Shown piece after piece: positions 1 through 64,000 of a DNA stretch of 64,000 bases. The position numbers and the translations under genes were made by a program. The notes under the pieces were generated by a model. That model saw only the letters and a list, made by a program, of their open reading frames with translations. It made no database searches and was not told the origin of the DNA. Source of the stretch: Clostridia bacterium (lineage in GTDB: Bacteria > Bacillota > Clostridia > Oscillospirales > CAG-382). The stretch spans positions 5,619 to 69,618 of the forward strand of contig JAFYUZ010000027.1 in the NCBI GenBank assembly GCA_017549365.1. The letters are read 5' to 3'. Within the stretch, counting starts at the first letter, position 1; every line of letters begins with the position of its first letter.

Positions 1-1
1 G

Positions 2-1438
2 AGAAGCGAAGTTGCCACCATCCTTGTTCGTATGATGGACGCAACAAAGAGAGTAGAGTTTTCTATGGGCGCTGAAGAAGAAAAACCCGAGGAAGAAAAA
101 CCCGAAGAAGCAAAACCCCTTGCAATCAAAACTCAGCCCGTAGCCGTTTCTGTAAACTCCGGCGAAACAGCAACTCTTGCAGTTGAAGTTGAAGGCGGCA
201 AGGCTCCCTACACTTATCAGTGGCGCAACACAGTTACAATAGTAAAGACAGTCACCACCAATTTTGAGGACTCGGAAACCGTTTCCGGCGCAACAACAAA
301 CGTTCTTAGTCTTATCAGCGATGTTAAGAAGACATATAACATCAACTGCGAAATCACCGACGCCGATGGTACAAAGGTCTATACAGACACAGTAACCGTC
401 TCGTTTAACGGCTCGAGTATCAAAGACAAGTTTGATGACGATGATACTGCTCTTGAAAAAAGCGACTTTAAGCTGGTAGTTAACGGTATTTATGTCGTTA
501 CCGGCCAGGGTCTTGTTGTAACCGGAAGGGTAGAATCCGGTATGCTTGAAGTAGGCGACGTTGTAGGATTTTATGACGAAAGCGGAATCTACAATCTCGC
601 AGATGCGTCTGTAACAGGCATTGAAATGTTCAATAAGCTTCTTCCGGACTGCAAAAGAGGCGACAATGTAGCTCTTCGCATCACTCTTGATCCCGAAGAA
701 TGGAAAGACAAGCTCGTTGAGGGTATGGTTATAAAATTTGAAAGAGAGCCTTATGCTCTTGCAATCAAGACACAGCCCGCAAGCGTTGCCGCAAAGATCG
801 GGGTTGACGTGGAATTTACCGTTGAAGCACAGGACGGCGTTGTTCCCTATAAATATCAGTGGCAGGTCAAGGACTATGCTTCGGATTGGGAAAACGTAAA
901 CGCAGGCTGGATCCCCAGCGCAACTTCTGCAACCCTTTCTTTCAAGGTTCACCAGGAAGAATTTGAAAACGCTTATCAGTATCGCTGCATCGTTACCGAC
1001 GGCAAAGGAAACAGCGTTACAACAGACGCAGTAAAGGTAAAAGATCCCGGCGCCACAACTCCTCTTGCAATCACCTCGCAGTCGGAAAGCAGCACCGCCA
1101 CCTACGGCACAGGTATTGTCAGCATTGAAGTGAAAGCAGAAGGCGGCAAAGCTCCCTATACCTATCAGTGGTATCAGATAGCTACCCGGAAGGTCGGCAA
1201 CAGATTTACAAATCTCAGTGTGGCAGTAACAGATGACGGCACAAAGATCGTTGGTGCTCAAACCGCAAATCTCAAGAGAATTCACACGGCTGCAGGCACT
1301 TACGTATACTTCTGTGAGATCACCGATGCCGACGGAAACAAAGTAAAATCAGACCGCATAACCATCACTTGTGATAAAGAAGCAAGCGGCGGCAGAGGAA
1401 GCATTCCCACCGGAAAAGGCCAATATTTTGAAGACTGA
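2..1438 (+). CDS. Ig-like repeat protein with an embedded EF-Tu domain-II-like barrel; probably 5'-partial
   Basis: The frame is open from the window edge and there is no RBS before the ATG at 32. A PE-rich linker is followed by three repeats of an Ig-like module: 'TQP..V..G..A.L.V.A.GG.APYTYQW ... Y.C.ITDADG.KV.'. Between repeats 1 and 2 lies the segment 'VVTGQGLVVTGRVESGMLEVGDVV..VTGIEMFNKLL..GDNVAL'. Confidence 0.7.
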   Translation, partial: RSEVATILVRMMDATKRVEFSMGAEEEKPEEEKPEEAKPLAIKTQPVAVSVNSGETATLAVEVEGGKAPYTYQWRNTVTIVKTVTTNFEDSETVSGATTNVLSLISDVKKTYNINCEITDADGTKVYTDTVTVSFNGSSIKDKFDDDDTALEKSDFKLVVNGIYVVTGQGLVVTGRVESGMLEVGDVVGFYDESGIYNLADASVTGIEMFNKLLPDCKRGDNVALRITLDPEEWKDKLVEGMVIKFEREPYALAIKTQPASVAAKIGVDVEFTVEAQDGVVPYKYQWQVKDYASDWENVNAGWIPSATSATLSFKVHQEEFENAYQYRCIVTDGKGNSVTTDAVKVKDPGATTPLAITSQSESSTATYGTGIVSIEVKAEGGKAPYTYQWYQIATRKVGNRFTNLSVAVTDDGTKIVGAQTANLKRIHTAAGTYVYFCEITDADGNKVKSDRITITCDKEASGGRGSIPTGKGQYFED

Positions 1439-1445
1439 ATAATGC

Positions 1446-1478
1446 AAAAAGCGGTGCCAAAAACGGCACCGCTTTTTC
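1446..1478. terminator. Bidirectional intrinsic terminator between convergent genes
   Basis: An 8-bp stem gcggtgcc/ggcaccgc (1451-1458 and 1465-1472) is flanked by an A-run upstream and a T-run downstream. Confidence 0.75.
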
Positions 1479-1490
1479 TTATTGAATACC

Positions 1491-2777
1491 TTATTTTCTT
1501 TTGGCAATTATCAAAACGTCCTCGTTGCATACGGCCTTTGTCACGGCGGTTTCGCCGTTTTCCACCGTCACCTTCGGGGTTATGATCCTTTTGCTTTCAA
1601 GGCAAATCGTTTTTATGTCATAGTCCGAAAGATCCTCGCAGAAGGTAAAATCGTCGTTGTAGGGAAGATAAACGACCCTCAATCCGTCCTTTTTTGCCAT
1701 ACAAAGCTTTTCGGATCTTGCCTTGTATCCGCCCTCGCAGTGGACCATGTCGGTCATATCGTAGTTTTCAAACAGCCATTTTGAATAGCCCGCATCCCAC
1801 GCACCCTCAAAATGCAGTGCGTCATAGCGCGAATAGGGCATGCTGGCAAAAACGGCGTTGTTGTATTTTTCTCCGTGGCGGTGCATTTGCCACACGCCGT
1901 GGGCGCCGTAGCTGATGCCAAGGTTCGCGCCTGTGAGAAGGCTTTGCCAGATGGCTTTTCTCACATGGAACGAGCCAAAACGGCCGTATTCAAAGGCAAA
2001 CGAAAGACCTTCGTAGCAGGGCTCGGTGTTCATAACCGGCTTTTTGTGGGGATTTTCGAGAAACATTTTTGAAAAACGGAATATGTTTTCCTGACCGATC
2101 GAAGGATCGGCAAGATTGTTGTTGTGTCCCGACTGATACGCGTAAAAATGATACTGCGGATGAGCGCACAGCTCTTCGGGAGGAATGGCATCGGGGCCGA
2201 TATGCAGAGTGGTAAGACCTTCGGGGTCAAGCTCGTAAAGAACGTCGAGCACAGTCTTGTAATACTTCACCACAAGCTCGGTTTCAAAATAGGTATCGCC
2301 CGAAACCGAATAGATGGGCTCGTATTTTTTGAACCTGTTTATCATGTATCTTGCAATAGGATCGACACATTCATAGGGCATGACCGTGTTGGGGCTTGAT
2401 TTTTCGCCCCAGGTATCGGGGATATAGTTTACCCAGAACAGATGAAGAAACGGGATCATGTCATATTTCTTCATGATAGAAAGCATTTTTTCGGCACGGT
2501 CAAAATAAGCGTCGTTTATGTTGTAAAAATCATATTTTCCGTCTTTGAAATGAAACGGGTGCATATCCTTTTCGCCGGGGCTGTTGTCGTGGGTACAGGG
2601 AAGCACGATAAATTGAATGGCGTTGAATCCCTGTTGCGAACGGCGGATAACAAATTCTTCAAAATCTTCGGGCTCCAGCTTTTGGAAAGCCGCCCATTCT
2701 GTGTCGGACAAAAGAAAAATCGGCTTTGAATCGAGTTCAAAATGGGTTTTTGATGCTGAAAGTTTTAATCTGCTCAT
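1491..2777 (-). CDS. DUF4038 / GH140-like glycoside hydrolase family protein
   Basis: 428-aa ORF. The N-terminal 'F.LDSKPIFLLSDTEWAAF' and the TIM-barrel-like layout are recalled from the DUF4038 family. The family assignment is from memory only. Confidence 0.55.
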   Translation of the reverse strand: MSRLKLSASKTHFELDSKPIFLLSDTEWAAFQKLEPEDFEEFVIRRSQQGFNAIQFIVLPCTHDNSPGEKDMHPFHFKDGKYDFYNINDAYFDRAEKMLSIMKKYDMIPFLHLFWVNYIPDTWGEKSSPNTVMPYECVDPIARYMINRFKKYEPIYSVSGDTYFETELVVKYYKTVLDVLYELDPEGLTTLHIGPDAIPPEELCAHPQYHFYAYQSGHNNNLADPSIGQENIFRFSKMFLENPHKKPVMNTEPCYEGLSFAFEYGRFGSFHVRKAIWQSLLTGANLGISYGAHGVWQMHRHGEKYNNAVFASMPYSRYDALHFEGAWDAGYSKWLFENYDMTDMVHCEGGYKARSEKLCMAKKDGLRVVYLPYNDDFTFCEDLSDYDIKTICLESKRIITPKVTVENGETAVTKAVCNEDVLIIAKRK

Positions 2778-2910
2778 GATCTTAACCTTCCTTTTCGCTT
2801 TTTGGTTTCTCCTTTGATTGTATAGGGTATCTGCGCTTTTGTCAACTGTTTATGTTGACAATTTTTCCCCGCGGATTTATAATAAAATAAACAAAATCGG
2901 AGGTGTGACA

Positions 2911-3714
2911 ATGAGGTTTGGTATAGCCGGATTTTTGCCGGGAAGCGAAAAGCGCATCGGCATGGCAAAAAATCTTGGATATGAATTTATCGAGAGCAGT
3001 CTTTCTGCTCTGCACGATGATTTTTCACAAGAAAGTATAGACGCTATGGCAGAGCAGATAAAAAGCATCGGCATGCCCTGCATTGCCGTCAACGGAATGT
3101 TTCCGAAGAGAATTGCTCTTCTTGGCGAAAGCGCCGACAAAGGCGAGATAGCGGAGTATCTTTGTTCCGCCTTCGAAAAAACGCAAGCTCTCGGCTTTGA
3201 CGTTTGTGTTCTGGGTAGCGGAAGATCAAGAAAAGTGCCCGACGGATATCCCATCGACCGTGCATACGGCGAATTTGCCGAGCTTCTTGCCGAAACGATA
3301 ATGCCTGTTGCCGAAAGGTTTGACAAAAACATCGTAATCGAACCGCTCAGCTACTATATCACCAACGTAATCAACACCCTGCCCGATGCCGTGCGTGTGG
3401 TAAAGGCTGTGGCAAATCCCCGTCTTTCGGTGCTCGCCGACTTTTTCCACATAAGCTACAACCGCGAAAAGCTTTGCGAATATGCCGATATGGGAAAATA
3501 TATAAACCACGTTCATATCGCAAGCTTTTCAAACAGATTTGCTTTTCCCCGCCCCTTTGACGGCGACGATTATCGGGAATTTTTCGCCTTTTTGCGCAAT
3601 TCGGGCTATGCGGCGCAAAACGTCTCGGTCGAGGCACAGGACATCACTTTTTCGAACGATGCGGAATTTACAAACACCCTTTCCTCCTCGCTCGGATACA
3701 TGAAGATGATGTAA
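2911..3714 (+). CDS. Sugar phosphate isomerase/epimerase (xylose isomerase-like TIM barrel)
   Basis: ATG at 2911 follows GGAGG (2898-2902). The sequence has AP-endonuclease-2 / xylose-isomerase-like character ('IVIEPL', 'HVHIA'). Confidence 0.7.
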   Translation: MRFGIAGFLPGSEKRIGMAKNLGYEFIESSLSALHDDFSQESIDAMAEQIKSIGMPCIAVNGMFPKRIALLGESADKGEIAEYLCSAFEKTQALGFDVCVLGSGRSRKVPDGYPIDRAYGEFAELLAETIMPVAERFDKNIVIEPLSYYITNVINTLPDAVRVVKAVANPRLSVLADFFHISYNREKLCEYADMGKYINHVHIASFSNRFAFPRPFDGDDYREFFAFLRNSGYAAQNVSVEAQDITFSNDAEFTNTLSSSLGYMKMM

Positions 3715-3838
3715 TTTCAAAGCCCGAATAAGCGGATTTTAGCACAGTTTTTCTTTAGCCGATCAGATATTCTGCTCGGCTTTTTCTTTGTATTCGCGGT
3801 CTTTTGTTGTTATAAGTTGCTCTGAAAATTGCGAAAAA

Positions 3839-3937
3839 TCAAATTCCGCCATGCAAAGAACAGCAACAAAAGACCTTGGCGTAATAATACGCAAAGCCGT
3901 AATAGTATGTGCCGTAAACGTTCTTTATAGCAGACAT
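3839..3937 (-). CDS. Candidate 32-aa Tyr/Cys-rich small ORF (MSAIKNVYGTYYYGFAYYYAKVFCCCSLHGGI)
   Basis: It is shorter than the ORFs listed in the ORF track. ATG at 3937 lies 8 nt after AGAAAGG and about 30 nt downstream of a TTGACA-17-TACAAT promoter. No homology is known to me. Confidence 0.25.
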   Translation of the reverse strand: MSAIKNVYGTYYYGFAYYYAKVFCCCSLHGGI

Positions 3938-3967
3938 GTTTTTGACCTTTCTTTTGATTTGTGCAGA

Positions 3968-3996
3968 ATTGTATAACAAAAAATCGGTATTGTCAA
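3968..3996 (-). promoter_or_regulatory. Sigma-A-type promoter, TTGACA-17nt-TACAAT, reading away from yicC
   Basis: Reverse complement of 3991-3996 is TTGACA. Reverse complement of 3968-3973 is TACAAT. The spacer is 17 nt. Confidence 0.55.
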
Positions 3997-4046
3997 GCGT
4001 TTTTTTGTTTTTTTAGGCAAAAATAAAAAATGAAGCTTCCATTTTC

Positions 4047-4075
4047 TTGACAAAAGGAAAGTGATGGTTTATAAT
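4047..4075 (+). promoter_or_regulatory. Consensus sigma-A promoter for the yicC-remA-gmk-rpoZ block
   Basis: TTGACA at 4047-4052, a 17-nt spacer, TATAAT at 4070-4075. Confidence 0.7.
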
Positions 4076-4158
4076 ATAAGGTGAAGTATTACCCGCTGTC
4101 CGCGCCGACAGCAAAAAAACACGATCGGAGGCTTGCGGTTGTTCCGCATGATTTTCAG

Positions 4159-5073
4159 ATGATTTTAAGTATGACAGGCCACGGCAGAGCATCCGAGCCT
4201 ATCCCCGGAAAAACTCTCACCGTTGAACTGAAATCGGTAAATTCCAGATATCTTGACATTACCTGCAAGATGCCGAAAATATACATACGCTTTGAAGAGC
4301 GCATAAAGCAGCTTATCCGCGAATACGCAGGCCGCGGAAAGATCGAGCTTTTCATAAGTTTTGACAATTTCACCGAGGACGACGATCAGCAGATCGCCCT
4401 TAACAAAGGCTATCTCAAAAACTATCTCGAATGTCTTTACGCCATGCGTGACGAGTTTGGTCTGCGTGATGACATAACGGTTTCTTCGGTTGCCGCCAAC
4501 CGCGACGTTTTTGTTATAACAAAAGCCGACGAGGAAGAGGACGAGGTTATCTGGTCGCGCCTTGAACCGGTGCTCAGATCCGCCCTTTCGGTATTCTACG
4601 AAATGAAGCAGATCGAGGGCGAAAAAATGAAAACAGACCTGCTCGAAAAGCTTTCGAACCTCGAAGCTATAATCGAAAAGATCAAAGAACGCCTTCCCGC
4701 AGTTGTTGATGCCTACCGCGAACGCCTGACGGCAAAGATCCGCGAAAGCCTTGAAAATCTCGTGTCGCAGGACATTGAGATCGCCGAAAGCCGCATAATC
4801 ACCGAGGTTGCCATCTTCTCGGACAAGGTGGCGGTCGATGAGGAAACGGTTCGCCTTGCCAGCCATTTTTCGCTTTTCCGCGAGATACTGTGCGGCGACA
4901 ACTCCAAGGACAAAAACCAGGTGGGCAGAAAGCTCGATTTCCTTTTGCAGGAGATCAACCGCGAGATCAACACCACAGGCTCAAAGGTCACCGATGCCGC
5001 AGTTGCTTCTCTTGTGGTGGATGCCAAGAGCGAAGCCGAAAAGATCCGCGAACAGGTACAAAACATAGAATAA
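4159..5073 (+). CDS. yicC: YicC family stress-induced protein
   Basis: The start 'MILSMTGHGRA' matches the canonical YicC N-terminus. The C-terminal 'GRKLDFLLQEINREINTTGSK' is the family signature. The track ORF start at 4081 is probably too far upstream. Confidence 0.85.
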   Translation: MILSMTGHGRASEPIPGKTLTVELKSVNSRYLDITCKMPKIYIRFEERIKQLIREYAGRGKIELFISFDNFTEDDDQQIALNKGYLKNYLECLYAMRDEFGLRDDITVSSVAANRDVFVITKADEEEDEVIWSRLEPVLRSALSVFYEMKQIEGEKMKTDLLEKLSNLEAIIEKIKERLPAVVDAYRERLTAKIRESLENLVSQDIEIAESRIITEVAIFSDKVAVDEETVRLASHFSLFREILCGDNSKDKNQVGRKLDFLLQEINREINTTGSKVTDAAVASLVVDAKSEAEKIREQVQNIE

Positions 5074-5099
5074 CCCAGATCAAAACGGAGTGATAGATT

Positions 5100-5369
5100 A
5101 TGAAACTGATCAATATCGGATTTGGAAACATGGTCTGCGCAGACAGAGTTGTTGCCCTTGTCAGCCCGGACTCTGCGCCGGTTAAAAGACTTATCCAGGA
5201 TACCCGCGACACGGGTATGCTTATCGACGTGACCTGCGGCAGACGCACACGCTCGGTTATCATCACCGACAGCGAGCACATCATTCTTTCTGCGATCCAG
5301 CCCGAAACCGTTTCGAACCGTATTGCAGGCGACGAAACCGACGATGGCGAGGAGGATGACGATGAATAA
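5100..5369 (+). CDS. remA: RemA/DUF370 family regulatory protein
   Basis: '[28 protein letters not shown]' is followed by an acidic tail. It occupies the conserved position between yicC and gmk. Confidence 0.85.
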
Positions 5370-5973
5370 TATTAAAAGAGGCAGACTTATCGTTGTTTCG
5401 GGTCCTTCGGGCTCGGGCAAGGGAACAATCCTTTCCGAAGTTTTAAGAAGCCCCGACTATGTATATTCGGTCTCTGCCACCACCCGAAAACCCCGCGAAG
5501 GCGAGATCCACGGAAAGCACTATTTCTTCGTTGACAAAGCAGATTTTGAAAAGGGCATTGAAAACGGCGGATTTATCGAATACGCCGAATACAACGGCAA
5601 TTATTACGGCACCCCTTATGATTTTGTAAACAAAAATCTTTCGGAGGGCAAAAACGTGATCCTCGAGATCGAGGTCCAGGGAGCAATGCAGATAAAAAAG
5701 CGTTTTGCAGACGCACTCTTTATCTTCGTCACCCCCGAAAGCCGCGCCGAGCTGTCTGACAGACTTCATTCGCGCGGAACCGAGGAGGAAGAGGTCATCA
5801 ACCGCCGCCTTGCCATCGCCGACCGCGAGATCCCCGCATCCTTCCTTTATGATTACATCATCATAAACGAGCGCGGAAAACAGCAATGCGCCGTTGAAGA
5901 TTTCTTCTCGGCAGTGCGCGCCGCATCCCTTACCCCAAAAAGTCAGTACGACATTCTCAAAACATATTTTTAA
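5362..5973 (+). CDS. gmk: Guanylate kinase
   Basis: P-loop 'GPSGSGKGT'. ATG at 5362 lies 6 nt after GGAGG (5351-5355) and overlaps the end of remA. Confidence 0.9.
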
Positions 5974-6006
5974 TCAACCAACCCATTTTTTAAGGAGAGA
6001 AATATC

Positions 6007-6297
6007 ATGGTAAAACCGTCTATCGACGAACTCACAAACGGAAAATTCAACCGCTACATTCTTGTTATTGCCGCGGCAAAAAGCGCACGTTACATCACCA
6101 ACGTGACAGGTGCCATGGATGCTGACGATCTCGACAGAGTCAGCGATAACGGCATCGTTTCCAAAAAAGAATCTCTTGAGGACAAATCCGTAAAGATCGC
6201 CATCAACAAGCTGTACTCGGGCGATATCAAGCTCGACGAGGAAACTCTTGACAGAGCTCTTCATGCAGGTCTTAACGGTATTGAAGGCATCAACTGA
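6007..6297 (+). CDS. rpoZ: DNA-directed RNA polymerase subunit omega
   Basis: 'PSIDELT....NRY.LV..AAKSAR', in the conserved position after gmk. Confidence 0.85.
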   Translation: MVKPSIDELTNGKFNRYILVIAAAKSARYITNVTGAMDADDLDRVSDNGIVSKKESLEDKSVKIAINKLYSGDIKLDEETLDRALHAGLNGIEGIN

Positions 6298-6472
6298 GCT
6301 TCTTTTTTGAAATAATTTTGTCGCACGAAGGTTGTGGGGGATTTTTTGAAAAAAATCATCTTGCAGCCTTATGTGTGTTTTTTCGGGAAGTTTTGAAAAA
6401 GCGCAATTTTTGAAAAAAACACAAAAATTATGCTGAAAAATCGGTTTTTCACGCATAGAAAGGGAAAAGGCT

Positions 6473-8986
6473 ATGTCGAAATTTGTCGGAGTTTATATTC
6501 TTGACGCCGTCAGCGCCACAGATATGCTCTATGAATATTCGTTGCCCGAAAGGCTGCAGGATAAAGCCATGGTCGGCAAGCTTGCCGTTGTTCCCTTTGG
6601 CGGCGGAAACATAGCAAAGACCGCCGTTATCGTGTCATTGTCCGATGCCAGCTCTTTTGAAAAAACAAAACCCGTGCTGGGTATTCCCGAAAGCAATTTT
6701 TATCTGAAAAAAGACCTGCTCGACATCTGCGTGTTCCTGCGCGAAAACTGCTTTTGCACCTTTGGCGAGGCAGTGCGCACCGTCATGCCCACAGGTCTTG
6801 CCGTGAAGATCGACGAATACTACACCCTGAAAAACGGAGTGACCTTAAACGAGCACATCTATTCAAAGCTCAACAGCTCCGCCTGCGATATTTTAAGCAC
6901 CGTTTCGGGCACGGGCAAAGCAACCGTGCGCGAGCTTTGCGAAAAATTCGGCGCCGGCGCAAAAAAATGTGCGTCAGAGCTTGTGCGGCTCGGATATCTT
7001 GAAAAAGTCACCGACTCGTCTTTTCACGAAAACACAAAAGTTTCAAGGTATATCCGCCTTGCCCTGTCCGACGGCGAAATGGCAGATATTCTCGAATCGG
7101 GCTCCCGCCTTTTCACCCCCAAGCAACAAAATGTTTTAAGAGTTCTTTCGGAATGCGGCGGAACAAATCCGCTGGAAGATCTGCTTGTGCTCTGCTCGTG
7201 CGGGGAATCGGTGATACGCGAGCTGAAAAAGAAAAACGCCGTCGAATACGTGGCGGTAAAAGACTACCGCTCACCCTACAATTACTGCGAAATCCCCAAA
7301 AAGGAAGATTTTGAGCTTTCGAACGAGCAAAACGCGGCTCTTTCGACTCTGTCCGATCTTTATTTTGCACGCGAGCCCAAGGCGGCATTGCTTTACGGCG
7401 TTACGGGAAGCGGCAAAACAAACGTTATTCTCAAGCTTATCGACAAGGTGCTTGCCGACGGAAAACAGGTAATCTACCTTGTCCCCGAGATCGCTCTGAC
7501 AAGCCAGAACATTGCCATCTTTGCAGGGCGCTTCGGAAATCGCATTGCAGTTTTGCATTCCGCCCTTTCTGTCGGCGAAAAACTCGACGCCTGGAAAAGA
7601 ATCGACGAGGGAGACGCCCGTATCGTCATCGGAACAAGATCCGCCATCTTTGCCCCGACCAACGACCTTGGGCTTATTGTTATCGATGAAGAGCAGGAAA
7701 GCTCTTTCAAATCGGATATGTCTCCAAAATTCCACGCCCGCGACGTTGCCCGTTTCAGATGCGCAAAAAAGAGCGCCATGATGCTTCTTGCCTCGGCAAC
7801 TCCGTCGGTCGAAAGCTTTTATCGCGCAAAAGAAGAGCGATACACCCTTGTAACCATGAAAAACCGCTTCGGAAAGGCACATCTTCCCGAAGTTATCATA
7901 CACGACATGAAGCCAGAGCCCGCCTACATGGGCGACACGGGCGAAGGCGCCACCCCCTGCATGATCGGAAGTGTGCTCGATCGCCACATCCGCGAAAACC
8001 TTGAAAAAGGCGAGCAAACCATCCTTTTCATCAACAGGCGCGGCTACCACGCTTTTATGACCTGCCGCTCGTGCGGCACCCCCATGACCTGTCCCAACTG
8101 TTCGGTAAGTCTCACTTATCACAAATACAAGCGGGGCGGCGGACGTTATTCGGGCGGGGGCGAGATGGTTTGTCACTACTGCGGCCACACGGCAGACGTT
8201 CCAAAGATCTGCCCCACCTGCGGCAGTGCCCACATTGCTTTTTTGGGCACGGGAACCCAAACCCTTGAAGAAAACTTAGAAAAACTGTACCCGAATGCTC
8301 GCATACTGCGCATGGACACCGACACCACCTCGGGAAAGATGGCGCATGATGACATTCTTGATAAATTCCGCAAGGGAGAAGCCGACATACTGCTCGGCAC
8401 ACAGATGGTCACAAAAGGCCACGATTTCCCAAAAGTCACCCTCGTGGGGGTTATCCTTGCCGACACCTCCCTTTATCTGAACGATTACAGAGCGTGCGAA
8501 AAAACCTTTTCGCTTATGACACAGGTGTTGGGAAGAGCAGGCAGAGGAGAAAAGCCGGGGCGTGCGGTCATTCAGACCTATTCTCCCGAAAATGACACGA
8601 TCAGACTTTGCGCAAAGCAGGATTACGACAGCTTTTTCGACGGCGAGATCGCCCTGCGCAAAGCATCAATTTTCCCTCCTTTCTGCGATATTGTGACCTT
8701 TCTTTTCTCGTCCGAAGACGAACAAGCCGTGAAAAATGCGGCATCCGCTTTCGGAAAACAACTGGACCTTTACGCCAAGGGCGAATACAAAGGCACTCGC
8801 CTTATTGTTTTCGGCCCGTTTGAAGCGTCGGTATACAAATTGAACGGAAAATACAGAATAAGATATATCATCAAGTGCCGCTACGACAAGCAGACCAAAG
8901 AGCTTTTTAAAAAGCTCTTTCGCGAGTTTTCGTGCGCGGACGACAGAATCCACCTTTCGGCGGACGTCAATCCGTCGTCGTTATAA
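6473..8986 (+). CDS. priA: Primosomal protein N' (replication restart helicase PriA)
   Basis: Walker A 'GVTGSGKT', DEEQ box, Cys-rich zinc-binding region 'CRSCG..CPNCS...CHYCG...CPTCG', and a helicase C domain. Confidence 0.92.
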   Translation: MSKFVGVYILDAVSATDMLYEYSLPERLQDKAMVGKLAVVPFGGGNIAKTAVIVSLSDASSFEKTKPVLGIPESNFYLKKDLLDICVFLRENCFCTFGEAVRTVMPTGLAVKIDEYYTLKNGVTLNEHIYSKLNSSACDILSTVSGTGKATVRELCEKFGAGAKKCASELVRLGYLEKVTDSSFHENTKVSRYIRLALSDGEMADILESGSRLFTPKQQNVLRVLSECGGTNPLEDLLVLCSCGESVIRELKKKNAVEYVAVKDYRSPYNYCEIPKKEDFELSNEQNAALSTLSDLYFAREPKAALLYGVTGSGKTNVILKLIDKVLADGKQVIYLVPEIALTSQNIAIFAGRFGNRIAVLHSALSVGEKLDAWKRIDEGDARIVIGTRSAIFAPTNDLGLIVIDEEQESSFKSDMSPKFHARDVARFRCAKKSAMMLLASATPSVESFYRAKEERYTLVTMKNRFGKAHLPEVIIHDMKPEPAYMGDTGEGATPCMIGSVLDRHIRENLEKGEQTILFINRRGYHAFMTCRSCGTPMTCPNCSVSLTYHKYKRGGGRYSGGGEMVCHYCGHTADVPKICPTCGSAHIAFLGTGTQTLEENLEKLYPNARILRMDTDTTSGKMAHDDILDKFRKGEADILLGTQMVTKGHDFPKVTLVGVILADTSLYLNDYRACEKTFSLMTQVLGRAGRGEKPGRAVIQTYSPENDTIRLCAKQDYDSFFDGEIALRKASIFPPFCDIVTFLFSSEDEQAVKNAASAFGKQLDLYAKGEYKGTRLIVFGPFEASVYKLNGKYRIRYIIKCRYDKQTKELFKKLFREFSCADDRIHLSADVNPSSL

Positions 8987-9009
8987 TTTTTTCGAAAGGA
9001 ACAAATACC

Positions 9010-9495
9010 ATGGCAATTCTTAAAATAGTTGAAATAGGCGATGAAATACTTCGCAAAAAATGCCGCGAGGTAACCGAGATCACCCCCAAGATCACAACTC
9101 TGCTCGATGACATGAAAGACACCCTTATCAAAGCAAACGGCGTTGGTCTTGCGGCGCCCCAGGTGGGAATACTCCGCCGCCTTTTCATCATTGATGCCTG
9201 CACCGACGGCGAAAACCACGAGATCGTTGAATTTATAAACCCCAAGATAGTCGAAACAAAGGGACATCAGGAAGAGGTTGAGGGATGCCTTTCGGTTCCC
9301 GGAAAATACGGCGTTACCAGCCGCCCCATGACTGTGACGGTTGAAGCCACCGACAGAAACGGAAAAACCTTCCGCTACACCGGCACGGGTCTTTACGGCA
9401 GATGCCTTTGCCACGAAAACGACCATCTTGACGGTACTCTTTATATCGACAACGCTCTGGAGATGCTCGATCCCGAGGATCTCGAAGAAGAATGA
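9010..9495 (+). CDS. def: Peptide deformylase
   Basis: Motifs 'GVGLAAPQ', 'EGCLS' and 'HENDHL'. The ATG at 9010 gives the canonical 'MAILKIV' N-terminus. Confidence 0.92.
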   Translation: MAILKIVEIGDEILRKKCREVTEITPKITTLLDDMKDTLIKANGVGLAAPQVGILRRLFIIDACTDGENHEIVEFINPKIVETKGHQEEVEGCLSVPGKYGVTSRPMTVTVEATDRNGKTFRYTGTGLYGRCLCHENDHLDGTLYIDNALEMLDPEDLEEE

Positions 9496-9514
9496 TTTTT
9501 TTGCAGGTGATAAA

Positions 9515-10453
9515 ATGAGCGCACTTAAAATACTTTTCATGGGCACTCCCGATTTTGCCGAATGCTCGCTTAAAGCTCTTTGCGAGGCAGGCGAAAATGT
9601 CGTTGGTGTTGTCACGGGCGAGGACAAAATGAAGGGTCGCGGCATGAAAATGGCGTTTTCCGAAGTAAAGACCTATGCTTTGTCCCAAAACATTCCCGTT
9701 TTTCAACCCCAGACCTTAAAGGACGGAGCGATTGCCGAGCTTCTTTCCGAGCTTTGCCCCGATATCATCATCGTCGTGGCATACGGCAAGCTTTTGCCGA
9801 AATACGTTCTTGATTTTCCAAAGTACGGATGTGTCAACGTGCACGGCTCACTGCTTCCCGAATATCGTGGCGCCGCTCCCATACAAAGAGCGGTTCTCGA
9901 CGGCAAGAGCGAAACCGGCATCACCACCATGTATATGGCGCAGGGACTTGACACCGGCGATATCATATACGCCGAAAAAATTTCGATCGGCGAAAACGAA
10001 ACTGTGGGCGAGGTTTGGGACAGACTTGCAATACTCGGCGGCTCGCTTCTTGTGAAAACGGTAAACGACATCGAAAAGGGCGTTGCTCCCCGTATTCCCC
10101 AGGACGACGAAAAAGCCACCCACGCCCCAAAAATAGACAAGGACGAGCGAAAGGTCGATCTTTCGCTTGATGCACTTTCGGTTCACAACAAGATCCGCGG
10201 AATGCAACCGTCGCCCTCGGCACACGCCATTCTTGACGGCGTGCCCACAAAGCTTTTTGATTCGAGCATAAACGAGCTTGAAAGCGAAAACACACCCGGA
10301 AAAATTCTGTCACTCGGCGCCGACGGAGTTGTCATTGCCTGCGGCAAGGGCTCTGTTAAGGTGCAGGCTCTCAAGCCCGAGGGTTCAAAGCTTCTGAAAA
10401 TTTCCGACATGATAAACGGAAGAAAGATATCTGCAGACAGTATTTTTGAATGA
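9515..10453 (+). CDS. fmt: Methionyl-tRNA formyltransferase
   Basis: 'ILFMGTPDFA', 'NVHGSLLPEYRGAAPIQ'. The ATG at 9515 fits the family N-terminus. Confidence 0.92.
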   Translation: MSALKILFMGTPDFAECSLKALCEAGENVVGVVTGEDKMKGRGMKMAFSEVKTYALSQNIPVFQPQTLKDGAIAELLSELCPDIIIVVAYGKLLPKYVLDFPKYGCVNVHGSLLPEYRGAAPIQRAVLDGKSETGITTMYMAQGLDTGDIIYAEKISIGENETVGEVWDRLAILGGSLLVKTVNDIEKGVAPRIPQDDEKATHAPKIDKDERKVDLSLDALSVHNKIRGMQPSPSAHAILDGVPTKLFDSSINELESENTPGKILSLGADGVVIACGKGSVKVQALKPEGSKLLKISDMINGRKISADSIFE

Positions 10454-10475
10454 TCCCTTGCGAAAGGAGTTTTAT

Positions 10476-11189
10476 ATGGAATATATCGAATATTTTTTCA
10501 GCAATCTCAACGAGACTTATATCTACCTGCTTCTGATTGCCGCCATGATTTTTTCCATGTGGGCGCAGTTTAATGTGCAGACCACTTTCAGCAAATACTC
10601 CAAGGTCAAAAACATGGCAGGAATGACGGGTTTTGAAGCCGCCCGTATGATACTTGACCGCAACGGACTTATAAATGTGCGCGTCGAGCGCGTTTCGGGA
10701 AACCTGACCGACCACTACGACCCCAAAGCCAACGTGATAAGACTTTCGGAGGGGGTTTTTTCAAGCACATCTGCCGCCGCTGTCGGCGTTGCGGCGCACG
10801 AAGCGGGGCACGCGGTTCAGCACGCCGTAGGCTATGGCCCCATCAAGGTCCGCACTGCGATAATCCCCGTATGCAACATCGGCTCGTATCTTGCGTGGCC
10901 GCTTATAATACTTGGCATTATCACAACGATCCCCGAACTTTCCTTTATCGGCGTTATCCTTTTTTCGGCGGCAACCGTTTTCCAGCTTGTAACTCTCCCC
11001 TGCGAATTCAACGCAAGCTCCCGCGCCCTTGCGGCACTTCGTGAAAGCGGCAGAATGGGAAAAGACGACCTTTCGGCCGCAAAGAAAACTCTCACTGCCG
11101 CGGCTCTCACCTACCTTGCCGCCCTTGCAGTGTCGATTCTCAACCTTTTGAGGATAATCGCCATGCTCAACCGCAACAACAGAGACTGA
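10476..11189 (+). CDS. Membrane zinc metallopeptidase (YugP / Zn_peptidase_2 family)
   Basis: HEAGH motif plus transmembrane segments. AGGAG lies 7 nt before the ATG at 10476. Confidence 0.8.
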   Translation: MEYIEYFFSNLNETYIYLLLIAAMIFSMWAQFNVQTTFSKYSKVKNMAGMTGFEAARMILDRNGLINVRVERVSGNLTDHYDPKANVIRLSEGVFSSTSAAAVGVAAHEAGHAVQHAVGYGPIKVRTAIIPVCNIGSYLAWPLIILGIITTIPELSFIGVILFSAATVFQLVTLPCEFNASSRALAALRESGRMGKDDLSAAKKTLTAAALTYLAALAVSILNLLRIIAMLNRNNRD

Positions 11190-11208
11190 AAAACGAGAGG
11201 AACAGATT

Positions 11209-12531
11209 TTGACTCCAAGACAAGCAGCCCTTTTGTCGGTGAATTCGTGCATCGGCAACGGAAAATATACAAACCTTGAGCTTTCGTCGGTTATAAAAAA
11301 ATACAACTTCGAGGGCTTGGACAAAAGCTTTTTTACGGCGCTTTTTTATGGCACAGTCGAAAAAATGCTTACGCTTGACTATTGCATCGCCGCCCTTTCT
11401 TCGATAAAGACCGAAAAAATCGACAGCATGGTCATGTGCCTTTTGCGCACGGGACTTTACCAAATTCTCTTTATGGACAGGGTTCCCGATTCTGCGGCAG
11501 TTAACGAATCGGTGGAGCTGGCAAAAAGATATTGCCCAAAAAGCTCTGTCGGTTATGTAAACGCCGTGCTTCGTTCGGCTTCCCGCTCGAAGCAAATGCT
11601 TTTTGAAAAAATGCAATCCGAAAAGGGACTTTTCGGCGTGTCGGTGATGACGAGCATCCCGCAGGACATTCTTGAAGTGTGGGAAAGCTCCTACGGCAGA
11701 AAAACCGCGGTGGACATCGCCGCGCACTTTATGTCGGCATCTCCCTACGTGACTTTGCGCACAAACACTCTTAAAATAACCCGCGAGCGTATGCTCGATT
11801 CGCTTGGCAACATCGCCACTGCCTCAACCATCGCACGGTCGGCGATCCGCCTTTCGGGGTCTTTTCCGGTGGAGGATATATATGGCTTTGACGAGGGACT
11901 TTTCTTCGTTCAGGACGAAGCAAGCCAGCTTGCCTCATCTTTTATAAACGAGTCTGTTGTGCCCGAGGGCGGTATCATCGTTGACGTTTGCGCCTGCCCC
12001 GGCGGAAAAAGCTTTTCGGCGGCAATAAATCTTGGCGACAAGGCACAGGTGTATTCTTTTGATCTTCACGCCAACAAGCTTTCGCTTATCGAAAAGGGTG
12101 CACAGCGCCTTGGTATAACAAACATTTCGGTATCATCGCGGGATGCAAGAACCAACGACGAAACCCTTGTCGGAAAAGCAGACGCCGTCATTTGCGACGT
12201 ACCCTGCTCGGGTCTTGGCGTTATTGCCAAAAAGCCCGATATACGCTACAAGCCCGTTTCGGAATCAGAACGCCTGCCGGGAATTCAAAAAGACATCCTT
12301 TCGTCGGCATCAAAATATCTGAAAAAAGGCGGAGTGCTCATCTACTCCACCTGCACCCTGAATAAGCGCGAAAACGAAGATATCGTAAACGCTTTTCTTG
12401 AAGAAAACAATGCATTTTCGCTGTCAAACGATATCATAATCGGCGAAAAACGCGGCATGGCAACCATTTTCCCACAGGAATATTCCACCGACGGATTTTT
12501 CATTGCAAAAATAATCAAAAACAAAGAGTAA
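11209..12531 (+). CDS. rsmB: 16S rRNA (cytosine967-C5)-methyltransferase
   Basis: NusB-like N-terminal domain plus a SAM methyltransferase domain ('DVCACPGGKS', 'DVPCSGLG', 'YSTCT'). TTG start. Confidence 0.88.
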   Translation: MTPRQAALLSVNSCIGNGKYTNLELSSVIKKYNFEGLDKSFFTALFYGTVEKMLTLDYCIAALSSIKTEKIDSMVMCLLRTGLYQILFMDRVPDSAAVNESVELAKRYCPKSSVGYVNAVLRSASRSKQMLFEKMQSEKGLFGVSVMTSIPQDILEVWESSYGRKTAVDIAAHFMSASPYVTLRTNTLKITRERMLDSLGNIATASTIARSAIRLSGSFPVEDIYGFDEGLFFVQDEASQLASSFINESVVPEGGIIVDVCACPGGKSFSAAINLGDKAQVYSFDLHANKLSLIEKGAQRLGITNISVSSRDARTNDETLVGKADAVICDVPCSGLGVIAKKPDIRYKPVSESERLPGIQKDILSSASKYLKKGGVLIYSTCTLNKRENEDIVNAFLEENNAFSLSNDIIIGEKRGMATIFPQEYSTDGFFIAKIIKNKE

Positions 12532-12535
12532 GCTA

Positions 12536-13600
12536 ATGGACAACAAAAAAATCGACATATCGAGTCTTGATATTTCCGAAATTGCAACACTTTTCGAAGA
12601 GCTTTCGGAAAAAAGCGGAGTTAAGATCGAAAAATTCCGCGCAAAGCAGGTTTTTTCGTGGCTTAACAAGGGCGTTTGCTCGTTTGACGAAATGACAAAC
12701 GTTTCAAAGGCACAAAGAACCGTGCTTTCCGATAATTGTTACATCGCCCTGCCTGCCGTTGAAAAGAAATTCGTTTCCAAGATCGACGGCACGGTGAAAT
12801 ATCTTTTCAGGCTTTTCGACGGCGAATGTGTGGAAAGCGTTTTCATGCGCTACGAGCACGGCAACACCGTCTGCATCTCCACCCAGGCAGGTTGCCGCAT
12901 GGGTTGCAGATTTTGCGCCTCGACCATTGCGGGATTTACAAGAAATCTCACCCCCTCCGAGATACTCGGTCAGGTCATTGCCGCGTCAAAAGACACGGGC
13001 GAGCGCGTTTCGAACATCGTTATGATGGGAATAGGCGAACCGCTTGACAACTTTGACAACGTGATGAAATTTTTAGAGCTTGTCAATTGCGAAGATGGCT
13101 TAAACATCGGCTATCGTCACATTTCGCTTTCCACCTGCGGAATCGTGCCGAAAATACTTGAGCTTTCGGAAAAAAAGCTTCCCATAACTCTTTCGATCTC
13201 GCTTCACGCCACAAACCAGAAGGAGCGCGAAAACCTTATGCCGATTGCAAAAAAATACAGCATCGACGAGCTTCTTGGTGCCTGCCGCAAATATCTTGAG
13301 GGCGGCGGAAAGCGCATTTCGTTTGAATACACCATGATCGAGGGCGAAAACGACTCACGCGAGGACGCCTTGCGCCTTGCAAAGCTTCTTTCGGGGATGC
13401 TTTGCCACGTAAATCTTATTCCGCTCAACACCGTTTCGGGCAGAGATTACAGAAAAAGCGGCAAGGAAGCCATTGCAAACTTTGTTTCTATCCTCGAAAA
13501 ACACGGTTTTCCCGCCACCGTCAGAAGAAGGCTGGGATCCGACATCGATGCTTCGTGCGGTCAGCTGAGAGCATCAAAAATCGAAGCGGAAAATTCATAA
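12536..13600 (+). CDS. rlmN: 23S rRNA/tRNA (adenine-C2)-methyltransferase, radical SAM
   Basis: 'CRMGCRFCAS' radical-SAM cluster motif, 'MGIGEPL', and a C-terminal 'CGQL'. Confidence 0.92.
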   Translation: MDNKKIDISSLDISEIATLFEELSEKSGVKIEKFRAKQVFSWLNKGVCSFDEMTNVSKAQRTVLSDNCYIALPAVEKKFVSKIDGTVKYLFRLFDGECVESVFMRYEHGNTVCISTQAGCRMGCRFCASTIAGFTRNLTPSEILGQVIAASKDTGERVSNIVMMGIGEPLDNFDNVMKFLELVNCEDGLNIGYRHISLSTCGIVPKILELSEKKLPITLSISLHATNQKERENLMPIAKKYSIDELLGACRKYLEGGGKRISFEYTMIEGENDSREDALRLAKLLSGMLCHVNLIPLNTVSGRDYRKSGKEAIANFVSILEKHGFPATVRRRLGSDIDASCGQLRASKIEAENS

Positions 13601-13697
13601 AAAAACGAAACTTTAAAGCTGATTTTTCGTCTTACAACATATAATTACCAAAAACAATTTTCGGAAAGGACGTCCGAAGGACACAGGTGCATAAGCA

Positions 13698-14456
13698 ATG
13701 CCAATTCAATTTTTTGGAAAAACCGATATAGGCTCTGTCAGAGATACCAACCAGGACAACTTTTTTGCCGACTACCTCGATTGCGGTATCGACGAACAGG
13801 TTTTTCTTGCGGTAGTATGTGACGGCATGGGCGGAGCAAGCGGAGGAAGCTTTGCAAGCTCTCTTGCCATCAAAACTTTTGTCAGCGAGCTTTGTACCGG
13901 ATTGAAAAACGTATCCGCCGAAAAGCTTTCCATCGATTCGTGCGAGCTTCTTTTGTCGTACGCGGCAAAGTGCGCCAACAGCGCCGTTTACAACGCCGCA
14001 CAGGGCAATTCCGAGCTTCACGGAATGGGAACCACCCTTGTGGGCATGATGGTTTTCAGAAACACCGTTTACGCCCTCAACATCGGCGACAGCCGTCTTT
14101 ACGTTCTTGGCGAAGACGGAATGTGCAAGCTCACGCGTGACCATTCGTACGTTCAGGCGCTGGTGGATCAGGGCAAGATATCGGAAGCGGAAGCAAAGGT
14201 GCATCCCAACAAAAACGTCATTATGCGTGCCGTGGGCACGGATGCCGAGGTTGCGGCAGATTTCTTCAAGATCCTGCCTGACAGAAAGAGCTTTCTTCTC
14301 TGTTCTGACGGTCTTTCCAACTTTGTCGACGATATATCGATGGAAAAGATCATTGTCGAAAGCGACAGTGTCAGAGAAGCCGTAAATACCCTTATCGAAA
14401 AGGCAAACACCGCAGGCGGCGGCGACAACATCACCGCCATTCTCGTCAGATTTTAA
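13698..14456 (+). CDS. PP2C-family Ser/Thr protein phosphatase (Stp/PrpC)
   Basis: 'RD.NQD', 'VCDGMGG', 'LCSDGL', 'GGGDNIT'. Confidence 0.9.
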   Translation: MPIQFFGKTDIGSVRDTNQDNFFADYLDCGIDEQVFLAVVCDGMGGASGGSFASSLAIKTFVSELCTGLKNVSAEKLSIDSCELLLSYAAKCANSAVYNAAQGNSELHGMGTTLVGMMVFRNTVYALNIGDSRLYVLGEDGMCKLTRDHSYVQALVDQGKISEAEAKVHPNKNVIMRAVGTDAEVAADFFKILPDRKSFLLCSDGLSNFVDDISMEKIIVESDSVREAVNTLIEKANTAGGGDNITAILVRF

Positions 14457-14474
14457 ACAAAAGGAGCAACGGAT

Positions 14475-16412
14475 ATGGAACGTTACGAGCAGTATATCGG
14501 CAAGACCCTTAACGGCAAATACACCATAAAAGAACTCCTGGGTGTCGGAGGAATGGCATACGTTTTCAAAGCGACCGTAGAGGGCACCGACAAGGTCGTG
14601 TCTGTCAAGATACTGAACGAGGAATCTAGCAAGGACGAAAAATCCGTCCGCCGTTTTCTCAATGAATCAAAGGCCGTTTCAATGCTTTCCCACCCCAACA
14701 TCGTAAAGATCTACGACGTTGTATTTGAAAAAGATATCAACTACCTCGTTATGGAATATGTCGAGGGTATAACCCTGAAGGAATATATAGATTTCAAAAA
14801 GACGGTTGAATGGGGCGAGGCGGTTTATTACGTTTCGCAGATCCTTCGTGCTCTGGGACACGCTCATCAAATGGGCATTATCCACCGCGACGTCAAACCG
14901 CAAAACATCATGATAACCCGAGAAGGCGTTGTCAAGGTGATGGATTTCGGTATTGCAAAAATGCTGAAATCCGAGTCTATCACCATGACCGACATGGCTC
15001 TTGGCACCGTCGATTATATCAGCCCCGAGCAGGCCAGCGGAAAAGAGATCGGATTTTATTCCGACATCTATTCGGTCGGCGTAATGCTTTACGAAATGAC
15101 CACGGGAAAACTGCCCTTTGTCGCCGAAAGCTCGATGGCTGTGGCGATGATGCAGATTCAGGACGAACCCCAGCCCCCCACACAGATAAACCCTGCCATC
15201 CCCCGCGGACTTGAGCAGATAATCTTAAAGGCGATGAACAAAGAACCCGACGAAAGATTTTCGTCGTGTGCCACCATGGAAAAGGCTCTGGGCATCATTG
15301 CTTCTGATCCTGCCACCGTTTTCACTGTTCACCGCAAATCCCCCGAAAAGAAAAAAGAAAACGAACAATCCAAAAAACGTGCTTCGTTTCTCGCTATCAT
15401 TTCGGGCGTTACGGCGGCTTTCTTCATTGTTCTCATAGTGTTTGCCGTTATGTTCTTAAAGCAGTGCAGTGCAAGCTTTACCGACACGGGTAAAGAAATC
15501 GTTATCCCCTCTCTGCTCGGCCAGATGCACAGCGAAAAGCTTGTTGAAAAATTCAAGGCAGACGGATATGAAATAAATATCAGCACCAAAGAGGTCGAGC
15601 ACGACCCCGAAAAACCCGTGGGCGAGATCATAAAGCAGACCCCATCAGGCGGAACGAGAAAAAAATACAACGCCTCCGCTCTGCAGACCATCACGGTAAC
15701 CCTCAACCCCCCTGCAAAGGTTTTTGTTCTTGACGATTACACCAACGCCAACGCCCAGGAGGTAACCACCATCCTGCGCCGAAACGATATTGTCTGGAAT
15801 CTGAAATCCGAGGATCACGACACGGTTATCAAAGGATACGTTATCAAAACCGATCCTGCCCCCGGCACAGTGCTGAACAAGGGTGACAGCATAACCCTTT
15901 ACGTCAGCAACGGCGCTCCCGTTGAAGAAACAGAAGTTCCCAACGTTTTGGGCAAGACATACGAGGATGCCATCCGCGAGCTCCAGAAAAACCGCATCAG
16001 CATCGGCACAGTAAGCTATGAAGAATCTGCCGCCCCCGAAGGAACTGTTGTTGCACAAAGTCTTGCAGAGGGCGAAAAGGTTTACAAATATATCAGCGAG
16101 ATCGACCTTACCGTAAGCATGGGCATGATCGTTATCCCCACACCCGAGCAAAAAGAAGAGGAACCCAAAGAGGACGATTCGACCAACGTCGGCGAGGGTG
16201 AGAACACCGAAAATGAGGGCGAAAACGAGCCCGTGACCAACGATACCCAAACCGACACCCCCGAGGAAAACACCCCCGAGAATGCCGACGAAGAATCCAC
16301 GCCCGACGATAATGCAGGCGAAAACGCCGATTCTCCCGATGCGAAAGAGGACGAAAATCCTTCTGAAAAGCCCGAAAACGAAAACCCGGACGAAAATGCC
16401 ACCGAGGTTTGA
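14475..16412 (+). CDS. prkC: Ser/Thr protein kinase with PASTA repeats (PrkC-like) and a long acidic tail
   Basis: Hanks kinase motifs ('HRDVKPQN', 'DFGIA', 'SPEQ'), one transmembrane helix and PASTA-like repeats. The C-terminal ~95 aa are E/D/N/P-rich. Confidence 0.9.
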
Positions 16413-16424
16413 AACAGGTGAAAA

Positions 16425-17330
16425 ATGACTGAAAAAGCAAGAATAATCAAGGGCGTAGGCGGACTTTACACCGCCGAGCTTTGCGACAAAAACTGCAAGG
16501 ACAGATATATTTCCTGCCGCGCCAAGGGCGCTTTTCGCCGCGACGGAATAAAACCCCTGCCGGGAGACATCATTGAGTTTGAACGGCAAAAGGATGGCAG
16601 CGGATTTATCACAGATATCTGTCCGCGAAAAAATTCTCTCATCCGTCCTGCCAGTGCCAATATAGACCTGATTCTGTTTGTCATTGCCGCCGCAAAACCC
16701 GATCCCGACCTTTTTCTTATTGACAAAATGCTGGCGGTTGCCTGCCACAACGACATCGACGTTCTGATGATCGTTAACAAAACCGACCTTGCCGATGGAG
16801 CAGAGCTTTGCGATATATACCGCACGTCGGGCTTTGAGGTGGTGGATTTTTGCGCAAGCAACCCCGACAAAGATACCATAAACCACATAAGACAAGCCGT
16901 ACAAGGCAAAATTTGCTTTTTTGCAGGAGCTTCGGGAGTGGGAAAAAGCAGTACCATCAACGCAGTTTTTCCCGAGCTTGGCAAAGAGCTTGAAACGGGA
17001 ACTTTGAGCGAAAAGATCGAACGCGGCAAACACACCACCCGAAAGACCGAGCTTTTCAGACTTTCGGAAGATACATACATCGCCGACACCCCCGGTTTTT
17101 CGATGCTCGAGATCGCCCAGTACAATATGATCCCCAAGAACAGCCTTGTTAGCGCTTTTCCCGACATCGAAAAATTCTCTCTTTCCTGCCGCTACACCGA
17201 TTGCAGTCATCTTTGCGAGGACGGATGCGGAGTTGTGACGGCGCTTTCCGACGGAAATGTTAAAAAAAGCCGCCACGAAAGCTACCGATTGCTTTTTGAG
17301 GAGCTGAAAAACAAAAATGAATGGGATTGA
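16425..17330 (+). CDS. rsgA: Ribosome small-subunit-dependent GTPase A
   Basis: Circularly permuted GTPase ('NKTDL', 'GASGVGKSS') with a C-terminal zinc knuckle 'C....C.H..E.GC'. Confidence 0.9.
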   Translation: MTEKARIIKGVGGLYTAELCDKNCKDRYISCRAKGAFRRDGIKPLPGDIIEFERQKDGSGFITDICPRKNSLIRPASANIDLILFVIAAAKPDPDLFLIDKMLAVACHNDIDVLMIVNKTDLADGAELCDIYRTSGFEVVDFCASNPDKDTINHIRQAVQGKICFFAGASGVGKSSTINAVFPELGKELETGTLSEKIERGKHTTRKTELFRLSEDTYIADTPGFSMLEIAQYNMIPKNSLVSAFPDIEKFSLSCRYTDCSHLCEDGCGVVTALSDGNVKKSRHESYRLLFEELKNKNEWD

Positions 17331-18003
17331 ACTTAAAAGATTTGCAGAAAAAAAGCCCTGCCGCGCCTTTATTTTCACGGGCGGCAAGGCTTTTTGCGCT
17401 GAAAAAATGACCGACATTCCCAAAGACTGCGATCTTGTCATCGCCGCCGATTCGGGATGCGAAACCTTAGTACAGTTTTCCGAAAAAGTAAAAAAGATCA
17501 GCCCCGATATTATACTCGGAGATATGGATTCGTGCAAAAACTTTTCGATGTCCGACTATCCCGATGCGGTCTTTTTGCCCTTTCCTCCCGAAAAGGACGA
17601 CACTGACACAGGTCTTGCCGTTGATGTGGCAAAAAGCTTCGGTTGCAGCGAAATAATCATTGCAGGCGGTCTTGGCGGAAGACTCGATCACACTCTTGCC
17701 AACGTGTTTCTTTTGGAGGACATCCGAAATTCGGGAGCGCGCGGCATCATCACCGACGGAAAAAACAGGGCGTATCTTGCCGAAAAAGAAAACTTTTTCT
17801 CGGCATCGGGCAGAAAATATCTGTCGATTATCCCGCTTGATGACATCATCGAAGGAGTCACCATGGATGGATTCAAATATCCATACAGCGCAGCTACCAT
17901 GCGCCGCAATCGGTTTGTTACCATCTCCAACGAGGTGCAAAAGGACGGCGCAAAGGTTACGGTGGAGCGCGGAAGCGCGCTTATCGTGGAAAGCGGGGAC
18001 TGA
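17317..18003 (+). CDS. thiN: Thiamine pyrophosphokinase
   Basis: 'GDMDS', 'KDDTD', 'GGLGGRLDH'. It overlaps the end of rsgA. Confidence 0.85.
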   Translation: MNGIELKRFAEKKPCRAFIFTGGKAFCAEKMTDIPKDCDLVIAADSGCETLVQFSEKVKKISPDIILGDMDSCKNFSMSDYPDAVFLPFPPEKDDTDTGLAVDVAKSFGCSEIIIAGGLGGRLDHTLANVFLLEDIRNSGARGIITDGKNRAYLAEKENFFSASGRKYLSIIPLDDIIEGVTMDGFKYPYSAATMRRNRFVTISNEVQKDGAKVTVERGSALIVESGD

Positions 18004-18005
18004 AT

Positions 18006-18509
18006 ATGACACAAACACAAAAGATTATTGCACGAACTCTTGGCGCCGACAACATAACCGACGGAGCAAGAGTATATATTTCCGAAAGCACAGACGCAGT
18101 TTCGTTTGACGAAAAACTGTGCGGCGCATACGGAAAGCTTTTTCTTAAAGAAAAGATATTTACCGTGCCCGAAGGTGTTTTTATTGATCTCGAAGCACCC
18201 TTGCGAAACGATATCACAAGCGAAAAGATTGCAGATTTTGTGGCAGACTTTATCTCAAAGCTTGATGTCGAAGGAAAATCTTTGGAATTTGGCGGAGATT
18301 CAATGACATACCTCACCATGGACGACAGATTTGCCGTGGTGGAAAAGCTTCTTGACCTTGAAAAAAAGCCTTTTTGCGTTATCTTTGAATATGACTACAT
18401 CACCGCCGAATACACGTTTGAACACTTTGGCAAAAAGCCCGAAACTTTCTATAACGACGGACCGCAAAGCTATGAGCAGGTGGTCACGCTCGAGCTTGAC
18501 AGAATATAA
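18006..18509 (+). CDS. Hypothetical protein (weak aconitase/LeuC-like motifs)
   Basis: 167-aa ORF starting 3 nt after thiN. The N-terminal 'MTQTQKIIARTLG...G..V.....D' and the later 'LEFGGDSMTYLTMDDRFAV' recall aconitase-family signatures. It is far too short for that family and lacks the Cys ligands. Confidence 0.5.
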   Translation: MTQTQKIIARTLGADNITDGARVYISESTDAVSFDEKLCGAYGKLFLKEKIFTVPEGVFIDLEAPLRNDITSEKIADFVADFISKLDVEGKSLEFGGDSMTYLTMDDRFAVVEKLLDLEKKPFCVIFEYDYITAEYTFEHFGKKPETFYNDGPQSYEQVVTLELDRI

Positions 18510-18526
18510 AACATCAATTACTTGAC

Positions 18527-18563
18527 AAAACGAGGTCCGTTTGGAAAACCGGACCTCGTTTTC
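18527..18563. terminator. Bidirectional intrinsic terminator
   Basis: Stem cgaggtccg/cggacctcg with an A-run before it and a T-run after it, between convergent genes. Confidence 0.75.
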
Positions 18564-18804
18564 ATTTTATTTCTTGTTCAAGTTCGCGAAATTCGGGAGT
18601 GTCAAAAAACTCTATCAAAGATATATTCATTCCATCACAAAGCATTTTTATTGTAACTATTCCCGGGTTCTTGCTTTTTCCGTAAAGTATATTTTTAATA
18701 GTAGACGGCGGTACCGCTGATTCAGTTGCAAGTTTGTGTATTGCCATATTTTTCTCCTCACAAAGCTTCAACAGTCTATTCTTAACCGTGGTATAGGTAT
18801 CCAT
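18562..18804 (-). CDS. XRE-family helix-turn-helix transcriptional regulator (80 aa)
   Basis: HTH_3-like 'LKLCEEKNMAIHKLATESAVPPSTIKNIL'. Codon usage is AT-rich. It is a paralogue of the ORF at 23544-23786. Confidence 0.8.
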   Translation of the reverse strand: MDTYTTVKNRLLKLCEEKNMAIHKLATESAVPPSTIKNILYGKSKNPGIVTIKMLCDGMNISLIEFFDTPEFRELEQEIK

Positions 18805-18827
18805 AATTCGCCTCCAAAAGTATTATA

Positions 18828-18894
18828 GGCTAATTATAGTCTTTTACTCTTGACAAAATGGGCTATATATGATACAATTAGGCTATAAATAGCC
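18828..18894. promoter_or_regulatory. Candidate operator set for the XRE regulator
   Basis: Perfect palindrome GGCTATAAATAGCC (18881-18894) lies just after the -10 box. There is a near-palindrome GGCTAATTATAGTC (18828-18841) and a half-site GGCTAT (18861-18866). Confidence 0.45.
18850..18878 (+). promoter_or_regulatory. Sigma-A promoter, TTGACA-17nt-TACAAT, for the membrane-protein gene
   Basis: TTGACA at 18850-18855 and TACAAT at 18873-18878. Confidence 0.65.
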
Positions 18895-18923
18895 CGTTTG
18901 CGTTATGAACTTTTGGAGGCATC

Positions 18924-19349
18924 ATGCGTATAAAATCAATTATTCAAAAATTATCGGTTGGTCTTGGTATTTTTGCAGGCACATGCTGCATATATATCAC
19001 AATCCATAATATTGTAGCAATAATCGACACAGTATCCTACGGTCGCCGCTTTTTCATATTCACATTAATATTGGATATTGTGTGTCAAATTCTGCTGCTG
19101 ATTGTTGAACTCATGGGAACAGCCTTGTCTTCAGCCCTTTTATGCGGTTTTGCTGAGATAGTGGCGTATGCTCACTCCAGAACCCTTCCAAACAGCAATA
19201 TCAGCTTTGATATGTACAATAACAGGATAGTTGAATTAACAAATTTAACCGAAAAAGATCCGTATACAAGCAAGCTGAATAAGATTGCAACAGCATCGGA
19301 AAAAGATAGATCTGATGATGCATATTATCATCATTCTGTAGAAAAATAA
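18924..19349 (+). CDS. Small membrane protein, unknown function
   Basis: GGAGG lies before the ATG. Three hydrophobic segments are followed by a polar tail. The gene is AT-rich, and a terminator hairpin at about 19361-19380 is followed by a T-run. Confidence 0.6.
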   Translation: MRIKSIIQKLSVGLGIFAGTCCIYITIHNIVAIIDTVSYGRRFFIFTLILDIVCQILLLIVELMGTALSSALLCGFAEIVAYAHSRTLPNSNISFDMYNNRIVELTNLTEKDPYTSKLNKIATASEKDRSDDAYYHHSVEK

Positions 19350-19402
19350 CAACAAATCAAAAAGCTCCCGAAACGGGAGCTTTTTTATATAGCTTTGTTC
19401 TA

Positions 19403-20164
19403 TCAGTCAAGTGTGCGCAGATATGTGATGCAGCGTTCAACTTCTTCAAGACCTGTGGGATCGAGGCTTTCGGATTCGATAACCATGCGAACATCGTTCT
19501 TCTTTGCCCATTCAACGATCTGGGGAATAATGTTTGCACCCGAACCTACCGAGCGACCCTGTACGCCATCGTGAACGTGGTCAAAATTCTTGTTTTCTGC
19601 CGCAGACGGGAAACCGTCCTTAAGGTGGATAACGCGGATTCTGCTCTTGTTTGCTTCGAGGTAACCGATTACGTCAAGACCTGCGTTGAAAGCCCAGAAT
19701 GTGTCGATTTCGAGCTCGATGGAGGTCTGTGCAATAATTTCGTTTTCAAAAATTGTGCCGTTTTCATCGGGGAAGAACTCTTTGGAATGGTTGTGATAAC
19801 CAAGTCTGATGCCGTTTTCGGCAAGCTTCTTCTGAGCATCCTTGAGAGCGCCAAGTGTTGCATCAAGGTTCGACCAGTTGCAGCCGGGAACGATAAGGTT
19901 TTCGCAACCGATGATCTTGTGATATCTGATGGTCTCCTCGATGGTTTCGGGGGTAAGGGCATGAAGGCCTGTGTGTGTGCCCGAGCAAACAAGTCCGAAT
20001 TCGTCGAGCCAAACCTTTATCTGTTCGGGAAGATAATCAAAGAAGCCTGCAAACTCAACGTACTTGTAGCCCATTTCGGCAACCTTTTTGAGCGCCAGCT
20101 TCATGGTGTTTTCGGTGATGTCGCGCAGCGAGTACATCTGAAGACCGTATTCTGTTCTAGCCAT
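19403..20164 (-). CDS. Sugar phosphate isomerase/epimerase (xylose isomerase-like TIM barrel)
   Basis: 253-aa ORF with family-like motifs ('YKYVEFAG', 'GYHNH', 'IHLKD'). A TTGACA-17-TATACT promoter lies at 20220-20248 on the minus strand. Confidence 0.7.
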   Translation of the reverse strand: MARTEYGLQMYSLRDITENTMKLALKKVAEMGYKYVEFAGFFDYLPEQIKVWLDEFGLVCSGTHTGLHALTPETIEETIRYHKIIGCENLIVPGCNWSNLDATLGALKDAQKKLAENGIRLGYHNHSKEFFPDENGTIFENEIIAQTSIELEIDTFWAFNAGLDVIGYLEANKSRIRVIHLKDGFPSAAENKNFDHVHDGVQGRSVGSGANIIPQIVEWAKKNDVRMVIESESLDPTGLEEVERCITYLRTLD

Positions 20165-20315
20165 AGCTTTATACCTCAGCTTTCAAAATTCATGTTATTC
20201 GGCATTTGCCGTCAAGTTTAGTATATCAAATTATATTTTCATTGTCAACCTATTTCGCGAATTTACCTTGTTAAAAAACAACACATTCGAAAAAACGAAT
20301 GTGTTGTTTTGTTGT

Positions 20316-22196
20316 TTATTCAGGCTTAAAGGAGTTTATGATCTCTCGGATTTCGTTTCTTGAATATTCGGAATAGTATACTTCGGTGTAGATAGCGTAC
20401 ATAACGTAAAGCTTCGAGCCGTCGTATGCCACAAGACACTGCTGATAGATCTTCATTTCACCGTCTTCTTCATACGAGAAAGTCATATCTGCAAACTTTT
20501 TGCCGCCGATGGTTACAAAATCTGTCGATTCAAGCTCGTAACCTGCATTGGTAAGAGAATCCTGAAGATTCTGGCTGAAATCGCTGAGAGTAAGGCTTCC
20601 CTGGGTGTATACAGGGGGAGTTGTGATAGAAAGCTGATAGATCACGGCGGTGTCGCGGTTTACAATAGTAGCACCCATGTCGCTCTTTGAAGCTTCGATG
20701 TAGGAATAAGGCGCCTGGAGGCTCCAACCCGTACCCTTGATAGTAAACTTTTCTTCGCTGTCCGAGCCCGTGTCATACATGAGTATGCCCACTTCTGTGG
20801 GATCAAGGGGCTCTGCCTTGAAGCTTGCAATCACCTTTTCCATGGTCGGATTTGCATCCGCATTGTTTTCGACCATGATACCGACATTGTAAACATAATC
20901 ACCGATCTCAAAGCATACATCCTTGCCAAAGATCGACATAAACGACGAGTCAATGGTATAGTTGAATTCGTATACTTGGCGATCGCCATAGGTCTTTTCA
21001 GAGATCTTGTCGGGCGAGAAGATGTTTTCGTTGAAATATTCGCACTGCTTATAGATGGTTTCGCAAAATTCCTTTGCCGAACCCACGTCGCTCTTGGAAT
21101 AAATGCTGACGTTCATACCTTCAAGACCGCCGGTTTCGGGATCGTTGAAAACAATAGAGTTGCCGATGCCATCCTCTTTGGCAAGTGCGAACGAATCGGG
21201 TACCGAAACCTCATAATTAAGACTTTCGGAGGTATAGACTCTCATGCCGTCCTTGATGTTCGAAAGGTCATATACATCCTCTGCAGGATATGTGAGAGCA
21301 AAAGTAGAGGTGAGCGCAAGGATCTCGTCGCGGATTGCGGCATCTGTACCGCATACCGAATAGATAGAGTATATGTATTTATCGGTTACATAGATCTTGT
21401 CTTCAAAAAATCCCTTGTCATTTCTGAACTGGAAATGCATTGTTTTTGCTTCGGAATTTTTGTCTGCCTTTACAAGGGTGTTGCCGGCGGAATAGGATGT
21501 CTTGTATTCGATAAAATCCTTTTCAAAGTCGTATTCGTCGTAAACGGGATCGACGTATACTTCTATTATATTTTCTTTGTATCCGAAAGTGGTCAACGAT
21601 CCGTCAAATTCGCGATCGTCCATCACAAGATCGGAAGAATTTTCCATCGACCAGCCATAAAAACTGTCGCCGATGTACTTTTCGGAAATACCACCCGAAA
21701 CGATCTCGCCCTCGCCTGTGGCAGCTTCCTTGATAACGACGATGCTCTTTGTGGCATCGTCATACGAAACTGTGGCACCAAAGGTTTCGGATATGAAACG
21801 CAGAGGAACCATTGTAAAGCCTGTGAGGGTAAGTTCGGGGGCAGAAAGAAGCTCCTGCGCCTTGCCGTTTACCTCTGCGATGGGGTTGTTTATCTGAAGC
21901 AGAATATCAACGTCGGGATATTCAAGGGTTATGCTCTTGGTTTCGGCGATCCATTCCACCTTTGCGCCAAAAGCTTCGGTGATAACGCGCAGGGGAACGA
22001 GAGTTACGCCAACACCGACAACGTAGGGCTTTTCTACGGTGACAGGTGCTCCGTTTATCATAAGTGTTTCATCTCCCACGCGGAAGCTTATTTCAACCCT
22101 TGCAGGAATCTGCTGTTCCGCCACCTCGTCGGCAGAAACGGGAACCATCGCAACCAGCATGATGAGCGAAAGAATAAATGCTGTTAACTTTTTCAT
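20316..22196 (-). CDS. Secreted protein with two copper-amine-oxidase-N-like ('stalk') domains plus an uncharacterised C-terminal region
   Basis: AGGAGG RBS and a signal peptide. 'VTLVPLRVITEAFGAKVEW' and 'FTMVPLRFISETFGATVSY' are typical of that domain. Confidence 0.7.
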   Translation of the reverse strand: MKKLTAFILSLIMLVAMVPVSADEVAEQQIPARVEISFRVGDETLMINGAPVTVEKPYVVGVGVTLVPLRVITEAFGAKVEWIAETKSITLEYPDVDILLQINNPIAEVNGKAQELLSAPELTLTGFTMVPLRFISETFGATVSYDDATKSIVVIKEAATGEGEIVSGGISEKYIGDSFYGWSMENSSDLVMDDREFDGSLTTFGYKENIIEVYVDPVYDEYDFEKDFIEYKTSYSAGNTLVKADKNSEAKTMHFQFRNDKGFFEDKIYVTDKYIYSIYSVCGTDAAIRDEILALTSTFALTYPAEDVYDLSNIKDGMRVYTSESLNYEVSVPDSFALAKEDGIGNSIVFNDPETGGLEGMNVSIYSKSDVGSAKEFCETIYKQCEYFNENIFSPDKISEKTYGDRQVYEFNYTIDSSFMSIFGKDVCFEIGDYVYNVGIMVENNADANPTMEKVIASFKAEPLDPTEVGILMYDTGSDSEEKFTIKGTGWSLQAPYSYIEASKSDMGATIVNRDTAVIYQLSITTPPVYTQGSLTLSDFSQNLQDSLTNAGYELESTDFVTIGGKKFADMTFSYEEDGEMKIYQQCLVAYDGSKLYVMYAIYTEVYYSEYSRNEIREIINSFKPE

Positions 22197-22208
22197 TTTT
22201 TGTCCTCC

Positions 22209-23339
22209 TTATTTGTAGATGGTGGTACTTGACACCATTCCATTTCGGACATATGAGATGTCAAGCGCTTTTGTGGATGGGTTATATGTCTTCTTAACAG
22301 CTTCGTTCCAATCGGAAATCGAGTGTACCTCGATGCCGCCAAGCGCCGTTATAACGTCGCCTGCGAGGATAGAAGCATCTGTGGAAGATCTGACGGTCAG
22401 TCCCTTTGAGGTGGGAAGTCCTATTTTTGCCTCCCAGCTCTGCTCAAGGGTAAACTCGATGGCAGGACGGATGATTCCGCCATATGTTTCGAACTGGCTG
22501 ATGGCAAATTTTAACGTCTCTACGGGAATAGAAAAGCTCATGTTGTCTATCATAACAGAAGCGTATTTGCTCGAATTAAGTCCCACAAGCTCGCCCCTGA
22601 CGTTAAGCAACGGTCCACCGGAATTTCCGGGGTTTATTGAAGCGTCTGTCTGCAATATTTTGTAGTGCGAACCCTCGAGCGAAACATCGACGCCGCTGAT
22701 TATACCCTTTGTTACCGAATTTCTCATCGAAAGGGATATGGGCGTGCCTATGGCGATAACTGTTTTTCCGGAAATGACTGTGGCGGGATCTGCAAAGCTT
22801 ATGGGCGTAAGTCCAAGCTTTTCGATCTTGACTATGGCAATGTCGGCAAGCTCGTCGGAATATAGCACCTTTGCGGGATAGCTTTCTCCGTTATTTAAAA
22901 CAACCGTTATGTTTTTTATGCCCTGCACAACATGGGCGTTGGTAAGAATATGGCCGTTGCTTTTATAGATTACTCCGCTGCCATGGGCTGTGGGTGTGTT
23001 GTACTGTGCCGATGCCGAATTGCTGATGGCATTTCCAATGATGGTAACGACCGACTGGCTTACGGTTTCAACCACTTTTGCTATGGCATCGTCCTCGGTG
23101 AAGTTGATAAATGCGCTGTAGGTGTCACCATCCCATGTAACCTCGGCACCAAGCGCCTCGCTTACCGCACGCAGAGGAATGAAAGTTCGGTCGTTGTGCA
23201 AAAGGGTTTCCTCTTCAACGCGCATTCCGTTTACATAAACGCGCACTGTGCGCTGGGCATATACAGTCCCTGCGAGAAAAACCGCCACAATAACAAAACA
23301 AAGGCACAAAACCTTGCGGACATTCTTCAAATAACTCAT
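22209..23339 (-). CDS. HtrA/DegP-like serine protease with an N-terminal copper-amine-oxidase-N-like domain and a C-terminal PDZ domain
   Basis: 'RTFIPLRAVSEALGAEVTWD', then the catalytic triad context ('TNAHV', 'DIAIVK', 'GNSGGPLLN'), then PDZ. The preferred start is the ATG at 23339, after an AGGAAAGG RBS. Confidence 0.8.
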   Translation of the reverse strand: MSYLKNVRKVLCLCFVIVAVFLAGTVYAQRTVRVYVNGMRVEEETLLHNDRTFIPLRAVSEALGAEVTWDGDTYSAFINFTEDDAIAKVVETVSQSVVTIIGNAISNSASAQYNTPTAHGSGVIYKSNGHILTNAHVVQGIKNITVVLNNGESYPAKVLYSDELADIAIVKIEKLGLTPISFADPATVISGKTVIAIGTPISLSMRNSVTKGIISGVDVSLEGSHYKILQTDASINPGNSGGPLLNVRGELVGLNSSKYASVMIDNMSFSIPVETLKFAISQFETYGGIIRPAIEFTLEQSWEAKIGLPTSKGLTVRSSTDASILAGDVITALGGIEVHSISDWNEAVKKTYNPSTKALDISYVRNGMVSSTTIYK

Positions 23340-23543
23340 CCCTTTCCTTATAATATCGAGTTTTATATAATATATCAAACGTTTAAACATGCGTCACAGT
23401 TACGCAAATATTAAGATATAGTCTATCTTTTTTTATATTATAGCATACAATTTCCCGCAAGTCAACCCTAATGAGTTAGCCTTTATACCCCAATAAAGTT
23501 AAAATCAAATTATGGTATTTTTTGGTATAAAGGAGTGTTTTTT

Positions 23544-23786
23544 ATGACAATCGGAAACGCAACCAGACTCAGAATAGCAGAACTTTGCGAAGAAAGAGGT
23601 ATAACCGTAAACAAGCTGTCCACCATCTGCGGCATAACCCAATCGACGCTGAACAACATCGTCGGCGGACGCAACAACAGCACCACCGTGTCCACTGTCA
23701 AAAAAATCTGCGACGGGCTCGAGATCTCTATCGTCGATTTCTTCAAATCGGATGTTTTCAATGATCTTGAGCAAGAGATCAGATAA
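23544..23786 (+). CDS. XRE-family helix-turn-helix transcriptional regulator (80 aa)
   Basis: AGGAG lies 8 nt before the ATG at 23544. 'LRIAELCEERGITVNKLSTICGITQSTLNNIV', ending 'DLEQEIR', parallels the 18562-18804 product ending 'ELEQEIK'. Confidence 0.8.
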   Translation: MTIGNATRLRIAELCEERGITVNKLSTICGITQSTLNNIVGGRNNSTTVSTVKKICDGLEISIVDFFKSDVFNDLEQEIR

Positions 23787-24034
23787 CAGATTGCCACATA
23801 GATCGTTCGGGTGCAGAACAGTTTTTCGCGATAATCTGCAGCATAATTATATCTTTTGCAGAGTGTCGCAAAATTGTGTTGCGTCATTCACCTGAATATC
23901 GACTCAATTTGCACCTTTTTGCACTTATATACTATATAAACCGCAGAAATGGAAAAAACGTTAGCCTTTTTTTGAAAAAATTGAAAAAACAAAAAGCCCG
24001 CACGATACCGTGCGGGCAAAGCTTTTTTTATAAA

Positions 24035-24748
24035 TTATTTAACTGCTGTGAAAAGGTTGAGGATAGAAGTTGTGTCATCGTTTGTGGATGTGGTAACGGT
24101 TACAACAACCATGTAATCATCCTGCTTGTAAATAACCTGCTTCTGATACATCTTGATGCCGTTTCTCGAACCGGTAACTGTAATAGCTTCGCGCTGCTGA
24201 CCGGCGAAGTTAACTTCTGCGGTGTCGATTTCTGCATCAAAAACGCCCTGCTTTGCAAGGGATGTGGGAAGAGCGGCAATTGTTGCTGCAACATAATCGC
24301 TCTCGCTCATCTTGTCATCTGTTGCGGGAACTGCGATGTTGTCGAGAATAACCGATACGACCGCGTTCTTGTTGCTCTTTGCATAGAAATCCTGGATAGA
24401 GTCGGCCTTTTTCATCTGAGCTTCGTAGTTTCCGTCAGCCTTCTTTGTAAAGCCGTTTGTTGCAAGATTTTCTTCGTTGGTTTCACAATCCCACTTGTTG
24501 TCGCCTGCGTTGGGGAACTTGGCTGTGATGCCGAGATATTCGTTTTTGTAGATGTTGGGAACTGTAAGAGTTCCGATAGTGGGAGCAACATCTGCGGGAG
24601 TTTCGTCCTCTGCCTCGGGAGTAACTTCTTCCTGCTGTTCGCCATCAACGGGAGTTTCTTCGGGAGCTTCTTCTGCCTTCTTTGAGCAAGCGGCAAGAGA
24701 AACTGCAAGAGCGAGCGCCAAAATAAGTGCTATCTTTTTCATAATCAA
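24035..24748 (-). CDS. Lipoprotein, unknown function
   Basis: Signal peptide with the lipobox 'SLAAC', followed by an E/P/T-rich linker. Confidence 0.7.
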   Translation of the reverse strand: MIMKKIALILALALAVSLAACSKKAEEAPEETPVDGEQQEEVTPEAEDETPADVAPTIGTLTVPNIYKNEYLGITAKFPNAGDNKWDCETNEENLATNGFTKKADGNYEAQMKKADSIQDFYAKSNKNAVVSVILDNIAVPATDDKMSESDYVAATIAALPTSLAKQGVFDAEIDTAEVNFAGQQREAITVTGSRNGIKMYQKQVIYKQDDYMVVVTVTTSTNDDTTSILNLFTAVK

Positions 24749-24936
24749 GACCGTTCCTTTCTGATTGTCGGGAGCTTTTGTTTTTTGCGAAAGGCAAAAA
24801 CCATGCTGTTTTCGCCCGATGCAAACACCGACATAGCTATCGAAATTATATTATTCGTTACATTATATTGTATAGGAAAAAAGGCAAAAAGTCAATAGCT
24901 TTGCACAAATTTTTATGAGCAGGCAATAAATGCGCA

Positions 24937-24978
24937 AAAATTGGGGGTATGACAAACGTCATACCCCCAAAGTTTTTT
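24937..24978 (-). terminator. rpoC intrinsic terminator
   Basis: An 11-bp stem gggggtatgac/gtcataccccc (24944-24954 and 24959-24969) has T-runs on both strands. Confidence 0.8.
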
Positions 24979-24980
24979 AT

Positions 24981-27900
24981 TTATTCAGCATCAAAAACTG
25001 TTTCTTCGTCCGATTCGGCGTCGCCTTCTGCGTCCTCAAAGAGGCTTTCAAAAAGGTCTGCCATTGCATCGTCTGCATCGTCTTCATCTGCCTGATCCTC
25101 TTCGGGTTCGGGCTTTTTCTGAACGACGACCGGAGGTTCTTCCTTGTCCTCAAATTCGGGAGCAAAGAGGATCTCGTTGTTCTTGTCTGTGATCTCGATG
25201 TCACGGTAGATCTGCATACCTGTACCTGCAGGAATGAGCTTACCGATAAGAACGTTTTCTTTCAGACCGAGCAACGGGTCGATCTTGCCCTTGATAGCGG
25301 CTTCTGTAAGAACCTTTGTGGTTTCCTGGAAGGACGCTGCCGAGAGGAACGACTCTGTGGAAAGGGAAGCCTTTGTAATACCGAGAAGCATGGGAGAAGC
25401 TGTGGCAGGCGCAATACCTGTTTCGCCTGCGGCGATGCGCTTTTCGATGGGCTCGTTTGCTTCCTTAAGCTCGGTGCGGCTGATGATCGAACCAACAAGA
25501 AGCTCGGTGCTTCCGGAGGTTTCGACCTTTACCTTTCTTGTCATCTGGCGGGTGATGGTTTCGATATGCTTGTCATTGATCTCAACGCCCTGGAGAGCGT
25601 AAACCTTCTGAACTTCCTTGATGATATATTCGTAAACAGCGTCAAGACCGTTGATACGAACGATATCTGCGGGGCTCATAAGACCTTCGGTGATCGACTG
25701 ACCGCGATATACTTCGTCACCTTCCTGAATGATAACTCTTGTTCCGAGAGGAATGTTGTATTCAAACTTCTTGCCCTCAACTTCTGCCTGAACGTCTGCG
25801 GGAAGAGTCTGCTTTTCGAGATCCGAGAGAACGCGGTTGATAACAACGCGGCGGAACTTCTTGTCTTCGGTGATCGACGAAACGACACCGTCGCAATCCG
25901 AAACAACGCTGGTCTTCTTGGGACGGCGTGCTTCGAAGAGTTCTTCAACTCGGGGAAGACCCTGTGTAATATCGCCGCCGGCGATACCACCGGTGTGGAA
26001 GGTTCTCATGGTAAGCTGTGTACCGGGTTCACCGATAGACTGAGCAGCGATGATACCAACTGCTTCGCCGACGTTTACAGGCTTGCCCGACGAGAGGTCG
26101 GAACCGTAGCAGTGTACACAAACGCCGTGCTTCGACTGACAGTTGAGAACAGAGCGGATATTTACCTTCATGATGCGGTGATCGGGATTTTCGCGGGCCT
26201 GTGTATCCACAATAGCCTTTGCCTGATCTTCCGAGATCATGGTGTTGTCGGGAACGATAACTTCGCCTGTCATGGGATCGACAACGTCGCCAATGACAAA
26301 ACGACCGATAAGACGAAGGTCGAGTGCCTCGATCTTTTCCTTGCCCTCGGCGATTTCGGAAACCCAAAGACCGTCGGTGGCGTCACAGTCGACTTCGCGG
26401 ATGATAACGTCCTGCGAAACGTCAACGAGACGTCTTGTAAGGTAACCCGAGTCAGCGGTACGAAGAGCCGTATCGGCAAGACCCTTACGGGCACCACGGG
26501 CAGCGATGAAGTATTCGAGAATATTAAGACCTTCACGGAAGTTAGCCTTGATAGGAAGTTCGATGGTCTGACCGGAGGTGGAAGCCATAAGTCCACGCAT
26601 ACCGGCAAGCTGTCTGATCTGCTTGATCGAACCACGGGCACCGGAAACCGCCATCATACGAATGTTGTTGAATTCGTCGAGGTTTGCGGTAAGAGCGTTT
26701 GCAACGTCGTTGGTCGCAACTTCCCAGATCTTGATAACGCGCTGTCTTCTTTCTTCGTCGGTAAGAAGACCCTTGTTATAAAGCTTGGAGATGATGGCAA
26801 CCTGCTTTTCGCCCTCTTCGATGATGACCTTCTTCTGAGGAGGAACGGTCATATCCGAGACAGAGATCGAAATTGCAGCTCTTGTCGAATATTTGTAGCC
26901 TGTGTCCTTGATAAAGTCAAGAACTTCGGCAGTTTTTGAAATTCCGTGATATTTGATACAGTTATCGATGATCTTTCCGAGTTCATCCTTTGTTACAACG
27001 CGGTTGATCTCGAGATCAAGCATGTTGTCTTCGTTTCTTTCGATGAAGTGGAGATCCTGAGGAATCGATCTGTTGAAGATGAGACGACCGAGTGTCGCAT
27101 CGATAATTCCGCTCTTTACTGTGCCGTCATCAAGGGTCTTGGTCATTCTCACGCGGATGGGTGCGTGCAGACCGAGCTCGCCGTTGGCATACGCCATCAT
27201 AGCTTCGTCAAAGTTGCGGAAGCACATTCCCTCGCCCTTTTCATCGTGCTTTACGATGGTAAGGTAGTAAGAACCGAGAACCATGTCCTGGGTAGGAACG
27301 GTAACGGCATGACCGTTAACCGGCTTGAGCAGGTTGTTTGCCGAGAGCATGAGGAAACGAGCCTCTGCCTGAGCTTCTGCAGAAAGGGGCACGTGAACAG
27401 GCATCTGGTCGCCGTCAAAGTCAGCGTTGAACGCGGTACAAACAAGGGGATGGAGCTTGATCGCACGTCCCTCGACAAGTACGGGTTCGAATGCCTGGAT
27501 AGAAAGTCTGTGAAGTGTAGGCGCACGGTTGAGAAGAACGGGATGGTCCTTGATAACGTATTCAAGAGCGTCCCAAACTTCTGTGTTAACGCGCTCAACC
27601 TTCTTCTTTGCATCCTTGATATTTGCGGATTTTCCTGTTTCAACAAGGCGCTTCATAACAAAGGGCTTGAAGAGCTCGAGAGCCATTTCCTTAGGAAGAC
27701 CGCACTGGTATATCTTGAGGTTAGGACCTACGACGATAACCGAACGACCGGAATAGTCAACACGCTTACCGAGAAGGTTCTGACGGAAGCGTCCCTGCTT
27801 ACCGCGAAGCATTTCGGACAGCGATTTAAGCGCTCTGTTGCTGGGGCCTGTAACCGCTCTTCCGCGGCGGCCGTTGTCGATAAGGGCGTCAACAGCTTCC

Positions 27901-29108
27901 TGAAGCATACGCTTTTCGTTGCGGATGATGATATCGGGCGCCTGGAGCTCCATAAGTCTCTTGAGGCGGTTGTTACGGTTGATAACACGTCTGTAAAGAT
28001 CGTTAAGGTCACTTGTGGCAAATCTGCCGCCGTCGAGCTGGATGAGAGGACGGATATCCGGAGGAATGATCGGAATAACGTCAAGGATCATCCATTCGGG
28101 CTTGTTGCCGGAATTCTTGAAAGATTCGATAACTTCAAGACGCTTTACGATCTTGACCTTCTTCTGGCCCGATGCATTTTCAAGCTCAACTTTGAGCTGA
28201 TTGTCGAACCATTCGAGGTTGTTGATCCATTTTTCCTTGCCTGCGATAACAACGGGAAGAGTATCCACGTCGTTTTCTTCGCAGTATGCGTCATAAAGCT
28301 CTTCGATATACTTCGAGCCTGTCTTTGCAACGATCTTTGCGTTGGGATGCTCGAGGTTGTATCTTGCGACCTTTGTCTTGAAGACTGTGCGGGAGATAAC
28401 CTCGCCTGCGGCGAAGTTTTCACACTCTGCGGGGTCTTCGATGAAATAGATTCTCTTTGCGAGGAAATCGATGACCTTGCTTCTGGAAAGGCCTGTTACT
28501 CTTGCGAAATCGTCGGCGTTTACGCGCATAAATTCGTCGTAACGCTCAAAGTCAAATTCCGAAAGAAGCTCTTTGACAGCCTCTGCACCCATTTCGGCGC
28601 AGAAATCGTCCTCGTACTTTTCGCGGTATTCGTTGTATTCGCGGTCGGTAAGCAGCTGCTTTTTGGAAAGCACTGTGTCTTCACCGGGATCGACAACGAT
28701 GTACTGTGCAAAATAGAGCACCTTTTCGAGAAGTCTGGGCGAAATGTCAAGAAGAAGACCCATTCTCGAAGGAATTGCGCGGAAATACCAGATGTGGGAA
28801 ACGGGAGCCGCAAGCTCGATGTGACCCATTCTTTCGCGTCTTACCTTGTTTGTGGTGATCTCAACGTGACACTTTTCGCAGACCTTGCCCTTGTAGCGGA
28901 CTCTCTTGTACTTGCCGCAGTGACATTCCCAGTCCTTTGTAGGGCCAAAAATGCGTTCGCAGTAAAGACCGTCGCGCTCGGGCTTTAAGGTTCTGTAATT
29001 TATGGTTTCGGGCTTCTTGACTTCGCCGTACGACCAGGATCTGATCATTTCGGGGGAAGCAAGACCGATTTTGATTTTATCAAATTCGTTGTGTTCCATT
29101 TGATTCAT
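24981..29108 (-). CDS. rpoC: DNA-directed RNA polymerase subunit beta' (1375 aa, with a lineage-specific insertion and an acidic C-terminal tail)
   Basis: Zinc-finger '[18 protein letters not shown]', catalytic 'NADFDGDQM', and '[16 protein letters not shown]'. Confidence 0.97.
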
Positions 29109-29162
29109 TTATAAATTGCCGCTCCTTTTCAAAAACATAATAAAAAGTGTATCGGGCGGGGT

Positions 29163-32100
29163 TTATTCTTCGTCGAAGCCGAGGTCGGATTCGGGATCGA
29201 AATCCTCATCGAAGTCCTCGTCGAAATCCTCGTCAAGCTCGTCCTCTGCGTCGTTTTCGGCATCATCGAAATTAAGGAAATCTTCAATGCCCGAAACTTC
29301 TGTGTTTGTGGCATTGCCGTCCTCATCGATGGTGGGAGCGACTCTCTTGACCTTTTCGGTCTCTTCTGCCGAGCTGTCCTTGATCTTGACTTCGTTTCCG
29401 TCTGCGTCAAGCACCTTTACGTCGAGCGCAAGAGACTTGAGCTCGCGGATAAGCACCTTGAACGATTCGGGAACGCCGGGAGTGGGGATATTGTGACCCT
29501 TGACGATGGCTTCGTATGCCTTTACACGGCCGATGACATCGTCGGACTTGACGGTAAGAATTTCCTGGAGGGTGTAGGCTGCGCCATAGGCTTCGAGAGC
29601 CCAAACTTCCATTTCTCCAAATCTCTGTCCGCCGAACTGTGCCTTACCGCCGAGCGGCTGCTGGGTAACCAGTGAATAAGGACCTGTGGAACGGGCGTGG
29701 ATCTTATCGTCAACGAGGTGGTGAAGCTTGAGGTAATACATGATACCAACGGTTACGGGGTTGTCAAACTGTTCGCCTGTGCGTCCGTCGTAAAGAACAG
29801 TCTTTCCGTCGGGGCGCATGCCCGCTTCCTTCATAAATTCGGCAATGCCCTTTTCGTCAGCACCGTCGAATACGGGGGTCATGATCTTGCATCCGAGCTT
29901 TCTTGCTGCGATACCGAGGTGTACCTCGAGCACCTGACCGATGTTCATTCGGGAAGGAACGCCCAGAGGATTAAGCACGATATCAAGAGGAGTACCGTCG
30001 GGGAGGAAAGGCATGTCTTCGGAGGGCAGGATGCGCGAAACGACACCCTTGTTACCGTGACGGCCGGCCATCTTGTCACCGACAGAGATCTTTCTCTTCT
30101 GTGCAATGTAAACTCTTACTACCTTGTTTACTCCGGGAGGAAGCTCGTCGGAGTTGTCACGCGAGAAGGTGCGGACGTCAACAACGATACCGCTTTCGCC
30201 GTGAGGCAGACGGAGAGATGTGTCGCGTACTTCGCGTGCTTTTTCGCCAAAGATGGCGCGCAGAAGTCTTTCTTCGGGGGTAAGCTCTGTTTCACCCTTG
30301 GGTGTAACCTTACCGACGAGGATATCGCCTGCGTGAACTTCGGCACCGCGGCAAATGATACCGTCGGCGGTAAGATTTTTGAGCGCATCATCGCCAACGT
30401 TGGGGATGTCGCGGGTGATCTCTTCGGGGCCGAGCTTTGTATCTCTTGCTTCGTGGGAATATTCTTCGATATGGATGGATGTGTAGATATCTTCTCTTAC
30501 AAGGCGCTCGTTAAGAAGAACGGCGTCCTCGTAGTTGTAACCTTCCCATGTCATAAAGCCGATAAGAGCGTTCTTACCAAGGGCGATTTCGCCGTTGGAG
30601 GTTGCGGGACCGTCGGCAATAACCTGTCCCTTTTCAACACGCTCGCCTGCCATAACGATGGGGCGCATATTTACACAAGTGCCCTGGTTAGAGCGCTTGA
30701 ACTTGATAAGGTGATATTCTCTCTGGTTTCCGTCATCCTCAAGAATACGGATGGTATCGGAATCAGCCTTGAGAATGGTTCCTGCTTCCTTTGCGACGGA
30801 TACGACACCCGAGTCAACGGCTGCCTTGTATTCCATACCTGTGGCAACAATGGGGCTGTCGGTCATCATAAGAGGCACTGCCTGCTTCTGCATGTTCGAA
30901 CCCATGAGCGCACGGGAGTTGTCGTCGTTTTCAAGGAAGGGAATGTGAGCTGTTGCAACAGATACAACCATCTTAGGCGAAACGTCCATGTAGTCTATGC
31001 GGTTTGCATCAACTTCAAGGATCTCTTCGCGGTATCTTGCCGTAACACGCTCTTTTGCAAACTTGCCCTCTTCGGTAAGAGCTTCGTTTGCCTGAGCAAC
31101 GATGTATTCGTCCTCCATGTCGGCTGTCATATAAACAACTTCGTCTGTTACAACACCCGTTTCCTTGTCAACCTTGCGGTAGGGCGCTTCGATGAAGCCG
31201 AAGTCGTTGATCTTTGCATAGGTCGAGAGGTAGGAGATAAGACCGATGTTAGGACCTTCGGGAGTCTCGATAGGACACATTCTGCCGTAATGGGTATAGT
31301 GAACGTCACGGACTTCGAAGGATGCACGGTCACGCGAAAGACCGCCGGGGCCGAGAGCCGAAAGACGGCGCTTGTGTGTAAGCTCTGCAAGGGGGTTCGA
31401 CTGGTCCATAAACTGCGAAAGAGGCGACGAGCCGAAGAACTCCTTTATAGAGGATACGATGGGTCTGATGTTGATAAGGTTCTGAGGAGTGAGATTTTCC
31501 GAATCCTGGATGGTCATGCGCTCCTTAACGATCTTGTCCATGCGGGCAAAGCCGATGCGGAGCTGGTTCTGAAGAAGCTCTCCGACCGAGCGCAGACGAC
31601 GATTGCCGAGATGGTCGATATCGTCGGTTGTACCACACATGTGTGTAAGGCTGAGCAGATAGTTGATGGATGCGAAAATGTCCTCGCGGGTGATGTGCTT
31701 TGCAATAAGCTCATCGCGGCGCATAAGGAACTGCTCCTTGAACTCTGCGGCGTTCGAAACGCCGTCAAGGATCTCCGAAAGAACTTCTGTGTTGACTCTT
31801 TCGGTGATGTTGAGATCTTTGTAATATTCTTCGGGAACAACGCCAAGCTTATCGATGAAAGCGGTCTTGTTGCCGAACACCTTGAATTCAACTCTGGGAG
31901 TTGCGGGTGTGATGGCGTTGGAAAGAAGATAAACTTCGTTGACACCTGCGTTTTCGATCTCTTCTGCCATGGCGCGGTTAAGAACTGTGCCTGCCTCGAA
32001 AAGGATCTCGCCCGTAAAGGTGTTTACGACGTCGCGGGCAAGCTCAAAGCCTGCAATACGGCGGGCAAGAGCAAGCTTCTTGTTAAACTTGTATCTTCCG

Positions 32101-32993
32101 ACAGCAGAAATATCGTAACGCTTGGAATCAAAGAAGAGATTATTGATAAGAATAAGGGCGCTGTCAACGATGGCAGGATCGCCGGGACGAAGCTTGCGGT
32201 AGATCTCCTTAAGAGCTTCGTGGTGAGCGCTCGATTCGTTCTTCATGGCGTCGGATTCGCTGGAATCCTTTTCGAAGGTAGCACGAAGCTTTTCGTTGTC
32301 GCCGAAGAATTCGATAATCTGATCGTTGGTGGAAAGTCTCTCGTCAAGGGCTCTGATAAGCACAGTGATGGGAAGCTTGCGGTTTTTGTCAATTCTTACG
32401 TAGAAAACATCGTTGGCGTCGGTTTCATATTCGAGCCATGCGCCGCGATAAGGGATAACCGTTGCGGTAAAGATTCTCTTATCCGACTTGTCCATGGTGG
32501 AATCGTAATAGATACCGGGCGAACGGACGAGCTGGGAAACGATAACACGCTCCGCACCGTTGATGACAAAAGTACCTGTTTCGGTCATCAGCGGAAAATC
32601 ACCCATGAAAACCTCTGCATCCTTGATTTCGCCGGTCTGTTTGTTGGAAAGTCTGACCTTGACCTTCAGGGGAGCGGCAAAGTTTACGTCTCTCTCTTTG
32701 CACTCTTCAACAGAATACTTGGGCTTGTACTCCAGCGAGTAGTCGATGAAATCGATGTTGAGGTTTCCGGAATAATCGACGAGCGGGGACACGTCGTCAA
32801 GAACCTCGCGCAGACCTTTATCAAGGAACCACTGATATGATTTTTTCTGCACCTCGATAAAATTGGGCATTTCACAGAGATCTTCGTTGATTTTGGAAAA
32901 GCTGTATCTCAGATTCTTACCGAGATATTTGCGCTTAACTATACCGCTGTCAACGAGCTTCTGAAGCTTTGAAGGTTCAACCATATTAAGCAA
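29163..32993 (-). CDS. rpoB: DNA-directed RNA polymerase subunit beta (1276 aa, with an acidic C-terminal tail)
   Basis: '[10 protein letters not shown]', '[16 protein letters not shown]', '[13 protein letters not shown]', 'MNIGQVLE'. Confidence 0.97.
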
Positions 32994-33085
32994 TCACTCC
33001 ATTCATTTTTCCGGTCATTATGTGGAATTTCGATGTCTGAGGGGTCAAAAACGCAGACAACTACTCAATTATAATGCAGTATAAT

Positions 33086-33114
33086 AATATAGCATTGTTT
33101 TCTCGATTTGTCAA
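33086..33114 (-). promoter_or_regulatory. Sigma-A promoter, TTGACA-17nt-TATATT, upstream of rpoB
   Basis: Reverse complement of 33109-33114 is TTGACA. Reverse complement of 33086-33091 is TATATT. This leaves a leader of roughly 90 nt to the rpoB ATG. Confidence 0.6.
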
Positions 33115-33267
33115 GGGATTTTTTGGAATTTTTGATTTTATTTACATTTTGTTCACCAAATTCGTTTGAGAACGCATAAAACGCCCAAAAACGGGCAAAA
33201 TCAAAGCATCGGCTGCCAAAAAGAAAAAAAGCGGGTCTTTCGACCCGCGATCCATCGTTTTTTTCAT

Positions 33268-33615
33268 TTATACATTAAATACCTTTAAAGATTTGCCGTA
33301 CTCAAGGCATTTTTTTGCCGTGTCGGCAGATCCCCTCGGATGATCTCCGTGGACAAACGCCAAAACGTGGTCGGCATACTTCACGATCTCTGTGTTTCGC
33401 AAAAGAGTGGCGTTTCTGCCGTATTTTTCGTATTGGGGATAAAATATTTTTATCGGAATCCCGTGCTCGTCCGCATACCGCTCGGCAAGTTTGTCCACTC
33501 CCTCGGCGCCGCCGCTGACTATCTCGGTGCAGTTGATCGGAACTTTGCCGCATATCAGATTGTAAACCGCCTCGGGATCGGGAATATCGCGGGAGCCGAT
33601 GATGGCCACTTTCAA
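33268..33615 (-). CDS. DUF2493 / SLOG-fold (DprA-LOG-like) small protein
   Basis: 'IIGSRD......V.......I.......EIVSGGAEGVD.LAE.YA' is the pattern of this family as I recall it. Confidence 0.6.
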   Translation of the reverse strand: MKVAIIGSRDIPDPEAVYNLICGKVPINCTEIVSGGAEGVDKLAERYADEHGIPIKIFYPQYEKYGRNATLLRNTEIVKYADHVLAFVHGDHPRGSADTAKKCLEYGKSLKVFNV

Positions 33616-33727
33616 AAAATCACCCCATTTTTTATATTTTTTTCATTACATATTGTACGCCGCAAAACAAATATTATATATTGCCGCAAAAAGCTCTTTG
33701 CGCTTTTGCGGTTATGTGTGAAGTGCG

Positions 33728-34960
33728 ATGAAAAAAGGAATGGTCATTAAAATGCAGAAAAAATCTAAAGAAAAAAAGCTTCGTCCGAAATTTTCCGACA
33801 AAAACAGACTAATATATTTTATACCCTTTTTGCTGTTTTTGTCAATACTTGTTTTGGGCGCCGCCGAAAAAGCAATACCCGGAGAAATATACGCCGCCCC
33901 GTCTTCGTCGGTTGCGGTATCGCATCAGGCGACGGGGGTAAGCGCGTCGATTTCGCCCGAAAACGAATACACCGCAAAGCTTTTTGGATTTATCCCCGCA
34001 AAAAACGTTGAAAGCAATATCCCCGGGGATCTTTCGCTTGTGCCCTGCGGCGACGTTTTCGGAGTGAAATTTTTTACAAAAGGCGTTGTGATAACCGACA
34101 TTTCTGAGGTCGAGACCGAAAGGGGCATAATCAGCCCGGCCGGCAAAGCGGGACTGAAAAAAGGCGACGTGATACTTTCTCTTGACGGCAAAGAGGTAAA
34201 CACCTCGGAGGATACCACAAAGGCAATCTCCTCGTCGGGCGGCAAAGAGATAGTTGCGGAATTTGTCCGCGACGGAAAAAACTATAAGGCAAAACTTTTG
34301 CCTGTAAAGGCAAGCGCGGACAACAACTACAAGGCAGGCATGTGGGTGCGGGACAGCACGGCAGGTATCGGCACCATAACTTACTATGATCCCGACGACG
34401 GAAGCTTTGCGGGGCTCGGTCACGGAATATACGACGGCGAGACCCAGCTGCTTCTGCCCCTTTTGCGCGGAGCCGTGGTGGATATATCCCTTAATGATAT
34501 TATAAAAGGAAGAGACGGACATCCCGGCGAGCTCAAGGGCGAATTTGGAGAAGAAAAGGTCGGCTCTCTTTTCGGAAACACCGCCTGCGGAGTGTACGGA
34601 ACTCTTGCAAAAGAGCCGAAAACCATAAGCCAAAAGCTTCCCTGCGCCTTAAAGGGCGAGTTGCAGAAAGGCAAAGCTACGATTCTGTCGAACGTGGACG
34701 GACTTGGCGTAAAAGAATATGACATCGAGATCGTCAAGATATATTCGGGAAACGAAGAGACAAAAAACTTCGTCATCGAGGTAACCGACGACGAGCTTCT
34801 TGAAAAGACCGGAGGCATCGTCCGCGGAATGTCAGGTAGTCCGATTATTCAGGATGGAAAATTAGTTGGTGCAGTTACTCACGTTATGGTAAACGATCCG
34901 ACGAGGGGATATGGAATTTTTATAGAAAACATGCTAGCGGAGGCTGAGAAGGTTAAATAA
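33728..34960 (+). CDS. spoIVB: SpoIVB peptidase (S55) with PDZ domain
   Basis: 'GIGTITYYDP..GSFAGLGHGI', '[20 protein letters not shown]', and a PDZ segment. Which of the three N-terminal ATGs is the start is uncertain. Confidence 0.88.
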   Translation: MKKGMVIKMQKKSKEKKLRPKFSDKNRLIYFIPFLLFLSILVLGAAEKAIPGEIYAAPSSSVAVSHQATGVSASISPENEYTAKLFGFIPAKNVESNIPGDLSLVPCGDVFGVKFFTKGVVITDISEVETERGIISPAGKAGLKKGDVILSLDGKEVNTSEDTTKAISSSGGKEIVAEFVRDGKNYKAKLLPVKASADNNYKAGMWVRDSTAGIGTITYYDPDDGSFAGLGHGIYDGETQLLLPLLRGAVVDISLNDIIKGRDGHPGELKGEFGEEKVGSLFGNTACGVYGTLAKEPKTISQKLPCALKGELQKGKATILSNVDGLGVKEYDIEIVKIYSGNEETKNFVIEVTDDELLEKTGGIVRGMSGSPIIQDGKLVGAVTHVMVNDPTRGYGIFIENMLAEAEKVK

Positions 34961-34998
34961 GAAAAATGCTCGTCTATTTAATATAGGCGAGCATTTTT
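34854..34998 (+). repeat. Direct repeat copy 1: functional spoIVB 3' end plus terminator
   Basis: 34854-34908 is identical over 55 nt to 38969-39023. The following ~90 nt, including the stop codon and terminator hairpin, align with copy 2 at roughly three-quarters identity by eye. Confidence 0.9.
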
Positions 34999-35048
34999 AA
35001 TTTTTATTCACAAAGTGACGATATAAGTAATTTTTCATCATAAAACCC

Positions 35049-35077
35049 TTGAAAAAATATGAAAAAGGCGTTACAAT
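35049..35077 (+). promoter_or_regulatory. Sigma-A promoter, TTGAAA-17nt-TACAAT, inside the islet
   Basis: TTGAAA at 35049-35054 and TACAAT at 35072-35077. Confidence 0.55.
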
Positions 35078-35180
35078 AAAGTTACATTATAAATATTCGG
35101 GACGAACATTCCATACTTTTCGGATATGGTTCGGTAATACATATGCGCAAGCCTCAAAACAACATTAAGGAGTGATTTGA

Positions 35181-36140
35181 ATGAAGGCATTTTATCGTTA
35201 TCTCAGTTTTACAGCAATGCTGATACTGCTGCTTGTGTCTGTGGTTCCGTGTCTTGCGGTGGATGATGCCGTTGTCACGATCGACTCGGTTGAATTTGAA
35301 GAATACTCAGACATATTCGGTGAACGTGATAAACACACGGTCATAACCAGAATAAAATACACCGTTCCCGAAAAGACCAGAAGCGTGTCTCTTTTGCTTC
35401 TCGGCAAAGACATATCGGACACGGATGGTTTTGAACAAAGCATCATCTACATAGATCAGATCGACGAGCCTTGCGGCGAATACGAATTTTTGATAGAGCG
35501 CTCAAGAATAGAAAATGCCCTCGGGACTTCAGATATCGAAGGCAAAACTTTATATCTCAAAATGGGTGCATCGGGCAGCTCCACTCCCGATGTAAAAGCA
35601 GTTGAATACAATACACCCACCTGCATGACCTTTGAAGGCGCACAGATAAAAATGAACGGTGAGCAGGGACTAAGATTTGTTTTCTCTATTCCGAAATCGG
35701 TTTATGAAACTCTTGAGCAGCCCCAGTCTCCATCGGATACGGATCTTGGTTTCGGAAGCGTTGTATTGCCAAAGAAATATCTTGGTGACGAAAAGCTCGT
35801 AAAAGATTTTGTCACCGTCATTGACGGAAAAACAAAGAAGGCAAAAACGGCACCTGCCGTAAATCTTTTCAAGATTACCGACAAGTATGTATACTTCACG
35901 GTATGTGTGCTGCAGATAGACGAAACACACTATGCCGAAGAGTACACCGCGGTACCCTATATCACCTACAAAAAAGACGGTGAAAGTGTGACCGAATACG
36001 GTATGCAATCTCAAAATGTAAGTGTTTTTACGGTTGCTGAGCTTTGCTACGACGACTCAAGAACAACCGCCGAAGAAAAAAACTATCTGTATGACAGGAT
36101 CTTGTCTGTCATGGATCCCGAAAAGTACCCGGCAAAATAA
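35181..36140 (+). CDS. Secreted protein, unknown function
   Basis: AAGGAG RBS and signal peptide 'LILLLVSVVPCLA'. I recognise no family. Confidence 0.6.
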   Translation: MKAFYRYLSFTAMLILLLVSVVPCLAVDDAVVTIDSVEFEEYSDIFGERDKHTVITRIKYTVPEKTRSVSLLLLGKDISDTDGFEQSIIYIDQIDEPCGEYEFLIERSRIENALGTSDIEGKTLYLKMGASGSSTPDVKAVEYNTPTCMTFEGAQIKMNGEQGLRFVFSIPKSVYETLEQPQSPSDTDLGFGSVVLPKKYLGDEKLVKDFVTVIDGKTKKAKTAPAVNLFKITDKYVYFTVCVLQIDETHYAEEYTAVPYITYKKDGESVTEYGMQSQNVSVFTVAELCYDDSRTTAEEKNYLYDRILSVMDPEKYPAK

Positions 36141-36205
36141 AAACATATTTAATTTGACAAAAATGACAAACAGATAAATGTAAACCCTGAAAGGAGGGTA
36201 CCAAT

Positions 36206-38980
36206 ATGAAAAGAATAATCGGAATATTGCTTTGTTTTGTTATCATGTTAAATTTATTTCCTGCTGTGTATGCATCCACCGAAAATGTAGACTACAAGGT
36301 AATCTATATTTCATCGTGGAGAGATTTTTACGAAGCTTTCCGGGATAACGTATGGTGGAATGATAACCCTGATACGCATTACATAATGAAGCTTAATAAG
36401 GATCTTCATATGGATTTGACCACTTCAACAGATTTTTATGAGGTTGAGAGTCGTTCAGTACAGATGTGCGGTTATGTTACGTTTGATTTCAACGGTCATG
36501 TTCTTTCGTGTACGGATATCAATCCCGAAGACAAAAATAAAAACGGAAATTTTATTTCAATCGAGATGAGCCGTATCAACAACGAAGTAGGATCGGTATT
36601 ACGAATAACCGACTCTGTTGGAGGCGGTGGAATATTTATGGATGCTTACCGCCATTCTGATACTCAGATAGCTGCTCTTTTGGTGAGAGAATCTTCTGTC
36701 AACAGAAATACTGTTCCATACATTCTTTGCCCTGAACCGATTTGCAAGCTTATCATTGATGATGGACTTTTTCAGTTGAACTCACGGATTGTAACCCTGA
36801 ACAGCAACGGAACAAACAACATTGTCACCAATTATCGTGGTGCCGTAATAGCTGACAGCGTGGGACACGTTGAGATTAACGGCGGCATTTTTGCTGCAAG
36901 GTCTCTTGGTACAGATGCAGGAGCTGAGCTTGGTGATGAATTGGGAATGAAAGGGCTTAATCAGCGTGAACTCAGTGCATTTGGAACATGTTGTACCGAG
37001 TGCGTCGCACAGTTGCAGTCCCGTCCTACCGACCTTGTGATAAACGGCGGTGTTTTTGCCTCCGACGGTTATGCAATACACCATTTCCACGGTCTTTATA
37101 CAGATATATATACCCATAATGGCCTTAGCGGTCAGGAAATTGACAAGCTCACTTTCCCGAAAATTAACGGTGGAATTTTCGACGGTGCAATCGGATATAT
37201 AGGAAGAAGCGGTATTGCTGTTTCCGGTTTAAGCGGCACATTTGGAGATCCATTCTCTGAGCTTTTGGAAAGACCGTTTTCAAGCCTTATTTCTCCTTTT
37301 GCTTTAGTTGATATGAAAATTGTCGATTCTGATCAAACAAAGCAACTGAATCTGTCTAAATGTACTCTTGAGGATGTAAATACCAGCCATCTGAGATTGA
37401 CGGTTGTAAGTACTTCGCTCCTTTCTACCGAATTTTACCCGACGCCCGATCCCGAATCCGAGGTTACGCAACTGGTTCGTGATACATCTATGACCGAAAC
37501 ATTTGAGGTGATATACAGTATTCCCGATTATATGGAAGGGGAATTTGAAGTAAGAACAAACGTAACCCGCCGCGAAGACGGAACCAACCGGATAATTGAA
37601 GACGGTATTGTTAATTATGCAGATTATCCCAACGGAGTTACAATAGATGTGAATATTTCCGTAATCCGCGGTGCACACGTAAGCACATTTAACAAGACTT
37701 ATGAGGTAACCGTGCTTCCGGAGCCCCAGGCGGCTGTTATTACTACTCAGCCGAAATCAACTACGGTAAAACCCGGTGAATATGCAAAGCTTTCCGTTAC
37801 AGCCGACCATGCTGCGGCATATCAATGGTATGTTGTTGCGGCAGGACAAAAAATTCCTCTTACCCAACAGTTTATATCTATGTTGTTTGACGAAGGACAG
37901 ATACATGGCGAAACAACTCCTTGCTTGACGGTGACGGCAGACGGTGTATCAAATGCACAGTTTTACTGTGAGATCACAGGTACTGACGGTTCAAAGACAA
38001 ATTCGAAATATGCCACAACAACATTTGGCGATCTGCCGCAGGTTTTGTCCTTTAGCGGCGGAGAATTTGAAGCGGGCGGAGATGCAACCTTTACCCTGTG
38101 GGCAGATTATGCGGAAAATGTTGACTGGATCGTGCAGGTAAAGCAGGGCAGTAATACCGATTTCTATAATCTCAAAGAATATGCCGAAGAAACCGGTTGT
38201 GAATATGTTCAGTCACATAAAATAATGCCCTCAGGCATTTACAAAACAACCGTTACATTCAAGGATGTACCCGAGTCGGCAGCAAGAAGTATGTCTGTGG
38301 GATATGAGATGAAAAATGCGCTTGGTAAGGTTTCGTTCAATTCCAAAAACACCGTTGCTTTTACACTCAAGGTAATAAAGCCCGAAATCACACAGAATCT
38401 TGAATCGCAGGAATGTATTGACGGCGAAGATCTGACCTTTACATTTAAAGCAAAAAATATGACAGATGTTGAGTGGAGATTTGAAAAGCTCGATGAGGAC
38501 GGCACAGCCGTTGCATATGACCAAGACGAAATGCAGAATATCTTTTCGGAATCGGCATTTGGTACAAGATTTGAAACCGACAGCGAAACCGGCGAAAGTA
38601 CAGCAACTCTTGTCATAAACAACGCGAGATACGAGATGCGTGATTATAGCATTTACGTTTATGCACACAATTCAACCGGCTCATATCTGGCAGGATTCAC
38701 GCATTTCAACGTAACCGAGGTTGAAGACTTTGATATCTCAGACTGCAGCAACGATTTTGGGGTTATCACAGTGTGCTGCCCCGAGGCGGGAAACTACATT
38801 GTTTATATTGCAGGCTATGATGAATACGGAAGACTTGAAAAAGTCAATACCGTTCCCTTGTTTTTGAATAGAGGAAAAGCAGATTACTATACCTTTGAGG
38901 AGTTTGCCGATCACGCAAAAATAAAAGTTATGCTTTGGGATGAAAATATGAGCCCCCTCTGCGAAGCTATGGAAAATTAG
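36206..38980 (+). CDS. Large secreted protein: putative beta-helix region plus Ig-like domains
   Basis: AGGAGG RBS and a signal peptide. The motif 'INGG[IV]F' recurs three times and 'GGGIF' once. An Ig-like module '[19 protein letters not shown]...YQWYVV...[15 protein letters not shown]' resembles the repeats in ORF 2-1438. The TAG stop lies inside repeat copy 2. Confidence 0.65.
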
Positions 38981-39112
38981 TTGGTGCAGTTACTCACGTT
39001 ATGGTAAACGATCCGACGAGGGGTTATGGAATATTCGTTGAAAATATGCTGTCGGAAGCAGAGAAATTTAGATAAGAGAAACGCTCGTCTATTGATTTAG
39101 ACGAGCGTTTTT
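38969..39112 (+). pseudogene. Direct repeat copy 2: orphan spoIVB 3' fragment ('[34 protein letters not shown]') plus terminator
   Basis: Same reading frame content as the spoIVB C-terminus, but with no upstream gene body. The terminator hairpin is acgctcgtct/agacgagcgt, followed by a T-run. Confidence 0.85.
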
Positions 39113-39124
39113 GATGGACAAGCA

Positions 39125-39880
39125 TCATATTGGTTTTCTTGAGAATCTGAATTTGTCAGGAGAAATTTTATAAAATCGTTTAAACGCCCTGCTAAACTGA
39201 TAAATGTCGGAATATCCCACCATAAGAGCAACTTCCCCCACGGGAAACATCTCGAGCAGCAAAGTTTTCGCCTGATTCATGCGTATTCTTGTAATATATT
39301 GAAAAGGAGTCATTCCAAACTCTTTTCTGAAAAGTTTGTGAATATACGATTTGCTTATATTACAGCTTTCAGCCAGGAAATCAAGAGTCAGGTCACTTTT
39401 GTTATAAAATTTTTCAATTGTTTCAAGCGCGGGGGACAACAACGAGTTGCTGTCTCCGGGCTCATACGGGAAACATTCCCCGAGCAGTTGATATATTTTT
39501 TCAAATATTCTGGATCTTTTTCTTGCCGTAGGATTTGCATTCAGAACTATTATTTCGTTAAAACATTTTTGCAAATGCTCTCTGTCGGGCGGTAAAAGCC
39601 AAAAAATCTTTTCTTTGTTGCTTTTTGCTTTGATGTTTATCATTATGCTTTGTGCATTTTCCATGCACGAGTTTAAGTAACTCATGCCCTCCTGAATAAA
39701 AACGGGGTGGTCGGCATCGGCAATCACCTTCCCCGTTTCCCACGAAAATTCGATTTTCCCGTGTATAGGAAAAATCAAAGCAGAGCTTTCTCGTTTGTTA
39801 ATATAAAAACTTATTCCCTGATGGTTTATCGGCTTACTTATCGATAAAAACTCGGTAATAACAAAAGCTTCTTCGTCCAT
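39125..39880 (-). CDS. AraC-family transcriptional regulator (cupin-like N-terminal domain plus HTH)
   Basis: C-terminal 'FLAESCNISKSYIHKLFRKEFGMTPFQYI...VGYSDIYQFSRAFKRFY.ISP'. GGAGGTG precedes the ATG at 39880. Confidence 0.85.
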   Translation of the reverse strand: MDEEAFVITEFLSISKPINHQGISFYINKRESSALIFPIHGKIEFSWETGKVIADADHPVFIQEGMSYLNSCMENAQSIMINIKAKSNKEKIFWLLPPDREHLQKCFNEIIVLNANPTARKRSRIFEKIYQLLGECFPYEPGDSNSLLSPALETIEKFYNKSDLTLDFLAESCNISKSYIHKLFRKEFGMTPFQYITRIRMNQAKTLLLEMFPVGEVALMVGYSDIYQFSRAFKRFYKISPDKFRFSRKPI

Positions 39881-40030
39881 AAATTCACCTCCACCATTTA
39901 TATTGTATATAAAACACACGGTTTTGTCAAACGCTTTGTACATTTTCGGCTAAATTAAATGTATTTTCAGTCATTTAAACAATGGTTTTTAAGTGGTATA
40001 CTGTGTTTATAAAACAAGGAGGTTGATACT

Positions 40031-40744
40031 ATGGATTTTACAGGTAAAACAGCTTTTGTAACAGGTGCCGCCAAGGGTATCGGAAGAGCGACAGCCATAG
40101 GCTTTGCAAAAAACGGGGCAAATGTTGTTGTTTCGGACATTTCGGATCTTTCCGAAACCTGCGGAGAGATAAATAAATATACAGAAAACTTTATGGCAAT
40201 AAATTTTGACGTATCTGATGAGGCCGCCGCACGAAACGCGATTGCAAAGGCGGCTGAAAAATTCGGAAAAACAGATATTCTTATAAACAACGCAGCAATA
40301 TTCCCTATTTCCGATTTTGCAAACTCTTCTTCGGAGCAATGGAAAAAAGTAATTGACGTTAATGTTTTGGGCACCATGTATTTGTCGCATGCGGTTTTGC
40401 CGTCCATGATCGAAAACGGCTATGGCAGAATTGTAAACATCGGCTCGGTTGCGGGTGTTTACGGTCTCAGCTGGTTTGTTGATTATTCCATGTCAAAGGG
40501 TGCGGTTATATCCTTTACAAAGGCGCTTGCAAAAGCTGTGTCCGACAAAGGTATCACCGTAAATTGCGTTTCGCCCGGAAGCGTAGCTCCCGACGGAAGC
40601 GACGCCATGAAAGATTTTTCGTTTGTGGGCCGCGCCGCTACCTATGATGAAATTGCAAATGTGATTTTGTTTGTGGCAAGCAACGAAGCAAGCTATGTTT
40701 CGGGCCAGAATTACCTTGTCGACGGTTGCCGAAAACAAATGTAA
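40031..40744 (+). CDS. SDR-family oxidoreductase (FabG-like)
   Basis: 'TGAAKGIGRA', 'NNAA', and Y-x3-K in 'YSMSKGAV'. Confidence 0.85.
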   Translation: MDFTGKTAFVTGAAKGIGRATAIGFAKNGANVVVSDISDLSETCGEINKYTENFMAINFDVSDEAAARNAIAKAAEKFGKTDILINNAAIFPISDFANSSSEQWKKVIDVNVLGTMYLSHAVLPSMIENGYGRIVNIGSVAGVYGLSWFVDYSMSKGAVISFTKALAKAVSDKGITVNCVSPGSVAPDGSDAMKDFSFVGRAATYDEIANVILFVASNEASYVSGQNYLVDGCRKQM

Positions 40745-40938
40745 GCATATTTTTTGTTGTCCCGCGCCGATTTTCCTTGTGTCAGGGCAACCCGCCTGAA
40801 AATTTTGCCAACAGAGATTTGATGCAAAGCCTTGCAATTTGAAAAAATGGAAAAAATCCATCAAAACATAGAATTTTTATATTTACTATTTGCCGTAATA
40901 TGATATAATAAGTATATCAAAACATTCGGAGGCAGTTT

Positions 40939-41817
40939 ATGAAAGAAAGCATGATCGGAATGCTGCTGATATTTGCAGGACTTGTTTGCCATCAGTTTGA
41001 AGCGATACTTGTAAAACAGCACGGCAAAAAGCACGGCTCGGGCGGCATGCACTTTAACGCCATCATTTGTCTTTTTGCCATGGTATATTTTTTTGTAACA
41101 GACAAAAACGGTTTGCAGTTTTCGCGCGAGGTAATTCTTTACGGCGTTGCCAACTGTTTTATGTATGCCACGGGTTTTTACACCACCTATCTCGCCTTTC
41201 GGTCGGGATCCTTCGGGCTCACCCGTCTTTTCACAGCCTTCAGCGGCATAATCCCCATTTTTTACGGCATAATCTTTCTTAAAGAGCCGACATATCCCAT
41301 AACCTACGTCGCCCTTGTACTTATCTTCGTTTCTGTTTTTCTGATGAACTACACAAAGGGCGAAAAAGACGGCAACAAGCTCACGATCGGTTGGCTGATC
41401 TGCACGCTTTTAACTGTTCTTTCAAACGCGATCATTTCAATAATAGGAAAAGTCGAACACGATCACCTGGGCGACGGTTTCAATAACGAATTTCTGATAA
41501 TCTCGCTCGGCGGCGCGGCAATTATTCTGTTTATCCTCGGATTTATCTTCGAGCGCAAAGATTTCAGATCGACCTTCAGATACGGCCTTGTCTACGGAAT
41601 GTTTGCAGGAATTTTCAACGGAATAAACAATCTTCTCGTCCTTACCACCTACAACTACCTGCCCCTTTCGTTCATCTCGCCCGTGAAAACCGGACTTGGC
41701 ATCGTCATCAGCTTTTTTGTGTCACTGTTGTTTTTCCGCGAAAAATTTTCGCGGCGGCAGATCGCAAGCGTTGCCATCGGCATAGTTGCCGTGGTGCTTA
41801 TAAATATTAAAATATAA
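40939..41817 (+). CDS. DMT/EamA-like 10-TM transporter
   Basis: Two-fold repeated five-helix hydrophobic pattern. The family call is from topology and general resemblance only. Confidence 0.6.
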   Translation: MKESMIGMLLIFAGLVCHQFEAILVKQHGKKHGSGGMHFNAIICLFAMVYFFVTDKNGLQFSREVILYGVANCFMYATGFYTTYLAFRSGSFGLTRLFTAFSGIIPIFYGIIFLKEPTYPITYVALVLIFVSVFLMNYTKGEKDGNKLTIGWLICTLLTVLSNAIISIIGKVEHDHLGDGFNNEFLIISLGGAAIILFILGFIFERKDFRSTFRYGLVYGMFAGIFNGINNLLVLTTYNYLPLSFISPVKTGLGIVISFFVSLLFFREKFSRRQIASVAIGIVAVVLINIKI

Positions 41818-41852
41818 AAAATGCCCCTCGGGTTTTGACCGAGGGGCAAATT

Positions 41853-43541
41853 TTATACATTCTTCTTTATCGTTTCATATACTTCGTCTATAAATTCGGA
41901 AAAACTCTGTGCATCGCGCGGCGAAACGTCAAACGACGGAACGCCAAAATGCTTTTCGATAAGCGCATTGCACGCTTCTTTTCCCACAAGCTTTTTGAGC
42001 AGTTCAAGAAGCCTCATATCCACAAGTCCTTCGTTAAAGATCTTTTGTCTTACCGACTGATAGCATCCGCCGTTGAAGGCAGGATAAACAAAAAACGAGG
42101 TACCCGCCAACGAAAAACCGCCGCAGGGATTAAGGATGGGATCAAACAAATACTGGCTGAGCTCGCCGTAATAGTTGTTGTAGCCCCAGTGCAAAAATCC
42201 CTTTATGTCGTGATAAAAAAGCTGAACTCCCAGCATTCTGTTGCGCTCGCGGGGGATATGGAAAGTTCTGTTGCTCGATGCACCCATAGTTGCCGCAGAG
42301 CCGACATAATACGCCCAAAGATTTTTTACCTTTCCGAGAAAAGGCTTGATATCGGCGGTCATAACTATGGGGTTTCTGCAGATGCCCTTTTCGTATATTT
42401 CAAAATGTGAAAGAGCATCGCCCATCATATAATCCTTCAAAAGCTCCGCCACCGCGTTGAAAGCCACGGAATAATGGGGAATGTGCTCGTTTTGCGGTTC
42501 GTCGGAAACATGGAAAAGTATCTTTTTTTCAAGCTTTTCGGTTTTGAGGAATTTTTTAAGCTCTGTGATGTATTGGGTGAGAAAATCTGCATATTCCTGC
42601 GATCCCGAATCGGTTTCCCAGCCAAAGATCTTCTTTTTGCGTCCGTTCACGTATGCTTCGATCTTGGGCGCCGCCTTTGCACCCCACTGGGTGAAAAGGT
42701 GGGAATGCTCGAAATACTTTATGCCGTTTTTGCGGCAGACATCGACGAATTTTTTCATCAGGCTGAAATCAAAGGTGTATTTCTTGCCTTTTTTTGTTAT
42801 CTTGACAAGCTGAACCGTCATTCTTTCTCGGCCGGGAGATGTATCAAGAGGCGGAGTGAAAGCAGGCATAAGTATCATGTTCATGCCGTTTTTCGTAGCG
42901 GTCTTTACGTAGGTTTCAAATATTTCAAAATACTTGTCGGTAAAAACCTCCACGTTGTAAACGTCGGCAAGGCAATCGTTGTGGAACCAGTTGGTGTACA
43001 TAAGCTTTTGCGCACCGAGCTTTACGGGAAGAACTTCTATTTGTGCCTCGGCGTCACCACAGGGATTTCCGTTTCTGTCGAAAAGCTCAAATTTCAGCTT
43101 GTGAACACCTGCGCAAACAGTCTTTGCATCCTCGTTTACCGTAAACCAAACCGCCTGCCAGCTGTCGTCATAAGCGCGAAGGCGCACTTTTTCGCCCTGC
43201 TCGGTGACAAGGTCATTTCCGAAATACTGATGCACAAGAAGGGGGGGATTTGTCTTTTTGGGCACAAGAATATCGGGATAAAGTCCGGTTTGCATTCCCG
43301 TATCGATGGTGGACGTGTGAAGAAGCGGAACGTTGTTTATATAGTAGATGCTGATGGGAAGATCTGATGTGGTCTTTATGTGAAAATCGCAGTTTTTTGC
43401 ACTTCCGTCGGTCATCTTAAAAGCCATCTGGAAAGAAACAGGCTGGTTTTCACACATAAAAAAGGAATTTTTCACCTTTCCCACAGGCTCTCTGTCGGTA
43501 TAAACAGGCACGAGGGAATCGTATATTCTTGTTTCGATCAT
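41853..43541 (-). CDS. DUF4091 domain-containing putative glycoside hydrolase
   Basis: 562 aa from the ATG at 43541, which follows an AAAGGAA RBS. The C-terminal 'GFLHWGYNNY' region is typical of DUF4091 as I recall it. Confidence 0.55.
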   Translation of the reverse strand: MIETRIYDSLVPVYTDREPVGKVKNSFFMCENQPVSFQMAFKMTDGSAKNCDFHIKTTSDLPISIYYINNVPLLHTSTIDTGMQTGLYPDILVPKKTNPPLLVHQYFGNDLVTEQGEKVRLRAYDDSWQAVWFTVNEDAKTVCAGVHKLKFELFDRNGNPCGDAEAQIEVLPVKLGAQKLMYTNWFHNDCLADVYNVEVFTDKYFEIFETYVKTATKNGMNMILMPAFTPPLDTSPGRERMTVQLVKITKKGKKYTFDFSLMKKFVDVCRKNGIKYFEHSHLFTQWGAKAAPKIEAYVNGRKKKIFGWETDSGSQEYADFLTQYITELKKFLKTEKLEKKILFHVSDEPQNEHIPHYSVAFNAVAELLKDYMMGDALSHFEIYEKGICRNPIVMTADIKPFLGKVKNLWAYYVGSAATMGASSNRTFHIPRERNRMLGVQLFYHDIKGFLHWGYNNYYGELSQYLFDPILNPCGGFSLAGTSFFVYPAFNGGCYQSVRQKIFNEGLVDMRLLELLKKLVGKEACNALIEKHFGVPSFDVSPRDAQSFSEFIDEVYETIKKNV

Positions 43542-43670
43542 AAAAATGTTCCTTTCGTATTTTGTACTGACTATAATGTACCATATTTTGACTGCAAACA
43601 CAATGGTATTTCTTGCTGAAAATTGTTCTTTTTCTGCTATATTAAAACGCCAAAAATTTTTGCACCGCGC

Positions 43671-43697
43671 AAAAAACCCGCCGTACGGCGGGTTTTC
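43671..43697 (-). terminator. Intrinsic terminator after the esterase gene
   Basis: Stem cccgccg/cggcggg with a T-run on the minus strand. Confidence 0.75.
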
Positions 43698-43705
43698 TTA
43701 TTTCA

Positions 43706-44461
43706 TCAAAGTGCTTCAAATGTGGTTCTGATTGCAGAATCCTGGGTGGATCGTTCGGAAAAGACCTTGTTTTTGTCCTCGAGCTTTTCAAACTCTTCGT
43801 AGTAACGAAGACCGAATTCATAAAGAGCGTCGGCACAAAAATGCAGATTGTCGGGATTGGGTTTCAAACCTTTTGCACTGACAAAACCTGTCATTTCGTG
43901 CTCTTTTGCATAGCGTTCGAGCGCAGGATTTACAACTTTGAACCCTTCGGCAAGCCCGCCGTTTGCGTAGATCTCAATAAAATCTCCCAGCCCTCCGACA
44001 AGAAAGGGTACATCATAAAGGTCAAGATCTCGGCGCAAAGCCGAAAAGATCTTTTCAAGCTTTTCGTAATATACGGGATATCTGCCATCGTGGCAATCAC
44101 TTTCGCCCTGATGCCACAAAACACCTGCAATCGTGGAGGTGCGGGATGCAAGGCGCGCACAGTTTACCGCATTGTCATAAAGAAGGCTTCCCTCCTGCCA
44201 TTGGTCAAGGCAGGTGCCGCCATCGGCGCAGGGGATGAGTCCCACCATAACGTTTTCGTGCTTTTCCGAATATTTTTCGGCAAAGCTTTCGGCAAGATTT
44301 ACTCCCGAAAAAGATCTGTCTCCGTTGACGGGACGGTAAAAGGGTTGCCATCTGCCGTTGCGTAAAACGCGGATGTTCTGTCCGTTTATTTCGTGGGCTT
44401 CATCAAAAAAACCTCTGCCTGCCATATTCGATTGGCCGATGAGCAAAAACGAATGTATCAT
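43706..44461 (-). CDS. Sialate O-acetylesterase-like (SASA/DUF303, SGNH-type) carbohydrate esterase
   Basis: N-terminal 'LLIGQSNMAGRG', 'VLWHQGESD'. Confidence 0.75.
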   Translation of the reverse strand: MIHSFLLIGQSNMAGRGFFDEAHEINGQNIRVLRNGRWQPFYRPVNGDRSFSGVNLAESFAEKYSEKHENVMVGLIPCADGGTCLDQWQEGSLLYDNAVNCARLASRTSTIAGVLWHQGESDCHDGRYPVYYEKLEKIFSALRRDLDLYDVPFLVGGLGDFIEIYANGGLAEGFKVVNPALERYAKEHEMTGFVSAKGLKPNPDNLHFCADALYEFGLRYYEEFEKLEDKNKVFSERSTQDSAIRTTFEAL

Positions 44462-44471
44462 AAAATTTCTC

Positions 44472-44822
44472 CTATTCCCTGCAAACTGTCAGTTTTATCA
44501 AAAGCTCTTCGCTGTCATACTGATCGTCGGAAAGATTATCCTTTGCCGAAAGTTTCAAGGCGGCTTTGTTGCGGCGGATATCACCGCATTTTTTGCATTT
44601 ATGAGTTATAACGTAACCCTTTTTGGGGTCGGGCTCGCAAAAGATCGGCACAAGAAGTCCCAGACATTCGGACGCTCTGTCGCCGGGGTTTATATCAATA
44701 TGTATTGAACAAAGGCACCTCGGACAATGGTTTCTGCTGGTCTTGCCCAAAGGCTGAACCTTGAAACCGCAATTCTTGCAAACAAAGCCTGCGTCGTTTT
44801 TTGTAAAACGCTTTATCTCCAT
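44472..44822 (-). CDS. RNHCP domain-containing zinc-ribbon protein
   Basis: Literal 'RNHCPRCLCS' motif plus 'CKNCG' and 'CKKCG'. The start is taken as the ATG at 44822, just after the uxuA stop. Confidence 0.7.
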   Translation of the reverse strand: MEIKRFTKNDAGFVCKNCGFKVQPLGKTSRNHCPRCLCSIHIDINPGDRASECLGLLVPIFCEPDPKKGYVITHKCKKCGDIRRNKAALKLSAKDNLSDDQYDSEELLIKLTVCRE

Positions 44823-44827
44823 GCGGC

Positions 44828-45877
44828 TTATTTCTTGCTGTCCTTTTCGATGGCTTCCCAAAGTCCGTTGATGTAAGCGGCGCCCATGGCTCTGTCGTAA
44901 AGACCGTAGCCGGGTCTGCCGGTTTCGCCCCAGATCATTCTGCCGTGGTCGGGACGGATATAGCCGTCAAAGCCTGTTTCCACAAGAGCTTTTACGATGC
45001 CGTAGATATCAAGCGAACCATATTCGGTCTTGTGCGCGGTCTCGTCAAAGTCGCGCTCGCCGGTGAACTTGATGTTTCTGATGTGCATAAAGGGGATTCT
45101 GTCCATGGCAGAATATTTTCTGACCATAGAAGGAATGTCGTTTTTGGGATCAACGCCGAGAGAACCTGTGCAGAAAGTAAGGCCGTTGTAGGGCGAATCG
45201 ACAAGCTTTAAGAAGCGGTCGAGGTTTTCTTCGCAGGTGATAACTCTGGGAAGACCAAAAATGCCCCATGGCGGATCGTCCGGGTGGATCGCCATTTTGA
45301 CGTCGCACTCCTCACAGGTGGGAATAATGCCCTTAAGGAAATATTCCATGTTTTCCCAAAGCTTTTCTTCGTCGACGCTCTTGTATTCTTCAAGAAGTGC
45401 GCCAAGGCCTTCTTTTGTATAGCTGGAATCCCATCCGGGAAGCGAAAGGTCGCCCTTTCTGGGGTCCATTCCAAGCACGGTTTCATCGCGGTAAACAAGC
45501 GATGTGGAACCGTCGGCGTTAACGTGGGAAAGGTCGGATCTCAACCAGTCGAAAACGGGCATAAAGTTATAGCAGATAACCTTTACACCTGCCTTTGAAA
45601 GGTTGCGGATGTTCTGGCAATAAACTTCGATGTACTTGTCGCGGGTGGGCTTTCCGAGCTTGATATCCTCGTGCACGGGAACGCTTTCTACGATATCGAA
45701 GATAAGGCCGTGGTCCTCGCACGCCTTTTTGATCTTAAGAATCTCCTCCATCGGCCAGATCTCGCCAACGGGAACAGAATAAACTGCCGAAACGACGCTG
45801 CGCATGGCAGGGATCTGCGATATGTACTCAAGACTTACAGGGTCCTGCTCGCCATACCAGCGGAATGACATTTTCAT
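44828..45877 (-). CDS. uxuA: Mannonate dehydratase
   Basis: '[19 protein letters not shown]' N-terminus and overall UxuA length. Confidence 0.85.
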
Positions 45878-45903
45878 GATGTTTTCTCCTTTATATGATT
45901 TTT

Positions 45904-46905
45904 TTATTTGTTACCTGAAAGGTTTTGTTTTCTTGTGTTCAGACGGATATCCTCGCCCACAAATCCAAACGAACGGTAAGAGCCGATAACGCGCGACACG
46001 ATGCGTTCGTCATACGCCTTGCGCATGGCGTCAATGCTCGAAAGGTTGGTGCTGATGACAGTTCCTTTGTCGGCGCAAAGGCGGGTGTTGAGAATGTTGT
46101 AAAGGGTGGCGTGGGTAAACGAATTTGCAAACTCCGAGCCGAGATCGTCGATGATAAGAAGATCGCATTCAAAATATTTGTCGGTGGTAACCGGTACGTC
46201 GATCTTTGAAAAACGCTCTCTTTCAAAAGTGTGCATAATATTCAGCGCCGTGTCGTAGACCACGTAAAAACCGCGATCGATCAGCTTTTTTGCCACCGCC
46301 GTCGAAAGGTGAGTCTTTCCGAGTCCTGTGCCGCCGTAGAACATGATATTCTTGCCACAGTCCTCTTTTCCGAAATCCTCGGCATATTTTTTGGTCTGTG
46401 AAAGAATAAATTCCATCATCTTGCGGGATTTTTCGGGATAGAGCGAAGTATCAAAATTTTCAAAGCTCTGGTCGGTCAGCATTGCGCCAAGTCCCGAATT
46501 GAGATACGATTCGCGGCGCAAAGCCTTTATAAGACATTCGCAGGGGTCAATGCCCACGTAGCCTGTGTCGTTGCATTTTTTACATTCATATCTGGGCTTT
46601 GTGTAATCGGCAGAATATCCCGCTTCTTTCAATATATCCGCACGGGCAGACTGAAGTTCGCGGTTTTCCTCGTGCAAAGCCTCTATTCTGTCCTCAAGGG
46701 GCACGGGGTTGCCTTTTTTCAGCGCCTCGGCATAAACCTTAAGTCCCGTTTTTGCCAACGCATCGTCTATTTCCGCAATTCCCGGAACGCGAAGATGAAC
46801 TTCGTTTCTTCGTTCCTGGGCTTCTTCTATGGCTTTTTTCTGTTTTTCGTCAAAAAATTCTTTAACTTTCTTTCTGACGTCGATCGAATAAGAAATGACA
46901 GACAC
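45904..46905 (-). CDS. DnaC/DnaI-like (IstB-type) AAA+ helicase-loader-like ATPase
   Basis: Zinc knuckle 'CKKCNDTGY...CEC', Walker A '[10 protein letters not shown]', Walker B 'LLIIDDLG'. The start is uncertain. A TTGACA-18-TATAAT promoter lies inside the longest ORF (TTG at 46941), so the real start should be the GTG at 46905 or the ATT at 46896, after AAAGAGG. Confidence 0.75.
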
Positions 46906-46924
46906 CTCTTTCTGAGTAATTAGA

Positions 46925-46954
46925 ATTATACCCTCAAACAAAGCCTCTTGTCAA
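46925..46954 (-). promoter_or_regulatory. Sigma-A promoter, TTGACA-18nt-TATAAT
   Basis: Reverse complement of 46949-46954 is TTGACA. Reverse complement of 46925-46930 is TATAAT. Confidence 0.6.
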
Positions 46955-47004
46955 CAAAAAACGGGCTTGTTCGGGCATTTAGTCGCTTTTTGCATTCTCT
47001 TTTT

Positions 47005-48798
47005 TCAGTCTTCTTCACAAACGGCTGTATGCGACGGCAAAAGCACGGTCACCGTGGTGCCCTCGCCCTTGCGGCTGGTTATGCTGATATCTCCGTGGTG
47101 GGCATCGACGATCTCCTTTGAGATCGAAAGTCCAAGACCTGTGCCGCCCACGTCCGAATTTCGCGCCTTGTCAACGCGATAAAAACGCTCGAATATACGG
47201 GGCAGGTTTTCCTCGGGGATACCGATGCCGTTGTCGGAAACTGCGATCTTGTAGGAATATTTTCCCTCCTGAGCCATAGACGCAGTAACCTTGATCTTTC
47301 CTCCGTTGGGGGTGTATTTGATGGAATTTCCGATAAGGTTTGTAAATACCTGCTCGATTCGCTCCTTGTCGGCGGCAATTATCTCGCCCTCGGGGATGGA
47401 CGAATCAAAGGTAAGGGTGTGTCCGTGATCCTGCGCCTCGGAATTAAGCGCGTCGCATATCTGGGACAGAGCCGAATGGATGGAAAATCTTGACATTTTC
47501 CAGGACATACGGCGGTTTTCAAGTCTTGAAAGCACGAGAAGATCTTTTACGATACGGGTCATTCTGTCAGACTCGTTCATGACGATAGAAAGAAATCTCT
47601 TTCGCATCGGCTCGGGAAGCTGATCGTCCTCGATAATAAGCTCGGTGGCACCCTTGATACTTGTAAGGGGGGTGCGAAGCTCGTGCGAAACGTTGGCAAT
47701 AAATTCGCGGCGGCTCTTTTCAAGCAAAGCTCTGTCGGTGATGTCCTGAATAACGATAAGATAACCTGTTTTTCCGATGTCATAATTGAAAACGTTGAAG
47801 CTGACGTCGGTGATAAGCTCTGTGCCCGCCTTCTTTTTTATGGTGTATTCGGGAATGTTGATGGTGGTTTCGGTAACAAGGATGGCGCTGGTTATCTCGG
47901 GCATTCCGAGCGCTTTTGTAAAATCGTCAAAATCGTATTCTTTGTCGGTGGGGATGCCCAGCATATCACAGGCAGAATCGTTTATGTGCAACATTCTGCC
48001 GTTTTCGTCAAAGGCCGCAACTCCATCTTCCAGGCGGCTGAAAATCGTTTCAAGCTTTTCGCGCTCGCCCGAAACCTGTGCCATCGAATGTTCGATCTTG
48101 CGAGCCATCTGGTTGAAGTTTTCGGTAAGCTCGCCTATCTCGTCGTGCGATCTGTTTTCGATTCGGTAGTCGTATTCGCCCGAGGCAATGGTCTTTGCGC
48201 CTGCCGTCAGCTTTCTTATTGGCGAAGTTATGGCGCGGGTCATGAAAAAGCAAAGGAAAAGCGCAATGGCAAGTCCGATGAGAAGTGCCTGGAAAATGAT
48301 GGAAAAGAGCACCCAGATAAGCGATTTCATTCGGGTCAGATCATCGTATATGTAGATGATGCTTTCGCCGCCACGGCCGTTTATATATTTGGCATAGTCA
48401 AAATATTCGGTGCCCGACACACTGTTTTTTTCGGTTTTGCGATTCATCGCCGAAAGAAGGTTTGCGGTCTTGACCACAGAGCCTGAAGCGTCGGCCGAGC
48501 TTTCAAGGATGTTTCCGCTCATGTCAAGGATATAAAAGCTGCGATAGCTGTCGAAGCTGAAGCTTCCCGAATAGGCGGTCATAACGTCCTTTTGCGCCTG
48601 GGCAGGATCTGCCATATCAAAACATTCCGAAAGACTGTTTACAAGGCGGTCGGTAAAACCCTCGTCCATCTGCTCGAGAAAATCGTCGGCATAAAACGAG
48701 CTTACTCTGTCCAGCAAAAAAACGCCCACCACCGCCATAACGGCGATTATGAAAACGATGAAGATCAGCACAAGCTTTACAGTAAGGCTTCTGAACAT
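47005..48798 (-). CDS. Sensor histidine kinase (TM-HAMP-PAS-HisKA-HATPase; WalK/PhoR-like)
   Basis: 'SHELRTPLTSI', 'NLIGNSIKYT', 'DNGIGI', 'GGTGLGLSI'. Confidence 0.9.
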   Translation of the reverse strand: MFRSLTVKLVLIFIVFIIAVMAVVGVFLLDRVSSFYADDFLEQMDEGFTDRLVNSLSECFDMADPAQAQKDVMTAYSGSFSFDSYRSFYILDMSGNILESSADASGSVVKTANLLSAMNRKTEKNSVSGTEYFDYAKYINGRGGESIIYIYDDLTRMKSLIWVLFSIIFQALLIGLAIALFLCFFMTRAITSPIRKLTAGAKTIASGEYDYRIENRSHDEIGELTENFNQMARKIEHSMAQVSGEREKLETIFSRLEDGVAAFDENGRMLHINDSACDMLGIPTDKEYDFDDFTKALGMPEITSAILVTETTINIPEYTIKKKAGTELITDVSFNVFNYDIGKTGYLIVIQDITDRALLEKSRREFIANVSHELRTPLTSIKGATELIIEDDQLPEPMRKRFLSIVMNESDRMTRIVKDLLVLSRLENRRMSWKMSRFSIHSALSQICDALNSEAQDHGHTLTFDSSIPEGEIIAADKERIEQVFTNLIGNSIKYTPNGGKIKVTASMAQEGKYSYKIAVSDNGIGIPEENLPRIFERFYRVDKARNSDVGGTGLGLSISKEIVDAHHGDISITSRKGEGTTVTVLLPSHTAVCEED

Positions 48799-48816
48799 TA
48801 GAAAAATCCTCTTTCC

Positions 48817-49536
48817 TTACGACATGAAATATCCGACACCGCGTTTGTTCTGGATATATTCGGGTTCGGCAGGGTTTTCTTCGATCTTTTTTCTGATACG
48901 GGCAAGGGTGACGTCGACGGTGCGCAGGTCGCCGTAAAATCCGTCGTATCCCCACACCTTTTCCATGATCTCTTCGCGCTGGAAAACGGTGCCGCGGTTT
49001 TTTGCAAAAAATTCCACAAGGTCGTATTCCTTTTTGGAAAGGGATATCTCGACGCCGTTTTTGCTGACGCTGTATTTTTTTGTGTTTATAACAAGTCCGT
49101 TTATCGAAATAACACTTTCGTCGGCAGGCTCTTTGCTTGCGGACGGGGTGCGGTTTTCGCCGTGGTATCTGCGGATATTTGCCTTGATACGCGATATCAG
49201 CTCTGCGTGGCTGAAAGGCTTTGTCATATAGTCATCGGCGCCAAGCTCAAGGCCAAACACCTTGTCCGCCTCCTCCTCGCGCGCCGTCAGCATGATTATG
49301 GGTGTGTCAAGCTTTTCGCGAACTCTGCGGCAAACCTCAAATCCGTCAAGCCCGGGAAGCATCACGTCAAGCAATATCAGATCAAAATTTCCCACAAGGG
49401 CAAGGTCAAGAGCCGAAATGCCGTCAAAGGCACAGGTCGCCTCGTATCCTTCGCGCGTTATGGTGTAATGGAGGATCTCGGAAATGGTCTTTTCGTCCTC
49501 CACGATGAGTATTTTCTTCTTTCTTTCGCCGTCCAT
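48817..49536 (-). CDS. OmpR-family response regulator
   Basis: Receiver domain ('ILIVEDE', 'DLILLDVMLPG') plus a winged helix ('RTVDV.L.R.RKKIE'). Confidence 0.92.
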   Translation of the reverse strand: MDGERKKKILIVEDEKTISEILHYTITREGYEATCAFDGISALDLALVGNFDLILLDVMLPGLDGFEVCRRVREKLDTPIIMLTAREEEADKVFGLELGADDYMTKPFSHAELISRIKANIRRYHGENRTPSASKEPADESVISINGLVINTKKYSVSKNGVEISLSKKEYDLVEFFAKNRGTVFQREEIMEKVWGYDGFYGDLRTVDVTLARIRKKIEENPAEPEYIQNKRGVGYFMS

Positions 49537-49569
49537 TTTAAGAACAACCGTCCTTTCGTGAAAGTATAT

Positions 49570-50808
49570 TTATCTTACGGTATAATTTCTTGTGGTTTCG
49601 TCCCAACTCATAATAACCAGCTGATCTTTTGACCGCACCGATTCAAAAAGTCGGCGCAGAGCAGAAACCGTATTTGTGCCGGGGGTAATGCGGAAAACAG
49701 CCCTTGTCGTTCCGCGGGTCGAGGCAAGGTTATAAAGCTCGCCGTACATTTTTTCGTACATATCGGATTTGTCTGCCGACGAAATGTTGTAATCCCAGAC
49801 GCGCACGCCGTATTTTTCAACAAACGCGGCATATTCCTCGTCAGAAAGCTTAACAGCGCCGCTTCCCACCGAAAATCTTACAAGTCTTGACGAGCATTTT
49901 GCCACAAGAAGCAGATTTTCCCTTGCATCCTCAAAAGATGCTGACGGATCCTCGGCATTAAGCAAAAATCCCACGTTCTGCCCTGCCGATATGATCCTGC
50001 GTATCTCGTCAGGATGCTTCAGAATGTCGGACGGGGCAACGAAAAAGGTAAAGGAATTTTTCGCCACGTTGTATTCAAGAAGCGAAAGCACCGGCTTTAC
50101 AAAGCGAAAATCGGTGACGTCCGCCGAAAGATATATCGAGCGGTTGCCGATCTCGGGGGTGACAACGGGATCTACCACAGGCGGGTCGGGCTTGTCGGGC
50201 ACAAGAGGCGGCTCGTCCTTTTTGATGGGGCTGTATATCTTTACAAGCTCTGAAAAAGAAAGCTTTGCCTTGCTGTCCGAAAGGCGCAGGGCATATACCC
50301 CTTCGTCGCGATTTTCGTATATCTCCATTGTGATACCAAGCACCTTTGCCACCTCGGCAACGGGAATGTATCGCGTGGAGTGGAATATTTTGGTTTCAAG
50401 GGTGTAAGGATCGAGATTGTGGGTGGTGACGAGGTTGTTTTCCACGTCAAACGAGATATATCTCGACGATCTTTCGCGGGAAAGATAAAAATAGTCGGAG
50501 GAATAGCCGTATGTCAGTCTGGTGTCTGCAAGCCCCAAGAACATTTCGAGGGGGACGTAATGCACGTTGTTGTGCACAACGAGAGGAAAACGCTTGTAAT
50601 TTTCGAAAGCGGTGTCGTTTTTAAAAAGATTTGGCACAACGTTTTCGTCTGTTGCCGTCTTTGATATGTTGGCGTATTCGTTAAACCACGCATCGTTGTA
50701 TTCGTCGCCATAGGCAAGATCCGAAACAAGGGCGGCAAATATTGAAATCGTCGCTGCAAATACCGCAAAGCATCGCCGCATTTTCGACGAGGCGTTTGAT
50801 TTTTTCAT
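49570..50808 (-). CDS. Secreted protein with copper-amine-oxidase-N-like segments and a possible polysaccharide-deacetylase-like C-terminal domain
   Basis: AGGAG precedes the ATG at 50808, followed by a signal peptide. 'VHYVPLEMFLGL' and 'RYIPVAEVAKVLGI' are stalk-domain-like. The deacetylase-like call is weak. The longer track ORF (to 51441) overlaps the divergent transporter gene and is rejected. Confidence 0.6.
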   Translation of the reverse strand: MKKSNASSKMRRCFAVFAATISIFAALVSDLAYGDEYNDAWFNEYANISKTATDENVVPNLFKNDTAFENYKRFPLVVHNNVHYVPLEMFLGLADTRLTYGYSSDYFYLSRERSSRYISFDVENNLVTTHNLDPYTLETKIFHSTRYIPVAEVAKVLGITMEIYENRDEGVYALRLSDSKAKLSFSELVKIYSPIKKDEPPLVPDKPDPPVVDPVVTPEIGNRSIYLSADVTDFRFVKPVLSLLEYNVAKNSFTFFVAPSDILKHPDEIRRIISAGQNVGFLLNAEDPSASFEDARENLLLVAKCSSRLVRFSVGSGAVKLSDEEYAAFVEKYGVRVWDYNISSADKSDMYEKMYGELYNLASTRGTTRAVFRITPGTNTVSALRRLFESVRSKDQLVIMSWDETTRNYTVR

Positions 50809-51069
50809 GTTACCGCTCCTTTCTTTCAAATGTCTACAAAAATTATTATACACAACTCCAAAATAATTATATCCTTTATATCTCTTTTTGTCAATAGAAA
50901 AGCCTGACCGACGGTGCAAGAGAATGTCGAAAAAAACCAAGCTTTGCGCGTGTTTTTGCACAAAAAACACACTTTGGGATTGACGAAACGGGATTTTTAT
51001 GGTAAAATGATAAAAATGTGACGGCGCAGTATTGTTTTCGTCACAGAAATACTCAATTTGGAGGAATCT

Positions 51070-52452
51070 ATGAACAACACTCAGAAAAGAAGCAACTTTT
51101 CGGGAAAACTCGGCTTTGTTCTGGCGGCGGCAGGTTCTGCGGTCGGTCTCGGCAACATGTGGCGTTTCCCCTATCTTGCCGCAAAGCACGGCGGAGGAAT
51201 CTTTCTTTTGGTATATCTGATCCTTGCCGTAACATTCGGTTTTGGTCTTATGATAACAGAAATTGCCATCGGTAGAAAAACAGGTCTTTCGGCCATCGAA
51301 GCCTATGGCAAGCTCAATAAAAAATTCAAATTTCTCGGATATCTTTCCGCGATAGTTCCGATCATCATTCTCCCTTACTACTGCGTAATCGGCGGCTGGG
51401 TAATGAAATATTTCGGCGTTTTCGTTTCGGGCGCAGGTCACAAGGCGGCAGCCGACGGTTTCTTTGGCGGCTTTGTTTCAAAGGCAAGCGAGCCTCTTCT
51501 TTGGTTTGCTCTCTTCCTCGGACTTACCGCACTTGTCGTTCTTCTCGGAGTTGACAAGGGTATCGAAAAGGTATCAAAGATCATGATGCCCGTACTTGTT
51601 CTCCTTTCTATCGGCATTGCTGTTTTCAGCATGACACGCCCCGGCGCAATGGAAGGTGTTAAATACTATATCCTTCCCGATTTCGAAAACTTCTCTGTCG
51701 TAACGGTTCTTTCGGCGATGGGTCAGCTTTTCTATTCAATGTCGCTTGCCATGGGTATCATGATAACCTACGGCTCGTACATGAAGAAGGACGTAAACCT
51801 CGAATCGTCGGTACGCCATATCGAAATTTTCGACACGGGCATCGCTTTCCTCGCAGGTCTTATGATTATTCCGCCCCTCTTCTCTTCGGCGGCAACCCCC
51901 GAACAGCTCGACGGACTTCTCAAATCCGGCCCCAGCCTTATGTTCGTTTCGTTGCCCAAGGTGTTTGACGGAATGACAGGTGTAACCGGCGATATCATCG
52001 GTTCTGTCTTCTTCCTTCTCGTTATATTCGCGGCTCTCACCTCGTCTATCTCGCTGATGGAAGCCATCGTTTCTATCATCCACGACAAGTTCCATATCGG
52101 CAGAAAAGCCTGCTGCTTCGTCACTCTCGGAATTTCGATTATCCTCGGCGTTCCTTCGTCGCTCGGTTTTGGTGTGCTCAGTTTCATCAATCCCCTCGGC
52201 ACAGCGGGCGGCTCGATCCTCGACTTCTTTGATTTCGTCAGTAACAACATTCTCATGCCTATCGTTGCACTTCTCACATGTATCCTTGTCGGCTACGTTA
52301 TCAAGACAAAGACTGTTTCCGACGAAGTTGAGCTCAACGGCAAGTTCAAGGGCAAAAAGCTCTTTGAAGTCGTTGTTAAGTACATCGCTCCCGTTTGTAT
52401 CGTGGCGATCCTCGTGTTCTCGGTACTTGACGTATTCTTCAAGCTTTCGTAA
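51070..52452 (+). CDS. Sodium-dependent transporter, SNF/NSS family
   Basis: 'GSAVGLGNMWRFPY' signature. GGAGG precedes the ATG at 51070. A TTGACG-17-TAAAAT promoter lies about 60-90 nt upstream. Confidence 0.9.
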   Translation: MNNTQKRSNFSGKLGFVLAAAGSAVGLGNMWRFPYLAAKHGGGIFLLVYLILAVTFGFGLMITEIAIGRKTGLSAIEAYGKLNKKFKFLGYLSAIVPIIILPYYCVIGGWVMKYFGVFVSGAGHKAAADGFFGGFVSKASEPLLWFALFLGLTALVVLLGVDKGIEKVSKIMMPVLVLLSIGIAVFSMTRPGAMEGVKYYILPDFENFSVVTVLSAMGQLFYSMSLAMGIMITYGSYMKKDVNLESSVRHIEIFDTGIAFLAGLMIIPPLFSSAATPEQLDGLLKSGPSLMFVSLPKVFDGMTGVTGDIIGSVFFLLVIFAALTSSISLMEAIVSIIHDKFHIGRKACCFVTLGISIILGVPSSLGFGVLSFINPLGTAGGSILDFFDFVSNNILMPIVALLTCILVGYVIKTKTVSDEVELNGKFKGKKLFEVVVKYIAPVCIVAILVFSVLDVFFKLS

Positions 52453-52509
52453 GACACAACAACAAAACACAAGAACCGCGGCATCTGCCGCGGTCCTTTT
52501 TTATGTATT

Positions 52510-53046
52510 TTATTTTCCCAAAAGCTTTTCTCTAAGCTTTTCGATGTCCGAAATCATCTCGCTCTGCGATATAAGCTCTCCCTTAATGTCTTCATCGCAA
52601 AGCAGCACGCGCACAGCCCTTTTTGCCGCACGGATAAACTCAACGTGGGTCTTGCGGTGTCTGAAATCCGATAGAATAGGACAAATACCGCGGGCGCGCG
52701 GGTCGGGAAGGATCTGCACCGACAGCCTTTTTCCCGTTTGTTCTATCTTGGGATAAAATGGAAAAATACGGCAGGCAAAGGGGCGAAGATCGCGCAGGCA
52801 TTTTCCGCCGCAAACAAGAAGACATCCTTCGTCGCCATCGCGAAAATCAAATCCGGCCTCTCCCGAAAGAAGCTCTTTTTCTCCGGGGAGCAAAAGCATT
52901 CCGCAATCGTCCTCGTCGCCGTGGCTCATATTTTCGCCGCAACAGGCGGCAGAGCAGAGAATGCCGCAATCGTATTTTTTGGGCGTTACGTCCGAAAGAA
53001 GATCGTACGCCTCAAGGATAAGGTCGTGTTTTTTTGTATTTCCCAT
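52510..53046 (-). CDS. Cys-cluster protein (YkgJ/UPF0153-like)
   Basis: 'CGILCSAACC' cluster. The start is taken at the ATG one nucleotide after the upstream gene's TGA (context TGATATG). Confidence 0.45.
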   Translation of the reverse strand: MGNTKKHDLILEAYDLLSDVTPKKYDCGILCSAACCGENMSHGDEDDCGMLLLPGEKELLSGEAGFDFRDGDEGCLLVCGGKCLRDLRPFACRIFPFYPKIEQTGKRLSVQILPDPRARGICPILSDFRHRKTHVEFIRAAKRAVRVLLCDEDIKGELISQSEMISDIEKLREKLLGK

Positions 53047-53047
53047 A

Positions 53048-53287
53048 TCAATCACCGTCTTTTTCATTGTCGGAAATGTCACCGATCTCGACATCCTGTG
53101 CGGTATATGGGCGCTTGGGGGCGGGCTCGAGCTTTAAAAGATCGAATCTGAAATGACGGCAGGAATGGTCATCATCCACCACAAGACAACGGTTTTTGTA
53201 TTTGCAGATATACTTTTCGTCATACTCCACATAGCACGAATGCTCGCAGAGGGCGCAGGCATTGACATAATCGCGGTTTTTCTTCAT
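53048..53287 (-). CDS. Small Cys-rich hypothetical protein (79 aa)
   Basis: 'CALCEHSC...C....C......SC'. It appears translationally coupled to the downstream Cys-cluster gene. Confidence 0.45.
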   Translation of the reverse strand: MKKNRDYVNACALCEHSCYVEYDEKYICKYKNRCLVVDDDHSCRHFRFDLLKLEPAPKRPYTAQDVEIGDISDNEKDGD

Positions 53288-53464
53288 TTGCCGACTCCTT
53301 TTTTCGTATAAAGTAAGCTTTATCTTTTCTTATTCTAACACAAACCGGCGGCTTTTTCAACAGTTTTATTTCAACAGGTGCAAAAATCAGTTTACACACG
53401 GTTTATTGACAAAATCCCGCAAAAATGGTATGATAGCATTATAAAAAACTATTGCGGAGAAAAA

Positions 53465-54409
53465 ATGGAAATTCTGTATTTTTTTGAAGGGTTGCGACAC
53501 CCTTTTTTCGATAAGTTCTTTTATCTGATAACGGCGCTGGGAGCCGAAGTGTTTTTCATTGCTCTCGCCATAACCGTCTATTGGTGCATAAACAAGCGTT
53601 TCGGCTACTATCTGATGACGGTATGCTTTTTCGGCGCTGTCATCAACCAGATACTTAAGCTTATCTGCCGTGTTCCGCGCCCGTGGATAATCGACCCCGA
53701 TTTTTCGATCGTCGAGATCGCACGTTCGGGCGCACCCGGATATTCTTTTCCCAGCGGACACACCCAAAACGCCGTAAGCATTGCAGGCTGTTTTGCCATG
53801 AGCTCAAAAGAGCTTGCAAAAACAAAAAAATCCCGTGTCGCGCTTTATATCTCTTGCGGACTTCTCGCCCTTTTTGTGGCAATATCGCGCATGTACCTCG
53901 GTGTGCATACGTCGTGGGACGTTTTAATATCGGCTTTGCTGGCGGTATTTCTCGTTTTGCTTTTTTATTACGTGTTCAGGCTGGTTGACAAAATGCCGTC
54001 CGCCATGTATATCATCATTGCGGGTATGGTGGCAATATCGGCGGTGTATCTTGTGATTTCCTATATGGCACAAGGTTTTGATGCCCACGAGATCGAAAAC
54101 GTCATCTCCTCCCGCCGTCACGCGTGGTATATGATGGGCGGTGTTTGCGGCATCGCTGTGGCATATCCCATAGAGCGCAGATTTGTGCGGTTTGAAACAA
54201 AGGCGTCTCTTGTTTGCAATATCATAAAAATTGTGCCCGGTGTGGCGGGTGTTTTCGGCATAAAAATGCTGGAAGAGCCTCTGCTCTCCCTGTTTGGCGG
54301 CGCAGGCGTTGCCCACGGAGTCAGATATTTTCTCATCGTTGTCTTTGCCGTCTGCGTATGGCCCGCAACCTTCAGATTCATTTCCAAAATCGGGCAGAAA
54401 AAATCCTGA
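53465..54409 (+). CDS. PAP2-family membrane phosphatase
   Basis: 'RPW', 'SFPSGHT', 'SRMYLGVH' motifs and multiple transmembrane helices. Confidence 0.85.
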   Translation: MEILYFFEGLRHPFFDKFFYLITALGAEVFFIALAITVYWCINKRFGYYLMTVCFFGAVINQILKLICRVPRPWIIDPDFSIVEIARSGAPGYSFPSGHTQNAVSIAGCFAMSSKELAKTKKSRVALYISCGLLALFVAISRMYLGVHTSWDVLISALLAVFLVLLFYYVFRLVDKMPSAMYIIIAGMVAISAVYLVISYMAQGFDAHEIENVISSRRHAWYMMGGVCGIAVAYPIERRFVRFETKASLVCNIIKIVPGVAGVFGIKMLEEPLLSLFGGAGVAHGVRYFLIVVFAVCVWPATFRFISKIGQKKS

Positions 54410-54466
54410 AACTTTAAAAAAGAGCAGTAACGAAATCCAATCGTTACTGCTCTTTTGCATTGAAAT

Positions 54467-55375
54467 TTAAAATTTGCAATTTCTTCCGCTTTTTTTCGAA
54501 AGAATACCGCACAATTCTCTCATTCTGTCATCGCTCTGGCTTCTGTCCGAAAATTCGGTATATCTTCTTCCGACAAAATCATATTTTGATCCTGCAAGAT
54601 TGTTGTATTTTAAAAGCTCTATCTCTTTTACGCCGTCACCCAGCATTGCAATTATTCGGGCAAAGCCTTCCAGATCGTCTTTTTCGTCGTTTACTCCCGG
54701 AATAACGGGGATACGCACGATAACATTGTCAAACCGCTTTGACAGCATAAGGAGATTTTCAACAATTCTCGTATTATCGGCACCTGTATATTTTTTGTGC
54801 TTTTCGGGATCTGCCAGCTTAAGATCGGCAAAAACAAGATCTGTAAAAGGCAAAACCGCCTCTATATTTTCCCACCGAACAAAAAGCGCGCTTTCTATGG
54901 CGGTATGTATCTTCTCCTGCTTGCATTTTTTCAGCACTTCTGCGGTAAACTCCGAGTGCAAAAGACATTCTCCGCCCGAAAAAGTCACTCCTCCACCCGA
55001 GATTTCATAGTAATGTCTGTCCTTGATTATTTCATCAAAAACTTCCTTTGCCGTCATATCCTTTCCGCAAACGCTCAACGCCTCGGTCGGACACTCCTCG
55101 GCACATTTTCCGCAGACTTCGCACCCTTCGCGGCGAAAAACAAGATTTCCGTCTGTAACAACATGATGCGTCGGACAGATCTTTATACATTTTCCGCATC
55201 CGATACACTTGGAAGCCACAAAAAGAAGCTGTTTTTTTCGGTCTATCGTTTCGGGGTTGTGGCACCACGCACAAGAAAGCCCGCATCCTTTAAGGTATAC
55301 CACGGTGCGCACTCCGGGGCCGTCATGCAAAGATCCTTTGGAAATATTTGTGACAGGGGCGGTCATTATATGCAT
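54467..55375 (-). CDS. Glycyl-radical enzyme activating protein (radical SAM with ferredoxin-like insert)
   Basis: 'GPGVRTVVYLKGCGLSCAWCHNPE' plus two CxxCxxCxxxC motifs. It overlaps the GRE stop by 10 nt. Confidence 0.9.
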   Translation of the reverse strand: MHIMTAPVTNISKGSLHDGPGVRTVVYLKGCGLSCAWCHNPETIDRKKQLLFVASKCIGCGKCIKICPTHHVVTDGNLVFRREGCEVCGKCAEECPTEALSVCGKDMTAKEVFDEIIKDRHYYEISGGGVTFSGGECLLHSEFTAEVLKKCKQEKIHTAIESALFVRWENIEAVLPFTDLVFADLKLADPEKHKKYTGADNTRIVENLLMLSKRFDNVIVRIPVIPGVNDEKDDLEGFARIIAMLGDGVKEIELLKYNNLAGSKYDFVGRRYTEFSDRSQSDDRMRELCGILSKKSGRNCKF

Positions 55376-57639
55376 GAATGCTTTGTCCTTCCGATAATAT
55401 GGTTTTGAAGCTCGGGAGAAAGAAGATTGAATTTTTGGCTGAATCCCGATACTCGTACGGCAAGATTGTTGTATTTTTCGGGATATTTTTGAGCATCTAT
55501 CAGAGTGTCGGCGTCGATCGTGTTGAACTGAACGTTCTGCAAGCCTTTTCCGCTTGCCGCCATGAAAATATCGGCAAGCATTGAAATATTGCGGTCGGTG
55601 AAAAGCTTTGGATCCACCTCAACAATGGCAGAGGTGGTGCCGGGGGTTCGTTTTGTGGGAAGCTTTGCAATAGAATTCAGCAAAGAGGTAAGCCCATTGA
55701 AGTCCCGTCCCTGCATGGGAGAAACACTGTACGCAATGATCTCGCCTTTTTTTCTGCCATCGGGGCTCGCGGCGCTTTCTCTGCCATGATCCACCATCCA
55801 CAGGAAGGTAAAGGGCTGGGCGTGGAATGAAAGTCCGTATTTCTCCGAAAATTCTTCAAGATAATCGCAAGAAGAGTTGATGATATCTGCGGCAAGACTG
55901 TCGACACTGTCAATATCGTTTCCGAATTTTGCCGCTTTGTTGATAAACTTTTGTCTTATCGCCTCGTCGGGGAAATCGTTTTGAAGAATCTCTCTGATAT
56001 CAGTAAGGCTGTATTCCTGCTTTTTATAAACAAATTCACGAATAACCTCAAGAGAGTCGGCAAGATTCGGGATTCCTCCGAGCATGATCTGATAATAATC
56101 ATACAATGCTCCCGCATCGTTAAAATCGCGGCCTGTTTCAAGACAACCCGATGTCAGCATTGATTTGTACGGCTTTGGCGAATTTATCACCGAGCAGTCA
56201 CGCCATCTCTTCACCTTTGCACAGGTGATGTCAAGTATGTGATATATCTGCTTTTTAACAGCACGGTAAAAATCGTCGAAACTATCAAATTCGCAAAGCT
56301 CGCCTGTTTTTGCTCCCGTTTCAAATTCGGGATACATCATACTGCGACCGTTGCAAAATACATATTCAACGGCTTTCAGAAGATTTGTTTCGCCCGTCAC
56401 CGCATGGGGATTTGATTTTCCGGGGATAACGGTTTCAACACATCCTATCTGGGTATAATCACAAGCGTCTTCGTGAGATATGCCCTTGTTTTCAAGAGCA
56501 GGGATCATCACGTCATCGTTGAAGAAGAAAGGTACACCCTTTTGAACGTGGCCTACCACCTCAAGGGCACGCTTGATGAAATTTTTGTCGGTGTTCGCGG
56601 AATAGCGCACCGACATACAGCGGATAAAATCGAGCTGCTCGGTGGCATCAAGCATCATGTACGAAAGCTCGTTGACACAGCTGTTTCCGTCGGCGTCTGT
56701 ACCTCCGACGCACGACTGCTGAACGTCATAATCGCGATAAAGCTATATCCACAGGCAACAAATGATCTCAAAAGCCTCGTCCTTGGTGATAATACCTTTT
56801 TCTATGTCGTTCTTGTAATACGGATACAGTATCTTATCAAGCCGTCCGAGAGAATTTGCGTTGATATAATCCTCCCAGGTGTTGATTATGTGTGCAAAAA
56901 ACAGAGCCTGTACGGCTTCCTTAAAGCAGGTTGCTCCGCGCAACGGAACGTTTTCGCAGACCGATATAATGCTTTCAAGATCTTTTTTGTCGTATTCCGA
57001 CCCACCCGACACCAAAAGCTCTTTTGCCGCCGCGGCATATTTTTTGCCCATTTTGCACGCAGCCGAGCATATACGCTTTGCCGAAATATACAGAGGATTT
57101 GTGCCGTTTTTCTGTTCAAATTCGTTCATCTGCGAAAGAATTCCCTCAAATCCTATCTTTATTACCTTTTCGTAATCAATAACAGTATGATTGGAATCAA
57201 TGCAACGTCCTATGCACGCCCATTCGGTGGCAGAATCTTTTTCTGTCTTTGTAAAAGTGGGGTGGATATATCTTACATCTTCAAGAGTTTCATCTGTACC
57301 TCGCAGATATTCCTCGACGTCGGCATCCGAAATGCCGTTTTTCCTTGCAAGCTCGCGCATTTCAACGGTGTCGGTAAGCGAGATATACTCGGGGCGATAA
57401 GGTCCTCCGAAATTGAATCCAACCACCAACTCGCGGGGACGGATGACGGGAGTGAAATTATCAAGAATATTCGCCACAGCCTCGCCGATTATTTCGGAAT
57501 TTGACCTTTTCTGTAAGATAGCACGTCGTTCGCCAAGACGAAAATATACCTCTCGCTGTAAGCAGTAAAGATCTTCAAATTCGCTCTTTTCCATAACTTG
57601 TGAGCGCAAATAATCGCATCTGTCGCTAAGTGTGTACAT
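55366..57639 (-). pseudogene. PFL2-type glycyl radical enzyme interrupted by one in-frame TAG (56743-56745)
   Basis: AAAGGAG lies 8 nt before the ATG at 57639 ('MYTLSDR..'). Active-site 'IGCVE' and glycine-radical motif 'RVSGFS' are present. The two track ORFs (56743-57978 and 55366-56658) are in the same frame, and the 28 codons between them are open and GRE-like ('..GGTDADGN..NELSY'). Confidence 0.8.
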
Positions 57640-57978
57640 CAGAAGTTTTCTCCTTTCATAATAAAGGGCGGCTTTATGGGCTTGCTTTTTGTATTCCCGC
57701 GGAAGGCATCCGAACTCGGCAAGAAAAGCCTTGTTGAAACCGCCGAGACTGTCATATCCGTAACGCATTGCCGTATCTGTTATCTTTTTTCCGGACAAAA
57801 TATCAAGAGAAGCCGCCTGCAATCGGTAGTGGCGAACATATTTTGCAAAGGGTCGCCCGGTGTATTCATGAAATTTCGAGCAAAGATGCCATTTTGAATA
57901 GCCAAAATTGGCGGCAACATCACCAAGCTCAAGCTTTTTTTCAATGTTATCGTGAATATACTTCAAAACATCAAACAT
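57640..57978 (-). CDS. Stand-alone AraC-type dual-HTH domain (SoxS/MarA-sized) with no stop codon before the GRE start
   Basis: 'VAANFGYSKWHLCSKFHEYTGRPFAKYVRHYRL..A...L......I.D.AMRYGYDSLGGFNKAF..EFGC.PREY'. It runs in frame into the ATG at 57639. Confidence 0.7.
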
Positions 57979-58137
57979 CCGCTCACTCCCCTTTATAATA
58001 TCATAACAGATATTTTTTAAAAAAACTACTCCAAAATTGCGAAAAAAGAATGTGTACGTACAAAAACTGTTTTATTTTTTCATCCGCCTTGACATTTCAA
58101 ACTGTTTTGCTATAATTTAAGCGTGAGGAGTGATTAC

Positions 58138-59649
58138 ATGAGTTTTAGAATCTACCCCGTAACGTCAACAGAGCTTTGCCACAACAGTTACGAAATTAAA
58201 ATCAACGGAGTTGATACCCCCCTCAACACGGCGCGTGTTTCGGCAATTGCTTTCAACAGACGTTGGCCCGGACACCAAAGAAGCCTTGACCAGACCGAGC
58301 TTATAAACTTTGTGTCTTTTGAAACCGATGAACCCGTTACCTTTGAGATAAAACCGAAAAAGCCGTTTGAAAAAGCGCAGATCCGCCCTATGGAGCTGGG
58401 CATTGTCCCCGAGATCACCGATGACGGCAGAATAATTTTCACCCTCGAAAAACCCGCATATTTCACCGTCGAACCGTATGGCAGAAGCGATGCTCTGCAC
58501 ATTTTTGCAGATCCCGCAAAAACCTACGATATTGACAAAAACGATAAAAATGTCTTGTATTTCGGACAAGGCGAGCACAACGTCGGGATGATATATCTTG
58601 AAAGCAACCAGACTCTTTTTATCGACGAGGGAGCCGTGGTTTATGCCTGCGTACGCGCAAACGATGCGGAAAACATAAAAATTCTCGGCCGCGGCATTCT
58701 TGACAACAGCAAAAACAAAGAACAGATACTTTTTGAAGCCAACGAGGAAAACAATTTTTCTGCCGTAAACAACGCCGTAAGAGAGCACACTGTCATGCTT
58801 AATTACTGCACAAATATCGAAATCGAAGGCATTACCATAAGAGATTCGCTCGTGTACAACATCAAACCGTCGGGGTGCGAAAATCTTGATATCCGCAACG
58901 TAAAGATCATCGGTTGCTGGCGGTACAATTCTGACGGAATCGATATGCACAACTGCAAAAACGTAAATATTGACAATTGTTTTCTGCGTACTTTTGACGA
59001 TGCCATCTGTGTCAAAGGATTTGACTTTTTCTTTGCCGAAGATTCGAAAAAAGCCACACATGATGCCATATACCACAACGGCAAGTGTTATGACGTTTTC
59101 AAAAATGTGCACGTTTCAAACTGCGTTATCTGGAACGACTGGGGCAAAAGCCTTGAGATCGGCGCCGAAACCCGCGCAGAAGAAATTTTTGACATTCTTT
59201 TCGATTCGTGCCATATAATCCACGCCTGCGTAAACCCCCTTGACTGCTACAACGTGGATTATGCCGACGTTCACGATGTGGTATACAAGAATGTGTCCGT
59301 CGAATTTGATAAGATCATGCCCCGTCCGATAATTCAGAAAAACGACAGCGACGTATATTGCCACAACGACCCCGAATATACTCCTTTTACCATCTGCGTG
59401 GAGGTTTCCTTCCACGAGGAATACTCGGGCGGCGGAAAACGCCGCGGAAAAAACCGCCGCATCACCTTTGAAAACATACGCCTTTATGATGACAGAAAAC
59501 CCAAATTCCGTTTTGTCGGTCATTCGAAAGAAAGCGGAATTTCGGATATCACAGTGAAAGATTTTTATCTTAACGACAAAAAACTGACGCTTGCCGACGT
59601 ATACGTTGAACAAAACGAGTTTTGCAGTAATATCAACATCCTTTTGTAA
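58138..59649 (+). CDS. GH28-like right-handed beta-helix glycoside hydrolase
   Basis: 'NSDGIDMHNCKNVNIDNCFLRTFDDAICVKG' resembles the polygalacturonase active-site region. GAGGAG precedes the ATG at 58138. Confidence 0.7.
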   Translation: MSFRIYPVTSTELCHNSYEIKINGVDTPLNTARVSAIAFNRRWPGHQRSLDQTELINFVSFETDEPVTFEIKPKKPFEKAQIRPMELGIVPEITDDGRIIFTLEKPAYFTVEPYGRSDALHIFADPAKTYDIDKNDKNVLYFGQGEHNVGMIYLESNQTLFIDEGAVVYACVRANDAENIKILGRGILDNSKNKEQILFEANEENNFSAVNNAVREHTVMLNYCTNIEIEGITIRDSLVYNIKPSGCENLDIRNVKIIGCWRYNSDGIDMHNCKNVNIDNCFLRTFDDAICVKGFDFFFAEDSKKATHDAIYHNGKCYDVFKNVHVSNCVIWNDWGKSLEIGAETRAEEIFDILFDSCHIIHACVNPLDCYNVDYADVHDVVYKNVSVEFDKIMPRPIIQKNDSDVYCHNDPEYTPFTICVEVSFHEEYSGGGKRRGKNRRITFENIRLYDDRKPKFRFVGHSKESGISDITVKDFYLNDKKLTLADVYVEQNEFCSNINILL

Positions 59650-59800
59650 GCTGACAGATAAACAAAAAAACACCGTCCCTTTCGAGACGGGTGCTAAAAG
59701 ACAGTAAAAAAGCCGATATGGATTTTATTCCGTATCGGCTCTTTTCTATTGCACCACCACTTTCGGTGGTGAGTAAGTGCGTACTTCCTGATAGTTTTTA

Positions 59801-59968
59801 GTGATATGCTGTCTTCGACAGCGTGATATTTTTGCTTTGCAAAAGTGATATTGCTCTGCAAGCAGAGCAGTTATATTCTATTCGCCTCCTAAACTCGCGT
59901 AGCGAATATCACTCGGCGTAAGCCGAATATCACTGCGAAGCAATATAACTCGCCGAAGGCGAATAGAG
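59801..59968. repeat. Array of 7 copies of (A)GTGATAT(T), four forward and three inverted, each separated by a different short perfect hairpin
   Basis: Forward copies at 59801, 59823, 59845 and 59870 (the last is GTTATAT). Inverted copies at 59906, 59927 and 59943 (the last is ATATAAC). Intervening hairpins at 59808-22, 59830-44, 59852-69, 59913-26, 59934-42 and 59950-62. Confidence 0.85.
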
Positions 59969-60031
59969 TTGGCGTTGTGTCCTTAGGAACACAACGCCTT
60001 CGAGACGGTGTTGATTTTTTATTGCAAGAGA

Positions 60032-61384
60032 TTAATATGCAATGCCCTGTGCCTTCATAGCTTCGGCAACCTTGATAAAGCCCGCAATGTTTGCACCTGC
60101 AACGAGGTCGTCGCCCATACCGTAGGTGTGAGCAGCTTCCATAGAGTTGTTGAAGATGTTCTTCATGATCATCTTGAGCTTTTCGTCAACTTCTTCTGCG
60201 CTCCAGCTGTAACGCATCGAGTTCTGAGACATTTCAAGACCGGAAACAGCAACGCCACCTGCATTAACTGCCTTGGAAGGAGCGATCTTAAGACCCTTTT
60301 CCTTAAGGTATGCAACAGCTTCGTTTGTTGTGGGCATGTTGGATACTTCGATGTAGTACTTAACGCCTGCAGCAACGATCTTTTCTGCTTCTGCCATGCC
60401 AACTTCGTTCTGAGTTGCACAAGGCATAACGATGTCTACCTTTGTGCCCCAAGGCTTTTCGCCGGGGAAGAACTGTACGCCGAACTTGTCTGCGTAGTCC
60501 TGAACCTTGTTACGGCAGGAAGCACGCATTTCGAGCATGTAGTTGATCTTTTCTTCTGTGCAGATTCCGTCGGGATCGTAGATATAGCCGTCGGGACCGG
60601 AGATTGTAACAACCTTACCGCCGAGCTCGTTGATCTTCTTTACTGTACCCCAAGCAACGTTACCGAAGCCGGATACTGCAAATGTCTTGCCCTTGATATC
60701 ATCGCCGAAATACTTGAGCATTTCAACTGCATAATAAACTGCGCCGTAGCCTGTTGCTTCGGGACGGATAAGAGAACCGCCGTAAGGAATGCCCTTACCT
60801 GTGAGAACGCCTGTAAATTCGTTCTGGAGTCTCTTGTACTGACCGAAGAGGTAGCCGACTTCACGTGCACCTACGCCGATGTCACCTGCGGGAACGTCGG
60901 TGTTGGGGCCGATGTGCTTTGCAAGCTCTGTCATAAAGCTCTGGCAGAAGCGCATAACTTCCATATCGGATTTGCCCTGGGGATCAAAGTCAGATCCGCC
61001 CTTACCGCCGCCCATGGGAAGGCTTGTAAGGCTGTTCTTAAGTGTCTGCTCGAAGCCGAGGAACTTGATGATGGAAGAGTTTACAGAGGGATGGAAACGG
61101 AGACCGCCCTTGTAAGGACCGATCGCCGAGTTAAACTGTACGCGGTAGCCGCGGTTTACCTGAACCTTGCCGTTGTCGTCAACCCAGCTTACTCTGAACT
61201 GGATGAAACGTTCGGGCTCAACAAATCTTTCGAGAATGCCTGCTTCGATGAGGTCAGGTCTCTTTTCGAATACGATCTCGATGGATTCGAGAACTTCCTT
61301 GACGGTCTGAAGAAATTCAGGCTCGCCGGGATTTTTCTTTTCAACAGATGCAAAAACATCGTTGAAATACTGCAATTTGAACAT
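60032..61384 (-). CDS. gdhA: NADP-specific glutamate dehydrogenase
   Basis: 'LPMGGGKGGSDFDP', 'GFGNVAWG', 450 aa. Confidence 0.93.
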   Translation of the reverse strand: MFKLQYFNDVFASVEKKNPGEPEFLQTVKEVLESIEIVFEKRPDLIEAGILERFVEPERFIQFRVSWVDDNGKVQVNRGYRVQFNSAIGPYKGGLRFHPSVNSSIIKFLGFEQTLKNSLTSLPMGGGKGGSDFDPQGKSDMEVMRFCQSFMTELAKHIGPNTDVPAGDIGVGAREVGYLFGQYKRLQNEFTGVLTGKGIPYGGSLIRPEATGYGAVYYAVEMLKYFGDDIKGKTFAVSGFGNVAWGTVKKINELGGKVVTISGPDGYIYDPDGICTEEKINYMLEMRASCRNKVQDYADKFGVQFFPGEKPWGTKVDIVMPCATQNEVGMAEAEKIVAAGVKYYIEVSNMPTTNEAVAYLKEKGLKIAPSKAVNAGGVAVSGLEMSQNSMRYSWSAEEVDEKLKMIMKNIFNNSMEAAHTYGMGDDLVAGANIAGFIKVAEAMKAQGIAY

Positions 61385-61440
61385 TTGGAGTTCCTCCTTA
61401 GTATAAGAAAAAAATTTCTTTCAAAAATTTGTACAGTTTA

Positions 61441-61469
61441 GTATAGCACAGTTTTTTTGAAATTGCAAG
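61441..61469 (-). promoter_or_regulatory. Sigma-A promoter, TTGCAA-17nt-TATACT, for gdhA
   Basis: TTGCAA at 61464-61469 (its own reverse complement). Reverse complement of 61441-61446 is TATACT. Confidence 0.55.
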
Positions 61470-61703
61470 ATTTTTTATTGAAATTTCAAAAAAAGTTGTA
61501 AACAGGCACCTTTTTGCTATATTTTTCACAATTTTTTGAATTTTTTGATTTCCAAAAATTCAAAATTCGCCATAAAAACCGCTTTTCGCACCCCCGTTTT
61601 GGGCAAAAAACGGTCAAAGGCGGCAAATTTCATTCATCGGGCACATCATAATCTTTTCAGCAAAAAAGCGGCACTCTGCCTTTGTTTTGCAGAGTGCCTG
61701 TTT

Positions 61704-62468
61704 TCAACCGTGCATTTCTTCGATGTGATAAACGTAATCAAGGGTTTTGAGAGCCTCGATTATCTCGTGGTGGGTCTTGTACTTTTTAAGCTCCGCCGAG
61801 CTTATCGAGATCGAAACCGAATAAACGCTGAGTCCAGAATTTGCATAGGCAGGATTCAATTCAATATCGTCGATCTTAAGTCCAAGCCTTCTTATGGTGG
61901 TTACAAAATCCTGCAACTTTACGCTGGTGGTAAGCTCAAGGTGAATTTCAAAATGGTTCGATCTGTTTTTGAGATATCTTTCAAATACGGGGAAGATCGA
62001 AAGACACAAAAGCAAAGCGCAAAAAGCAGCAAGGGTTACGGTGTAATACCCTGCGCCGCAGGTAAGTCCGATGATGCCGCAGGTCCAAAGTCCCACCGAA
62101 GTGGTAAGGCCCTTTATCTGATTTCTCGAGCTGAAAACCATCGAATTTACGCTGATTATTGCCGTGGCAATAACAGACGCGGCAGAGGTCATATAAAATT
62201 TGATGCCCGCAACGTCGGCAAGAAAAATATCAAGCATCATGGCAACCGTTGATGCCAGCGAAACGAGAATAAAGGTACGCAGACCCGCCGAGTGACGCTT
62301 GCTCGAGCGCTCGCATCCGATTATTGCCGCAAGAATCACCGAAAGGATTATGCGCAAAAAAATGGTGGCGGCGTTGATCTCTGTTGACCATTCGCCAAGA
62401 AGGCGGGCAACGGGATCGATGATATACTTTGACGTTTCGGTCAAAACTTCGGGGACGATAAATTGCAT
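61704..62468 (-). CDS. mgtC: MgtC/SapB-family membrane protein with a C-terminal ACT-like domain
   Basis: 'IIGCERSSKRHSAGLRTF.LV.LAS'. A terminator hairpin ggcactctgc/gcagagtgcc lies at 61669-61697. Confidence 0.8.
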   Translation of the reverse strand: MQFIVPEVLTETSKYIIDPVARLLGEWSTEINAATIFLRIILSVILAAIIGCERSSKRHSAGLRTFILVSLASTVAMMLDIFLADVAGIKFYMTSAASVIATAIISVNSMVFSSRNQIKGLTTSVGLWTCGIIGLTCGAGYYTVTLAAFCALLLCLSIFPVFERYLKNRSNHFEIHLELTTSVKLQDFVTTIRRLGLKIDDIELNPAYANSGLSVYSVSISISSAELKKYKTHHEIIEALKTLDYVYHIEEMHG

Positions 62469-62480
62469 CTCAATTCCTCC

Positions 62481-63923
62481 TTAAAAAATCCGCTTGTTTC
62501 CGTGGCGCGATCTGTGCGCCGAAAGTTGACTGTTAAAATGTTCCTCGGCGGCATTGGTAAAGGCCTGCTCCTCCTCGGAAACGGTGTTTTGCGGAAGTTC
62601 TTTCTGTATCTTTTGTATACGTTCAATAAGTATTTCAAGCGAAGATTTCTGCTCGCCGTCGTCGGTTTTTTCCTCCACCTGTACGATCTCCTCAAGCTTT
62701 GTGGAATACGAGCCCGAAAGATAAAGCGAAAGCTTTGCACACACGGGACCCACAAGCTCGTAAAGCACGCTTGCGGCAAGGATTATCGTTTCAAGGGCAG
62801 ATCCCATCTCGCCGCCCAGCTCTCGTGCGCCCAGCACCGCAAGACCGATGGCGACCCCCGCCTGGGGAATAAGGGCAAGTCCGAGATAATTGCGGACCTT
62901 TTGCGATTTTTTCACAATGGCGCATCCGACAAAGGCGCCGGCATATTTTGCGATGATACGCACGATAAAATATGTAATGCCGACCACAAGCAACGAAACC
63001 GCGCCAATGGCGCCCGTTGTACCCACAAGGGCTCCGAGATCAAAGCTTAATCCCGAGCGAACGAAGAACAAAAGCAATATCGGGGGCGAAAAATAGTTGA
63101 TCTGTTTGAAAAGCTTGTCGTCCTGTGCCACGTTGATATACACCGTACCCATCGACATACATCCGAGAAGCGGCGAAATGCCAAGCATGGCGCAGATGCC
63201 GCAAAAGGTGAAAAGAAGCGCCACGGTTATAATAAGTCGGTTGTCGTTCGAGCGGTGGTGGATGAGAAGCTTCATTATATATCCGAACACGCAACCGAGA
63301 AGAAGAACGCCGATATTCGTGGCAATGGGAACAAGAACGTTTGATGCGCTGACACTGCTTCCCGACGAAAGCGCCACAGCCACCGAGATCGAGATGCTGT
63401 ATGCAACGATGGCAACGATGTTGTCAAGGGCAACCACCTGCAAAAGAGTATCAACAAAATCTCCCTTTGCCCCCGTCTGACGAATGGTCATCATGGTGGA
63501 TGCAGGGGCAGTTGCCGCCGCAAGCGCCGAAAGAACTATGGAAAAAGCAAGCTGCAGACGAAGCACGAAAAAGGTCAGCACAAATATAAAAACAGAAGCA
63601 AAAAGCGCTTCGGCAAGGGTGATGACAATCACCTTTGCACCGTTCTTTTTAAGGGCGGACAGTCTGAAAAATTCGCCGGTGCTGAAAGCGATGAAGGCAA
63701 GGGCAATGTCCGACAAAAAATCTGTGCCCGATATCACGTGTTCGGGAATAAGGTCAAGACAAAACGGGCCAATGAGTATGCCCGTCAGGATGTAGGCGGT
63801 GACGTTTGGCAATTTCAGCCGTTTTGTAATGCGTGTCATCAGAAAACCGACGAACAGCATCAGTGAAACCGCAATGATCGTAACGGCACCGGGATCTATC
63901 TTTGCATATATGTTATTGAGCAT
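62481..63923 (-). CDS. Cation:proton antiporter (CPA2 / Na+-H+ exchanger family)
   Basis: About 12 transmembrane helices with a soluble C-terminal tail. AAAGGAG precedes the ATG at 63923. Confidence 0.8.
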   Translation of the reverse strand: MLNNIYAKIDPGAVTIIAVSLMLFVGFLMTRITKRLKLPNVTAYILTGILIGPFCLDLIPEHVISGTDFLSDIALAFIAFSTGEFFRLSALKKNGAKVIVITLAEALFASVFIFVLTFFVLRLQLAFSIVLSALAAATAPASTMMTIRQTGAKGDFVDTLLQVVALDNIVAIVAYSISISVAVALSSGSSVSASNVLVPIATNIGVLLLGCVFGYIMKLLIHHRSNDNRLIITVALLFTFCGICAMLGISPLLGCMSMGTVYINVAQDDKLFKQINYFSPPILLLFFVRSGLSFDLGALVGTTGAIGAVSLLVVGITYFIVRIIAKYAGAFVGCAIVKKSQKVRNYLGLALIPQAGVAIGLAVLGARELGGEMGSALETIILAASVLYELVGPVCAKLSLYLSGSYSTKLEEIVQVEEKTDDGEQKSSLEILIERIQKIQKELPQNTVSEEEQAFTNAAEEHFNSQLSAHRSRHGNKRIF

Positions 63924-64000
63924 TTTTGCTCCTTTCAAAAATTTTTATTTTTCCCCTTGAAAAGATATACACATTATGATACACTATTATTACATAAAGT

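Follow-up and report, generated by a model that had tools for sequence, protein, structure and literature searches.

The duplicated 3' end of spoIVB in the window (the whole 64-kb stretch of DNA that was analysed) is best explained, and probably so, as one unit of a tandem stack of recombinase-less cassettes inserted at the 3' end of this gene. A canonical unit consists of a replacement SpoIVB tail of ~44 codons starting from the catalytic-serine motif, followed by a terminator, by a cargo module complete in itself and by a conserved terminal arm of ~25 nt. In the proposed model, entry would occur by conservative site-specific recombination at the TG within the GMSGSP Met codon. The tail brought in would keep spoIVB intact, and the resident tail would be shifted downstream as an orphan behind the arm. 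The features of the locus are given in table 1.

Table 1. Features of the spoIVB locus (positions in the window)
Feature	Position	Strand	Description and evidence
spoIVB CDS	33728..34960	+	Pfam Peptidase_S55, PDZ_2, PDZ_6; likely start 33752, as in public gene calls
Copy 1	34829..34998	+	Functional SpoIVB tail 34829-34960; terminator hairpin 34962-34998
Canonical exchange point	34830..34831	+	TG of the Met codon in the catalytic GMSGSP motif; strain alignments, junction table
55-nt block	34854..34908	+	Identical to 38969-39023; repeat comparison
Promoter-like site	35049..35077	+	TTGAAA-17-TACAAT, 5' of the cargo; consensus match only
Cargo gene 1	35181..36140	+	319 aa, signal-peptide-like N-terminus, no Pfam family; 98% identical in L167
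Cargo gene 2	36206..38980	+	924 aa, probably secreted; last 12 nt including the stop codon inside copy 2
Non-canonical junction	38968..38969	+	Comparison with L167 9460-9501 and with canonical junctions
Copy 2	38969..39110	+	T2-type orphan SpoIVB tail 38969-39075; bidirectional terminator hairpin 39079-39110
AraC-family regulator	39125..39943	-	Pfam HTH_18, HTH_AraC; belongs to the next cassette
Short-chain dehydrogenase (SDR)	40031..40744	+	Pfam adh_short; same cassette as the AraC regulator
Canonical right-end arm	40756..40809	+	GTTGTCCCGCGCCGATTTTCCTTG, followed by TGTCAGG (a tail's first 7 nt) and by a deletion scar; comparison with L167

The two copies share 55 nt without a mismatch, and the alignment continues beyond them, as the preliminary description of the sequence had stated. 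The repeat search gave a single family of 125 nt with 88% identity and a spacing of 4115 nt, and the homology extends to ~34998 in copy 1 and ~39112 in copy 2, spanning the C-terminus of SpoIVB and a strong terminator hairpin (-21.4 kcal/mol, z -7.2 in copy 1; -23.1 kcal/mol, z -6.5 in copy 2). Copy 1 closes a 410-aa ORF with Peptidase_S55 (Pfam, E 1.4e-80) and PDZ domains, the 402-aa product of which (start 33752) is present in five public contigs. Copy 2 encodes the tail of SpoIVB with no gene body, so the initial assignment of a completed gene and an orphan is correct. With its full Peptidase_S55 match, spoIVB is intact; it is not a gene split by an intervening element that has to be excised.

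Cargo gene 2 has a signal-peptide-like N-terminus and a weak Ig_3 match (Pfam), and many of its relatives carry dockerin domains. The 924-aa protein ends in PLCEAMEN, its L167 orthologue in PLCEAFE and remoter homologues in PLCxxYQ, each followed by the stop. The C-terminus had been regarded as a creation of the junction; the stop codon does lie in copy 2, but only the last two residues are replaced and one is added relative to the orthologue in L167. At the junction, the cargo gene is cut 8 nt before its native stop (9 nt lost including the stop) and is joined to nucleotide 26 of the orphan tail, which is thereby cut 25 nt in; the conserved arm was not found at this position. The GC content is 0.51-0.52 in the body of spoIVB and drops to 0.36-0.46 within the interval, in agreement with its description as AT-rich, but the low-GC zone does not end with the 4.1-kb interval and copy 2 and reaches ~43.7 kb. 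Read-through from spoIVB into the cargo, which had been suggested, is unlikely because a strong terminator follows copy 1 and a promoter-like site precedes the cargo.

In strains L167 and L168, the AraC gene is located immediately 3' of spoIVB. These are the empty sites that had been predicted (spoIVB, a copy-2-type tail, then AraC), and such an unoccupied target in relatives is what the class of serine-recombinase elements requires. The spoIVB tail of both strains is a hybrid, with its left part as in copy 1 and its right part as in copy 2. In L167, the arm of the AraC-SDR unit is followed by an orphan tail of full length and then by both cargo genes of the window, which thus sit 1.8 kb further downstream; the strains therefore differ in order and not in presence alone. 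Copy 2 of the window matches the functional tail of L167. Copy 1 is a mosaic, its left ~80 nt being equal to the T2-type tail of L167 and its right part being homologous to the tail located 5' of the cargo in that strain. The footprint of an insertion that brought a replacement 3' end and orphaned the old one is real, but the islet is not single: it is one of at least two stacked units, and the AraC-SDR cassette, with the arm proper at 40756-40786, is another.

The exact insertion point is determined by the related strains. Those of the source species switch abruptly to different tails at the TG in the catalytic motif, and at least six different tails are joined at one nucleotide to a body which is ~98-100% identical. 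Canonical units begin at this TG and end in a conserved arm of ~25 nt (GTTGTCCC..TTGACA.CACTCG). In 20 unique junctions, the consensus between arm and tail is AAAAAnTGTTGTCCCnTATTGACAnCACTCG directly followed by TG. For instance, L171 corresponds to L169 with 3849 nt inserted between A and TG, and L169 corresponds to the left part of L167 with 3354 nt at the same A and TG. In both insertions, the entire old tail is retained and an entire new tail is installed. Since only the TG is common at the crossover, homologous recombination is excluded there and the 2-bp crossover of a serine recombinase fits; in the relatives, this short crossover is found at a fixed position for the canonical units. 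The 55-nt block, considered earlier as the att core, is not the site of exchange, which lies 23 nt upstream, whereas the right end is the arm. In the 4.1-kb unit of the window, the left side is compatible with a TG crossover, and the right junction is elsewhere.

An Rfam search of the window and the arm-bearing loci gave no family for the arm or the palindrome, and the arm region (40745-40805) does not fold as an attC-type hairpin (z -0.28). In some lineages, full palindromes and third arms are present; these were counted against the cassette-stack model, which does not explain them.

The 4.1-kb unit of the window seems to have been remodelled. Its right junction would be an illegitimate join between the end of the cargo gene and nucleotide 26 of the tail, and the 55-nt identity would have resulted from homologous exchange or gene conversion between the two tails. 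As the right junction has no arm, this unit may never have been moved by the site-specific route. Stepwise histories leading from the order of L167 to that of the window, i.e., loop-out with re-insertion, tandem duplication with deletions, and template switching, were tried and set aside: every one of them calls for conversion in addition to at least one illegitimate join, and none clearly stands out.

Neither the 4.1-kb interval nor the rest of the 64-kb window nor any of the array loci yielded a recombinase, and the scans of interval and window thus agree with the initial statement that none is encoded in cis. Likewise, neither a recombinase in cis nor a conserved upstream neighbor was found at the loci examined, where the upstream neighbors vary between hosts. 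A DprA/SLOG-like gene located upstream is specific to this lineage.

In seven IMG/VR contigs (L181-L187), by contrast, large serine recombinase genes are directly followed by the same arm and an orphan tail. A recombinase triplet is clear in six of the seven, and its members show positional orthology of ~50% across all of them. In L182 and L186, the three recombinases carry the Pfam domains Resolvase and Recombinase and all but one also Zn_ribbon_recom; in L183, two were domain-scanned and the third was recognized by tblastn only. L184 was obtained from the metagenome that also gave the array L174. The consensus of the arm is common to cassette ends and recombinase-bearing contigs, and the shared att arm is kept by the AraC-SDR unit of the window and lost by the 4.1-kb unit. 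Integrative elements of Firmicutes are known to use serine integrases in triplets as an integration module, with repeats of 2-8 bp (PMC4701971). A scan of viral contigs with the SpoIVB profile did not reveal an attL side with a replacement tail, and no complete recombinase-bearing element with both ends in spoIVB was seen among the examined contigs. Two matches of the arm pattern in viral contigs were due to chance, lying inside a phage structural gene.

The acting enzyme would be a large serine recombinase, or a triplet, residing on larger elements with the same arm/tail junction, and the cassettes would either be mobilised by it in trans or be deletion derivatives. Mobilisation in trans is probable, as the arm and orphan tail stand beside large serine recombinase genes in the IMG/VR contigs; against it counts that no recombinase was detected in the window or at the array loci. 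The earlier wording of a decayed or trans-mobilised islet named the right class. Because of the resemblance between the incoming and the resident tail, the body/tail junction that is formed would again look like the target, so that further units could stack, each new one lying closest to spoIVB. Integration does not use attL and attR as substrates in canonical large-serine-recombinase systems, and repeated stacking would thus require that the regenerated junction act as attB.

Among the 81 sources of the first survey, 8 had orphan SpoIVB tails 3' of an intact spoIVB; their cargo differed, and none had a recombinase there. Strains of the source species and at least seven other Oscillospirales genomes have an intact spoIVB followed by up to two orphan tails. 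The cargo between the tails is varied and often comprises AraC regulators with sugar-use genes. Tandem arrays with repeated spoIVB ends, as expected of accretion, are found in the window and in L167, L169, L171, L173, and L174. A 3.8-kb cassette (tail, AraC, EamA, and glycosidase) is ~98% identical in L171, L173, L174, L175, L176, and L177, and the shared block starts exactly at the TG in L174 and L177. The SpoIVB of the hosts L174 and L176 is 47-49% identical to that of the window; the cassette has spread horizontally. In the metagenome scan for SpoIVB, the closest match was 54% identical and had no orphan tails.

A broader interpretation, with perhaps an even chance of being right, is that the spoIVB 3' end of gut Oscillospirales serves as an integron-like platform of gene capture run by serine recombinases. 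Every incoming unit would rebuild the catalytic end of the protease, so the target would be regenerated and stacking could continue without limit, with recombinase-less carbohydrate-use cassettes being moved in trans between hosts whose SpoIVB are <50% identical. The literature search found spoIVB neither as an integration site or hotspot nor as a reported target of triplet integrases.

The main competing explanation is RecA-dependent (Campbell-type) integration only, in which a circular or ends-in fragment with a piece of a spoIVB tail, the terminator and both cargo genes entered by a crossover with the resident tail in the stretch of 55 identical nt, with no site-specific recombinase. This possibility, which is rather unlikely, agrees with the window itself, where the junction has no arm and the 55 nt are perfectly identical, and with the mosaic tails at several loci (L035 copy 3, L082 vs L083, and copy 1 of the window), which indicate that homologous exchange between tails does occur. 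It fails for the canonical events, in which the old and the new tail, both complete, abut nonhomologous DNA at one dinucleotide, it leaves the conserved arm unexplained, and the closure of the circle at the end of the cargo gene still needs an illegitimate join. Decay in situ is less likely still. The cassettes would then be immobile remnants of full elements, and the arrays would have grown only by complete arrivals from which the recombinases were lost afterwards. For tandem islands, a documented route is decay to cis-mobilisable elements and subsequent accretion (PMC5704250), and L184 has another recombinase gene just 3' of an orphan tail. Against this stands the recurrence of the recombinase-less 3.8-kb cassette, ~98% identical, at several positions of the arrays and in two or more host backgrounds with the same TG bound, which requires either movement after the loss of the recombinase or repeated identical decay.

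Programmed variation, with the orphan tails as a DGR-like or shufflon-like reservoir for switching the C-terminus of SpoIVB, is very improbable, even though several alternative tails exist per species with silent copies downstream. The orphans are in direct orientation, so that exchange would delete the cargo. They also carry damaging changes (L to P in GKLVGA, V to A, an in-frame stop, and truncations), and the tails are conserved rather than diversified at the protein level. The substitutions between copies 1 and 2 are of all kinds and not adenine-specific, in disagreement with a diversity-generating retroelement; there is no invertase, and no reverse transcriptase was found in the window or the scanned loci. 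An assembly artefact, which had been named as a possible refutation, or a simple local tandem duplication is equally hard to credit: beyond the presence of the repeat nothing speaks for it, the gene order is identical in five independent assemblies (three complete, two with contigs that stop within the cargo), the cargo is not duplicated, and related strains show alternative, internally consistent arrangements. An integron would be expected to have a recombinase among the upstream neighbors and attC-type hairpins at the arms, and neither was found. Integron attC, Xer/dif modules, IS200/IS605 or IS91 ends, Tn7-like ends, palindrome breakage with microhomology and an RNA-mediated copy were all dropped, because none of them fits a fixed TG junction with a recombinase-linked arm.

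The cassette stack at spoIVB resembles several known systems. The staphylococcal cassette chromosome (SCC) composite islands at rlmH/orfX (SCC, ccr-less pseudo-SCC, and ACME) also use large serine recombinases at the 3' end of a conserved gene and form tandem stacks bounded by gene-end repeats, some units having no recombinase genes (partly after PMC7029136). However, their repeat is ~18 bp of the gene end, whereas the spoIVB units bring a replacement tail of ~130 nt including the catalytic serine and a terminator; the target gene, the host group (here anaerobic spore-formers), the cargo (here regulated carbohydrate modules), and the triplet recombinases differ as well. CIMEs and the ICESt1/ICESt3 accretion at the fda 3' end share the att sites kept where the integrase is missing, the tandem accretion at a gene 3' end and the dependence of mobilisation on a related autonomous element (PMC5704250). 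They rely on tyrosine integrases and long identical att cores with new arrivals at attR, in contrast to the dinucleotide crossover, the entry next to the gene body and the small units (~0.3-6 kb) at spoIVB.

The triplet-serine-integrase ICEs of Streptococcus (mutT, traG, and hsdM) carry their three large serine recombinases in tandem at one element end, also with positional orthology, and have very short junction repeats (PMC4701971), but they disrupt the target gene, which the spoIVB element restores with its own tail. Serine-recombinase elements also occupy sporulation genes of spore-formers, namely skin in sigK, SPbeta in spsM, and gin in gerE, the last with three recombinase genes as well (PMC5595907). 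There the gene is split and is restored by excision in the mother cell, whereas spoIVB is never split, needs no excision and accumulates orphan 3' ends.

Similarly to integron arrays, small cassettes with no recombinase of their own are ordered from one proximal insertion site, the newest being nearest, and one cassette occurs in different positions and hosts. Integrons differ in the adjacent tyrosine recombinase IntI and in attC hairpins with R/L boxes, while the spoIVB cassettes have their own regulators and promoters and an exchange point in a coding sequence that each must rebuild. In polymorphic toxin loci (rhs and cdiA), a new 3' end with linked genes also displaces the old end, which becomes an orphan downstream; however, the C-terminus is diversified there by exchange thought to be homologous, whereas SpoIVB tails are equivalent in function and have a site-specific junction.

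If the model holds, a cassette-stacking system would be added to Gram-positive anaerobes, where integron-like platforms are few, and spoIVB would be a new target gene of serine integrases, with the unusual solution that the gene is not split but is given new last ~44 codons, the catalytic serine included. Variation in sugar-use genes among gut and rumen Oscillospirales strains would then reflect the swapping of discrete self-regulated modules. The arm-TG-tail site with the recombinase triplets could become an integration tool for genetically difficult Clostridia. In genome annotation, the orphan tails account for the small "Peptidase_S55" fragments that are called 3' of spoIVB.

The repeat reported in the preliminary description is genuine. 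A repeat finder returned a single family of 125 nt (88% identity, 4115-nt spacing), which includes 55 identical nucleotides, and the homology extends further into a terminal hairpin with a T-run in both copies (-21.4 kcal/mol, z -7.2 for copy 1; -23.1 kcal/mol, z -6.5 for copy 2). Copy 1 completes a 410-aa spoIVB ORF, which has PDZ domains and matches Peptidase_S55 in full (E 1.4e-80). Copy 2 translates as a SpoIVB tail peptide without a gene body (an orphan tail). Contigs from five independent assemblies, three of them complete across the locus, share the window's gene order, and therefore the repeat is not an assembly artefact. Two ORFs lie between the copies, one of 319 aa with no family match and one of 924 aa with a weak Ig-like match; dockerins are present in many relatives of the latter, and its stop codon falls inside copy 2, as had been noted earlier. 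GC content, 0.51-0.52 in the spoIVB body, falls to 0.36-0.46 past it, and the low-GC zone reaches ~43.7 kb.

The same architecture exists in other hosts. In the closest species-level relative, Oscillospiraceae SIG695 (SpoIVB 93% identical), the flanks are as in the window (rpoC, rpoB and a small SLOG/DprA-like gene) but the cargo differs, with a GH32 hydrolase followed by an orphan tail whose codons are GC-rich like those of the host. When 80 species-representative loci and the window were searched in translation, eight sources showed extra tails 3′ of an intact spoIVB, at tail-to-tail distances of 0.3-6 kb and with no recombinase in any of their cargoes. These comprise PfkB with KDPG aldolase and AraC; AraC with an aminotransferase, a cyclodeaminase, a metallo-beta-lactamase-fold protein and a weakly ceramidase-like protein; BNR with a DHDPS-family lyase and AraC; HTH/TPR regulators; two AAA_14/DUF4143 ATPases; and, in one case, just ~190 nt of non-coding DNA. 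The paralogous ATPase genes of array L057 have an arm (see below) between them, and each may be its own small cassette. The SLOG/YAcAr gene, divergent from spoIVB, is kept in the window's species and SIG695 and not in other array hosts; it probably has nothing to do with the cassettes.

Most orphans start at one codon, xSGSPI, within the catalytic-serine motif GMSGSP, and directly 5′ of most of them lies a conserved motif, the arm. The arm/tail junction has the consensus AAAAAnTGTTGTCCCnTATTGACAnCACTCG/TG (20 unique junctions). Within ±10 kb the arm is found nowhere but 3′ of spoIVB and is thus no general repeat. Beyond GM, at least six different C-termini occur among public proteins otherwise ~98-100% identical to the window SpoIVB, and the strain DNA is identical through ...CGCGGAATG and diverges from the very next base. 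Tails ending in NAAxxPxAKAS have, within 25-45 nt downstream, a palindrome (47-49 nt) made of two inverted arms; in most copies (not in L055, L083 and L088) it reads as a near-consensus TTGAAC-17-TATAAT promoter. In five of these loci (L041, L055, L057, L080 and L095) a third arm comes after the palindrome; its reverse complement, GGCATCATCCAAGGGAGAG/TAGTGTGTTATAATAGGGACAAC, mimics the spoIVB GIIQG codons.

Strains of the window's species contain nested arrays. After the spoIVB body, L167 carries tail T2, AraC272-SDR, arm and orphan tail, 319 aa, 923 aa, EamA and GH123; L169 carries tail T3, AraC256-GH30-EamA295, arm and T2 orphan, AraC272-SDR, arm with scar, and EamA; L171 carries tail T4, AraC275-EamA307-glycosidase, arm and T3 orphan, AraC256-GH30-EamA295, and arm and T2 orphan at the contig end. 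Blastn alignment shows that L171 is L169 with 3849 nt inserted at A/TG, and that L169 is the left part of L167 with 3354 nt inserted at this same A/TG. In both insertions a complete new tail follows the body and the complete old tail is kept behind the arm. The DNA is unlike on both sides of TG (gene body versus arm on the left, first codons AGCGGC versus TCAGGT on the right), thus the exchange is limited to this dinucleotide. Homologous recombination cannot produce such a confined exchange, whereas a conservative recombinase that crosses over at 2 bp can do so.

The glycosidase of the T4 cassette is an identical protein on ~24 contigs, and the 3.8-kb block is ~98% identical in L173-L177. The block common to L171 and L174/L177 starts exactly at TG and continues through the arm into the next tail. 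It is located directly 3′ of spoIVB in L171 and L176, behind a pyruvate-formate-lyase cassette in L174 and L177, and behind a cassette with a terminal fructose-bisphosphate aldolase gene in L173. Since these contexts differ and the host SpoIVB of L174 and L176 is just 47-49% identical to that of the window, the sequences indicate that the T4 cassette is a discrete, horizontally mobile unit without its own recombinase.

A query of IMG/VR with a SpoIVB tail peptide returned nine loci, and in seven (L181-L187) the match starts at the orphan position with the same arm directly before it. Immediately upstream lie tandem genes of ~550, 568 and 530 aa. Pfam scans covered eight of them: all three genes of both L182 and L186 have Resolvase and Recombinase domains (zinc-ribbon domain in five of six), and the two scanned in L183 are large serine recombinases, its third being recognized by tblastn alone. 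The triplet is present in all seven contigs by tblastn, with positional orthology of ~50% between contigs and paralogues at 27-33%; no triplet recombinase was found in the window or any array locus searched. The triplet's neighbours (sigma-70-like regulators, a ParM-like actin and an HD-domain protein) suggest that these elements may be plasmid-like or conjugative rather than phages. In Firmicutes, integrative elements that use serine-integrase triplets as their integration module, with junction repeats of 2-8 bp, have been described; their insertions disrupt mutT, traG or hsdM (PMC4701971), and the gin element in gerE likewise has three recombinase genes (PMC5595907). L184 and array L174 come from the same source metagenome. 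Another large-serine-recombinase gene in L184 starts ~140 nt past the orphan tail and terminator, which suggests two recombinase-bearing elements in tandem. Viral contig L188 ends inside a SpoIVB tail, diverging after ...THVLINE, with distant serine-recombinase genes nearby on the opposite strand; it may be another element family entering spoIVB at a different codon. In L109, which represents a single strain of a human-gut species, an ORF of 437 aa that resembles serine recombinases sits where sister-strain homology stops, at the 3′ end of the 230-aa gene downstream of spoIVB; this looks like a separate integrative element with a different target.

We propose that the triplet elements integrate at spoIVB through an attachment site formed by the arm together with the beginning of their own tail. 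After integration, the body/new-tail junction would resemble the original target and the arm/old-tail junction the element's site, and because of this, further stacking beside the gene, and possibly excision, would be permitted. Cassettes without recombinases would be moved in trans, as are CIMEs (PMC5704250) and ccr-less SCC units (PMC7029136). The orphan terminator probably serves the preceding cargo as well, ending its transcription. The earlier suggestion that spoIVB read-through ties the islet genes to this gene is unlikely, because a terminator after copy 1 and a promoter-like site before the cargo intervene.

The order in the window is body and tail T1, 319 aa, 924 aa, orphan T2 cut at nt 26, AraC272-SDR, arm, EamA and GH123, with two units in the opposite order to L167. 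The empty site predicted in the preliminary description is present: the functional tail of L167 equals the left of copy 1 plus the right of copy 2, with AraC directly next. The cargo is not absent there, however, but lies past the AraC-SDR arm and a complete orphan tail. In L167 the second cargo gene has its natural end (PLCEAFE), whereas in the window it breaks off 8 nt short of the stop codon, directly against tail nt 26, and the arm is missing. The sequence of copy 1 is mosaic (left ~80 nt T2-type, right part cargo-type), and the distal arm retains just 7 nt of tail before a scar common to L169. To explain the window allele, at least one illegitimate join is thus required, together with homologous exchange or conversion between tails. 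Tail mosaics are common elsewhere (L035 copy 3; L082 versus L083). Following the tail terminator, L167 also carries an additional hairpin of 38 nt (gtctgagcagacc...ggtctgc), absent from the window (~34998).

In behaviour the system is nearest to SCC composite islands and CIME accretion, its likely recombinase module is that of triplet-serine-integrase elements, and the outcome resembles an integron array. It differs from all of these in its target gene, for which full-text literature searches found no report as an integration site. Where the known systems duplicate a short core or split a gene, the cassettes rebuild a 44-codon catalytic tail and terminator; further differences are that new units enter beside the gene body and that the cargo is often an AraC-regulated carbohydrate module.

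Coordinates of features in the window and comparison loci
Locus	Position (strand)	Feature
Window	34854-34908; 38969-39023	55-nt identity, copies 1 and 2
Window	to ~34998; to ~39112	Extent of repeat homology, copies 1 and 2
Window	35049-35077	Promoter-like site between copies
Window	40756-40809	Distal arm, TGTCAGG and scar, between AraC272-SDR and EamA
L167	1-3649	Matches window 31352-35001
L167	3503-5320	Matches window 38969-40786
L167	5314-9498	Matches window 34830-38974
L167	9545-13609	Matches window 40805-44868
L167	5470-5510	Extra hairpin
L171	4249	TG at start of shared block
L041	11069-11198	NAAxxPxAKAS tail site
L055	3223-3350	NAAxxPxAKAS tail site
L057	10967-11015; 12942	NAAxxPxAKAS tail sites
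L064	11005-11053	NAAxxPxAKAS tail site
L080	10958-11200	NAAxxPxAKAS tail site
L083	1769-1815	NAAxxPxAKAS tail site
L088	9009-9057	NAAxxPxAKAS tail site
L095	2682-2810	NAAxxPxAKAS tail site
L057	11486-12808; 13120-14445 (-)	AAA_14/DUF4143 ATPase genes
L184	6843-7871	Large-serine-recombinase gene
L188	2-88	SpoIVB tail at contig end
L188	1995-5281	Serine-recombinase genes
L109	11746-13059 (-)	437-aa ORF
Window	33268-33615 (-)	SLOG/YAcAr (DprA-like) gene, 115 aa
Window	45904-46941 (-)	345-aa protein
Window	55366-57978 (-)	Pyruvate-formate-lyase-like gene
Window	59901-59971 (-)	Gut-1 RNA match

Elsewhere in the window, the 345-aa protein has weak IstB_IS21 and DnaA-type ATPase matches with no adjacent IstA-like gene, and is probably of the helicase-loader type rather than an insertion sequence. 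The pyruvate-formate-lyase-like gene is divided into two ORFs, the upstream one having an AraC-type HTH at its N-terminus; the gene may be a pseudogene with a frameshift or else an unusual fusion. The Rfam Gut-1 RNA family match is above the gathering score (54 bits, E 7e-8).
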